From an uncultured bacterium (lineage in GTDB: Bacteria; Patescibacteriota; Gracilibacteria; UBA1369; PNNO01): a stretch of 32,000 bases of DNA. The stretch covers positions 660,001 to 692,000 of the forward strand of contig OY969931.1 in NCBI GenBank assembly GCA_963704705.1. Reading direction: 5' to 3'. Positions within the stretch are counted from its first letter, which is position 1. Each line of letters begins with the position of its first letter. The notes beneath the pieces were generated by a model. The model was not told the origin of the DNA, ran no database searches, and saw only the letters and a program-made list of their open reading frames with translations. Shown here piece by piece: positions 1 to 32,000 of this stretch. Position numbers and translations under genes: made by a program.

Positions 1-2162
1 GAACTATGTTTAAAAAAATGTTTGATGACGGTTTGATTTATAGAGGTGATAGAATTGTGAATTGGTGCCCAAGATGTGAATCAACACTCGCTGATGATGA
101 AGTTGATTATAAAGAAGCAAAAGAAAAGCTTTACTGGATTAAATATGGTCCTTTTAAAGTAGCAACAACAAGGCCTGAAACAATGCTTGGCGATACTGCG
201 ATAGCAGTTAATCCAAAAGATAAGAGATATAAAAAAGATATTGGAAAAAAATTTAAAATCCCTTATCCATTGGGCGAATTTGAAGTAACAATGGTTGCAG
301 ATAATGAAGTTGATATGGATTTTGGAACCGGTGCAGTAAAAGTTACTCCGGCTCACAGTTTTGCGGATTTTGAAATAGCAGGAAGAAATGGAATTGAATC
401 AAAATCTGTTATAAATGAGCAAGGCAAAATGATGAAAAATTGCGGTAAATATGCTGGAATGTCCGCTAAAGACTGCAGAAAAGAATATGTAAAAGATTTG
501 GAAAAAATGGGTCTTTTGGAAAAAGAAGAAGATTTCGACCATAATCTATCAATTTGTTATCGTTGTAAAACTCCGATTGAACCGTTAATTAGTAAACAAT
601 GGTTTGTTGCCGTTGATAAGCCGGTAATTAAACATGAAGGTAAAAAGAAATCAATTAAAGAAAGATCAATTGAAGTTGTTCGCAATGGAGAAATCGAAAT
701 AATCCCTGAAAGATTCGATAAAACTTATTATAACTGGATGGAAAACCTGCACGACTGGTGCATTTCTCGTCAGATTTGGTATGGGCATCAAGTTCCGGTT
801 TGGTATTGCCAGGATTGTGATGAAGAGATCGTTGAAGTTGATACCCCTAAAAAATGTACTAAATGTAAAGGTTCTAACCTAAAGCAAGATCCCGATACTT
901 TAGATACATGGTTTTCTTCAGGTTTATGGACTTTTTCAACACTTGGATGGCCTGATCAAACTGAAGATTTAAAATATTTCCACCCGACGAGTGTTTTGGA
1001 AACAGGTTATGATATTTTGTTTTTCTGGATTGCCAGAATGATAATAATGACAACTTACGGATTAGGAGAAGTTCCATTTAAACAGGTTTATCTGCATGGA
1101 TTAATTCGAACTCGTGATGGTCAGAAAATGTCTAAGTCAAAGCCTGAAACATGTATTAATCCGTTGGACATGATTGATCAGTACGGAACGGATGCTCTTC
1201 GTTTAAGCATGGTGATCGGTTCTACTCCTGGTAATGATTTGAGGCTTTATGAAGAGAAAATTGCAGGTTACAGAAATTTTGTTAATAAAATCTGGAATGC
1301 AGTTAGATTTTCATTGTTAAATGTTGATGAAAAAGCATTAAAAGAAGAATTTATTCCTAAAAAACACATCCAGTCGCCCGCTGATAAATGGATTCTTACA
1401 AAACTTCAGTATCTGATTAAAGATATCACTGATGATATGGATAAATATCACTTTAGTGAAGCCGGAAACAAAATTTATAATTTCACCTGGAGCGAACTTT
1501 GCGACTGGTATGTTGAATTTAGCAAAGGTGAACATTTGAATCCTAATGTTTTAGCTTTTGTAATTAAAAATTTATTAAAATTACTTCATCCTTTTATTCC
1601 TTTTGTTACAGAGGTTTTGTGGGAAAATCTGCATGGCGATAAAATGCTTATTTCAGAAGATTGGCCTGTTTTTGATAAAAGTATGATTTTTGCTAAAGAA
1701 GTTGAAAACATGGAACTTTTGCATCAGGTTATTTCAGACATAAGAAGTGCCAGAGCAGAGCATTCTGTTGATCCTGCAAAAGAAATTCATGCAGTTATTT
1801 ATGCAGGTAAATACACTGAGTTTTTAGAGCTTAAACGCGCACCTTTAATGAGAATGGCCAGAATAGGGGAGTTGGAAATATTTGAAAAAGGAGAAAAACT
1901 GGACCATGCGATTGCTCTATTAACAGGTAATCTTGAAATTTATCTGCCATTACATGAAATGATTGATATTGATAAAGAAAATAATCGATTAAACAAAGAA
2001 CTTGATAATTTAAAGAAATTTGAAAAAACCCTTAAATCAAAGCTTAACAATCAGGGATTTGTAAAAAATGCTCCTCCTGAAGTAATAGAGAAAGAACAAA
2101 AACGTTTAAGTGAAACATCAAGCGCAATTAAAAAAATTCAAGACAAACTGGTCGAAATTTAA
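1..2162 (+). CDS. valS: Valyl-tRNA synthetase, 5' end truncated by window edge
   Basis: The frame is open to the window edge, so the ATG at 6 is internal. Class I aaRS KMSKS motif (GQKMSKSK). Cys knuckles CPRC, CYRC, CQDC and CTKC. Long C-terminal coiled coil typical of ValRS. The HIGH region would lie upstream of the window. Confidence 0.95.
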   Translation, partial: TMFKKMFDDGLIYRGDRIVNWCPRCESTLADDEVDYKEAKEKLYWIKYGPFKVATTRPETMLGDTAIAVNPKDKRYKKDIGKKFKIPYPLGEFEVTMVADNEVDMDFGTGAVKVTPAHSFADFEIAGRNGIESKSVINEQGKMMKNCGKYAGMSAKDCRKEYVKDLEKMGLLEKEEDFDHNLSICYRCKTPIEPLISKQWFVAVDKPVIKHEGKKKSIKERSIEVVRNGEIEIIPERFDKTYYNWMENLHDWCISRQIWYGHQVPVWYCQDCDEEIVEVDTPKKCTKCKGSNLKQDPDTLDTWFSSGLWTFSTLGWPDQTEDLKYFHPTSVLETGYDILFFWIARMIIMTTYGLGEVPFKQVYLHGLIRTRDGQKMSKSKPETCINPLDMIDQYGTDALRLSMVIGSTPGNDLRLYEEKIAGYRNFVNKIWNAVRFSLLNVDEKALKEEFIPKKHIQSPADKWILTKLQYLIKDITDDMDKYHFSEAGNKIYNFTWSELCDWYVEFSKGEHLNPNVLAFVIKNLLKLLHPFIPFVTEVLWENLHGDKMLISEDWPVFDKSMIFAKEVENMELLHQVISDIRSARAEHSVDPAKEIHAVIYAGKYTEFLELKRAPLMRMARIGELEIFEKGEKLDHAIALLTGNLEIYLPLHEMIDIDKENNRLNKELDNLKKFEKTLKSKLNNQGFVKNAPPEVIEKEQKRLSETSSAIKKIQDKLVEI

Positions 2163-2168
2163 TATTTG

Positions 2169-2177
2169 TGGTATAAT
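2169..2177 (+). promoter_or_regulatory. Candidate extended -10 promoter element (TGGTATAAT) upstream of 2201 ORF
   Basis: TGnTATAAT lies 24 nt upstream of the ATG at 2201, in the 38-nt valS-downstream gap. An AT-rich background makes chance matches common. Confidence 0.3.
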
Positions 2178-2200
2178 ATATTGAAAATAAAAACAAAAAT

Positions 2201-3118
2201 ATGAATGAAAAAGCCCAGGGGCTTAAGGAAATTGAAAGTTTAATTGCTGCTGATAAGCTAAAGGAAGCTTATGATCTTTGTAATAAATTATTATTGAATT
2301 TTCCTGAAAGTTACAGGATAAGAAGACAAAAAGCAAAAATCGAAAAACTTGTATTTAAAAAGAATCTAAAATTGGTAAAAGGTGACATGGATAAGCTCAA
2401 ACCTTTGTGGAAAGAGAAAAAATATCTCGAAATAATAACAAAATTAAAAGAATTACAAAGATTTGTTCCGGGATATGCTGAACTTGAAAAGGAACTTGAA
2501 AAAGCCCAAAACTTACAGCTAAAAGAAAAATCCAAAGAGCAAAAAGACACACTGGCTCAATATTTGGATGCTGCAAAAAAATATATGGATGAAGCTAAAT
2601 ATCAGGACGCCATAACAACTTTGAAGCGGGTCTTACTTAAAATTCCTGACCACGAACAAGCTAAAATAATGCTTGCGAATGCTCGTGAAGCATATATTGA
2701 TCAGCAAATTAAAGATCGTGACTTTTTATTGAAGAGTGACAAGTTTGATGAAATAGCTGATTTTATTAAACATTTAAAAGCTGTTTATCCTGAATCGTCA
2801 AAGATTGATGCTTTGATAAAAAAGCTTTCAAAACGTGAAGAAATGGCAAGAAAATTTGATAAAATGGATTTTACCTATAAATCTTATGAAGAACTTTTGA
2901 CTTTATTTCAAATAAAAAAATATCAAACATGTATAAAAGGACTCGAAGAATTAATTGAAATTGAAAAAGATAATTTTAAAGCATTGGAATTGTTGAAATT
3001 AGCACGAAATGAATTCGATAAACAGCTTACCAAAGAAATTATTACAAAAATAAGAGAACTGCAAAAAAAATTCAGAAAACAAAAGAAAGAAATGCCGAAT
3101 GAATTTATCAGACTTTAA
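2201..3118 (+). CDS. Hypothetical Lys/Glu-rich helical-repeat (TPR-like) protein
   Basis: 305-aa ORF with about five internal 55-60 aa helical repeats, each containing a ...L..LL...P.....A..LL..A... pattern (e.g. AITTLKRVLLKIPDHEQAKIMLANA). No catalytic motif recognised. Confidence 0.6.
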   Translation: MNEKAQGLKEIESLIAADKLKEAYDLCNKLLLNFPESYRIRRQKAKIEKLVFKKNLKLVKGDMDKLKPLWKEKKYLEIITKLKELQRFVPGYAELEKELEKAQNLQLKEKSKEQKDTLAQYLDAAKKYMDEAKYQDAITTLKRVLLKIPDHEQAKIMLANAREAYIDQQIKDRDFLLKSDKFDEIADFIKHLKAVYPESSKIDALIKKLSKREEMARKFDKMDFTYKSYEELLTLFQIKKYQTCIKGLEELIEIEKDNFKALELLKLARNEFDKQLTKEIITKIRELQKKFRKQKKEMPNEFIRL

Positions 3119-3119
3119 A

Positions 3120-4190
3120 TTACTTCTTTTTTGCCAGTTTATATTGTTCACGACCAACACGCTCAAACTGCTTTTTATTCTTCAAATTAAGAATGATTGT
3201 AATTTTCTTAACCTGTCTTTGTTTAAGAACGTCGGTAATAATAGCTTCCTGAGATTTTGCTTTACCGTCTTTTAGAATATCTTCGATAATATCTGCTACT
3301 GTACCTTCTTTAAAGCCCCACTCTTTAAGTGCATAAATTCCTCTGCCGATTAATACAAACTGGTCGTGTCTGATTAATTCGTTATGAACAGCCTGAAGAT
3401 TAATTCTTTTATTATCAAATTTAAGTTCAGTGATTTTATTAACGATATCAATAAAATGCATTGGTTTTTTGTTCCTGTTTAGAACAAAATAAATTTTATC
3501 TCTTAAGGTTTTTGGATTGATATGTCTCCAGCTTGCAAGACCAATACCGTTTTCAACCGGCTTCAAACGTTTATCCAAAGTGAAAATAGAAATTACCTGT
3601 TGAAGTCTTGTTGCATCAAGTTCTTTAAAATGCTTTTTAAGTTCATCAAAAATTTTGCTATTAGATAGAATGTCAGTCTTTTTCTTTAATATATCTATTG
3701 TTTTGCTTGTAACTTGTTTGACATTAGTGTCGTTAATATCAGCAAATTTAATATATGGATGATAATTAATTGTATTTGGAATTCTGATTAAATCTTTATC
3801 TAAAGAAAGAGAAAGATTTATTGCATTCCTGTTAATTTCAACATCGCTTTTACTTAAAAGGTTTATTAATGATGAAAATAGGTTCTCATCAGTCATAATT
3901 CCGCCGTTTTCCTGTAAAAGATTTTTAATAAATTCATTCACTTGTTGGAGTTCAGTATTGCCTACGTTTCTTTGCAATTTTGTGAGCGCATTCTTTTCAA
4001 TTTGTCTAATTCGTTCTCTTGTTACGTTGAAGTGTTTTCCAATTTCTTCGAGGGTTGCACGGTATGTATTATCTAAATTGAACCGTCTTTTAATAACGTG
4101 TTTTTCCTTTTGTGAAAGCAGTATAAGTAGGTCTTGAACAATTTTCTGAGCGTTTTGAAAAGTTTTAACTGGAGTTTGAGACGTGTCCAT
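3120..4190 (-). CDS. Sigma-70 region-4-only DNA-binding protein with C-terminal HARE-HTH-like domain
   Basis: The N-terminus carries a classic region 4.2 HTH (TLEEIGKHFNVTRERIRQIEKNALTKLQ). No region 2 (-10 recognition or melting) motif is visible. The C-terminal ~70 aa (TVADIIEDILKDGKAKSQEAIITDVLKQRQVKK...) resemble the RpoE-delta/HARE-HTH fold. Confidence 0.7.
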   Translation of the reverse strand: MDTSQTPVKTFQNAQKIVQDLLILLSQKEKHVIKRRFNLDNTYRATLEEIGKHFNVTRERIRQIEKNALTKLQRNVGNTELQQVNEFIKNLLQENGGIMTDENLFSSLINLLSKSDVEINRNAINLSLSLDKDLIRIPNTINYHPYIKFADINDTNVKQVTSKTIDILKKKTDILSNSKIFDELKKHFKELDATRLQQVISIFTLDKRLKPVENGIGLASWRHINPKTLRDKIYFVLNRNKKPMHFIDIVNKITELKFDNKRINLQAVHNELIRHDQFVLIGRGIYALKEWGFKEGTVADIIEDILKDGKAKSQEAIITDVLKQRQVKKITIILNLKNKKQFERVGREQYKLAKKK

Positions 4191-4309
4191 ATTGCATATG
4201 AATTAAATAATAAATTGCAAATATATCAAGTTTGCATTTACTTTGCTATTATAGTTTAATCGAAATCTAAGGTGAAGAATTTGGGGTTTACTTATAATCC
4301 AAAGATTGT

Positions 4310-5002
4310 TTAGTTATTTACAATTGGTAATGAATGTAAAATATATCCGCTACAATATATAGTTTCAATTAGCTGATTGGTTTTTTTATAATCAATTTTC
4401 TTTCTTAGACAATTAATATGTACATCAACAGTATTTGTCATAAAATAAGCATTTCTATCCCATACGTTTTCTAAAATAATTTGTCTTGATAGTAGTATAT
4501 CTGTATTTCTCATTAAAAATTCCAATAATTGAAATTCTTTATTTCTAAGAAATTGTTTTTTCCCAAATCGTTCAACCTCACGTCTGTTAATATTTAAAAT
4601 AAGATCATGCACTTTTATTATATAATCGTGCTTTAATTTATTGTTTTTATTAATTATTTTTTTAATTTCATTTGCAAGGTATCTTGTTGGAATATCATAA
4701 GGATATATATATTTGGTATTTAATTTAATATTTTCTAATTCATTAATTTGTTTTTTGTTAATAAGTAAAAATAATGGTTTATTATAATCTATTTCTTTAA
4801 TGGCTTTAAGAATCGTATTATTATTTGACTCAGAAGAAGTTAATTTAAAAATTATACAATCATAATTATTATATAATAAACTGTCTTTATAATTCTCATG
4901 TAAGGATTTGTATTCACTTAGAATATTTTCGCAATTCAAATTTCTGCAAAGCAGTTCCGACAACATTCTATTTTCCGTGATAACAAGAGCATACATAGGC
5001 AT
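4310..5002 (-). CDS. OmpR/PhoB-family winged-helix regulator with degenerate (pseudo-)receiver domain
   Basis: The C-terminus matches trans_reg_C (LRNKEFQLLEFLMRNTDILLSRQIILENVWD...TVDVHINCLRKKID...GYIL). The N-terminal CheY-like region lacks the acidic pair (VITEN) and the phospho-acceptor Asp (YDCIIFKLTSS where DLVLLDL is expected). Confidence 0.75.
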   Translation of the reverse strand: MPMYALVITENRMLSELLCRNLNCENILSEYKSLHENYKDSLLYNNYDCIIFKLTSSESNNNTILKAIKEIDYNKPLFLLINKKQINELENIKLNTKYIYPYDIPTRYLANEIKKIINKNNKLKHDYIIKVHDLILNINRREVERFGKKQFLRNKEFQLLEFLMRNTDILLSRQIILENVWDRNAYFMTNTVDVHINCLRKKIDYKKTNQLIETIYCSGYILHSLPIVNN

Positions 5003-5180
5003 TTAGTCAACAGCGAGTGAAATGATATATAATATTTTCAACTCAATAAAGGGCCTATTTTTAGATTAGGCTTTGTATAAAGAAAATTTTATTGAATTTT
5101 GTGTTGTAAATATTTCAACAACAGCTTTAAATTTTATAAAAAATTCATTACACTAGGGTAAATATTATTAACCTAATAAC

Positions 5181-5435
5181 ATGGATGAAGAGAATAAGAA
5201 AAAACTTCAAATAAAATTTGATTCAGCATTGGAAGCAGGCGTTTATAGTAATGCTGTTTCAGTTAGCGCGACCAATAATGAAATGATTTTAGATTTTGGT
5301 TATATTCTGCCAAATGTTACTCCTTCAACAATTAAAATTGTAAGTCGTGTGAATTTAACTCAAAAAACCGCAGAAAGTCTTTTGAAAATTTTATCTAATG
5401 CGGTTTTGGATATGAAAAATAAGCAAAAAGAATAA
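5181..5435 (+). CDS. Small conserved protein, DUF3467-like
   Basis: 84-aa ORF. The pattern GVYSNAVSVSATNNEMILDFGYILP resembles the DUF3467 core. Its stop overlaps the dtd start by 1 nt (TAATG). Confidence 0.55.
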   Translation: MDEENKKKLQIKFDSALEAGVYSNAVSVSATNNEMILDFGYILPNVTPSTIKIVSRVNLTQKTAESLLKILSNAVLDMKNKQKE

Positions 5436-5884
5436 TGAAAGCCTTAATTCAAAGAGTTTCCAAAGCGAAAGTAACAGTAGATAACACCATCACAGGCAAA
5501 ATTGATAAAGGTATTTTGATTTTTTTGGGTATAACGCACAATGATTCATCTGAAGATATTAATTATCTGGTTGATAAAATAATTAACTTAAGAATTTTTG
5601 AAAATGATGATAAACAAATGGACAAATCTGTTTTAGATATTAATGGCGGGTTACTTGTTATATCTCAATTTACTTTATATGGAAGTGTTAAAAAGGGCAG
5701 AAGACCTGATTTTACAAATGCTGCAAAACCAGATTCTGCTAAAGAATTATATGAAAAATTTATTGAAGAATGCCGAAAATCACAATTAAAAGTTGAAACA
5801 GGTATTTTTGCTGCAATGATGGATATAGAACTTGTTAATGACGGGCCCGTAACTTTTATGATTGACAGTCATGCGAACTTTTGA
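5435..5884 (+). CDS. dtd: D-aminoacyl-tRNA deacylase
   Basis: 149 aa. MKALIQRV N-terminus, SQFTLYG motif, KKGRRPDF, and C-terminal NDGPVTF. The full-length match is typical of Dtd. Confidence 0.92.
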   Translation: MKALIQRVSKAKVTVDNTITGKIDKGILIFLGITHNDSSEDINYLVDKIINLRIFENDDKQMDKSVLDINGGLLVISQFTLYGSVKKGRRPDFTNAAKPDSAKELYEKFIEECRKSQLKVETGIFAAMMDIELVNDGPVTFMIDSHANF

Positions 5885-5941
5885 TTTCAGTACATATTTT
5901 TTTTTGCTATTATAGATTTTGATTTTTAACATATATAAATA

Positions 5942-7321
5942 ATGAATGCTCAAAATGATTTAATGGAAAAGGTGGTTTCTTTATGTAAAAGGAGGGGATT
6001 CGTATTTCAGGGATCAGAAATATATGGCGGACTTGCAAATACATGGGATTTAGGACCTTTGGGAGCTGAACTTAAAAATAATATTCTTCAGGCCTGGTGG
6101 AAATTTTTTATTCATAGCAGAAGAGATATTGTTGGTATTGATGCAGCTATTTTCATGAATCCTAAGGTTTGGCAGGCTTCCGGTCATGTTGAAAATTTTA
6201 ATGATGCGCAGGTTGATTGCAAAGAATGTAAAAAAAGACACAGAGCAGACCATTTAATAGAAGACGCACTTGAAAATGTAAAAGTAGAAGGATTAAGTCC
6301 TGAAGATTTAAATACCTTAATAATTGAGAATAATATTAAATGTCCAAATTGCGGATCTAAAAATTTTACTGATGTAAGAACTTTTAATCTCTTGTTTCAA
6401 ACTTATATCGGTCCTGTAGCAAGTAATTCAGAGCCTGTTTATCTAAGAGGCGAAATTGCTCAGGGTATGTTCACAAATTTTAAAAATGTATTGGATACAA
6501 CTCGTAAAAAGCTTCCTTTTGGAATTGCTTCAGCCGGTAAAGCATTCAGAAATGAAATAACTCCTGGTAATTTTATATTCAGAACACTTGAATTCGATTT
6601 AATGGAGTTTGAATATTTTATTAGAGAAGAAGACTGGAAAGAAAAATTTGAATATTGGCTTTCAGAAATGAAAAAATGGCTTGATATTGTTGGTATTTCT
6701 AAAGAAAACACAAGAGTACGAGAACATACTAAAGATGAACTTTCTCACTATTCAAAACGAACAGTTGATATTGAATATAATACTCCTTTTGGATGGAAAG
6801 AATTATATGGTCTTGCATACAGAACTGATTTTGATTTGAAAAATCATATGGAAGCAAGCGGTAAAGATATGACTTATTTTGATCAGGAGACAGGTGAAAA
6901 ATTTATACCTCATGTTATTGAACCTACGTTTGGTTTAAGCAGAACAATTTTAATGGTACTTCTTGATTCTTATTCTGAAGAAGAAGTTGAAGGAGAAGCT
7001 CGCGTAGTACTTAAACTAAAACCGCAAATTGCACCTTATAAAGCAGCAATTTTACCATTAATGAAAAAACCTGAATTAGTAGAGATGGCTGATAAAGTTT
7101 TTGATATTCTTAAAGATAAATATGCACTGGATTATGATTTAACCGGAAGTATCGGTAAAAGATACCGTAGACAGGATGAAATAGGTACGCCATTTGCAAT
7201 TACAATCGACTATGATACTTTGGAAGATAATTCTGTAACTGTCCGGGACCGCGACACATTGAATCAGGACAGAATTAAAATTGAAGAACTTCAAGAATAT
7301 CTAGATAAAAAACTACAATAG
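5942..7321 (+). CDS. glyQS: Glycyl-tRNA synthetase (dimeric class II type)
   Basis: 459 aa. N-terminus RRGFVFQGSEIYGGLANTWDLGPLG, class II motifs (FRNEITPGNFIFRTLEFDLMEFEYF), Zn-ribbon-like CKECKK...CPNCG insertion, and a C-terminal anticodon-binding domain. Confidence 0.95.
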   Translation: MNAQNDLMEKVVSLCKRRGFVFQGSEIYGGLANTWDLGPLGAELKNNILQAWWKFFIHSRRDIVGIDAAIFMNPKVWQASGHVENFNDAQVDCKECKKRHRADHLIEDALENVKVEGLSPEDLNTLIIENNIKCPNCGSKNFTDVRTFNLLFQTYIGPVASNSEPVYLRGEIAQGMFTNFKNVLDTTRKKLPFGIASAGKAFRNEITPGNFIFRTLEFDLMEFEYFIREEDWKEKFEYWLSEMKKWLDIVGISKENTRVREHTKDELSHYSKRTVDIEYNTPFGWKELYGLAYRTDFDLKNHMEASGKDMTYFDQETGEKFIPHVIEPTFGLSRTILMVLLDSYSEEEVEGEARVVLKLKPQIAPYKAAILPLMKKPELVEMADKVFDILKDKYALDYDLTGSIGKRYRRQDEIGTPFAITIDYDTLEDNSVTVRDRDTLNQDRIKIEELQEYLDKKLQ

Positions 7322-7350
7322 TTTTTTAAGTTTTAGAAAGGGTAAGGAAA

Positions 7351-7379
7351 TTGATATTTTCGCTTATTTGTGCTAAAAT
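7351..7379 (+). promoter_or_regulatory. Candidate sigma-70-type promoter (TTGATA-17 nt-TAAAAT, with TGn extension)
   Basis: TTGATA at 7351-7356, 17-nt spacer, TGC-TAAAAT at 7371-7379. It lies 22 nt upstream of the ATG at 7402. Confidence 0.4.
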
Positions 7380-7401
7380 ATAAAGAAATATAAATAAAAA
7401 C

Positions 7402-9927
7402 ATGACACAATTTATTTTACAACATCCTATTTGGAGCATAGCACTGCTACTTGTATTGATATTTGCCATTAAACACGGCATTTGGGTTTTTAGATACATA
7501 TTTGCTTTAAAATGGTCAAAAGACTTAGTTTACATGCGAATTACCCTACCTCGCGCTGATACTGCCAAAGACAAAGATAAGCAGGTTGAGAAAGATTTTA
7601 GGGAACTTATTGGTGTGATGGAACAATTTTATAGAAATATCCATGAAATACGTGAACTGAATATCTCTAATAAAATAAGAAATTTTATTTTTAATATGGA
7701 TGTAGTATCGTTTGAACTTGTTGCTCAAAATAAACAAGTTGAATTTTATGTAGTTACATACAAATATTATTATGATTTAGTTGAAAAACAAATTACTTCA
7801 TATTACAGCGATGCTGATATTCAAATAACAAAACCTTATGAAATTAATACAAAAGGTTCTATTTTGAGATGTTTTTATGCTTATTTGGCTAAGGAATTCT
7901 ATTATCCTATTAGAACTTATAAAAAAATTGAAAATGATCCATTAAATGATCTTACTAATGTTTTGTCCAAATTAGGTGATGAAGATAAAGCGGTATTTCA
8001 ATTCGTAATAAGTCCAAGATCAGACAGGTGGAGCAAAAAAGCTGAGAAAGCCGGCACTAAATTATTTCTTGGGAAAAAAGTTAAAGGCGGATTTTTAAGA
8101 ATTCCCATTTTGGGTTGGATCTTATCTTTATTTCAAGGATTGTTGTTTGGTTATGACAAAATGAAACAAAATATGAATACCGGCGCGCCGGAAGGAAGCC
8201 AATATGTTCGTATGCTTCAAACAAAAGAAGAAACCGCAAAAATGATCGGTGAAAAAGCTGAAAATGTTGGATTCGACACTTCAATAAGAATTTTAACTTC
8301 AAGTAAAACTTATGCACAGTCAACAGAAATAATGAATAACATGATATTGTCTCTGAATTTATTTAAATCAGTTGCAATGAACTATTTCCAGACCAGAAGA
8401 ATGATATTTATTGATAAATGGAATACAAAATTAATATTTCATGCTTTTAAAAACAGACTTCAAAAATTCATATTAATACCTGGAATAATATCTGAACGGC
8501 AAAGTATATTAACACCCGAGGAACTTGCTGGAATGTATCATTTCCCTAATTCAAGATATAATTACACACCAGTAATTAGATGGCTTGCTTATAAAGTATT
8601 GCCTGCACCAGTTGATTTACCTACTGAAGGTGTTTATCTGGGTAATAATGTATACAGAGGCGAAGTGCGAAAGGTTCATATATTAAGAGAAGACCGAACA
8701 AGACATCATTATGTAATTGGTAAATCCGGTTCAGGTAAATCTGCATTTATTAGTTTCATGGCACGTCAGGATATGTGGAATGGTGACGGTGTTTGTGTTA
8801 TTGATCCACATGGAGACCTTGTTGAAGATATATTAACTTTTGTTCCAAAAGAAAGAGCAAAAGATGTTATTGTATTTAATCCTTCTGATCAGGAGAGACC
8901 AATGGGTCTTAATATTCTTGAAACAAAGACTCCTGAAGAGCAGGATTTGGCTTCTTCACAGGCAACTGAAATTTTCATTAAACTGTTTGGTGATGAAATT
9001 TTCGGACCACGTATTCAGCATTATTTTAGAAATGCTTGTCTTACACTAATGGAAGACAAAGAAGAAGGTGCAACATTAATTGATGTGCCAAGAATGTTCG
9101 TTGATGATGACTTTATGAAATATAAAGTTAAAAAAGTGCGCAATCCGGTTGTACGATCTTTCTGGGAGCATGAATATGCGCATACTGGTGAACGTGAAAG
9201 ACAAGAAATGATTCCTTATTTCTCATCTAAATTCGGACCTTTTATTACAAATTCGATAATGCGTAATACAATCGGCCAAACAAAATCAGCGTTTAATTTC
9301 AGAGAAGTTATGGATAATCAGAAGATTTTGTTAATTAATCTTTCAAAAGGTAAAATTGGCGATTTAAACACTCAATTATTGGGATTGGTTGTTGTTGCAA
9401 GAATCCAGATGGCTGCAATGAGCCGTGCGGATATGCCCGAAGACCAGCGTAAAGATTTCTATTTATATGTGGATGAGTTCCAAAATTTTGCAACAGACAG
9501 TTTCTGTTCGATTCTTTCAGAAGCCAGAAAATACCATTTGTGTCTGATTATGGCGCATCAATATATTAAACAGCTGGTTAAAAAAGATAATGCTCAAATC
9601 CGTGACGCAGTATTTGGTAACGTTGGTACAATGATGTCCTTTAAAGTCGGTGCTGATGACGCTGAATACATGTCGAAAGAGTACGCTCCTGTATTAACTG
9701 AAGCTGATGTACTTGGTATTGCGAATTATAAAGCTTACATAAAATTAAATATTAATAATACAACCTCGCGGCCTTTTTCTTTGGAAACTATATGGGATCA
9801 AAGTAAAGCTAATAAAAAAATCGCTGAAATAGTTAAAGAATATTCCCGCATGAAATATGGCAGAAAGCGTGAATTTGTCGATCAGGAAATTGCAGCGAGA
9901 ATTGGAATTGATTTAAGCCAAGAATGA
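7402..9927 (+). CDS. Membrane-anchored VirD4/TraD/TraG-like (type IV coupling protein-like) P-loop ATPase
   Basis: N-terminal TM helix (IWSIALLLVLIFAI). Walker A GKSGSGKS at 8719-8742, followed by CVIDPHGDL. Walker B FYLYVDEFQNF. The C-terminus has the TraD/TraG pattern (ARKYHLCLIMAHQY...). The ~430-aa N-terminal region is uncharacterised. Confidence 0.75.
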   Translation: MTQFILQHPIWSIALLLVLIFAIKHGIWVFRYIFALKWSKDLVYMRITLPRADTAKDKDKQVEKDFRELIGVMEQFYRNIHEIRELNISNKIRNFIFNMDVVSFELVAQNKQVEFYVVTYKYYYDLVEKQITSYYSDADIQITKPYEINTKGSILRCFYAYLAKEFYYPIRTYKKIENDPLNDLTNVLSKLGDEDKAVFQFVISPRSDRWSKKAEKAGTKLFLGKKVKGGFLRIPILGWILSLFQGLLFGYDKMKQNMNTGAPEGSQYVRMLQTKEETAKMIGEKAENVGFDTSIRILTSSKTYAQSTEIMNNMILSLNLFKSVAMNYFQTRRMIFIDKWNTKLIFHAFKNRLQKFILIPGIISERQSILTPEELAGMYHFPNSRYNYTPVIRWLAYKVLPAPVDLPTEGVYLGNNVYRGEVRKVHILREDRTRHHYVIGKSGSGKSAFISFMARQDMWNGDGVCVIDPHGDLVEDILTFVPKERAKDVIVFNPSDQERPMGLNILETKTPEEQDLASSQATEIFIKLFGDEIFGPRIQHYFRNACLTLMEDKEEGATLIDVPRMFVDDDFMKYKVKKVRNPVVRSFWEHEYAHTGERERQEMIPYFSSKFGPFITNSIMRNTIGQTKSAFNFREVMDNQKILLINLSKGKIGDLNTQLLGLVVVARIQMAAMSRADMPEDQRKDFYLYVDEFQNFATDSFCSILSEARKYHLCLIMAHQYIKQLVKKDNAQIRDAVFGNVGTMMSFKVGADDAEYMSKEYAPVLTEADVLGIANYKAYIKLNINNTTSRPFSLETIWDQSKANKKIAEIVKEYSRMKYGRKREFVDQEIAARIGIDLSQE

Positions 9928-11105
9928 TAAAAAAGCCAATTAACATTTTCGATAATTTAAGAGGTACAAGAATAATGCTTTATGGTGTTATTTTTTCTTT
10001 AATAATAGCTACATTAAGTTTTGGAATTATAGCTAAATCAACCAAAGAATCACTATTGGTAAAAGATGATCAGATTAATCTGCTTGCACAGGAAGTAGGT
10101 GAGTTAAAAGAAGAGAATCTGTATTTATATGATTATTTGAAGATTAATCGAGACATTGTGAGTGAGGGTTTTGATTTATTACATAAGTCTTTTGAAGACT
10201 ATGTTAATTCAGGAGAAACAGAGAAAAAAGAAGCTGAAAATCAATTTGAAAAAGTGAAAACTGATTTAATTACTGCAATTGGAGAAAAAGAAAAAGTAAT
10301 TGAAAATCTAAAAGTAAAAAATGAAAAATTAAATGATGAAGTTTCGTTTCAGGCATACGAGAGTGATATAACCAATATTTTAATTTTAGGCACACACGAT
10401 AAACTTACTGATACTATAATACTTGTATCAATCAATCCATCTAAAAACACCATTTCTCTAATAAGTATTCCAAGAGATTTATATTTAAACGGCAGAAAAA
10501 TTAATTCAATATATTCAGTATTTGGCATAGATCAGGTAAAGGAAGAAATATACAAAGTAACTGGTGTTTATCCAAATAAATATGCAATTATTGATTTCGA
10601 CAGTTTTATTAAAACGATTGATATTATTGGGGGGATTGATTTGTATGTTAAGAAAGATATTTATGATCCTTACTTCCCTGATTCAGCAAATGGTTATGAA
10701 GTTTATGAAATTAAAGCAGGGTCTCATCATTTTACAGGTGAACAGGCATTAATGTATTCCAGAAGCAGAAAATCAACTTCTGATTTTGACCGGAGCGAAA
10801 GACAGCATCAGGTAATTCAGGCTATTAGAGTTAAGCTGAAAAAATTAAATCTTCTTAGTGATTTGGATAAAGCCATAAGTATTTTTAAAGAGATTTCAAG
10901 CAGCTTTAAAACTGATATTGATGTTTTTGAAGCGCTTTATTACTTAAATCATTATCAGAATTATGCTATAGAAAGCGGAAATGTCTTAAGTACTGCAAAT
11001 TTACTTTATTCAACAAAATCAATAGACGGAGAATATATCCTTTTGCCAAAAAGTGGTGATTATTATGAAATCAAAAAGCAAATAAGTGAGTTGATTAAAA
11101 ATTAA
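9924..11105 (+). CDS. LytR-CpsA-Psr (LCP) family cell-envelope glycopolymer ligase
   Basis: N-terminal TM helix plus coiled coil, then the LCP core ILILGTHDKLTDTIILVSINPSKNTISLISIPRDLYL ... ALMYSRSRKSTSDFDRSERQHQVI. The start overlaps the upstream stop (ATGA). Confidence 0.85.
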   Translation: MIKKPINIFDNLRGTRIMLYGVIFSLIIATLSFGIIAKSTKESLLVKDDQINLLAQEVGELKEENLYLYDYLKINRDIVSEGFDLLHKSFEDYVNSGETEKKEAENQFEKVKTDLITAIGEKEKVIENLKVKNEKLNDEVSFQAYESDITNILILGTHDKLTDTIILVSINPSKNTISLISIPRDLYLNGRKINSIYSVFGIDQVKEEIYKVTGVYPNKYAIIDFDSFIKTIDIIGGIDLYVKKDIYDPYFPDSANGYEVYEIKAGSHHFTGEQALMYSRSRKSTSDFDRSERQHQVIQAIRVKLKKLNLLSDLDKAISIFKEISSSFKTDIDVFEALYYLNHYQNYAIESGNVLSTANLLYSTKSIDGEYILLPKSGDYYEIKKQISELIKN

Positions 11106-11144
11106 TTTTAATGCATAATAACAATGTTTTATAAAATTAAAACA

Positions 11145-11768
11145 ATGAAAAAAATACTAATGTTGTTTTGCTCAATAACAACTTTATTATTAATCACTGC
11201 ATGTAATAACGACCAGCTTGATAATCAGAATGAAATTTATGTTGATCCGGCTATCGATATAACTTATTCAAAGGGAAATGCAAATGCCAAAGTAGTTGTG
11301 ACTCAATTTGGTGAATATGAATGTAGTTTTTGTTCTAGATTTGCTTTGGAAATTCTCCCAAAAATTCAAAAAGATTACATTGAAACCGGAAAAATACTTT
11401 TTATATTTAAAGATTTCCCAATTGCAAACAAAGAAAATTCACAAAAGGCAAGTGAAGCAACCTATTGTGCCGGCGATCAAGGAGAAGAAAAGTATTGGGA
11501 TATGCATATAAAACTAAGTGAAAATTACGATAAACTAAAATTAGAAGATCTATATGGGTATGCTGACGAATTGGGATTAGAACCTAATGCATTTAAAAAT
11601 TGTCTTGAAAGCGATAAATATAGAAATCTTGTATTAAGAAACAAACAACAGGGGTTAAAATTAAATGTAAATAACAATCCAACATTAATTATTAATAATG
11701 AGAAATTAGTTGGACTTCAGCCTTATGAAAATATTACTAAAGTTATTGATACAAAATTAAAAGAATAG
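11145..11768 (+). CDS. DsbA-family thiol:disulfide oxidoreductase lipoprotein
   Basis: Signal peptide plus lipobox (MKKILMLFCSITTLLLITAC). Thioredoxin-fold CSFC active site in FGEYECSFCSRF. The track ORF starts at 11124; the second Met at 11145 gives a canonical lipoprotein signal. Confidence 0.8.
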   Translation: MKKILMLFCSITTLLLITACNNDQLDNQNEIYVDPAIDITYSKGNANAKVVVTQFGEYECSFCSRFALEILPKIQKDYIETGKILFIFKDFPIANKENSQKASEATYCAGDQGEEKYWDMHIKLSENYDKLKLEDLYGYADELGLEPNAFKNCLESDKYRNLVLRNKQQGLKLNVNNNPTLIINNEKLVGLQPYENITKVIDTKLKE

Positions 11769-11770
11769 CT

Positions 11771-12295
11771 TTACCACCACACTTTTTTTATTTTCAATTT
11801 ATAAGCGATTACATTTGCTCCAAGCGCAAAAAGGGGCGAAATAATTAAAAGTATAATGATAAGTTCTAAGGTAGGCACAACAATAAGTGAGCCGATTAAT
11901 AAACCACCTACCACATAATCAATCTGGTCGAATATAATCCATGGTTCACCGCTTTTTTTACCTATTCGTCTTTTAAAATAACTTTTAATAAGATCACCGG
12001 TTAAGGCTCCAAGTCCAAGATAAAAGCTTAGAAGAAGTGTAAACATTAAATTATTTTGCCAAATTGAAAAACTATATAAACCAAAACCAAATTGAATTAA
12101 TCCAACAATTAAAGCTCCTAGAATACCAACAAAAAATCCTCTGTAAGTTTTGCTTTCACCAAACACTTTTTTGTTAATTGGTTTTGCAAGTGAGGGTAAT
12201 AATTTCAATCCATTAGCAATAACCGGCATAGCATTGGCTATATAGGCGGGTAGAAAAAAAATTATTGAAGCCAGAATTGCATTTAAAATTTGCAT
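11771..12295 (-). CDS. CDP-archaeol synthase-like (CarS/DUF46 family) CTP-dependent lipid cytidylyltransferase
   Basis: 174-aa polytopic membrane protein with patterns typical of the CarS family: FFLPAYIANAMPVI, GESKTYRGFFVGILGA, TGDLIKSYFKRRIGKKSGEPWIIFDQIDYVVG. Confidence 0.7.
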   Translation of the reverse strand: MQILNAILASIIFFLPAYIANAMPVIANGLKLLPSLAKPINKKVFGESKTYRGFFVGILGALIVGLIQFGFGLYSFSIWQNNLMFTLLLSFYLGLGALTGDLIKSYFKRRIGKKSGEPWIIFDQIDYVVGGLLIGSLIVVPTLELIIILLIISPLFALGANVIAYKLKIKKVWW

Positions 12296-12349
12296 TGGAG
12301 ATGTTTATTAACGCCGTTCGTTCCATGGAGTCGCGCATGTGCGCGTTTT

Positions 12350-12426
12350 TGGTAGCAGGGGAGGGGATCGAACCCACGACCTCGGGCTTATGAGTCCCGC
12401 GCTCTAACCAACTGAGCTACCCTGCC
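12350..12426 (-). tRNA. tRNA with CAU anticodon (elongator tRNA-Met, or tRNA-Ile2 if lysidine-modified), CCA encoded
   Basis: Hand-folded 77-nt cloverleaf: GGCAGGG acceptor, GCTC/GAGC D stem, CT-CAT-AA anticodon loop, GTTCGATC T loop, terminal CCA. It has G1-U72, A31-G39 and U50-U64 non-Watson-Crick pairs. It lacks the initiator C1-A72 feature. Confidence 0.85.
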
Positions 12427-12447
12427 ATATTAAAATATGCGAATAGT

Positions 12448-12476
12448 ATTTTAAAGTGAGCAACGATTTGTTGCAA
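12448..12476 (-). promoter_or_regulatory. Candidate promoter for tRNA(CAU) (TTGCAA-17 nt-TAAAAT on minus strand)
   Basis: The minus strand reads TTGCAA (12476-12471), a 17-nt spacer, then TAAAAT (12453-12448). The tRNA 5' end lies 21 nt downstream of the -10 box. Confidence 0.4.
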
Positions 12477-12487
12477 GTAATTATTAT

Positions 12488-13240
12488 TTAGAAATTTTTT
12501 GCGTTTATGCTAAACCTTACTACTCCGGCTATAATTAGATTTGGATCGGTTTTTCTTAGTCTTTCAATTTGTGGATTGCTATGCATTGGTTCAAAATAAT
12601 ACTCATTTCCGTCTTTATATACACGCTTTACTCCGATTTCATTTTTATAAAAAATTGTAAATAACTTCCCGCTGTTATCCTCCCCGATTTCATTATTGTG
12701 CACCATTTCACCTATTAAAACATCACCTATATTTAATCCAAATTCAGGATAATCTCTTATAAATACCTGAACTGCAACAAGTTTATCTAAAGGTTTAAAA
12801 TATTTAATCGTGTTTTTTATATATGATTTAGATAAATATATAAATCTGTTAGTTTTGTTTTTAAATTCAATTAAATCAGACAATTGTTTGTTATGCACCT
12901 TTGTTACGTCTATATAAGGGATAGCCACAATATCCTCATTAAAATCAGTTTTAATATCCCTTTCTATTAAAGAAACAATCTTATCCCACTTTTTTGCTTT
13001 TTCAATATAGTGCATTACTCCACTATTATCTTCACCAAAAAAATAACCTATGGGCTTTTTCAAGAATTCCGCAATTCTTAACAATTCCCAAACTTTTGGA
13101 GTATACCTTCCCTGCGTTATGTTTGTTACATAAGCTCTGGATTTATTAATCATATTTGCCAGTTGGGTTTGAGTTATATTTGATTCTTTTAATCCTTGTT
13201 TTATACGCCTGGCAATTAAATCTTTTGTATTTTGGTTCAT
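12488..13240 (-). CDS. XRE-family HTH repressor with C-terminal S24 (LexA/CI)-like domain lacking the catalytic Ser
   Basis: N-terminal HTH_3 (ITQTQLANMINKSRAYVTNITQGRYTP). The C-terminal beta-domain aligns by eye to LexA/CI (IGDVLIGE..., GVKRVYKDGNEYYFEPMHSNP), but FIRDYPEF sits where GDSMxP is expected. The Lys of the VKR motif is retained. Confidence 0.72.
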   Translation of the reverse strand: MNQNTKDLIARRIKQGLKESNITQTQLANMINKSRAYVTNITQGRYTPKVWELLRIAEFLKKPIGYFFGEDNSGVMHYIEKAKKWDKIVSLIERDIKTDFNEDIVAIPYIDVTKVHNKQLSDLIEFKNKTNRFIYLSKSYIKNTIKYFKPLDKLVAVQVFIRDYPEFGLNIGDVLIGEMVHNNEIGEDNSGKLFTIFYKNEIGVKRVYKDGNEYYFEPMHSNPQIERLRKTDPNLIIAGVVRFSINAKNF

Positions 13241-13314
13241 TTCCCTTAATTTGTTAACAGGTACTAAACATATTATTTACCCTGATGTAATTTTTGTAAA
13301 GTAAAAAAAACACC

Positions 13315-13329
13315 TTTACATTATGTAAA
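13315..13329. promoter_or_regulatory. Perfect palindrome TTTACAT-t-ATGTAAA, candidate operator in the repressor-upstream region
   Basis: 7-bp arms with a 1-nt centre. Related half-sites are ATGTAA at 13285-13290 and TACATTA at 13338-13344, the latter 21 nt from the TACATTA at 13317-13323. It lies 75-89 nt upstream of the XRE gene start. Confidence 0.35.
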
Positions 13330-13390
13330 TATTTTCCTACATTATATCTGGTTTTAGAGAAATCTTTTTCAAAAGAAAAGAGAGAGGCTT

Positions 13391-13425
13391 AAAACAAAGG
13401 GCACCAATTGGGTGCTTTTTGTTTT
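13391..13425. terminator. Symmetric (bidirectional-type) intrinsic terminator hairpin
   Basis: AAAACAAAGGGCACC-aattg-GGTGCTTTTTGTTTT. GCACC/GGTGC core, extended by G-U and A-U pairs to ~15 bp, with an A-tract on the 5' side and a T-tract on the 3' side. No annotated gene ends here on either strand. Confidence 0.45.
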
Positions 13426-13465
13426 ATTTAATTTGCTTTATAATAAAAACAACTAACAAAATAAA

Positions 13466-14017
13466 ATGACATTACCAAATATTATTTCTATATTTCGCAT
13501 TTTACTGATTCCTGTAATAATTGCTTTTTTATTTATTGATTTTAATAATCATTATTATTTTGCTTTAGGTTTATACCTAATTGGGATGTTATCTGACTTA
13601 CTGGATGGTTATATAGCCCGTAAATATAAATTAGAAAGTAAACTTGGTCGTTTTCTAGATCCTCTTGCAGATAAAATAATGAATATTTTGATGATGGTTA
13701 CGTTAACTTATCTTCAGATTTTTCCTTTATGGATAGTTTTATTACAAATTGCCCGTGATTTGTTTGTTGATGCTGCAATTAATCTTCAGGCTTCATTAAA
13801 AATGTTTAATAGTGCGGCAATAGGCGCTAAGCTTAGAACTTTGTTTCTTGTTTTAGCTGTTTCAATTGGAATAATATCTTTAATTAATCTTGATCAAAAT
13901 TTGATAAATATTGCTTATTATTTATTAATAGCATCTTTTGTAGTTGGATTTTTTGGTATACAAAAGCCAAGTGTAATAATAGCTAAAACGATTTTGAAAA
14001 AATGGGGAAGAAAATAA
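13466..14017 (+). CDS. CDP-alcohol phosphatidyltransferase (PgsA/PssA-type; head-group specificity not determinable)
   Basis: 183-aa membrane protein with the family signature D-x2-DG-x2-AR-x8-G-x3-D-x3-D (SDLLDGYIARKYKLESKLGRFLDPLADKI). Confidence 0.85.
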   Translation: MTLPNIISIFRILLIPVIIAFLFIDFNNHYYFALGLYLIGMLSDLLDGYIARKYKLESKLGRFLDPLADKIMNILMMVTLTYLQIFPLWIVLLQIARDLFVDAAINLQASLKMFNSAAIGAKLRTLFLVLAVSIGIISLINLDQNLINIAYYLLIASFVVGFFGIQKPSVIIAKTILKKWGRK

Positions 14018-14020
14018 ATT

Positions 14021-14095
14021 TGGTTGCGGGGACAGGATTCGAACCTGCGACCTCCGGGTTATGAGCCCGACGAGCTGCCACTGCTCTACCCCGCG
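14021..14095 (-). tRNA. Initiator tRNA-fMet (CAU), CCA encoded
   Basis: 75 nt: CGCGGGGTAGAGCAGTGGCAGCTCGTCGGGCTCATAACCCGGAGGTCGCAGGTTCGAATCCTGTCCCCGCAACCA. It has the C1-A72 mismatch and three G-C pairs closing the anticodon stem, both bacterial initiator hallmarks. It is near-identical in layout to E. coli tRNA-fMet. Confidence 0.93.
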
Positions 14096-14109
14096 ATATT
14101 TGCATTGGT

Positions 14110-14137
14110 ATTATAAAGGCCGAAAACTTAAAGTCAA
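14110..14137 (-). promoter_or_regulatory. Candidate promoter for tRNA-fMet (TTGACT-16 nt-TATAAT on minus strand)
   Basis: The minus strand reads TTGACT (14137-14132), a 16-nt spacer, then TATAAT (14115-14110). The tRNA 5' end lies 14 nt downstream of the -10 box. Confidence 0.5.
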
Positions 14138-14151
14138 GTTTAAGCTTCGTG

Positions 14152-14565
14152 TTATCTAAAAGGATTATCTTCGAAAATAAATACTCTCCATTTTTCAGTA
14201 TTAGATAATACTTCAAGATCTCTTTTTGAAATTGTATCTAGATTTAAATTATCTTCTTCACCTACTTGGTTATCATTTGAAGCTATGATTATTACTTCTT
14301 CCCCGGGATTAACTAGCCCTTTATTTTGTTTAAGAATTTTATCTATATAGCTTTCTGAAGTTACATAATCAAATTCAGAGATAAGATTGTTGTTTTCCTC
14401 TTCTATTTTTTGATTTTCTGTTTCGAAATCTTCAATATATATGTCTATTTGATGACTCTTGTAAAAAGCCAAAGTTAATGAATATAATAGATAGGCACTT
14501 AATATTATTAAGCCAATTATTACAAAGTTTGTGAAATTTGATGGTTGATCATTATTCTGTTGCAT
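14152..14565 (-). CDS. FtsB/DivIC-like septum formation initiator (bitopic coiled-coil protein)
   Basis: N-terminal TM helix (FVIIGLIILSAYLLYSL), a short coiled coil (ENQKIEEENNNLISE), then the family-typical SESYIDKILKQNKGLVNPGEEVII. Divergent from murC across an 18-nt gap. Confidence 0.65.
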   Translation of the reverse strand: MQQNNDQPSNFTNFVIIGLIILSAYLLYSLTLAFYKSHQIDIYIEDFETENQKIEEENNNLISEFDYVTSESYIDKILKQNKGLVNPGEEVIIIASNDNQVGEEDNLNLDTISKRDLEVLSNTEKWRVFIFEDNPFR

Positions 14566-14583
14566 GACAATAAATTATCATAA

Positions 14584-15909
14584 ATGAATAAAAAAATACA
14601 TTTAATCGGTATAGGTGGAATAGGTTTAAGCGGGCTTGCACAAATACTCTACGAACAGGGATATAAAGTTTCAGGTTCTGATAAGGAGGATTCGGATATT
14701 ATCGAAAGAATGAAAGAAAAAGGCATAAAAATTCAAATCGGTCATAATGAACAATTTTTACCTGAAGATTCAATCAAAGTAATATATTCTTCAGCTATTC
14801 CTGATGATAATCCGGAACTTTTAAAAGCAAAGAAATTAAAAATTCCAATATTTACTTATGCCCAGGCAATTAAAGAATTTACTGAAAATTTATATACAAT
14901 TGCTGTATGCGGAACTCACGGAAAAACAACTGTTACAGCCTTTTCTTCACTTGCTTTAATTGCAGGAGAAAAAGATCCCACTGTTATAATTGGGTCTGAA
15001 TTAAAAGAATTTGGTGGTCAAAATTACAGATTGGGCACTGAAGATTATTTTATTGTTGAAGCTTGTGAATATAAACGAAATTTTCTTAATTATTCTCCAA
15101 ATATAATAATTCTAACAAACCTTGAAGCCGAGCATCTTGATTATTTTAAAGATTTGGATGATTACAAAGAAGCTTTTAAAGAATTTATAGCTAAATTGCC
15201 TGAAGATGGATTTTTAATTGCCAACGGCGATGATGAAAATGTTTTGGATGTTATCACTGATGCTAAAGCTCAGGTTATTTTATTTCATAGTGATGACCCG
15301 AGGATAAAAGAATTAAATTTACAGATTCCAGGTGATTTTAATAAATTAAATGCACTGTGTGGCATTATTTTAGGTCAGATATTAAATATAGACCGCGAAA
15401 AAATTCTCAATATTTATTCAAAATTTAAAGGTGCGTGGAGACGATTTGAAATTCTTGGAAAATTTTACAATATGACCGTTATAAGTGATTATGCTCATCA
15501 TCCAACAGCAATCAAAAAAACAATTGATGCTGCTCATGAAAAATATCCTAATTCAAAAATTTGCTGTTTATTTCAGCCGCATCAATATAATCGTACACGA
15601 AACTTTATTAAGGAATTTGGAGAATCATTTAAAAAAGCTGAAACAGTAATTTTACCTAATATTTATCAGGTCAGAGATAAAAAAGAAGATATTGAAGGTG
15701 TAAAACTTGAGGATCTTGCTGAATCCATAAATAAAAATGGCACTGAAGTAGTATTGAAATCCGATTATGATTCTATCAAACAGTATCTTGAAGGAAATAA
15801 ATCAAAATATGATGTATTAATAATTATGGGAGCAGGGGATATATGGAAATTTGGCGAATACTATCTTTCGCAAAATCCAGAAAAATTTTGTGAAACCTGT
15901 ATGGATTAA
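14584..15909 (+). CDS. murC: UDP-N-acetylmuramate--L-alanine ligase
   Basis: 441 aa. N-terminal IHLIGIGGIGLSGLAQIL...GYKVSGSD Rossmann motif, Mur ligase P-loop AVCGTHGKTT, and C-terminal DYAHHP. Confidence 0.92.
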   Translation: MNKKIHLIGIGGIGLSGLAQILYEQGYKVSGSDKEDSDIIERMKEKGIKIQIGHNEQFLPEDSIKVIYSSAIPDDNPELLKAKKLKIPIFTYAQAIKEFTENLYTIAVCGTHGKTTVTAFSSLALIAGEKDPTVIIGSELKEFGGQNYRLGTEDYFIVEACEYKRNFLNYSPNIIILTNLEAEHLDYFKDLDDYKEAFKEFIAKLPEDGFLIANGDDENVLDVITDAKAQVILFHSDDPRIKELNLQIPGDFNKLNALCGIILGQILNIDREKILNIYSKFKGAWRRFEILGKFYNMTVISDYAHHPTAIKKTIDAAHEKYPNSKICCLFQPHQYNRTRNFIKEFGESFKKAETVILPNIYQVRDKKEDIEGVKLEDLAESINKNGTEVVLKSDYDSIKQYLEGNKSKYDVLIIMGAGDIWKFGEYYLSQNPEKFCETCMD

Positions 15910-17294
15910 TTAAATTTCTTCCAGATTGTACCCTCAGCAGTATCTTCGAGCACTATCCCGTGACTTAAAAGTTCATCTCTAATTTTATCTGATTTCTCCC
16001 ATTCTTTATTTGCACGTGCTGTTTCACGTTCTTTCATCAGTTTTTGGATATTGTCAGGAAGCTCTTCAGCTTCTTTAGGAATTAAAACAACAAAAACTTT
16101 ATCAATGTCAGTTATAAAATCCAGAATATTATCGCGATCACTATCGTTTAAATCAATATCATCTTTAAGAATATTTATTTCTTTAATAAATTCGAATAAT
16201 GCTGCTAAACCATCAGGTGTTTCAAAATCATTATTCATTCCGGTTTCAAATTTTTGTTTAGCATTTGCAGTAGCTTTTTTAATTTCATCATGAAGTATAC
16301 CGGAATCTTTTATTCTTTTAATTGAATTTACAAAATCATGAATTCTTTGCAGACTCATTTTAGACTGTTCCAAAAGTGCATCAGTAAAATTAATTGGTGA
16401 ACGGTAATGAGTTTGTAAGTACAAAAATCTAATTACTTCACCCGAATATTGGTCTAAAAGATTTTGAAGAGTAATGAAATTGCCTAATGATTTAGACATC
16501 TTTTCTTCATTTATGTTTATGAAGCCATTATGAAGCCAGTATTTTGCGAATAATTGTTTGGTTGCAGTTTCACTTTGCGCTATTTCGCATTCATGATGAG
16601 GAAAAGTTAGATCAGCACCGCCTGCATGTATATCGATTGTATCACCTAAAATAGATGTACTCATAGCACTGCACTCGATATGCCAGCCCGGTCTGCCTTT
16701 ACCCCACGGGCTGTCCCAGGAAGGTTCTCCTGGTTTTTCTTTTTTCCATAATGCAAAATCCTGTGGATTTCTTTTTGCTTCATTTACTTCAACACGAGCT
16801 CCCATTTGCAATTCATCTAATTTTTGATTTGATAATTTGCCGTATTCAGGAAATTTAGAAATATCAAAGTAAATTCCATCTTCCAGTTCGTAAATTGCTC
16901 CTGCTTCATCCAATTTTTTAATTAATTCAATAATATGATCAATATATTCGGTTGCTCTTGGTTTAACATCCGGATCCATTATTTTAAGCCTTCCATAATC
17001 TCTTTCGTACATTGGAATAACTTTTTCTGACAATTCTTTAACTGATATGCCTTCTTCATTGGCCCTGTTAATCATTTTATCGTCTATATCAGTGTAGTTT
17101 GATACATATTTGACATTGTATCCCTTATAAATTAAATAACGTCTAATAACATCAAAAGCAGTCGCGCTTCTGCCGTGTCCTAAATGCGCAGAGTCGTAAA
17201 CAGTTGGTCCGCATAAATAAAAAGTTACTTCTCCTTCTTTTAAAGATTTAAACTCCTCTTTTTGTCTGCTTAATGTATTGTAAATTTTAATCAT
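15906..17294 (-). CDS. cysS: Cysteinyl-tRNA synthetase
   Basis: 462 aa. HIGH-type HLGHGRS, KMSKS, and Zn/Cys-binding GWHIECS. The stop overlaps the convergent murC stop by 4 nt. Confidence 0.95.
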   Translation of the reverse strand: MIKIYNTLSRQKEEFKSLKEGEVTFYLCGPTVYDSAHLGHGRSATAFDVIRRYLIYKGYNVKYVSNYTDIDDKMINRANEEGISVKELSEKVIPMYERDYGRLKIMDPDVKPRATEYIDHIIELIKKLDEAGAIYELEDGIYFDISKFPEYGKLSNQKLDELQMGARVEVNEAKRNPQDFALWKKEKPGEPSWDSPWGKGRPGWHIECSAMSTSILGDTIDIHAGGADLTFPHHECEIAQSETATKQLFAKYWLHNGFININEEKMSKSLGNFITLQNLLDQYSGEVIRFLYLQTHYRSPINFTDALLEQSKMSLQRIHDFVNSIKRIKDSGILHDEIKKATANAKQKFETGMNNDFETPDGLAALFEFIKEINILKDDIDLNDSDRDNILDFITDIDKVFVVLIPKEAEELPDNIQKLMKERETARANKEWEKSDKIRDELLSHGIVLEDTAEGTIWKKFN

Positions 17295-17566
17295 GAAATT
17301 GGAAGTAATAATCCTATTAAAAGAGAGCGGGTAAATTCAATTACCATAAAAGCGATAATCGGACTTATGTCGATCATTCCAAGTCTTGGTACTACTCGTC
17401 TGAATAGTGATAAAACAGGTTCAGTAATTTCAAATAAGAATTTAGAAAAACCCGAACTCGCATTTACTGGTTTGATCCATGAAAGAATTACTCTTATGAA
17501 TATCGCAAATATTAATAGTTCTGCAAATACATTAACAAATTGTGCCAAAAAATACCGGATCTCCAT
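17291..17566 (-). CDS. yggT: YggT-family integral membrane protein
   Basis: 91 aa with two TM helices. Family pattern ILSWI...P.......E.TEP.L...R...P..G.IDISPI. ATGA overlap with cysS. Confidence 0.8.
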   Translation of the reverse strand: MEIRYFLAQFVNVFAELLIFAIFIRVILSWIKPVNASSGFSKFLFEITEPVLSLFRRVVPRLGMIDISPIIAFMVIEFTRSLLIGLLLPIS

Positions 17567-17597
17567 TTTCTAATTATTAATATGGCCGGATCTGATT

Positions 17598-17815
17598 CTA
17601 GCACACTTCGTCGTACTTTCTCAACCTACTCAATCAGTCGCATTCGCTCCTTCTTCGTAGCTTGATCTAGCACACTTCGTCGTACTTTCTCAACCTACTC
17701 AATCAGTCGCATTCGCTCCCTCTTCGTAGCTTGATCTAGCACACTTCGTCGTACTTTCTCAACCTACTCAATCAGTCGCATTCGCTCCTTCTTCGTAGCT
17801 TGATCTAGCACACTT
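17598..17815. repeat. Non-coding tandem repeat, 69-bp unit x 3 full copies plus an 11-nt partial copy
   Basis: Units run 17598-17666, 17667-17735 and 17736-17804. The partial copy at 17805-17815 is the stop codon and last codons of the surface-protein gene. There is a single substitution (T to C in unit 2, GCTCCCTC). All six frames contain stops in every unit. Visibly more GC-rich than its surroundings. Confidence 0.95.
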
Positions 17816-19934
17816 TCTTTTTAAATTTAAAGTAAAGCTGAGAAATTAATAGAGAAATCAGAACAAACCAAATCATTTCCGGACCGGTTGATTCTAATTT
17901 ATTAGTTGTAATTGTTACTGTTTTCACTTGTGATTCGTCAGGCGGAGGTGTGAATACCTGCACTTGCGAGTAAGGAATTCCGCTTACTATGCTACTTTTA
18001 TTTGCACTCTCCTGATCAGCATCATCTACAGCAGCTACTGCAAAGAAATACTCCTGACCATTTACAAGATTAGGTATATACCAAGTTGTTTTATTATCAA
18101 ACGTATTAACTGCTCTATCTAAATTGCTTGGAGTAAGTCCAAAATATATTTTGTAATGATCAATACCTGAATCATCTGATGCCGGCTGCCATTTTAAAGT
18201 TACCTTAGCATCTGTTGAAACAACTTGTACTCCGAATACATCTGATGGTATTTGGTCTTCTTGTGCTACGGGTTGTTGTCCATCAATTAATCCATCACCG
18301 CCTTCGGTGATTTCTAATATTGCAACATTTGTGTAAGAACCTTCATTCCCAAGTTCATCAACCAAAATTACATCAAGCGGATATGTTCCTGGATCAGTTG
18401 GAGCCTGAATTGATGCGTTATATTTGGTAGGATCATTAGGATCTTGTTCAAGTTCAGCAATATCAACATTAAATACAACAGCTCCCTGAAATACATCTGG
18501 TTCTGAAGTTACAACAATATCCAAAATATCACCTGTTTTAATACCTGTTGATGGTGTGATTTTTATATTTTTTACTTCAGGTGGCGAAGTATCGATGTCG
18601 ATTTTTACTTCATCTGATGTATATTGAATTGTATCGTCGCTATCTAATGCAACCGCGATTAAAGTATGTGGTCCGTCTAAAAGCTCATCTGTTTGGAAAC
18701 TAAAAGTTCTGTCACCTTGTACTTCAGTTGAACCTAAAGTTACATCATTATCAAATAATTGAATCGTAAGATCAGTACTTGGTGCTGTTCCGGTTATTGT
18801 AAATTCTCTTTGACCGTAAGTACCAGCCGTAGGAGAGTCAATAACCAATTCAAAATCATTTCCGGTTGTAGTTTGCGGAGGCTGAGAACCAGTTCCAACA
18901 AAAATTTCTTCAGTTCCTCTAATTGTAAAATCACCCAAATCTGTAGCAACTACTGTATATGTTCCTGCTTGAGCGAAATTTAACGAAGAACCAGCGCCTT
19001 TAAATTCATGTGATCCGCTATCAAAATCAACATCAAACGTATAATCATTAGGTAAACTTGCATAAACACTGTTTGAACCTTCTACTGAAAAATGTACTGA
19101 TCCGGAATAATTAGGAACAATGCCTCCTTCTGAATCATAAGCCGTTAATGTGAATGGAGTATCTGAATTTGGTAAGATTGTTGCTGGAAGATTTTCAAAT
19201 ACAAGATTTGAAACTTCTCCGGCTTGCGCATAAGCGGTTTCAATAGAACCACCTGCGTTTTCCATACCTGTATAAGCTATTTCAACTCTTTTATCCAATA
19301 CTTTATTAGCTGTTGAATCCAAAAACGAATAGATTGAAACACCATCGCTTGTTGAAGATAGTGTGAAAATCATAGATCCGCTTTCATCTGTAAATGCTTT
19401 TTGTGATACTTTGAGAACCTGATCATTTGCTCTGCTTGAAATAACAGCAATTTCATGCCCTTTAATAGGGTTATCGTATTTATCTCTAAGTGTTATGGTA
19501 ACGTAAATTTTATCTGTTCCAGTTGCTTTAGCTACTAATTTCGAAGGATCAATTGTTGAATTTTCAGATGAAATACTGTCAGGAAATACAGTGAAAGTAT
19601 TAAAATTGCCATTTGTTCCGTTATCCAAATGCGCAGCAACTTTATATTCACCAGCTTCCTTTGTATGATAATCGTATAAATTGAATTCAGCAATTCCTTC
19701 ATCATTTGATAAAACTGGGATATTAAGCTCAGTGCCGCTTGGTTTTACAATGGTAAATACCACATTTTTATTTGCAAATGTTTTTGAACTATAAATTTGT
19801 GCTTCAAATCCTGCAATTGTATCCATTCCAAACGCTTCCAATTTAAATGGAGTCGATTCAGCTGATGCAATGCCAGCATTTAAAATTATTGTAGTCAGTA
19901 AGCCGAAAGCTAAATATTTGATTCGGTTTTTCAT
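17805..19934 (-). CDS. Large secreted surface protein with Ig-like (Big_1-type) and fibronectin-III domains and a C-terminal LPXTG-like anchor signal
   Basis: Start chosen at the Met giving signal peptide MKNRIKYLAFGLLTTIILNAGIASA. The longer track ORF to 20135 would overlap ilvE. Big_1-like segment YVTITLRDKYDNPIKGHEI. FN3 segment VTLKWQPASDDSGIDHYKIYF...NGQEYFFAVAAVD. The C-terminus reads LESTG, then a hydrophobic helix, then KFKKKVC. Confidence 0.8.
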   Translation of the reverse strand: MKNRIKYLAFGLLTTIILNAGIASAESTPFKLEAFGMDTIAGFEAQIYSSKTFANKNVVFTIVKPSGTELNIPVLSNDEGIAEFNLYDYHTKEAGEYKVAAHLDNGTNGNFNTFTVFPDSISSENSTIDPSKLVAKATGTDKIYVTITLRDKYDNPIKGHEIAVISSRANDQVLKVSQKAFTDESGSMIFTLSSTSDGVSIYSFLDSTANKVLDKRVEIAYTGMENAGGSIETAYAQAGEVSNLVFENLPATILPNSDTPFTLTAYDSEGGIVPNYSGSVHFSVEGSNSVYASLPNDYTFDVDFDSGSHEFKGAGSSLNFAQAGTYTVVATDLGDFTIRGTEEIFVGTGSQPPQTTTGNDFELVIDSPTAGTYGQREFTITGTAPSTDLTIQLFDNDVTLGSTEVQGDRTFSFQTDELLDGPHTLIAVALDSDDTIQYTSDEVKIDIDTSPPEVKNIKITPSTGIKTGDILDIVVTSEPDVFQGAVVFNVDIAELEQDPNDPTKYNASIQAPTDPGTYPLDVILVDELGNEGSYTNVAILEITEGGDGLIDGQQPVAQEDQIPSDVFGVQVVSTDAKVTLKWQPASDDSGIDHYKIYFGLTPSNLDRAVNTFDNKTTWYIPNLVNGQEYFFAVAAVDDADQESANKSSIVSGIPYSQVQVFTPPPDESQVKTVTITTNKLESTGPEMIWFVLISLLISQLYFKFKKKVC

Positions 19935-20069
19935 TTTTTTATTTTGATATCTTAGATATTTCTTAATATTATACCAAAAAAATGATTTTTTTACAATGTT
20001 TAAGGCTATATAATTGATTTTTTTTACATCATAACATAAGATTTTTTTGATATTTATTAATTTTTTATT

Positions 20070-20972
20070 ATGGATAAGGTTGATTTGATATGGATGAATG
20101 GCGAGTTTATACCTTGGGATAAAGCAAAAGTGCATGTTTTATCTCATTCTTTGCATTATGGAAGCGGTGTTTTTGAAGGAATTAGATTTTATGAAACAGC
20201 AAGCGGGAAAACCGCAATATTTAGATTAAAAGAGCACGTTGAAAGGCTTTATTTTTCTGCTAAAACTCTAGAAATGGAAATTCCATATTCAAAAGAAGAA
20301 ATTGAAAATATAATTCTTGAGACAATTAGAAAAAATAATGTTAAAGCAGGCTATATAAGACCTATAATTTTTTATGGATATGGTAAAATGGGTTTAAATC
20401 CTAAAGGTGCTGATTTGGATATTTGTATTGCTGTATGGCCTTGGGGATCATATTTAGGTGAGGATATGGTAAAAGTAAAAACTTCTTCAATTATAAGAAT
20501 CCATCCAAGAAGTTCAGAAACAAAAGCAAAAATAACCGGACATTACTCGAATTCAATTCAGGCCCATCTGGAAGCTGTAAATGCCGGATTTGATGAAGCT
20601 CTGTTACTTGATTTTGAGGGAAATGTTGCAGAAGGGCCGGGTGAAAATATATTTATGGTCAAGAATAACCAATTAATAACTCCTCAGGAAGGCAATATAC
20701 TTATTGGTGTTACGCGTGATTCAATTTTTAAAATTGCAGCTGATAATAATATTGAAGTAAATGAAAAATTGATTACTTTAGATGAATTGAAACAGTCTGA
20801 CGAAGCATTTTTTACTGGAACAGCTGCCGAAGTTACACCTATAAAACAAATTGATGAAACTATTGTTGGCGATGGAAAAACCGGACCGATTACAATTAAG
20901 TTAAAAACCTTATTTGAAGATGCAATTCATGGTAAAATAGACCAGTATTCAGAATGGTTAACTTATGTTTAA
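20070..20972 (+). CDS. ilvE: Branched-chain amino acid aminotransferase (fold-type IV PLP enzyme)
   Basis: 300 aa, collinear with E. coli IlvE: IWMNGEFIPWDKAKVHVLSHSLHYGSGVFEGIRFY, YIRPIIFYG, EGPGENIF, FFTGTAAEVTPI. Confidence 0.88.
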   Translation: MDKVDLIWMNGEFIPWDKAKVHVLSHSLHYGSGVFEGIRFYETASGKTAIFRLKEHVERLYFSAKTLEMEIPYSKEEIENIILETIRKNNVKAGYIRPIIFYGYGKMGLNPKGADLDICIAVWPWGSYLGEDMVKVKTSSIIRIHPRSSETKAKITGHYSNSIQAHLEAVNAGFDEALLLDFEGNVAEGPGENIFMVKNNQLITPQEGNILIGVTRDSIFKIAADNNIEVNEKLITLDELKQSDEAFFTGTAAEVTPIKQIDETIVGDGKTGPITIKLKTLFEDAIHGKIDQYSEWLTYV

Positions 20973-22537
20973 TGTATAAAAAAATTCTTCCGTTATTTAT
21001 CTTGATTGTATTTATTGCTTTGCCTTTTACTGCGTTTGCGCAACAAGCTGAAGCAACTGAGAGTCCAAACTATATTGGAGATGCTGTTTTTGAAGCTATA
21101 ATTACTGCTAGCAGCAGTGTTCAGCAAAATAAAAATATCATTTTCGATGCAACAAAAAGCACACATCCTGATCCAAATGCAAAAATTACCTATAGTTGGG
21201 ATTTTGGTGATGGTAACAAAAAAGAAGGACCGGAAGTAGTGCATAATTATACTGAATTGGGTCCTAAAACTGTCACACTTACTGCAAATGACGGGACTGA
21301 ATCTGTATCTACCACAAAAGAAATTTTTGTACATAAAAAAATTATTATATTAATTACTGATAAAGCTGATTTAAAAGAACGTCTCGATGGATTTACAAAT
21401 TATGCGAGAGATCGTGACAATGAGATTTTATTATACGAAAGTTATGATTCAGCTACAGAATTTATTTCAGAAGAAGTACTTGAAAGAAAATTAAGCGAAA
21501 ATATTGACAACTTAAGAAAAATCGATGAAATAATAGTATGGACTGACGGAGACTCTGGTTTAAATGCGTTATCCCGTGTAAAGCAAAATCAGGCTGCCCT
21601 TGATCCGCCGCTTACATTTGATAAAAAAACTATTTTAGTTCTTAAAGATGCGGATGAAAATCTGGGCCAGCTTCAAAGGCATTACGAATTGTTAAAGCCT
21701 GAAAATATTATTATTGCCAAAGAAGCTGCTTTTTACGCATTAATCGACAGTGACAATTCAACTGATTTTATTAATAAATTAAAAAATGACGGTTACGAAT
21801 ATAATTTGATTAATGTTGAAACAGGAACACTTCAGATTTGGAACTTTATGTCATATTTTGTTAATTACCTGATCGACAGCGGAATTCCTGCAAATACTGT
21901 TATTTTGATTTTAATGTTACCTGTAATTGCGACAATAGTCGCGTTTATGAAACAAATAGTGGGATTAACCACATTTGGTGTTTATACTCCTTCAATTATA
22001 ACTTTAACTTTTTGGATTTTAGGTCTTAAATTCGGCATTCTAACTTTAATTGTGATTCTTTTGGTTGGTACAGGCGTACGAATTGCCTTAAGCAGATTCA
22101 GACTATTATATATCCCGAAAATGGCGGTTGTATTATCAACTGTAGCATTAGCCATATTCGCACTTTTGATTATTTCAATTAGATTCAATCTATTTGATGC
22201 TCAATTTTTCTCTTTATCAATATTCCCAATGTTAATTTTGAGTACTTTGACTGAAAAATTTGTAAATGTTCAAACAGGAAAAGGATTTAACCGTGCATTA
22301 ATATTGGTTTTGCAGACATTATTGGTAGCAATAATCGCATACATTGTTATAGGCGGTGAAATTGACTTTTTCTTGTTCAAACTTAAGTTCTCGGCATTGC
22401 AGGGCTTCATCCTTGCTTATCCTGAAGTGATTTTATTATTTATAATTGTAAATATATTCCTTGGAAGATGGACAGGATTAAAATTATTGGAATATGTAAG
22501 ATTCAGAGAGGTGCTGCGTCACGTTGAAGAAGAATAA
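20972..22537 (+). CDS. Secreted PKD-domain plus alpha/beta domain fused to a C-terminal 7TM module (7TM_transglut-like)
   Basis: Start placed at the Met giving signal peptide MYKKILPLFILIVFIALPFTAFA (TAATG overlap with ilvE; the track ORF starts at 20954). PKD motif ITYSWDFGDGNKKEGPEVVHNYTELGPKTVTLTANDG. About 7 TM helices from roughly residue 300, ending GRWTGLKLLEYVRFREV. This is typical of the 7TM family that partners RimK-like ATP-grasp enzymes. Confidence 0.75.
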   Translation: MYKKILPLFILIVFIALPFTAFAQQAEATESPNYIGDAVFEAIITASSSVQQNKNIIFDATKSTHPDPNAKITYSWDFGDGNKKEGPEVVHNYTELGPKTVTLTANDGTESVSTTKEIFVHKKIIILITDKADLKERLDGFTNYARDRDNEILLYESYDSATEFISEEVLERKLSENIDNLRKIDEIIVWTDGDSGLNALSRVKQNQAALDPPLTFDKKTILVLKDADENLGQLQRHYELLKPENIIIAKEAAFYALIDSDNSTDFINKLKNDGYEYNLINVETGTLQIWNFMSYFVNYLIDSGIPANTVILILMLPVIATIVAFMKQIVGLTTFGVYTPSIITLTFWILGLKFGILTLIVILLVGTGVRIALSRFRLLYIPKMAVVLSTVALAIFALLIISIRFNLFDAQFFSLSIFPMLILSTLTEKFVNVQTGKGFNRALILVLQTLLVAIIAYIVIGGEIDFFLFKLKFSALQGFILAYPEVILLFIIVNIFLGRWTGLKLLEYVRFREVLRHVEEE

Positions 22538-22548
22538 CTTTATAGCCA

Positions 22549-24945
22549 ATGTTCTTATTAAATGACAAAGGGATTTTAGGATTAAATGCAAGAAATTTGT
22601 TGTACATAAGGCCGTATAACCAAAAGAAAACAATAAAACTTGCCGACGATAAGATTAAAACTAAAAAGTTTCTATCTGCCCGGGGTATTCCTGTTCCAAA
22701 ATTATATGCTTCAATAAGAACAAAACAGGAATTGGAAAAATTTGATTTTCATTCTTTACCAAATACTTTTATTTTAAAACCTAATCATGGTTTTGGAGGA
22801 GAGGGGATTATTCCTATTACAAGCAAACGCGGTGATCATTTTGTAAAATCTTCCGGTAAAAAAATAACAAAAGCTGAATTAATAGATCAAATCTCCGATA
22901 TATTGGATGGCCGTTATTCGATTTCAAATGTTGGTGATACAGCTTTTTTCGAACAGCTAATTATCTCGAATGAATCACTTGGTAATTATTCTTATAGAGG
23001 ATTGCCTGATATTCGCGTAGTTGTTCATAATTTAATTCCGGTTATGGCTATGTTAAGACTTCCAACTAAAGAGTCCGGAGGTAAAGCCAATCTGCATTTG
23101 GGTGCTGTGGGTGTTGGAATTGATATTGCAAAAGGTGAATGTACATATATTGCCTATAAAAACAAAATTATAGACGAAGTACCTGGTGTTGGACCGATTA
23201 AAGGTTTAAAAATTCCTTATTGGGAAGATATTCTGATGGTTGCGTCAAAATGTCAGCTTATTACAAATCTTGGTTATATGGCTGCTGATATTGCAATTGA
23301 TAAAACAAGCGGTCCTGTTTTGCTTGAAATCAATGCAAGAGCAGGACTAGGGGTGCAAATTGCAAATCTTGCACCGCTTAAAAAAAGACTTCAAAGAATT
23401 GAAGGAGTGAAAGTAACAACTCCTGTAAAAGGTGTTCGCATAGCAAAAGATATGTTCGGAAATGTAGTGGAGAAAGAAGTGCAGCATATTTCAGGTAAAA
23501 ATATTATTGGAATTGAAGAAGTTGTTGAAATTAATTTGAAGGATGGGGTAAGAAGAGTTAATGCAAAAATGGATTCGGGTGTTGAAAGGAGCATAATCAA
23601 TGAAAAATTCGCAATTGATAATGATTTATTAAAAGAAGAATATGAATATGATGACGAAAAATCTACTGTTAAATTAAAGCTTTCTGTTGCTGATGAGAGA
23701 ATTCAGACAGTTGCAGATATTGAGAAAATTACAGAAGGAGATTACACGATTATTATTGGCAGACGTGATTTGTCTAATTTCTTTATCGATCCTTCTAAAA
23801 AGATTCAAAAGGCCGAATTGCCAACTGAAATTTCTAAAAAAGAAAAACCAAAAAAAGAAATATCATTAACAAGTAGTGTGAATTTTGCTGAAATAGATCA
23901 AAAATTAATTAAAATTGATGAAAGGTTAAAACTTTTATATCATCTAAGGCCATTAAACCTTGAAGAACAAAAACAAGAATTTTTCAAGAATTTTAAGAAA
24001 AATCCTGAATTTGAATATGCTGAACTTAAATTTGATACGTATTCTTTACGCAAAGAACTTGAACAAATAATAACTGATGATTCATCTCTTGGAATTTTAT
24101 TTGAAAAAAAGAAGAAAGAAATTGCTAAAAAAATTAATTTATTGGATTTCAGAGGTTATTCTCAGGAATTTACAGAAGCATCCATTGAACTTTATGGCAT
24201 TCCATCACCTGAGCTTGTACAGGAAGCCACTGATTTACTTCTAAAATCAGAAGGTGAGTTTTCTCAGCCAAATGGAACTATAACAGCGGAAGAAGCAAAG
24301 AAAACAATGGACAATGTATTCAAAGATTACGGTTTAACAAATTGGGAAGTAAAAATTAAAGAAAGTATGGTTTCTGATGCAATTGCAGGTAAAAACAACA
24401 GATTGTTCTTAAGAAAAGGTGCTACTTTTACTGAAAGCAGAATTGATAATTTAATAATTCATGAAATTGAAACACATATATTAACCGCTGAAAACGGCAA
24501 ATCGCAGCCTTACGAATTATTTAACAGAGGTTTGGCAAATTATCTTGAGACGCAGGAAGGTTTGGCAATTTATAATATTTTAAATAAAAAGCACGAAGAA
24601 GCTAAAAATTTATATCTTTCATTATCCCTTGTGGTTGCTGTTGATATGGCGTTACGACATTCATTTGTACAGATTTTTGAAAAAATGCTTGGATTTAAAA
24701 TTCCTCCTGAAAGAGCATTTAGAACCGCTGTTAAAGTAAAACGCGGATTAGAAAACACTGAAGAAGCTGGTGGCTTTACAAAAGATTTCTTATATTATAA
24801 AGGATATAAACAAATCAAAGAGTTTGTTTCTACAGGTGGGGCAATAAAAGACTTATACAGAGGTAAATTCAATGCCAACGATATTGAATATGTACTTCAG
24901 GTACCTAATATAAAAGTGTCCAAATATCTTCCAAAATGGCTTTAA
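22549..24945 (+). CDS. Tripartite fusion: RimK-related ATP-grasp (alpha-L-glutamate ligase-like) + RimB/retropepsin-like domain + DUF1704/MATCAP-type QEGLA-motif metallocarboxypeptidase
   Basis: ATP-grasp, aa 1-~285: ILGLNARNLLYI, ADDKIKTKKFL, ILKPNHGFGGEGI, LLEINARAGLG. Retropepsin-like, aa ~318-417: NAKMDSGVERS (DSG at 23572-23580) and IIIGRRDLSNFFIDPSK. Metallopeptidase, aa ~445-798: HEIETH (24460-24477) and TQEGLA (QEGLA at 24553-24567). Confidence 0.8.
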   Translation: MFLLNDKGILGLNARNLLYIRPYNQKKTIKLADDKIKTKKFLSARGIPVPKLYASIRTKQELEKFDFHSLPNTFILKPNHGFGGEGIIPITSKRGDHFVKSSGKKITKAELIDQISDILDGRYSISNVGDTAFFEQLIISNESLGNYSYRGLPDIRVVVHNLIPVMAMLRLPTKESGGKANLHLGAVGVGIDIAKGECTYIAYKNKIIDEVPGVGPIKGLKIPYWEDILMVASKCQLITNLGYMAADIAIDKTSGPVLLEINARAGLGVQIANLAPLKKRLQRIEGVKVTTPVKGVRIAKDMFGNVVEKEVQHISGKNIIGIEEVVEINLKDGVRRVNAKMDSGVERSIINEKFAIDNDLLKEEYEYDDEKSTVKLKLSVADERIQTVADIEKITEGDYTIIIGRRDLSNFFIDPSKKIQKAELPTEISKKEKPKKEISLTSSVNFAEIDQKLIKIDERLKLLYHLRPLNLEEQKQEFFKNFKKNPEFEYAELKFDTYSLRKELEQIITDDSSLGILFEKKKKEIAKKINLLDFRGYSQEFTEASIELYGIPSPELVQEATDLLLKSEGEFSQPNGTITAEEAKKTMDNVFKDYGLTNWEVKIKESMVSDAIAGKNNRLFLRKGATFTESRIDNLIIHEIETHILTAENGKSQPYELFNRGLANYLETQEGLAIYNILNKKHEEAKNLYLSLSLVVAVDMALRHSFVQIFEKMLGFKIPPERAFRTAVKVKRGLENTEEAGGFTKDFLYYKGYKQIKEFVSTGGAIKDLYRGKFNANDIEYVLQVPNIKVSKYLPKWL

Positions 24946-25964
24946 AGAATTAACATAACATCTCCAAAACTATAGAATCTATATTTGTTTTCGATTGCTT
25001 TTTCATAAGCTTCAAACACAAAATCTTTTCCTGCAAATGCACTTATTAACATTAAAAGTGTACTTTGCGGCAAATGGAAATTGGTAAGCATTACATCAAC
25101 AGCTTTAAATTTATATCCTGGATAAATAAAAATATCAGTTTCATTGCATTCTTCATGAAATTTACCATTTTTTATATTTGATTCAAGCGTTCTTACCGAA
25201 GTAGTGCCTACTGCAAGTATTTTTTTGTTTAATTTTTTTGATTCATTAAGAAATTCAGCAGTACTTTTTGTTATGCTATACCATTCTGAGTGCATTTTAT
25301 GATCTTTAATATTTTCAGTTTTGACAGGTAAAAATGTTCCTCTGCCAACATGTAAAGTAGTAAATGTTTTTTTAATTCCTTTTGATTCAAGCTTGTTGAA
25401 AATATCATTGGTAAAGTGCAATCCAGCTGTAGGGGCTGCAATACTTCCTGAATCTTTAGAATAAATTGTCTGATAGTCATCAAAACTGGCCTTAGAGTTT
25501 TTTATGTACGGAGGGAATGGGGGATAGCCATTATCTTCAATCCATTTATCGAGCGAAGTAAGATTAAGGAATTCTATTTTCCTCGTTCCGTCATCAAAAA
25601 TTTCAATTATTTTTGCTTCAATTGTATTTATTTTTCCAATTACCTTAAAAATTATGTCTTTTTTGAATTTTTTACCAGGTTTTACCATTGCTTTCCAGGT
25701 GTTTTCAGAATATTTTTTTAATAACAATAATTCACCTTTGCTTCCATCAATTTCAACATACAGACGAGCTGCAATTACTTTTGAATTATTTAAAACAATT
25801 ACATAATTATCATTTAAAATATAGGGAAGTTCATTAAAAACCCTGTGTTCAATTGTCTTTTTGCTTCTATTCAGAACCATTAATTTTGAAGTATCCCTCG
25901 GATAAACAGGCTTACTTGCAATTAACTCCTTTGGAAGTATGTAATCGAAATCTTTAGTTAACAT
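24942..25964 (-). CDS. queA: S-adenosylmethionine:tRNA ribosyltransferase-isomerase
   Basis: 340 aa. FDYILPKELIASKPVYPRDTSKLMVL N-terminus, AAPTAGLHFT, HVGRGTF, AVGTTSVRTLES, and C-terminal YRFYSFGD. Confidence 0.93.
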   Translation of the reverse strand: MLTKDFDYILPKELIASKPVYPRDTSKLMVLNRSKKTIEHRVFNELPYILNDNYVIVLNNSKVIAARLYVEIDGSKGELLLLKKYSENTWKAMVKPGKKFKKDIIFKVIGKINTIEAKIIEIFDDGTRKIEFLNLTSLDKWIEDNGYPPFPPYIKNSKASFDDYQTIYSKDSGSIAAPTAGLHFTNDIFNKLESKGIKKTFTTLHVGRGTFLPVKTENIKDHKMHSEWYSITKSTAEFLNESKKLNKKILAVGTTSVRTLESNIKNGKFHEECNETDIFIYPGYKFKAVDVMLTNFHLPQSTLLMLISAFAGKDFVFEAYEKAIENKYRFYSFGDVMLIL

Positions 25965-27090
25965 TAGTTGTTGGGGCTACACTTTCAGTTTGTTTTACTG
26001 TTCCGGTGTATTTTAACGCCATAAGGGTAATATCATCAAGTTGCTCTGCTTCACCTACGAATTGTGAGAAATCAGTTGCTGCGTGATAAGTAACTCCTTC
26101 AGGACCATATTGTGAAGCGTATTTGCTAATTAATTCTTTTAGGCGATCCAAACCAAACATTTCACCTTGTGTGTTTTGGGCTTCGGTTATGCCATCTGTA
26201 TATAAAACAATCTGATCTCCTATTTCTAATGGCAATTCAAGTTCTTTTACTATTTTACTGTTGTCCGGAGTCATACCAAGTGCAACACCACCGCATTTTA
26301 TACTATCTATTTGGCCTGTTTTAGCACGGTAAACTAGTATATATTCATGACCTGACCCGACATAAGTCATTTTTTGCGTTTTATGATCCCATTTAAGCAT
26401 TACCATGCTCATGAACATTGAAGATTTAATACGCGGTTTTAATTGTTTATTTGTATGAACTACAATATCGTATGTATTTTCGTACATTTCAGCATACGTA
26501 TGAAGTAAGGTATTAACCATCATCATAACAAGAGCAGCCGGTGCTCCATGCCCGGTCACATCCCCAATATAAAAATATGTTGAATCTTTTCCATTAATAT
26601 AATCAAAACTATCTCCTCCAACTTCAACTGCTGGTCGCGTTTTAGTAACAACTTCAAGACCCGGAACAATTGGACTCTGTTTTGGGAATATTGTTTGCTG
26701 AATTTCAGCAGCAACATTAAGTTCAGATGACATTCTCTTTTCTTCTTTTAATTTTTTTGAAATAATTTCAAGATTTTCAGTGGTTTCATTGAAAAATTGG
26801 GCGATTATACCTAGTTCATCTATTCTGTTTGTTTCTATTCTTTTATAACTTTTACCTGTTAATATTAATTTCATTTGTTTTGTAATTTTCTTTAAAGGGC
26901 TGTTTATCAATTTATAAATAAGTAAACTTACTAATAAAAATACAACTGCAAGTCCAATTAAACTGTAAATTAAAGGAAAATTAAGTGGTAAACCCCAATA
27001 ATAATATGCACCGGCACCTATAATCAAACATAATACAAAGAATATAAGTGCAAATCTTCTAGATAAATTTTTTCGGAACCAGACAAACAT
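25954..27090 (-). CDS. Membrane-bound HAMP-domain PP2C (SpoIIE/RsbU-type) serine phosphatase
   Basis: Two TM helices with almost no external loop, then a HAMP-like linker (NSPLKKITKQMKLILTG...IDELGIIAQFFNETTENL). PP2C metal-binding motifs are intact: VGGDSFDY, IGDVTGHGAPAAL, LYTDGITEA, DDITLMAL. Confidence 0.85.
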   Translation of the reverse strand: MFVWFRKNLSRRFALIFFVLCLIIGAGAYYYWGLPLNFPLIYSLIGLAVVFLLVSLLIYKLINSPLKKITKQMKLILTGKSYKRIETNRIDELGIIAQFFNETTENLEIISKKLKEEKRMSSELNVAAEIQQTIFPKQSPIVPGLEVVTKTRPAVEVGGDSFDYINGKDSTYFYIGDVTGHGAPAALVMMMVNTLLHTYAEMYENTYDIVVHTNKQLKPRIKSSMFMSMVMLKWDHKTQKMTYVGSGHEYILVYRAKTGQIDSIKCGGVALGMTPDNSKIVKELELPLEIGDQIVLYTDGITEAQNTQGEMFGLDRLKELISKYASQYGPEGVTYHAATDFSQFVGEAEQLDDITLMALKYTGTVKQTESVAPTTNVN

Positions 27091-27092
27091 AT

Positions 27093-27446
27093 TTATATTG
27101 AATTAGCAGCCTCTTCTTCAGAATTAAGACAATTGATCAGCTGGTTTAATCCAACCAGATTAAAAATGTCCATAATTTGTGCAGAAGCATTTATAATAAA
27201 AATCTTTTTGTTTTGTGCGGTAAAACGATTATATACATCAGTAATAAATCCTATACCTTCACTATTAATAAATTTTAATTCAGTTAAATCAAGAATAAGA
27301 TTTGGCAACGTAAACGCCGCTAAAAATTGTTCCATTGATTCTCTGAAATTCGCAACTGAATCACGGTCAATTTCTCCGATTACTTTTATAACCTGATAAT
27401 TTTTTTCAGCATTAGGTTCGTTTGGGGTTAGACTAATTTGCGCCAT
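27093..27446 (-). CDS. STAS-domain anti-sigma-factor antagonist (SpoIIAA/RsbV-like)
   Basis: 117 aa from the Met at 27446; the longer track ORF would overlap the upstream gene. LDLTELKFINSEGIGFI carries the conserved phosphorylatable Ser (codon 27261-27263). Its stop lies 2 nt from the phosphatase start. Confidence 0.8.
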   Translation of the reverse strand: MAQISLTPNEPNAEKNYQVIKVIGEIDRDSVANFRESMEQFLAAFTLPNLILDLTELKFINSEGIGFITDVYNRFTAQNKKIFIINASAQIMDIFNLVGLNQLINCLNSEEEAANSI

Positions 27447-29829
27447 TATAATTTGGATTAAGATATAATATATCATCAATATTTTGGACTTCTTCGTGCT
27501 CATTTACAAGCTCATATGCATTTCGAAGCTTAATAAGCTCAGATCTGTCAAGTTTATCTAAGTTTTCCGCATCCATATCAACAAGAATATCATTTACATA
27601 TGCTGAAACGCAAATATGTAAGTATCTAAATAGATTTTTCTTAACTGAATCTGGCAGAAGTTCTATTTCATGAGTTATTTTTTCTCTTTTTCTTTCATCT
27701 GAATGAATGAGTGAATCACAAATTACATCTATCCCGACTGTGGAATTCATTTTGCATAGAGCAATCGAAGCAGTAAGACTTTCTTCATCATCTTTCGAAT
27801 AAATATAATCTTTAAGTCTGTTTTTTTCCTGTACAGCTTCAATTTCTCCAACTACATAAAACCCTTTAATACGTTCTAATCTATCATTACTAAATAACAT
27901 TTTTTTCAATTCCTGATATACTTTAATTTTACTTTTAGGATATTTCCATAATGCAATTATTGCGTTTCCTTTGATTTCCGGATTTTCTGAATCAAGATAT
28001 GGGCTTAAATAATGTATTAAATTGATATCATCAAAATGCGCACAAGCAGCAATACAATTTGTTTTAATATTTATATCATCAGATTCCAATAATTGAAGTA
28101 TGAAATCAACTATTTGTTCAGACTGTAATCTGGCAAGAATTTTTATTATTAAAGCTTTGATGTCGTTGTCTTCTTCTATTTCAAATTGCTCTTTTAAAAG
28201 CGCATTGATTCGGTGAAGTGAAAAAAGCCTTTTGGATGATTTCTTTTTGATAACATCAAACTGATTTAAGGCATTTAATGCGGCAATTCTTACTTTTCTG
28301 TTTTTATCATTAATATAATCTAAAATTTCAAGAATTGATTCATGTTCTTTCATATGACCTAAAGTTTCAAGTATTTTCACTTTTACTTTTGGATCAAGAT
28401 GGTTTTCTTTTAATGTTTTTGCAAGTATTTGAGCTGAATTTTTATGTCCTTTTTGCCCTAGCACTTCAATAGCATTTAACTGAAGTATTAAATTTTTTGT
28501 ATGAAGCAGATTTTTAATTGATAAATGACTATATTTATTTTCATTTTTTAGAAGCACTACTAACATCCCAACAGCTATTAAAATCATAAATCCTGTTATA
28601 ATAGTGTTTAAGGAGTTAAATGCATAAGTATATTGAAGTATTAATAAAAATGTCATTCCAATAATTGTTCCGATAGGCTGACTAAATCCTTCAATAATTT
28701 CTCTTGCGTCTTCTCTTGCGTCAGGATTAATTGCATAAAAAGATGTATGATATGCACTTTTTTGAATTATACTTGTCATTTCAAAATTTACTTTTGCAAG
28801 TACTGCAGAAGGAAATCCAAATCTTAATAACATTGCACCCAAACTAAATAATGTAACAACAGGATGAAGCAATAATGATCCAACTACACCTAATGAAGTA
28901 ATAATTCTACTGGCAACCAGTATCTGCATTAATAATGCAAATGAGTAAAAGAATATATTAAGCGTACTTAATCCATGTGTTAATTCTTCTGCCGGGTTAT
29001 GAATACCCGAAGAAATATTATTGTAAACAGCTTTCGTGAATTGAAATTCAAGTAAATGCATAAATATCCATTGCAGTATCATAACAATAAACATGATTTT
29101 TAAAAACGGCATTAACTTAAAGTTTTCTATTAATTTTTTTATTTTTGTAAATTCATTTACATGATTTCCATCTGCTTTTTGTTTTTTTCTAATTAAAGGC
29201 ATTCGTCTTAATATCTTTCTATGGAATAAAATTAATGGTGCAGTTAGTGCTAAACAAATCACTGCAATATTTATCAAATTTGCAACAGGTATAAATGGTG
29301 TTAGAAAAGCCATCAATAGAGCTCCAACTATACCTCCTACAGTTTCAGCTGATTCAATTACCGGAAAAGTTCTTTCGCTTTCTAAAGGCGTGAAAAGATC
29401 TTCAATAAAAGCGGAATTTAATATATACAACTGCGATAAAAATATCGCTAATACTGGTATGCTTATAAATAAAAATAAATAATTACTGAAATTATTTACA
29501 AATAAAGCAATTAATAAAAGAACTGCTCCAATCAACGAAGTATATAGAATCAACTTATCTTTTGGTATTTTATGCAGAATATTTGAGTAAAAATACGCTC
29601 CTGCTATTCTCGAAACAGCATAAATCAAAAAGAAATAAGGTAAATTAAAAATGCCAAAATTAGTTACAAAAAGGGCAATTAGAGAAATCCAGGTAATAAT
29701 ATGAGCTGTCTTATATAAAAATTGTAACATCCACGATAAATTTATACGCGGCCACTCTCCTTCAGTGACATTTATAATTTTATTCAGTATGTGTATTGCA
29801 ATTTTTGTTTTTTCTTTTGTTTCTCCCAA
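27433..29829 (-). CDS. Polytopic MFS/TLC-like transporter fused to a C-terminal HEAT-repeat domain
   Basis: About 12 predicted TM helices over the first ~440 aa, with a central basic loop (HRKILRRMPLIRKKQKADG). These are followed by ~350 aa of HEAT/PBS-lyase-like repeats (NAIEVLGQKGHKNSAQILAKTL, KVRIAALNALNQF, NPEIKGNAIIALWKY). Substrate unknown. Confidence 0.7.
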   Translation of the reverse strand: MGETKEKTKIAIHILNKIINVTEGEWPRINLSWMLQFLYKTAHIITWISLIALFVTNFGIFNLPYFFLIYAVSRIAGAYFYSNILHKIPKDKLILYTSLIGAVLLLIALFVNNFSNYLFLFISIPVLAIFLSQLYILNSAFIEDLFTPLESERTFPVIESAETVGGIVGALLMAFLTPFIPVANLINIAVICLALTAPLILFHRKILRRMPLIRKKQKADGNHVNEFTKIKKLIENFKLMPFLKIMFIVMILQWIFMHLLEFQFTKAVYNNISSGIHNPAEELTHGLSTLNIFFYSFALLMQILVASRIITSLGVVGSLLLHPVVTLFSLGAMLLRFGFPSAVLAKVNFEMTSIIQKSAYHTSFYAINPDAREDAREIIEGFSQPIGTIIGMTFLLILQYTYAFNSLNTIITGFMILIAVGMLVVLLKNENKYSHLSIKNLLHTKNLILQLNAIEVLGQKGHKNSAQILAKTLKENHLDPKVKVKILETLGHMKEHESILEILDYINDKNRKVRIAALNALNQFDVIKKKSSKRLFSLHRINALLKEQFEIEEDNDIKALIIKILARLQSEQIVDFILQLLESDDINIKTNCIAACAHFDDINLIHYLSPYLDSENPEIKGNAIIALWKYPKSKIKVYQELKKMLFSNDRLERIKGFYVVGEIEAVQEKNRLKDYIYSKDDEESLTASIALCKMNSTVGIDVICDSLIHSDERKREKITHEIELLPDSVKKNLFRYLHICVSAYVNDILVDMDAENLDKLDRSELIKLRNAYELVNEHEEVQNIDDILYLNPNYNGAN

Positions 29830-29865
29830 TTTTTTGGCGTTATTTATATTAATTCACCATAGTAT

Positions 29866-29894
29866 ATTATACAACAAAAAACCTTTTTTGTTAA
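29866..29894 (-). promoter_or_regulatory. Candidate promoter for the MFS-HEAT/STAS/PP2C/queA gene string (TTAACA-17 nt-TATAAT on minus strand)
   Basis: The minus strand reads TTAACA (29894-29889), a 17-nt spacer, then TATAAT (29871-29866), about 37 nt upstream of the ATG at 29829. The spacer contains a weak A6-CC-T6 hairpin that could also end the CAP-gene transcript. Confidence 0.3.
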
Positions 29895-29914
29895 GGATAA
29901 AACAATGGAAAATA

Positions 29915-30664
29915 CTAAAACCAGCCTTTAACTACTTTGATTTCAAATTTATTGGCTATTTTAAGCTGATCTTTGAGTTTTTTTGAACCAACATAAATTA
30001 AAACGTAATAAATACCGATATCTTTAAATTTAATAACATCATCAAATTTATTGTTTTCTAAATTTATAAAACCTTCATTTAATACTTTTTCCGATTCCAA
30101 TGAGAGTTTTACCCTGTAAAATATTTTATTAACATCAGTAAAAGCAAAACCTTTTAATCTTAAACCTTTTTTAAATTTAACCCTATTAGGAATTTTTTTA
30201 TTGAAAATCAAATCTCGCGCAGCAAAATTTTGTGTATAGTAAAAGGTTTGATCTATACTTTTAATGATCCCGATACCAACAGTATTATAGTGTTTATTTA
30301 AAATATTTGCTCTGTGGCCCGGACTGTTCATCAGGCCAATTTCAGCTCTCACAACCGGATTTTTGAATCCTCTTATTTTAGCTAGATTTTCACCTGCAAC
30401 CACATCGGTAATTCTTGCTTTATCTAATCTGTCGAATGGTGTTTGGCCCAATATATTTTCATGTTCAAAATAAGACTTTCTCGCCATATCTTTACTGTGT
30501 TTTCTGGCAACCTCTCTTAAATCCTGTTGCATACGCAATTTTCCCAAGCTATTTCTTTTTCGGTCTTTATTAAGTAATTTAAGCATCTTCCACTCCATTG
30601 TCTTTAATGAACGTGGAAGAAAGATAAATCTAAAAATGTATTTTATATGTTCCCAAAATGTCAT
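29915..30664 (-). CDS. CAP/SCP/PR-1-like (YkwD-type) domain protein with extra C-terminal beta-rich domain
   Basis: CAP motifs: LREVARKHSKDMARKSYFEHEN, AGENLA, MNSPGHRANILNKHYNTVGIGI, YYTQNFA. No obvious signal peptide. The start directly abuts the ribBA stop. Confidence 0.78.
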   Translation of the reverse strand: MTFWEHIKYIFRFIFLPRSLKTMEWKMLKLLNKDRKRNSLGKLRMQQDLREVARKHSKDMARKSYFEHENILGQTPFDRLDKARITDVVAGENLAKIRGFKNPVVRAEIGLMNSPGHRANILNKHYNTVGIGIIKSIDQTFYYTQNFAARDLIFNKKIPNRVKFKKGLRLKGFAFTDVNKIFYRVKLSLESEKVLNEGFINLENNKFDDVIKFKDIGIYYVLIYVGSKKLKDQLKIANKFEIKVVKGWF

Positions 30665-31870
30665 TTAAACATTTTTTAATATATGACCCATTTTTTCTTT
30701 TTTTGTTTGCAGATATTTATGATTTCTTTTATTCGGCGTTATCTCCAGAGGAATCCTTTTGTTTATTTTAAGACCATAACCTTCCAAACCAATAACTTTT
30801 TTTGGATTATTAGTTAAAAGATCAATATTTTGAACTCCCAAATCTACCAATATTTGTGCTCCAATGCCATATTCTCTTAGATCTTCATCAAATCCCAGCA
30901 TTTTATTTGCTTCAACTGTATCGTAACCCTGATCCTGCAAATTATAAGCTTTGATTTTGTTAATCAAGCCGATTCCACGACCTTCATGTCTTAAATAAAC
31001 CAATACACCTGATTTAGATTTCTGAATCAATTCAAGACTTTTAACCAGCTGACTATTACAATCACATCTTAATGATTTAAAAAGATCACCTGTCATACAT
31101 TCGGAATGGACTCGCACTAAAGTAGATTTTTGTTTGTTTATAGATCCTTTTTTAAGTACAACATGTTCTTTATCATTAATAAGATCTTTATAAATAATTA
31201 AATCAAACTCACCATATTCAGTAGGTAATTTAGCTTCGGCTGCCCGTTCTATTAATTTATCAGTTTTCCTTCTGTAAGCTATTAAATCGGCAATTGTTAT
31301 CATTTTAAGATTATGTTTTTGTGCAAATTTAACCAAATCTTTTTGACGAGCCATTTCTCCATCATCGCGCATAATTTCACAAATTGCTGCGCAAGGTTTT
31401 TTACCGGCTAAATTCATTAAATCTATCGCAGCTTCAGTATGGCCGGCTCTCACTAGAACCCCGCCTGCTTTCGAAATTAAAGGAAATATATGTCCGGGTT
31501 TTGAAAAATCTTCTGATTTAGACTTTGGGTTAGCAAGTGTTTTAATGGTAATCGCTCTGTCAGAAGCTGAAATTCCGGTTGTTACACCTTTTTTAGCGTC
31601 AATTGTTACTGTAAAATTACACCTGGTAAATTCTTCATTATTTTCCACCATTAATGGCAGCTTCAATTTTTTTGCTTTTTCATAAGATAGGGGAGCACAG
31701 AGTAAACCGCGTCCTTCTTTAATCATAAAATTGATCTTATCTGCTGTAATATCTTCAGAAGAACAAATAAGATCACCCTCGTTTTCCCGGTCTTTACTAT
31801 CGACTACTATAATAATCTCACCATTTTTTATGGCTTTTATAGCATCCTCGATAGGAGATAATTTATTCAT
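30665..31870 (-). CDS. ribBA: Bifunctional 3,4-dihydroxy-2-butanone-4-phosphate synthase / GTP cyclohydrolase II
   Basis: 401 aa. DHBP synthase DRENEGDLI and [12 protein letters not shown] cyclohydrolase [21 protein letters not shown] and [14 protein letters not shown]. Confidence 0.95.
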
Positions 31871-31872
31871 TA

Positions 31873-32000
31873 TTAAATAGCGTATCTAACAAATTTCTCT
31901 AACTTAATATTTTCACCTATTTTAGTAATTGAATCAGTTAATAATTGTTCAATTGTTATTTCAGGATTTTTAACAAATGGCTGTTGCATCAAAGAAACCT
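31873..32000 (-). CDS. tsf: Elongation factor Ts, C-terminal end only (5' part beyond window)
   Basis: The minus-strand frame ends ...[41 protein letters not shown]. This matches the EF-Ts C-terminal pattern (L.GQPFV.dPsKTVgqLL......v..F.RFevG). The stop lies 2 nt upstream of the ribBA start. Confidence 0.65.

Follow-up and report, generated by a model that had tools for sequence, protein, structure and literature searches.

The window, a 32,000-nt stretch of DNA from an uncultured bacterium, carries two co-directional genes behind ilvE, predicted to encode a seven-transmembrane (7TM) protein and an ATP-grasp ligase fused to peptidase-type domains. This raises the question of what kind of system they form and what that system would act upon.

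Organization and conservation of the gene pair

Reading of the ORFs and of the sequence bore out the layout given in the original prediction, i.e. two co-directional genes with an 11-nt gap, the first of which is linked with ilvE (20070-20972, from the ORF) by a TAATG overlap (Table 1). The ATG of gene 1 at 20972 lies within this overlap and is favoured over the ATG at 20954 by the orthologue consensus MxKK. No terminator-like site was found between genes 1 and 2, and they are probably co-transcribed.

Table 1. Features of the gene pair (positions in the window; residues in the respective protein).
Feature	Position	Strand	Evidence
Gene 1: 521-aa membrane partner, RloB-like 7TM protein without transglutaminase domain	20972..22537	+	ORF; Pfam PKD, 7TM_transglut
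Sec-type signal peptide MYKKILPLFILIVFIALPFTAFA, putative cleavage site	20972..21040	+	Hydrophobic segment 1-26; model helix 2-19; orthologue consensus ...FAQ
Extracellular PKD beta-sandwich domain	21089..21334	+	Pfam PKD, residues 44-118, E 3.6e-16; Foldseek
Extracellular alpha/beta domain, replacing the RloB inactive transglutaminase	21338..21811	+	AF2 model
Seven-transmembrane module, 7TM_transglut family	21878..22480	+	Pfam PF14402, residues 312-514, E 3.9e-27; seven helices at 307-497
Predicted cytoplasmic C-terminal tail GRWTGLKLLEYVRFREVLRHVEEE-COOH	22463..22534	+	Terminal EEE codons 22526-22534
Intergenic spacer, 11 nt, ctttatagcca	22538..22548	+	Sequence reading
Gene 2: 798-aa cytoplasmic fusion enzyme without signal peptide	22549..24945	+	ORF, homologues, AF2 model
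Near-invariant N-terminal peptide MFLLNDKGILGLNARNLLYIRPYN, predicted disordered	22549..22620	+	Orthologue alignment, AF2
ATP-grasp ligase domain (RloC / TIGR02291 / ATPgrasp_ST)	22591..23448	+	E260-x-N262 codons 23326-23334
Shortened RimB-like retropepsin-fold domain	23494..23793	+	D342-S343-G344 at 23572-23580; GRRDL at 23758-23772
Lys/Glu-rich flexible linker	23794..23880	+	Variable, gapped columns
MATCAP/TMCP-type (DUF1704, QEGLA) metallocarboxypeptidase domain	23881..24945	+	HEIETH 24460-24477; QEGLA 24553-24567

Co-conservation of the pair, which had been anticipated, was found in all 77 related genome loci, where the genes are adjacent and co-directional with the 7TM gene directly upstream (down to 47% identity); the same placement upstream of the ligase was seen for more distant relatives, in nearly all of ~80 loci from metagenomes. 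The linkage with ilvE is incidental, since ilvE adjoins the pair in only ~20 of 80 loci. Conservation extends to the surrounding gene order (Ig-like surface protein, pair, queA, PP2C phosphatase). Two envelope genes, for a LytR_cpsA_psr protein and a Mur ligase, are located elsewhere in the window, not adjoining the pair.

Domains of the fusion enzyme

Profile searches (Pfam, NCBIfam) recovered the predicted ATP-grasp, DUF1704 and 7TM assignments, and the domain identities, together with the coupling of the two genes, can be regarded as practically certain. Gene 2 has >120 full-length homologues (57-93% identity) and contains all of the motifs quoted previously (ILGLNARNL, ADDKIKTK, ILKPNHGFGGEGI and LLEINARAG). 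Its AF2 model has a pLDDT of 80.8, with inter-domain geometry predicted at low confidence (pTM 0.49). Ten residues of the N-terminal peptide (G8, L10, G11, N13, R15, N16, L17, Y19, Y23 and N24) are invariant although its pLDDT is 28-34, and this peptide is a candidate docking segment.

The ligase domain matched ATPgrasp_ST (PF14397, residues 15-285, E 2.3e-67, 227.6 bits) and the NCBIfam model TIGR02291 'alpha-L-glutamate ligase-like' (286.8 bits). Its top Foldseek matches were RimK (5zk6, 5zct and 4iwx) and ArgX/LysX (E ~1e-8), including ArgX with LysW (3vpb). It was aligned by hhalign to residues 83-267 of E. coli RimK, and the RimK Pfam model scored below the threshold. The C-terminal domain matched MATCAP/DUF1704 (PF08014, residues 477-796, E 1.5e-57, 195.7 bits), TIGR02421 QEGLA (200 bits) and, by Foldseek, human MATCAP (7z5g, E 4e-12), with HEIETH placed opposite HEIGTH and QEGLA opposite EEGLA. 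The metal motif, originally given as HExxH, is thus HExxxH, as in MATCAP. The expected alignment of the catalytic residues was observed for both ExN and HExxxH/QEGLA: ligase K77, D247, E260, N262 and R264, as well as MATCAP H638, E639, H643, Q669, E670, G671 and A673, are invariant in 120/120 homologues.

The middle domain has no PF05618 match of its own in Pfam, and its assignment is supported by fold and transitive homology. Foldseek identified a phage 'acid protease' (E 4.6e-6, TM 0.65), an 'ATP-dependent zinc protease' and retroviral and caulimovirus proteases; Asp_protease_2 matches were obtained in 20/29 orthologues, and BLASTP aligned the domain through the PF05618 domain of the partner at another locus (L082). 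Of the lineages without MATCAP, 32/33 have a canonical D[TS]G motif; among the triple fusions, only 4/17 to 64/120 keep it. Because this catalytic motif is decaying in the triple-fusion clade, the enzyme has one secure eraser, not two: the predicted 'dual peptidase' stands for the MATCAP domain and falls for the retropepsin domain. Within the linker that separates them, residues 418-442 have a pLDDT of <50.

The membrane partner and its acidic C-terminus

In the AF2 model of gene 1 (pLDDT 78), the PKD domain resembles that of ColG (4tn9/2y72, TM 0.84-0.87). The adjoining alpha/beta domain (strand-helix alternation, pLDDT 80-90) had no Pfam match and only weak Foldseek matches. The ectodomain thus differs, as had been proposed, from an inactive transglutaminase, and the RloB model NF052267 matched the C-terminal half of the protein only (E 5e-19). 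Invariant residues of the 7TM module include Q328, P340, E428, T449 and P484-E485, and Foldseek matched no solved transporter fold.

The protein does not end in ...VRFREV, as described earlier, but runs on to ...VRFREVLRHVEEE-COOH. As gene 1 has a secreted N-terminus and seven transmembrane helices, this tail is predicted to be cytoplasmic. A C-terminal EE, EEE, EEEE or EEEEE was observed in 120/120 7TM homologues, and 2-5 terminal Glu in 77/77 genome loci (n = 197, i.e. 120 proteins plus 77 loci, sets that may overlap), against a background of 4/600 ORFs (0.7%). At 50% identity, 63/134 7TM clusters have EE ends despite a linker differing in sequence and length. About 40% of the family clusters have basic, non-EE tails and keep the same ligase. 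The EE tail co-occurs with MATCAP (14/2 vs 4/34, Fisher p = 9e-8, uncorrected for phylogeny), and its association with both MATCAP and the decayed retropepsin motif may go back to one event in an ancestor. In the L090 lineage (another CPR lineage), where MATCAP is encoded by a separate gene, the tail is RHVQPPKKK (confirmed at the DNA level). Of the 95 transglutaminase-type relatives whose tail could be read, none has EE; therefore, tail modification cannot be how the family works in general.

The pair as a variant of the Rlo module

The gene pair is a fused CPR (Peregrinibacteria) variant of the Rlo (RloB/RloC/RloA) module. The idea of an uncharacterised kind of system with no demonstrated function is outdated: the Rlo module was studied genetically in Pseudomonas in 2025, and the homologous rloABC has both genetic and in vitro data (PMC12239564). 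In Pseudomonas aeruginosa, RloA is a retropepsin-like protease, RloB an inactive-transglutaminase 7TM protein and RloC an ATP-grasp protein (Lormand et al., mBio 2025, PMC12239564). The operon genetically controls hypo-osmotic tolerance, cell shape and biofilm, its mutants show cell-shape and beta-lactam phenotypes, and RloA cleaves polyglutamate in vitro (PMC12239564).

Both systems have the 7TM family PF14402, the ATP-grasp clade PF14397/TIGR02291, a RimB/RloA-type retropepsin domain and a 7TM gene immediately upstream of the ligase gene. They differ in the ectodomain (PKD plus alpha/beta vs the transglutaminase fold of RloB), in the EE-COOH end of the 7TM protein and in the fused MATCAP domain of gene 2; furthermore, the retropepsin domain of the pair is ligase-fused, cytoplasmic and ~42 residues shorter, and its catalytic motif is disappearing from the clade. 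The CPR host, unlike Pseudomonas, presumably has no periplasm. The proposed collapse of a multi-gene repertoire into one protein agrees with the unfused L090 operon (7TM / ATP-grasp plus RimB-like PF05618 / MATCAP), and a canonical transglutaminase-7TM and 316-aa ATPgrasp_ST pair (L092) was recovered with the 7TM query.

Proposed cycle and alternative explanations

These data are best read, with a probability that we put at about 0.5, as a ligase/carboxypeptidase cycle that is docked at the membrane and acts on short acidic chains at a C-terminus. In the 7TM partner, the PKD and alpha/beta domains would face the exterior and a basic helix, terminated by EE(E)-COOH, would point into the cytoplasm; gene 2 would act at this face of the membrane. 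Its ATP-grasp domain, whose nearest kin are RloC and RimK, would activate a C-terminal carboxylate with ATP and add amino acids singly, most probably L-glutamate; three independent family precedents make glutamate chemistry fairly likely. The MATCAP-type HExxxH domain would strip the added residues from the C-terminus, and the retropepsin domain, having lost the selection to cut, would be a remnant that probably binds or dimerises on acidic chains. The net effect would be ATP- and glutamate-dependent tuning of chain length at the membrane. As anchor and acceptor of the chain, the EE-COOH tail of the partner itself is the foremost candidate, albeit a tentative one, and it provides the Rlo system with a concrete candidate substrate. 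Judged from the kinship with Rlo, the cycle might serve envelope or osmotic homeostasis. In Photobacterium, low salinity led to 27-fold induction of a QEGLA-motif protein and to 38-fold induction of a locus with a neighbouring number, whose annotation is glutathione synthase GshB (PMC10308900).

A less probable explanation, closer to Rlo, is that the ligase makes a free acidic oligo- or polypeptide in the cytoplasm, which the 7TM protein translocates and the ectodomains retain at the surface; the peptidase would only limit its length or clear the excess, and the EE-COOH tail would be a docking or pseudo-substrate motif recruiting the enzyme. In P. aeruginosa, the loss of RloA (periplasmic proteases) is suppressed by deletion of rloB or rloC, and therefore the RloB/RloC-dependent product is reached from the periplasm; the periplasmic location of the protease partner points to an exported product, not to a cytoplasmic tail (PMC12239564). 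Export would also suit the invariance of polar and charged residues within the membrane (Q328, E428, T449, P484-E485), the absence of the EE tail from many family members, and the 2-3 additional RimK/GshB-like ligase genes found downstream in other CPR lineages (L081, L083, L090), as in a peptide-biosynthesis operon. However, both peptidase-type domains of the pair are cytoplasmic and ligase-fused, which is closer to RimK/RimB tail control than to a secreted RloA, and the strict EE-COOH end with its carboxypeptidase link would have to be explained by docking only. Acidic residues conserved in the helices would be unexpected in a pore for a polyanion, and the lack of a solved transporter fold among the Foldseek matches also weighs against export.

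It is improbable that gene 2 modifies another cytoplasmic protein, e.g. S6 as RimK does, with the 7TM protein only as a membrane anchor or as a regulator whose ectodomains sense the exterior. Among solved ligases, RimK and ArgX/LysX come closest, and RimB-like and MATCAP homologues act, where characterised, on protein C-termini, but the RimK N-terminal domain is missing (the alignment begins at residue 83), the RimK Pfam model remains under threshold, no conserved candidate target gene adjoins the pair across the related genome and metagenome loci examined, and the strict 7TM coupling and the EE tail would be left unexplained. Still less probable is amidation of a non-protein envelope component (a sugar acid, peptidoglycan stem or teichoic-acid-like polymer), with MATCAP recycling the added amino acid. 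The Pfam name of the ligase ('sugar-transfer associated ATP-grasp'), the cell-shape and beta-lactam phenotypes of Rlo mutants and the two envelope genes in the window would fit, whereas none of the genes conserved next to the pair in 150 loci encodes a glycosyltransferase or a sugar-activation enzyme, and both accessory domains come from peptide-bond hydrolase families acting on acidic peptide chains. Mere strong synteny in Peregrinibacteria of functionally unlinked genes, as the conserved wider order might suggest, is nearly excluded because the pairing holds beyond the syntenic clade: it is kept in distant lineages with other neighbours (ruvC, ruvA, dnaB, mutL) and in the transglutaminase-type Rlo pair, while ilvE and queA are variably present.

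Comparison with other known systems

Like the RimK/RimB system, the pair combines an ATP-grasp ligase with a cytoplasmic retropepsin-like component, and the two ligases are close in structure. Moreover, ribosomal protein S6, the acceptor of that system, ends in ...EE and thus resembles the 7TM tail. In contrast to RimK/RimB, the partner is a membrane protein and not a ribosomal one, gene 2 has an additional carboxypeptidase domain, and both RimK's N-terminal domain and the EAL-domain RimA are absent. S6 receives Glu from RimK, and polyE is cleaved by RimB and RloA (PMC12239564).

With the eukaryotic tubulin carboxypeptidases MATCAP/TMCP (KIAA0895L, KIAA0895) gene 2 shares PF08014 and the HExxxH plus (E/Q)EG metal site; these enzymes, which have HExxxH and EEG, take Glu or Tyr off C-termini and also shorten polyE (PMC10499314). 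They work against the ATP-grasp-fold ligases TTL/TTLL, which add such residues, and the cycle proposed for gene 2 follows the same logic. In gene 2, writer and eraser form one polypeptide with ~20% sequence identity to MATCAP and a predicted activity, and tubulin is impossible as its target. LysW-dependent LysX/ArgX are RimK-family ATP-grasp enzymes for which the C-terminal Glu of a partner protein dedicated to them is the ligation site, but LysW is a small soluble zinc-ribbon carrier, the linkage is biosynthetic, and neither a peptidase nor a membrane partner is involved. Finally, Iyer et al. in 2009 and TIGRFAMs notes reportedly described a proteobacterial neighbourhood of TIGR02291 ligase-like, TIGR02421 QEGLA, 7TM-transglutaminase and RimB-like protease genes. 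As the original prediction held, the same four families are present here, three of them fused in gene 2 and the fourth bearing another ectodomain.

Organization of the gene pair and its surroundings

The pair consists of gene 1, encoding a 521-aa membrane partner with seven transmembrane helices (7TM), and gene 2, encoding a 798-aa enzyme in which an ATP-grasp ligase, a shortened RimB-like retropepsin and a MATCAP domain are joined in one polypeptide (triple fusion), and the two genes are coupled. This kind of system is already known from work on the Rlo proteins of Pseudomonas (RloA, retropepsin; RloB, transglutaminase-7TM protein; RloC, ATP-grasp ligase) and from the amidoligase-neighbourhood literature, the latter reportedly being that of Iyer et al. 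2009. Of particular value here are the compact architecture, with the entire chemistry of the CPR version placed in two proteins, and the joint pattern of a C-terminal run of at least two Glu on the membrane partner (EE tail), MATCAP and retropepsin decay.

The originally predicted coordinates of the pair agree with the ORF map, and recoding of the Gracilibacteria type (code 25) was rejected, as the genes of the window read intact with code 11. The start of gene 1 at 20972 was favoured over 20954 by the N-termini of orthologues (consensus MxKK...FAQ). No terminator-like hairpin was found between gene 1 and gene 2, while gene 2 and queA are convergent and their ends overlap by 4 nt. A 113-aa antisense ORF (20993-21334, minus strand) inside the PKD-coding part of gene 1 is very probably spurious.

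Features identified in the window (positions in nucleotides of the window)
Feature	Position	Strand	Remarks
VirD4/TraG-like type IV coupling protein	7402-9927	+	841 aa
LytR_cpsA_psr cell-wall-attachment protein	9924-11105	+	overlaps the coupling-protein gene directly upstream
CarS-like protein (CDP-archaeol synthase family)	11771-12295	-	PF01864
Two tRNA genes, CAT anticodon	12350-12426 and 14021-14095	-	only Rfam matches in the window
CDP-alcohol phosphatidyltransferase	13466-14017	+	close to the CarS-like gene
Ig-like/fn3 surface protein	17805-20135	-	776 aa, C-terminal anchor
ilvE	20070-20972		directly 5' of gene 1; ORF map
Gene 1 start	20970-20974	+	ATG within TAATG overlap; sequence reading
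Gene 1 end	22526-22537	+	gaa gaa gaa taa; sequence reading
Gene 2	22549-24945	+	798 aa; 11 bases after the end of gene 1
queA	24942-25964	-	
HAMP-SpoIIE (PP2C) membrane phosphatase	25954-27090	-	
STAS-domain protein	27093-27503	-	after the phosphatase in the window
ORF with MFS transporter domain and HEAT repeats	27433-29829	-	798 aa, TTG start

The order of the Ig-like/fn3 protein, the pair, queA and the phosphatase is kept across many Peregrinibacteria loci, and the phosphatase and STAS-domain protein resemble a signalling module of the partner-switching type. In its longest reading, the 776-aa minus-strand ORF shares 66 nt (20070-20135) with the beginning of ilvE, but its true start is probably a later Met. 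The CarS-like family is one of archaeal-type lipid activation, present here in a bacterial genome, and the two tRNA genes may represent initiator and elongator tRNA-Met, or a tRNA-Ile2 precursor.

Ligase and MATCAP domains of gene 2

The ligase of gene 2 matched PF14397 (ATPgrasp_ST) with 227.6 bits (cut-off 31.4; model positions 2-277 of 278) and the NCBIfam model TIGR02291 ('alpha-L-glutamate ligase-like') with 286.8 bits, slightly below the equivalog cut-off of 314.2, as would be anticipated for a fusion protein of so distant a phylum; by these models it is an ATP-grasp domain of the RloC type. An AlphaFold2 model of gene 2 (40 orthologues as input, mean pLDDT 80.8) was compared with the PDB using Foldseek, which gave human MATCAP (7z5g, E 4e-12) as the top match, followed by RimK (5zk6, 5zct, 4iwx and 7qys) and ArgX/LysX (E ~1e-8). 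The RimK-related ATP-grasp assignment of the original prediction is therefore borne out by Pfam, NCBIfam and Foldseek matches. The RimK Pfam model itself reached 16.7 bits (below its cut-off of 21), and the three-domain architecture of RimK, including the N-terminal domain, was not found in gene 2: the hhalign alignment spans only residues 83-267 of E. coli RimK, whose residues 1-82 are without counterpart. Ligase residues K77, D247, E260, N262 and R264 are unchanged in 120/120 homologues. The N-terminal 24 residues of gene 2 (MFLLNDKGILGLNARNLLYIRPYN, window 22549-22620) are near-invariant in 40 orthologues, yet predicted to be disordered (pLDDT ~30), a combination regarded as typical of docking peptides, so that this segment may be a candidate docking peptide for the 7TM partner.

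The MATCAP/TMCP match (PF08014, DUF1704; 195.7 bits, cut-off 27) extends over the whole domain (model positions 2-345 of 365), and TIGR02421 ('QEGLA motif protein') scored 200 bits, which falls short of the equivalog cut-off for stand-alone proteins (338.65). In the alignment, HEIETH of gene 2 pairs with HEIGTH of human MATCAP and QEGLA with EEGLA, and residues H638, E639, H643, Q669, E670, G671 and A673 are unchanged in all 120 homologues. The metal site of the family is formed by HExxxH and the Glu of the (E/Q)EG motif (PMC10499314), with which the motif of gene 2 agrees. Profile, fold and QEGLA motif thus uphold the predicted DUF1704/QEGLA domain, with the correction that its metal motif is HExxxH and not HExxH. 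MATCAP/TMCP enzymes strip C-terminal Tyr or Glu and shorten polyglutamate chains (PMC10499314), and the MATCAP domain is the conserved, predicted eraser in gene 2.

The middle domain of gene 2

The assignment of the middle domain (residues ~316-415), which is ~42 residues shorter than the usual RimB-like retropepsin, was less direct. The PF05618 profile gave no match even at E up to 10, the sole Pfam signal was Asp_protease_2 (E 0.06-0.1), and a PDB sequence search, likewise at E up to 10, recovered no chain of RloA and nothing beyond weak matches to retropepsins of the Ddi1 type. Foldseek was also run against a library of viral structures, in which ATP-grasp and MATCAP folds are rare. Matches were obtained to a phage 'acid protease' (E 4.6e-6, TM 0.65), to an 'ATP-dependent zinc protease' (E 6.7e-4), a label formerly used for the RimB family, and to retroviral and caulimovirus proteases, i.e. 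the middle domain has the retropepsin fold (PF05618, clan AA). In BLASTP, residues 5-421 of gene 2 aligned with the 486-aa CPR protein of locus L082 (37% identity, E 2e-101), and the aligned stretch includes a PF05618 match (E 6.9e-10) in the C-terminal part of the L082 protein. In this alignment, AKMDSGVERS of gene 2 pairs with AKIDTGADDS, and IIIGRRDLSNFFID with ILIGRRNLSHFLID. The viral fold matches, together with the L082 alignment and its PF05618 match, therefore identify a RimB-like retropepsin, whose homology to PF05618 is transitive, through L082. The RimB-like protease of the original prediction thus stands on fold and transitive homology, a direct PF05618 match being absent.

The catalytic motif K-[ILV]-D-[TS]-G-A is canonical in 32/33 lineages without MATCAP and in 4/4 lineages with a separate MATCAP gene; the corresponding figures are 4/17 for triple fusions of the metagenome set and 64/120 for close homologues, and the window's own middle domain reads D-S-G-V. 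Residues R384, R406 and D407, as well as the GxRDL motif, are invariant in 120/120 homologues. As judged from these sequences, the retropepsin motif tends to be lost in proteins with a fused MATCAP, and the middle domain seems to have been kept for binding or dimerisation. The description of gene 2 as a 'dual peptidase' was therefore overstated, as the retropepsin motif is lost in many triple fusions while the MATCAP residues are invariant.

The membrane partner

Pfam searches of gene 1 revealed PKD and 7TM_transglut domains (the latter, PF14402, with 95.8 bits versus a cut-off of 25), in line with the predicted assignments, and an RloB-type 7TM module lies next to the ligase gene. The model NF052267 ('osmotic stress tolerance membrane protein RloB') matched the C-terminal half of gene 1 with 68 bits (cut-off 900), the alignment covering model positions 312-507 only. 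No Transglut_core match, and hence no inactive-transglutaminase ectodomain, was found in gene 1; its position is taken by the PKD and an alpha/beta domain. The structural model (pLDDT 78) comprises, from N to C, a signal helix, a PKD sandwich (Foldseek match to the ColG PKD, TM 0.84-0.87), the alpha/beta domain (well predicted, with no assignable family), seven membrane helices and a long C-terminal helix. Given the secreted N-terminus and seven helices, the C-terminus of gene 1 is predicted to lie in the cytoplasm.

Distribution and evolution of the pair

More than 120 full-length homologues of gene 2 (57-93% identity) were found, the named ones being labelled Peregrinibacteria, Gracilibacteria or Patescibacteria, plus one Nitrospirota-labelled MAG. 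A scan of species-representative genomes yielded at least 544 stretches encoding gene 2 relatives, of which the best 80 are nearly all labelled Peregrinibacteria, Peribacteria, Gracilibacteria or Patescibacteria. Among these 80, the 7TM gene is directly upstream on the same strand in all 77 loci with upstream DNA, and the two genes are thus co-conserved in related genomes, as predicted. The linkage to ilvE fared differently: this gene adjoins the pair in only ~20 loci (about a quarter), and therefore the TAATG link is considered incidental and ilvE was rejected as a component of the system.

Distant relatives were sought by searching the 7TM module against 1.84 billion proteins (1400 matches at E up to 1e-3), followed by 12 context look-ups and an 80-locus metagenome scan (6-sequence alignment). 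The ancestral CPR core is, on this comparison, a PKD-type 7TM gene followed by a gene for a ~420-490-aa ATPgrasp_ST protein with a C-terminal RimB-like domain. In locus L090 the order is 7TM, ATP-grasp plus RimB-like, a separate MATCAP gene and ATP-grasp. Such unfused orders indicate that the 798-aa protein is a fusion of neighbouring operon genes, and the L090 operon is the unfused counterpart of the repertoire predicted to have collapsed into one polypeptide. The transglutaminase-type pair of locus L092 has the canonical RloB-RloC arrangement.

Some lineages have two or three extra ligase genes: in three loci of other CPR lineages (L081:3553-6800, L083:4227-6178 and L090:8025-9479), 2-3 more RimK/GshB-like ATP-grasp genes follow the pair of 7TM and ATP-grasp/RimB-like genes. 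This suggests a multi-ligase operon, the product of which might be a mixed peptide and not a homopolymer.

The triple fusion is present, unremarked, in public annotations as 'tyrosine/phenylalanine carboxypeptidase domain-containing protein' or 'alpha-L-glutamate ligase-like protein/uncharacterized protein (TIGR02421 family)', and literature searches (DUF1704 or MATCAP with ATP-grasp, and later Rlo work) found no paper on it.

The Glu-Glu tail

Gene 1 ends in ...RH[IV]EE, EEE, EEEE or EEEEE-COOH in 120/120 homologues and 77/77 loci (197 examined; the sets may overlap). In the 77 loci, the run comprises two Glu in 45 cases, three in 31 and four in one, and an EE ending is present in only 4/600 other ORFs of these loci. 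Across the wider 7TM family (134 clusters at 50% identity), 63 clusters end in EE, with a preceding linker of 5-13 residues that varies in sequence and length, and 54 have mostly basic tails; among the transglutaminase-type relatives, an EE ending was seen in 0 of the 95 whose tail could be read. The subfamily-specific conservation at the extreme C-terminus suggests that this end matters across the 7TM family. Many transglutaminase-type 7TM proteins (homologues of P0381) end in ETRKVS[TAV]G-COOH and others in ...AAADQR.

The co-occurrence of tail and MATCAP was tabulated for de-duplicated loci L081-L173 with at least 2.6 kb downstream. MATCAP was present in 14 and absent in 2 loci with an EE tail, versus 4 and 34 loci, respectively, with another tail (Fisher p = 9e-8, kinship of loci ignored); the first 77 loci are 77 further cases of EE with MATCAP. 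Neither strict rule holds. MATCAP does not imply an EE tail, as L090, L095, L098 and L108 have MATCAP genes and basic tails (that of L090, RHVQPPKKK, was confirmed at the DNA level), and the reverse rule was dropped because of L084 and the orphan L173. The 7TM family gene of the latter (L173:7748-8407) ends in ...RFRELLQKEEEE, and no ATP-grasp, RimB-like or MATCAP match was found in the whole 15.4-kb locus (~7 kb each side). Since many members end otherwise than in EE, tail modification cannot, on these sequences, be the mechanism of the whole family.

Proposed mechanism

The characterised members of all three domain families of gene 2 are tied to alpha-linked glutamate chains on protein C-termini, and here the three are united in a predicted cytoplasmic polypeptide, encoded beside a membrane protein whose predicted cytoplasmic end is a conserved Glu-Glu-COOH. 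We infer glutamate specificity, an acceptor and a physiological output: an ATP-dependent ligase/carboxypeptidase cycle would determine how far a short, acidic C-terminal chain at the membrane is extended, and homology with Rlo points to a possible role in homeostasis of the envelope or of osmotic state. The leading candidate acceptor is the 7TM partner's own tail, whose encoded EE-COOH primer would be lengthened with Glu at the expense of ATP and trimmed back by MATCAP, a tentative reading to which we assign a probability of about 0.3. Three evolutionary clues bear on the mechanism, namely the strictly terminal position of Glu-Glu, the gain of the carboxypeptidase with the tail, and the degeneration of the older endopeptidase motif after the carboxypeptidase had been acquired. 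The main rival is an export model, favoured by the Pseudomonas genetics, in which the acidic peptide would be synthesised in free form, transported by the 7TM protein and cut back, with the EE tail serving solely for docking or as a pseudo-substrate. Both models could be combined, with the tail as the primer and the product cleaved off and exported.

If the tail is the acceptor, the pair would constitute a reversible tail-length switch on a bacterial membrane protein, similar to the tubulin code or to S6 modification (no rpsF gene was found in the window). Such a switch could sense osmotic state through the cytoplasmic pool of glutamate and ATP and control how active the 7TM module is; it would further reveal what MATCAP proteins did ancestrally and natively, and name the first substrate for ligases of the RloC class. 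The substrate question is now directly testable in an assay of peptide, ATP and glutamate. Moreover, MATCAP, the tubulin detyrosinase/deglutamylase, here has a bacterial relative whose context is defined by fusion to a ligase, which bears on the origin of eukaryotic tail-modification cycles. Should the tail idea fail, the pair would keep its use as a compact model of export or turnover in the Rlo pathway.

Comparison with the Rlo system

The earlier statement that no function had been demonstrated for such systems is out of date in view of the findings of Lormand et al. 2025 on the Pseudomonas operon that they named rloABC (PMC12239564). The three RloA retropepsins are secreted and are together required for low-osmolarity survival, normal shape, biofilm and beta-lactam tolerance, deletion of rloB or rloC suppresses the protease defect, and in vitro RloA cuts stretches of 8 or more glutamates via a basic substrate channel (PMC12239564). 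The effects on hypo-osmotic tolerance, on cell shape and on biofilm are a genetic phenotype of Pseudomonas only (PMC12239564). In Pseudomonas and Vibrio, the Rlo operon affects antibiotic tolerance, biofilm and osmotic survival. For proteobacterial relatives, an osmotic link, not cited in the Rlo paper, is given by data on Photobacterium damselae, in which low salinity raised RimK 52-fold, a QEGLA-motif protein 27-fold and a neighbouring-numbered locus, annotated as glutathione synthase GshB, 38-fold (PMC10308900).

No separate protease gene was found near the pair, and gene 2 begins directly with the ligase motif. In the Rlo system, RloA is a separate protein, secreted with a signal peptide, whereas here the retropepsin-like domain is internal to gene 2 and predicted to be cytoplasmic.

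What the first reader, a model, noticed from the sequence alone, without database searches (positions are those of the whole stretch)
22549..24945. Three-domain fusion detail: ligase, DSG retropepsin-like module and HExxH/QEGLA metallopeptidase all appear catalytically intact
Seen:
- The ATP-grasp part retains the glycine-rich loop (KPNHGFGGEGI) and the Mg/ATP-binding E-x-N (LLEINAR).
- The middle ~100 aa (23500-23799) have AKMDSGVERS (Asp-Ser-Gly at 23572-23580) and IIIGRRDLSNFFIDPS. These match the AKxDTGAxxS ... LLGRxxLxxFxVDP pattern of RimB / so-called ATP-dependent zinc protease (retropepsin-fold) proteins.
- A Lys-rich linker (KKEKPKKE) follows.
- The C-terminal ~350 aa contain HEIETH (24460-24477) and, 26 residues later, TQEGLA (QEGLA at 24553-24567). 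This is the zinc-binding and signature arrangement of DUF1704/MATCAP carboxypeptidases.

Inference: opposing activities (ATP-dependent addition versus two modes of proteolytic removal) are physically coupled. That implies tight control of tail length or a processing-then-ligation sequence. I am not aware of this exact three-way fusion being characterised.
Basis: partly seen in the sequence, partly recalled or inferred. Interest (0 to 1): 0.8.

Follow-up and report, generated by a model that had tools for sequence, protein, structure and literature searches.

The report
Ligase, decaying protease module, carboxypeptidase fusion
One 798-residue protein of a candidate-phyla-radiation bacterium joins a peptide-tail ligase, a retroviral-protease-like module and a tubulin-detyrosinase-like carboxypeptidase, but in its relatives only the ligase and the carboxypeptidase keep their catalytic residues, so the middle module is probably no longer needed as a protease.

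Summary
One correction: the metal motif is HExxxH, not HExxH.

The three-domain reading is right.
- **N-terminus:** an RloC/TIGR02291-type ATP-grasp.
- **C-terminus:** a DUF1704/MATCAP domain whose HEIETH and QEGLA align with human MATCAP's HEIGTH and EEGLA.
- **Middle (aa 312-420):** this escapes Pfam, but it models confidently as a retropepsin fold. Its best structural matches are RloA2 and RloA, and its profile retrieves bona fide Zn_protease/RimB-like proteins.

"All three catalytically intact" does not hold at family level. Across 82 species-level orthologues, all labelled as candidate-phyla-radiation (CPR) bacteria, the ligase and metallopeptidase residues are invariant. D-[ST]-G survives in only 8 of the 82. 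The columns that lose constraint are the catalytic DTGA and the equivalents of RloA's polyglutamate-binding K46, R114 and R137. The fold-defining G-R-D motif stays conserved.

The window copy keeps DSG. It has V in place of the A of DTGA, and I394 in place of the R137-equivalent Arg.

The gene always follows a PKD-7TM_transglut (RloB-like) membrane protein gene. Unfused versions exist, with ATP-grasp-retropepsin followed by a separate MATCAP gene.

Best reading: a cytoplasmic tail writer/eraser variant of the Rlo/RimK-RimB systems, with a repurposed pseudo-protease module. This is a new variant of a known kind.

The parts
22549..24945 (+). 798-aa three-domain ORF (ATP-grasp, retropepsin-like module, MATCAP-like metallopeptidase). 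It has no signal peptide and no TM segment, so it is cytoplasmic.
22549..23463 (+). ATP-grasp ligase domain (aa 1-305; Pfam ATPgrasp_ST 15-285). It is of the RloC/TIGR02291 type.
   Evidence: Pfam E 2.3e-67. TIGR02291 scores 286.8 bits against a cut-off of 314.2. K77, G84, G86, R156, E260, N262 and R264 are present in every residue-bearing orthologue of 82 (81/81 or 82/82).
22777..22809 (+). Glycine-rich ATP loop KPNHGFGGEGI (aa 77-87).
23320..23340 (+). LLEINAR, with the Mg/ATP-binding E260-x-N262.
23482..23808 (+). Retropepsin-fold module (aa 312-420), homologous to RimB/RloA (Pfam PF05618 family). It is probably a pseudo-protease.
   Evidence: AF2 pLDDT 86, pTM 0.79. Top Foldseek matches are 9g59 RloA2, 9g58 RloA, 2pma and Ddi1 RVP domains. 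The profile retrieves proteins that pass the PF05618 threshold. Loss of constraint on the active site is shown.
23572..23580 (+). D342-S343-G344, in the catalytic D-T/S-G column. It is followed by V345 instead of the family's Ala.
   Evidence: D[ST]G is intact in 8/82 orthologues.
23758..23769 (+). G404-R-R406-D407, the structural G-R-D motif of retropepsins, conserved across the three-domain family.
   Evidence: G404 in 81/82, R406 in 78/82, D407 in 80/82.
23809..23895 (+). Lys-rich, poorly conserved linker (aa 421-449, includes KKEKPKKE).
   Evidence: Mean column conservation 0.28, with length variation.
23896..24942 (+). MATCAP/DUF1704 (QEGLA-type) metallocarboxypeptidase domain (aa 450-798).
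   Evidence: Pfam MATCAP E 1.5e-57. TIGR02421 scores 200 bits against a cut-off of 338.65. phmmer against human MATCAP 7z5g gives E 1.2e-11.
24460..24477 (+). H638-E639-x-x-x-H643 metal/catalytic motif. It aligns with HEIGTH of human MATCAP.
   Evidence: 80/80 orthologues.
24553..24567 (+). QEGLA. E670 aligns with the second Glu of MATCAP's EEG(LA) motif, in which the TMCP paper locates the putative third metal-binding residue.
20954..22537 (+). Operon partner: signal/anchor (aa 1-34), PKD (50-124), alpha/beta ectodomain (125-308) and a 7TM_transglut membrane domain (318-520). Only its 7TM part is RloB-like.
   Evidence: It lies directly upstream in 72 of 82 related loci.

Best explanation
This is the cytoplasmic enzyme of a two-gene, Rlo-like system of Peribacteria/Peregrinibacteria (CPR).

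**Proposed mechanism**
- The N-terminal RloC-type ATP-grasp uses ATP to build or extend a short peptide tail. By analogy with RimK and with the polyGlu specificity of RimB/RloA, this is most likely alpha-linked glutamate, either on a C-terminus or as free oligo-Glu.
- The C-terminal MATCAP-like HExxxH metallocarboxypeptidase trims that tail from the C-terminal end.
- One polypeptide therefore carries both writer and eraser and sets tail length.
- The retropepsin-like module between them descends from an active RimB/RloA-type protease that was already fused to the ligase.
- In this three-domain lineage the module has lost the requirement for aspartic catalysis. It is kept for a non-catalytic job. 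The most plausible jobs are binding or activating the ligase, as RimB does for RimK, or providing an oligomerisation or substrate-holding scaffold.
- The upstream PKD-alpha/beta-7TM protein links the enzyme to the membrane, either as a sensor or as a conduit or acceptor for the product.

**Shown here**
- Domain identities.
- Which catalytic residues are conserved and which are not.
- Cytoplasmic location.
- Conserved operon pairing.
- Existence of unfused precursor arrangements.

**Inferred**
- The amino acid ligated and the substrate.
- The direction of control.
- The role of the 7TM partner.
- The non-catalytic role of the middle module.
For: **Domain identities**
- ATPgrasp_ST and MATCAP match strongly in Pfam, and TIGR02291 and TIGR02421 match in NCBIfam.
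- HEIETH and QEGLA align with the catalytic HEIGTH and EEGLA of human MATCAP.
- MATCAP-family enzymes (TMCP1/2) shorten polyglutamate chains (PMC10499314).

**The middle module is a retropepsin fold related to RloA/RimB**
- The AF2 model is confident (pLDDT 86), and the top Foldseek hits are RloA2 and RloA at E about 5e-6.
- The profile of the module finds 269 representatives in the 1.84-billion-protein library. All nine tested hits in which the module is standalone or attached to a 7TM or LysRS domain pass the PF05618 threshold. The tenth tested hit, the ATP-grasp fusion P0134, matched only Asp_protease_2 below threshold.
- One such hit, P0144, aligns with RloA and RloA2 by sequence.

**Selective loss of constraint on the protease site**
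- In 82 orthologues the ligase residues and H638/E639/H643/E670 are present in every copy that covers those columns.
- In the same set D342 is Asp in 34/82, G344 is Gly in 12/82, and D[ST]G is intact in 8/82.
- D[ST]G is intact in 77/78 standalone or 7TM-linked module regions, 35/39 two-domain proteins and 3/34 three-domain proteins.
- Overall column entropy is equal in the two groups (2.22 versus 2.21 bits). The largest gains are at the DTGA columns and at the equivalents of RloA K46, R114 and R137 (mapping).
- G404, R406, D407 and D414 stay conserved.

**Precedent for a non-catalytic role**
- RimB stimulates RimK ATPase activity and polyGlu synthesis by direct interaction (PMC11957791).

**System context**
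- A 7TM_transglut gene lies directly upstream in 72 of 82 loci.
- An unfused arrangement exists: PKD-7TM, then ATP-grasp+retropepsin, then a separate MATCAP gene.
- Other permutations occur: retropepsin+7TM, and retropepsin+7TM+ATP-grasp in one chain.
- Genetics of rloABC link the protease, the 7TM protein and the ligase to one process.
Against: - No biochemistry exists for any member. The substrate and the ligated amino acid are pure analogy.
- The window's own copy retains D-S-G and K340. In its nearest clade (at least 70% identity, n=28) DSG is kept in 23/28. The per-site identities of 0.96, 0.93 and 0.89 are above the domain mean of 0.74. Residual protease activity in this particular lineage cannot be excluded.
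- Some three-domain proteins outside the main clade keep DTGA (P0156, P0226, P0236). Fusion to MATCAP therefore does not by itself abolish the protease.
- In the deepest clade the motif becomes x-P-[D/E]. This could be a new function rather than decay.
- RloC itself has no demonstrated product.
Confidence: 0.55

Rival explanations
1. All three domains are active. The ligase adds a tail, the retropepsin module (as a homodimer) cuts it endoproteolytically, and the MATCAP-like domain trims it exoproteolytically. That gives two removal modes in one protein.
For: - The window copy has D-S-G in the catalytic column, K340 (RloA K46 equivalent) and K371 (conservative for R114).
- DSG is kept in 23/28 of its closest relatives.
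- Two-domain ATP-grasp+retropepsin relatives keep DTG in 35/39.
- A RimB-RimK hybrid is proteolytically active.
Against: - D[ST]G is lost in 74/82 orthologues, and the NJ tree shows many different derived states. The domain and both other active sites are kept throughout.
- The query has V345 where 91% of active-type sequences have Ala.
- The query has I394 where 94% have the Arg equivalent to RloA R137, a residue required for RloA function.
- Close relatives with DSS, DPG, DST or APG exist.
Confidence: 0.25
2. The architecture is read correctly, but the chemistry is not polyglutamylation. The ATP-grasp (Pfam name "sugar-transfer associated") builds or modifies a different peptide or an envelope-linked molecule. 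That product is passed to or through the 7TM partner to the cell surface, and the peptidase domains act in maturation.
For: - The operon link to a 7TM protein with extracellular PKD and alpha/beta domains is strictly conserved.
- Related loci carry up to three extra ATP-grasp genes and a second MATCAP gene, which suggests a hetero-peptide.
- RloC has no known product.
- The polyGlu-binding residues of RloA are not conserved in this lineage.
Against: - The best NCBIfam matches are the alpha-L-glutamate-ligase-like families.
- RimB and RloA relatives cleave polyGlu.
- MATCAP relatives act on acidic C-terminal tails and on polyE.
- One related locus has a glutamate dehydrogenase gene next to the ligase.
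Confidence: 0.3
3. The middle module has no function at all. It is an evolutionary remnant that survives only as a spacer between two enzymes.
For: It is the fastest-evolving part, with mean identity to the query of 35% against 63% for the ligase. The catalytic motif is eroded.
Against: - It is retained at full length in all 82 orthologues.
- G404, R406, D407, D414, E324 and T387 are at 94-99% conservation, and some are more conserved than in active relatives.
- Mean column entropy equals that of the active family.
- It gives a confident folded model.
- A true spacer already exists next to it: the poorly conserved Lys-rich linker.
Confidence: 0.08

Closest known systems
RloABC system of Pseudomonas (Lormand et al. 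2025, mBio, PMC12239564)
   Same: - It uses the same three kinds of part: an RloC-type ATP-grasp (TIGR02291-like), a RimB/RloA-type retropepsin module, and a 7TM_transglut membrane protein encoded next to the ligase.
- Foldseek places the middle module closest to the RloA2 and RloA crystal structures.
   Different: - Here the retropepsin module is fused inside a cytoplasmic protein, not secreted with a signal peptide.
- Its catalytic and polyGlu-binding residues are not conserved.
- A MATCAP/QEGLA metallopeptidase is added.
- The membrane partner has PKD plus a Rossmann-like ectodomain instead of an inactive transglutaminase.
- Scores are far below the NCBIfam RloA and RloB cut-offs.
RimK-RimB and the RimBK hybrid (Little et al. 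2025, JBC, PMC11957791)
   Same: - A cytoplasmic ATP-grasp glutamate ligase is paired with, and sometimes fused to, a retropepsin-like protease that opposes it.
- RimB also activates RimK by binding, which is a precedent for a non-catalytic role.
   Different: - The ligase here is of the RloC/ATPgrasp_ST type, not RimK.
- The domain order is reversed, with the protease C-terminal to the ligase.
- There is a third, metallopeptidase domain.
- The protease motif is eroded in most orthologues, whereas RimBK is active.
MATCAP/TMCP1-2 (KIAA0895L/KIAA0895), eukaryotic tubulin detyrosinases and deglutamylases, with TTL/TTLL ATP-grasp ligases as opposing writers
   Same: - Both carry the Pfam MATCAP domain.
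- HExxxH and the EG(L)A Glu align with the human enzyme.
- The logic is the same: an ATP-grasp writer opposed by a MATCAP-type C-terminal eraser acting on acidic tails.
   Different: - This protein is bacterial.
- Writer and eraser are in one chain.
- There is no microtubule-binding region.
- The substrate is unknown.
- The ligase is not of the TTL clade.
TIGR02291 (alpha-L-glutamate ligase-like) and TIGR02421 (QEGLA motif protein) families of Proteobacteria
   Same: Both halves match these models over nearly their full length. JGI annotates the orthologues with both names.
   Different: - Both scores are below the equivalog cut-offs.
- In Proteobacteria these are separate proteins.
- In the plasmid and chromid records examined, QEGLA proteins stood alone or were fused to an FGase domain.
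- The statement that the two families are usually neighbours rests on my memory of the TIGRFAMs text and was not tested here.

Membership tests
ATP-grasp, RloC/TIGR02291-type (Pfam ATPgrasp_ST PF14397) | Pfam model matched above the gathering score | tested here: met
   227.6 bits against 31.4, aa 15-285.
ATP-grasp, RloC/TIGR02291-type (Pfam ATPgrasp_ST PF14397) | NCBIfam TIGR02291 equivalog cut-off | tested here: not met
   286.8 bits against a cut-off of 314.2, over a near full-length match (model positions 7-314 of 317). It is a family relative, not an equivalog.
ATP-grasp, RloC/TIGR02291-type (Pfam ATPgrasp_ST PF14397) | ATP/Mg-binding residues (Lys and Gly-rich loop, E-x-N) present and conserved | tested here: met
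   K77, G84, G86, R156, E260, N262 and R264 are present in every residue-bearing orthologue of 82 (81/81 or 82/82).
ATP-grasp, RloC/TIGR02291-type (Pfam ATPgrasp_ST PF14397) | Amino-acid (glutamate) ligase activity | not testable with these tools
   Needs an enzyme assay. No RloC-type member has a demonstrated product.
Clan AA retropepsin-like, RimB/RloA family (Pfam PF05618 Zn_protease/RimB-like) | Retropepsin fold | tested here: met
   AF2 pLDDT 86, pTM 0.79. Foldseek top hits are 9g59, 9g58, 2pma, Ddi1 RVP domains and HIV protease.
Clan AA retropepsin-like, RimB/RloA family (Pfam PF05618 Zn_protease/RimB-like) | Direct match to the family model at threshold | tested here: not met
   There is no PF05618 hit. 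Asp_protease_2 scores 13.7-14.8 bits against 24.3. NCBIfam RloA3 scores 14.7 bits against 210. Homology is shown only transitively by profile search.
Clan AA retropepsin-like, RimB/RloA family (Pfam PF05618 Zn_protease/RimB-like) | Catalytic D-T/S-G in the window copy, in the catalytic column | tested here: met
   D342-S-G aligns with the DTG of PF05618 members and of RloA2.
Clan AA retropepsin-like, RimB/RloA family (Pfam PF05618 Zn_protease/RimB-like) | Catalytic motif under purifying selection in orthologues | tested here: not met
   Intact in 8/82 orthologues and 3/34 three-domain representatives, against 77/78 standalone or 7TM-linked module regions. These columns show the largest entropy gain in the domain.
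Clan AA retropepsin-like, RimB/RloA family (Pfam PF05618 Zn_protease/RimB-like) | PolyGlu-coordinating basic residues (RloA K46, R114, R137) | tested here: inconclusive
   The query has K340 (kept), K371 (Arg to Lys) and I394 (lost). The mapping comes from the P0144/RloA2 alignment and from residue spacing, not from a direct structural superposition.
Clan AA retropepsin-like, RimB/RloA family (Pfam PF05618 Zn_protease/RimB-like) | Homodimer forming a two-Asp active site | not testable with these tools
   No multimer prediction or model coordinates were available.
MATCAP/DUF1704 (PF08014; TIGR02421 QEGLA) | Pfam model above the gathering score | tested here: met
   195.7 bits against 27, aa 477-796.
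MATCAP/DUF1704 (PF08014; TIGR02421 QEGLA) | HExxxH plus downstream Glu in the catalytic columns | tested here: met
   HEIETH aligns with HEIGTH and TQEGLA with TEEGLA of human MATCAP 7z5g. The 7z6s entry carries HQIGTH at this motif. The residues are invariant in 80/80 orthologues.
MATCAP/DUF1704 (PF08014; TIGR02421 QEGLA) | NCBIfam TIGR02421 equivalog cut-off | tested here: not met
   200.1 bits against 338.65.
Rlo system (rloABC) | Secreted RloA protease with a signal peptide | tested here: not met
   The module is internal to a protein with no hydrophobic segment.
Rlo system (rloABC) | RloB: inactive transglutaminase ectodomain fused to 7TM | tested here: not met
   The 7TM_transglut part is present (95.7 bits). 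The ectodomain is PKD plus a Rossmann-like alpha/beta domain. There is no PF14400 hit in the query or in 120 homologues, and no transglutaminase fold match.
Rlo system (rloABC) | Ligase gene adjacent to the 7TM gene | tested here: met
   There is an 11-nt gap in the window. The 7TM gene is directly upstream in 72 of 82 related loci.

The most novel reading that the evidence does not exclude
The three-domain protein is a self-contained length-setting machine.
- The ex-protease module no longer cuts. Instead it grips the growing acidic tail or the ligase itself, acting as a ruler or allosteric switch between the ATP-grasp writer and the MATCAP-type eraser.
- The 7TM partner gates this in response to envelope or osmotic state, or exports the product to the surface of these episymbiotic CPR cells.
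- This would make it the first example of a retropepsin pseudo-enzyme recruited as a regulatory domain.
- It would also show that MATCAP-type "erasers" were paired with ATP-grasp "writers" in bacteria.
Probability: 0.15. Interest if true: 0.75.

Novelty: new variant of a known kind. Interest (0 to 1): 0.5.

Why it matters
- **A clue to the Rlo product.** The Rlo system was described only in 2025, and what RloB and RloC make is unknown. Here the same parts are fused in every permutation: ligase+protease, ligase+protease+MATCAP, protease+7TM, and protease+7TM+ligase. This is Rosetta-stone evidence that the DUF1704/MATCAP (QEGLA) peptidases belong to the same pathway. It points to a C-terminally trimmed, probably acidic, ATP-grasp-made tail as the product.
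- **A natural experiment on the protease activity.** The protease activity has been dispensed with while the fold is kept. This separates a likely non-catalytic role of RimB/RloA-type modules from their catalytic role.
- **A tractable test protein.** The fusion is soluble and single-chain, so ligase and eraser chemistry can be tested directly.
- **Annotation.** The middle domain is currently invisible to Pfam in these roughly 800-aa proteins.

Tried and rejected
- **Direct family scans of the middle segment.** Pfam and NCBIfam gave only sub-threshold hits. A profile search against PDB sequences gave only non-significant Ddi1 matches, E 0.36-1.1. Structure prediction and an exhaustive profile search were therefore needed.
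- **Alignment artefact as the cause of motif loss.** Rejected. The flanks A-x-[IVLM] before the motif and E-R-[ST] after it stay in register in all 82 orthologues.
- **The partner's ectodomain as a divergent inactive transglutaminase.** Rejected. Pfam finds nothing. The AF2 model is a Rossmann-like alpha/beta/alpha domain with no significant PDB match.
- **The overlapping class IV aminotransferase gene as part of the system (a D-Glu supply).** Rejected as a conserved feature. It is present in only 7 of 82 loci.
- **QueA, SpoIIE, STAS and MFS-HEAT neighbours.** These reflect lineage synteny, seen in about a quarter to a third of loci. They are not system components.
- **A second ligase, protease or MATCAP paralogue in the window.** None was found.
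- **Reading Iyer et al. 2009 (PMC3268129).** I recall that it discusses these ATP-grasp neighbourhoods, but it is not held. That recollection is unverified.
- **Inter-domain active-site proximity.** Could not be assessed, because no model coordinates are returned and no prediction jobs remained.


Full report
**1. Observation**

The window has an ATG-initiated ORF at 22549..24945 (+) encoding 798 aa.
- KPNHGFGGEGI, aa 77-87.
- LLEINAR, aa 258-264.
- AKMDSGVERS, aa 339-348, with DSG at nt 23572-23580.
- IIIGRRDLSNFFIDPS, aa 401-416.
- KKEKPKKE, aa 430-437.
- HEIETH, aa 638-643.
- TQEGLA, aa 668-673.

The only slip is in the title: the metal motif is HExxxH, not HExxH. The protein has no hydrophobic segment, so it is cytoplasmic. 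The window is AT-rich, about 30% GC. Its closest relatives carry Patescibacteria, Peregrinibacteria or Peribacteria labels.

**2. The two outer domains**

- Pfam gives ATPgrasp_ST (aa 15-285, E 2e-67) and MATCAP/DUF1704 (aa 477-796, E 1.5e-57).
- NCBIfam gives near full-length matches to TIGR02291 (alpha-L-glutamate ligase-like, 286.8 bits) and TIGR02421 (QEGLA motif protein, 200 bits). Both are below the equivalog cut-offs.
- A phmmer search of PDB sequences with aa 450-798 hits human MATCAP (7z5g, E 1e-11). HEIETH aligns with HEIGTH, and 7z6s carries HQIGTH at the same place. TQEGLA aligns with TEEGLA.
- The TMCP paper describes HExxxH plus an "EEG" third ligand. It also shows that these enzymes shorten polyglutamate chains from the C-terminal end (PMC10499314).

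**3. The middle module**

Direct scans fail:
- Asp_protease_2 scores 13.7-14.8 bits.
- NCBIfam RloA3 scores 14.7 bits.
- None of 120 close homologues carries a precomputed aspartic-protease Pfam hit.

I aligned aa 312-420 from 54 diverse homologues (A1). Results from that alignment:
- AlphaFold2 gave a confident model, pLDDT 86 and pTM 0.79.
- Foldseek against the PDB returned RloA2 (9g59), RloA (9g58), Lpg0085/DUF785 (2pma), then Ddi1 retroviral-protease-like domains and HIV protease.
- The A1 profile, run against 1.84 billion representative proteins, found 269 hits at E<=1e-3.
- Nine of ten tested hits pass the gathering threshold of Pfam PF05618 (Zn_protease/RimB-like), for example P0171 at 77 bits and P0144 at 41.7 bits. 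The tenth, the ATP-grasp fusion P0134, matched only Asp_protease_2 below threshold.
- The tested hits P0144 and P0162 match the NCBIfam RloA1-3 and RimB models. P0144 also aligns with the RloA and RloA2 PDB sequences at E 8e-6 to 9e-5.
- In the profile alignment, the window's AKMDSGVERS and IIIGRRDLSNFFIDPS line up with AKIDTGAxR[ST] and IIGRxDLxxFLIDPS of those proteins.

**4. Are all three active sites intact?**

*Close homologues.* In 119 close homologues (57-93% identity), aligned with the query (120 sequences), the glycine loop, E-x-N, HExxxH and the E-G and A of the QEGLA motif are essentially invariant. D-[ST]-G is intact in only 64 of the 120 aligned sequences.

*Species-level orthologues.* A scan of one genome per GTDB species found 520 relatives. 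The 80 best are all matches of 39-82% identity in CPR-labelled genomes, most spanning the full length and a few cut by contig ends. Adding two further loci gives 82 orthologues:

| Residues | Conservation |
|---|---|
| K77, G84, G86, R156, E260, N262, R264 (ligase) | 100% |
| H638, E639, H643, E670, G671, A673 (metallopeptidase) | 80/80 |
| D342 | Asp in 34/82 |
| Position 343 | Pro in 48/82 |
| G344 | Gly in 12/82 |
| D-[ST]-G motif | intact in 8/82 |

*By architecture.* Among the 150 best representatives of the middle-domain profile, classified with local HMMs:

| Architecture | D[ST]G intact |
|---|---|
| Standalone or 7TM-linked module regions | 77/78 |
| ATP-grasp+retropepsin two-domain proteins | 35/39 |
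| Three-domain proteins | 3/34 |

*Not a general decay.* Mean column entropy is the same in active-type sequences (2.22 bits) and three-domain orthologues (2.21 bits). The largest entropy gains fall on the following columns:

| Column | Entropy gain (bits) |
|---|---|
| G344 | +3.19 |
| The Ala after DTG | +2.93 |
| Column of query I394 | +2.34 |
| K340 | +2.23 |
| D342 | +2.21 |
| T/S343 | +1.46 |
| Column of K371 | +1.30 |

Using the P0144/RloA2 alignment and the 23-residue spacing, the columns of K340, K371 and I394 correspond to RloA K46, R114 and R137. These are the conserved polyGlu-coordinating residues. R114A and R137A had the strongest effects on cleavage in vitro, and both mutants failed to complement the rloA1-3 deletion (PMC12239564).

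By contrast, G404, R406, D407, D414, E324 and T387 are 94-99% conserved. The fold and its G-R-D motif are under selection while the protease chemistry is not.

*Tree.* A neighbour-joining tree on the ligase domain puts DTGA-bearing two-domain proteins and a few three-domain proteins basally. It shows many different derived states within the Peribacteria clade.

*The window copy.* It keeps DSG, K340 and a conservative K371. It has V345 and I394. In its nearest clade (at least 70% identity, n=28), DSG is retained in 23/28, somewhat above the domain's average conservation. Residual activity in this lineage therefore cannot be excluded.

**5. Context**

- The gene starts 11 nt after a 527-aa gene at 20954..22537. 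That gene encodes a signal/anchor, a PKD domain, an unassigned region and a 7TM_transglut domain. The 7TM domain also matches the C-terminal half of NCBIfam RloB.
- A homologue of this gene lies directly upstream, on the same strand, in 72 of the 82 loci. Other neighbours (QueA, SpoIIE, STAS, MFS-HEAT, aminotransferase) are conserved in a third or fewer.
- The unassigned ectodomain (aa 125-308) models confidently (pLDDT 87) as a Rossmann-like alpha/beta/alpha domain with no significant PDB match. It is not a transglutaminase. None of 120 homologues has the inactive-transglutaminase Pfam domain.

Related arrangements show the parts are interchangeable:
- PKD-7TM, then ATP-grasp+retropepsin (428 aa, DTG), then a separate overlapping MATCAP gene. 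This is the unfused form of the window's gene.
- 7TM, then ATP-grasp+retropepsin, without MATCAP.
- RimK-like, then MATCAP, then 7TM, then ATP-grasp+retropepsin.
- A three-domain gene with DTGA, followed by three more ATP-grasp genes and a second MATCAP gene.
- Retropepsin+7TM, tandem retropepsin+7TM next to an ATPgrasp_ST gene and a glutamate dehydrogenase gene, and retropepsin+7TM+ATP-grasp in one chain. In these the protease sits behind an N-terminal hydrophobic anchor, so it is outside the cell like RloA.

**6. What is known**

- *Lormand et al. 2025.* They defined rloABC in Pseudomonas. RloA is a secreted retropepsin that cleaves polyGlu, RloB is an inactive-transglutaminase-7TM protein, and RloC is a cytoplasmic ATP-grasp. 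Loss of rloB or rloC suppresses the hypo-osmotic lethality of the triple protease mutant. The product of RloBC is unknown.
- *Little et al. 2025.* They showed that RimB both removes Glu from polyglutamylated RpsF and stimulates RimK ATPase activity and polyGlu synthesis by direct interaction. They also showed that a natural RimB-RimK hybrid is proteolytically active.
- *Photobacterium.* A QEGLA gene and the adjacent ATP-grasp gene rise 27-fold and 38-fold at low salinity, and RimK rises 52-fold. This is circumstantial support for an osmotic link.
- *Literature gap.* No paper in the searchable library mentions a bacterial DUF1704/QEGLA function or this fusion.

**7. Explanation**

The best-supported reading (about 0.55) is a cytoplasmic writer/eraser:
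- An RloC-type ligase builds a tail, probably an alpha-glutamyl one.
- A MATCAP-type carboxypeptidase trims it.
- A retropepsin-derived module is retained for a non-catalytic role, such as ligase activation or binding (as in RimB-RimK), oligomerisation or substrate holding.
- The whole is coupled to a 7TM membrane partner.

The chemistry may not be glutamylation at all (about 0.3, not exclusive of the architectural reading). A functionless remnant is unlikely (about 0.08).

**8. Verdict**

- It is a new variant of a known kind (Rlo/RimK-RimB-like systems plus a MATCAP-type eraser). It is conserved across a CPR lineage and has an interesting pseudo-enzyme twist.
- Interest is moderate, 0.5.

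Noticed in passing
window 20954-22537 (+), especially 21326-21877: The operon partner has a confidently modelled Rossmann-like alpha/beta/alpha ectodomain (aa 125-308) between its PKD and 7TM domains. It has no Pfam match and no significant PDB fold match. It replaces the inactive transglutaminase of RloB.
   Followed up: partly
window 20070-20972 (+): A class IV aminotransferase gene (the branched-chain/D-amino-acid transaminase family) overlaps the start of the 7TM gene by 19 nt. It is upstream of the system in only 7 of 82 related loci, so it is probably not a component.
   Followed up: yes
L085 5001-8695; proteins P0132, P0162, P0240, P0171, P0143: The same parts occur in other permutations in metagenomes:
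- Retropepsin+7TM.
- Tandem retropepsin+7TM, next to an ATPgrasp_ST gene and a glutamate dehydrogenase gene.
- Retropepsin+7TM+ATP-grasp in one chain.
- Tandem (pepsin-like) retropepsin pairs.
- A class I lysyl-tRNA synthetase fused to a retropepsin module.
   Followed up: partly
L089 3474-10678: A three-domain orthologue that keeps DTGA is followed by three further ATP-grasp genes and a second, 575-aa MATCAP gene. This hints at a multi-ligase peptide pathway.
   Followed up: no
orthologues L046-L082 (motif column of window aa 342-344): In the deepest Peribacteria clade the former D-T-G has become x-P-[D/E] (APE, APD, TPD, RPD and others). Pro is at the middle position in 48/82 orthologues. 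This looks like a new local constraint rather than random decay.
   Followed up: no
window 23647-23667 (aa 367-373, YDDEKST): An almost invariant acidic loop sits at the position of the retropepsin flap in the window's subclade (57-93% identity set). It is gapped or variable in deeper orthologues, and it is the only low-confidence part of the AF2 model.
   Followed up: no
L090 5110-7101 (Vibrio sp. HDW18 megaplasmid): A protein annotated as a "QEGLA motif protein" is a 663-aa fusion of an N-formylglutamate-amidohydrolase-like (FGase, PF05013) domain with a MATCAP domain. In Pseudoalteromonas the QEGLA protein stands alone, with no Rlo-type neighbours.
   Followed up: partly
window 25954-29829 (-): A SpoIIE phosphatase, a STAS anti-sigma-antagonist-like protein and an approximately 800-aa membrane protein with HEAT repeats (MFS_1 plus HEAT_2 in the L002 orthologue) form a cluster downstream. 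This cluster and QueA are syntenic in about a quarter to a third of related loci.
   Followed up: partly
window 17805-20135 (-): A 776-aa predicted surface protein lies upstream on the opposite strand. Its orthologue in L001 carries Ig-like (Big_1) and fibronectin-type-III-like Pfam hits. A homologue occurs in 26 of 82 related loci.
   Followed up: no
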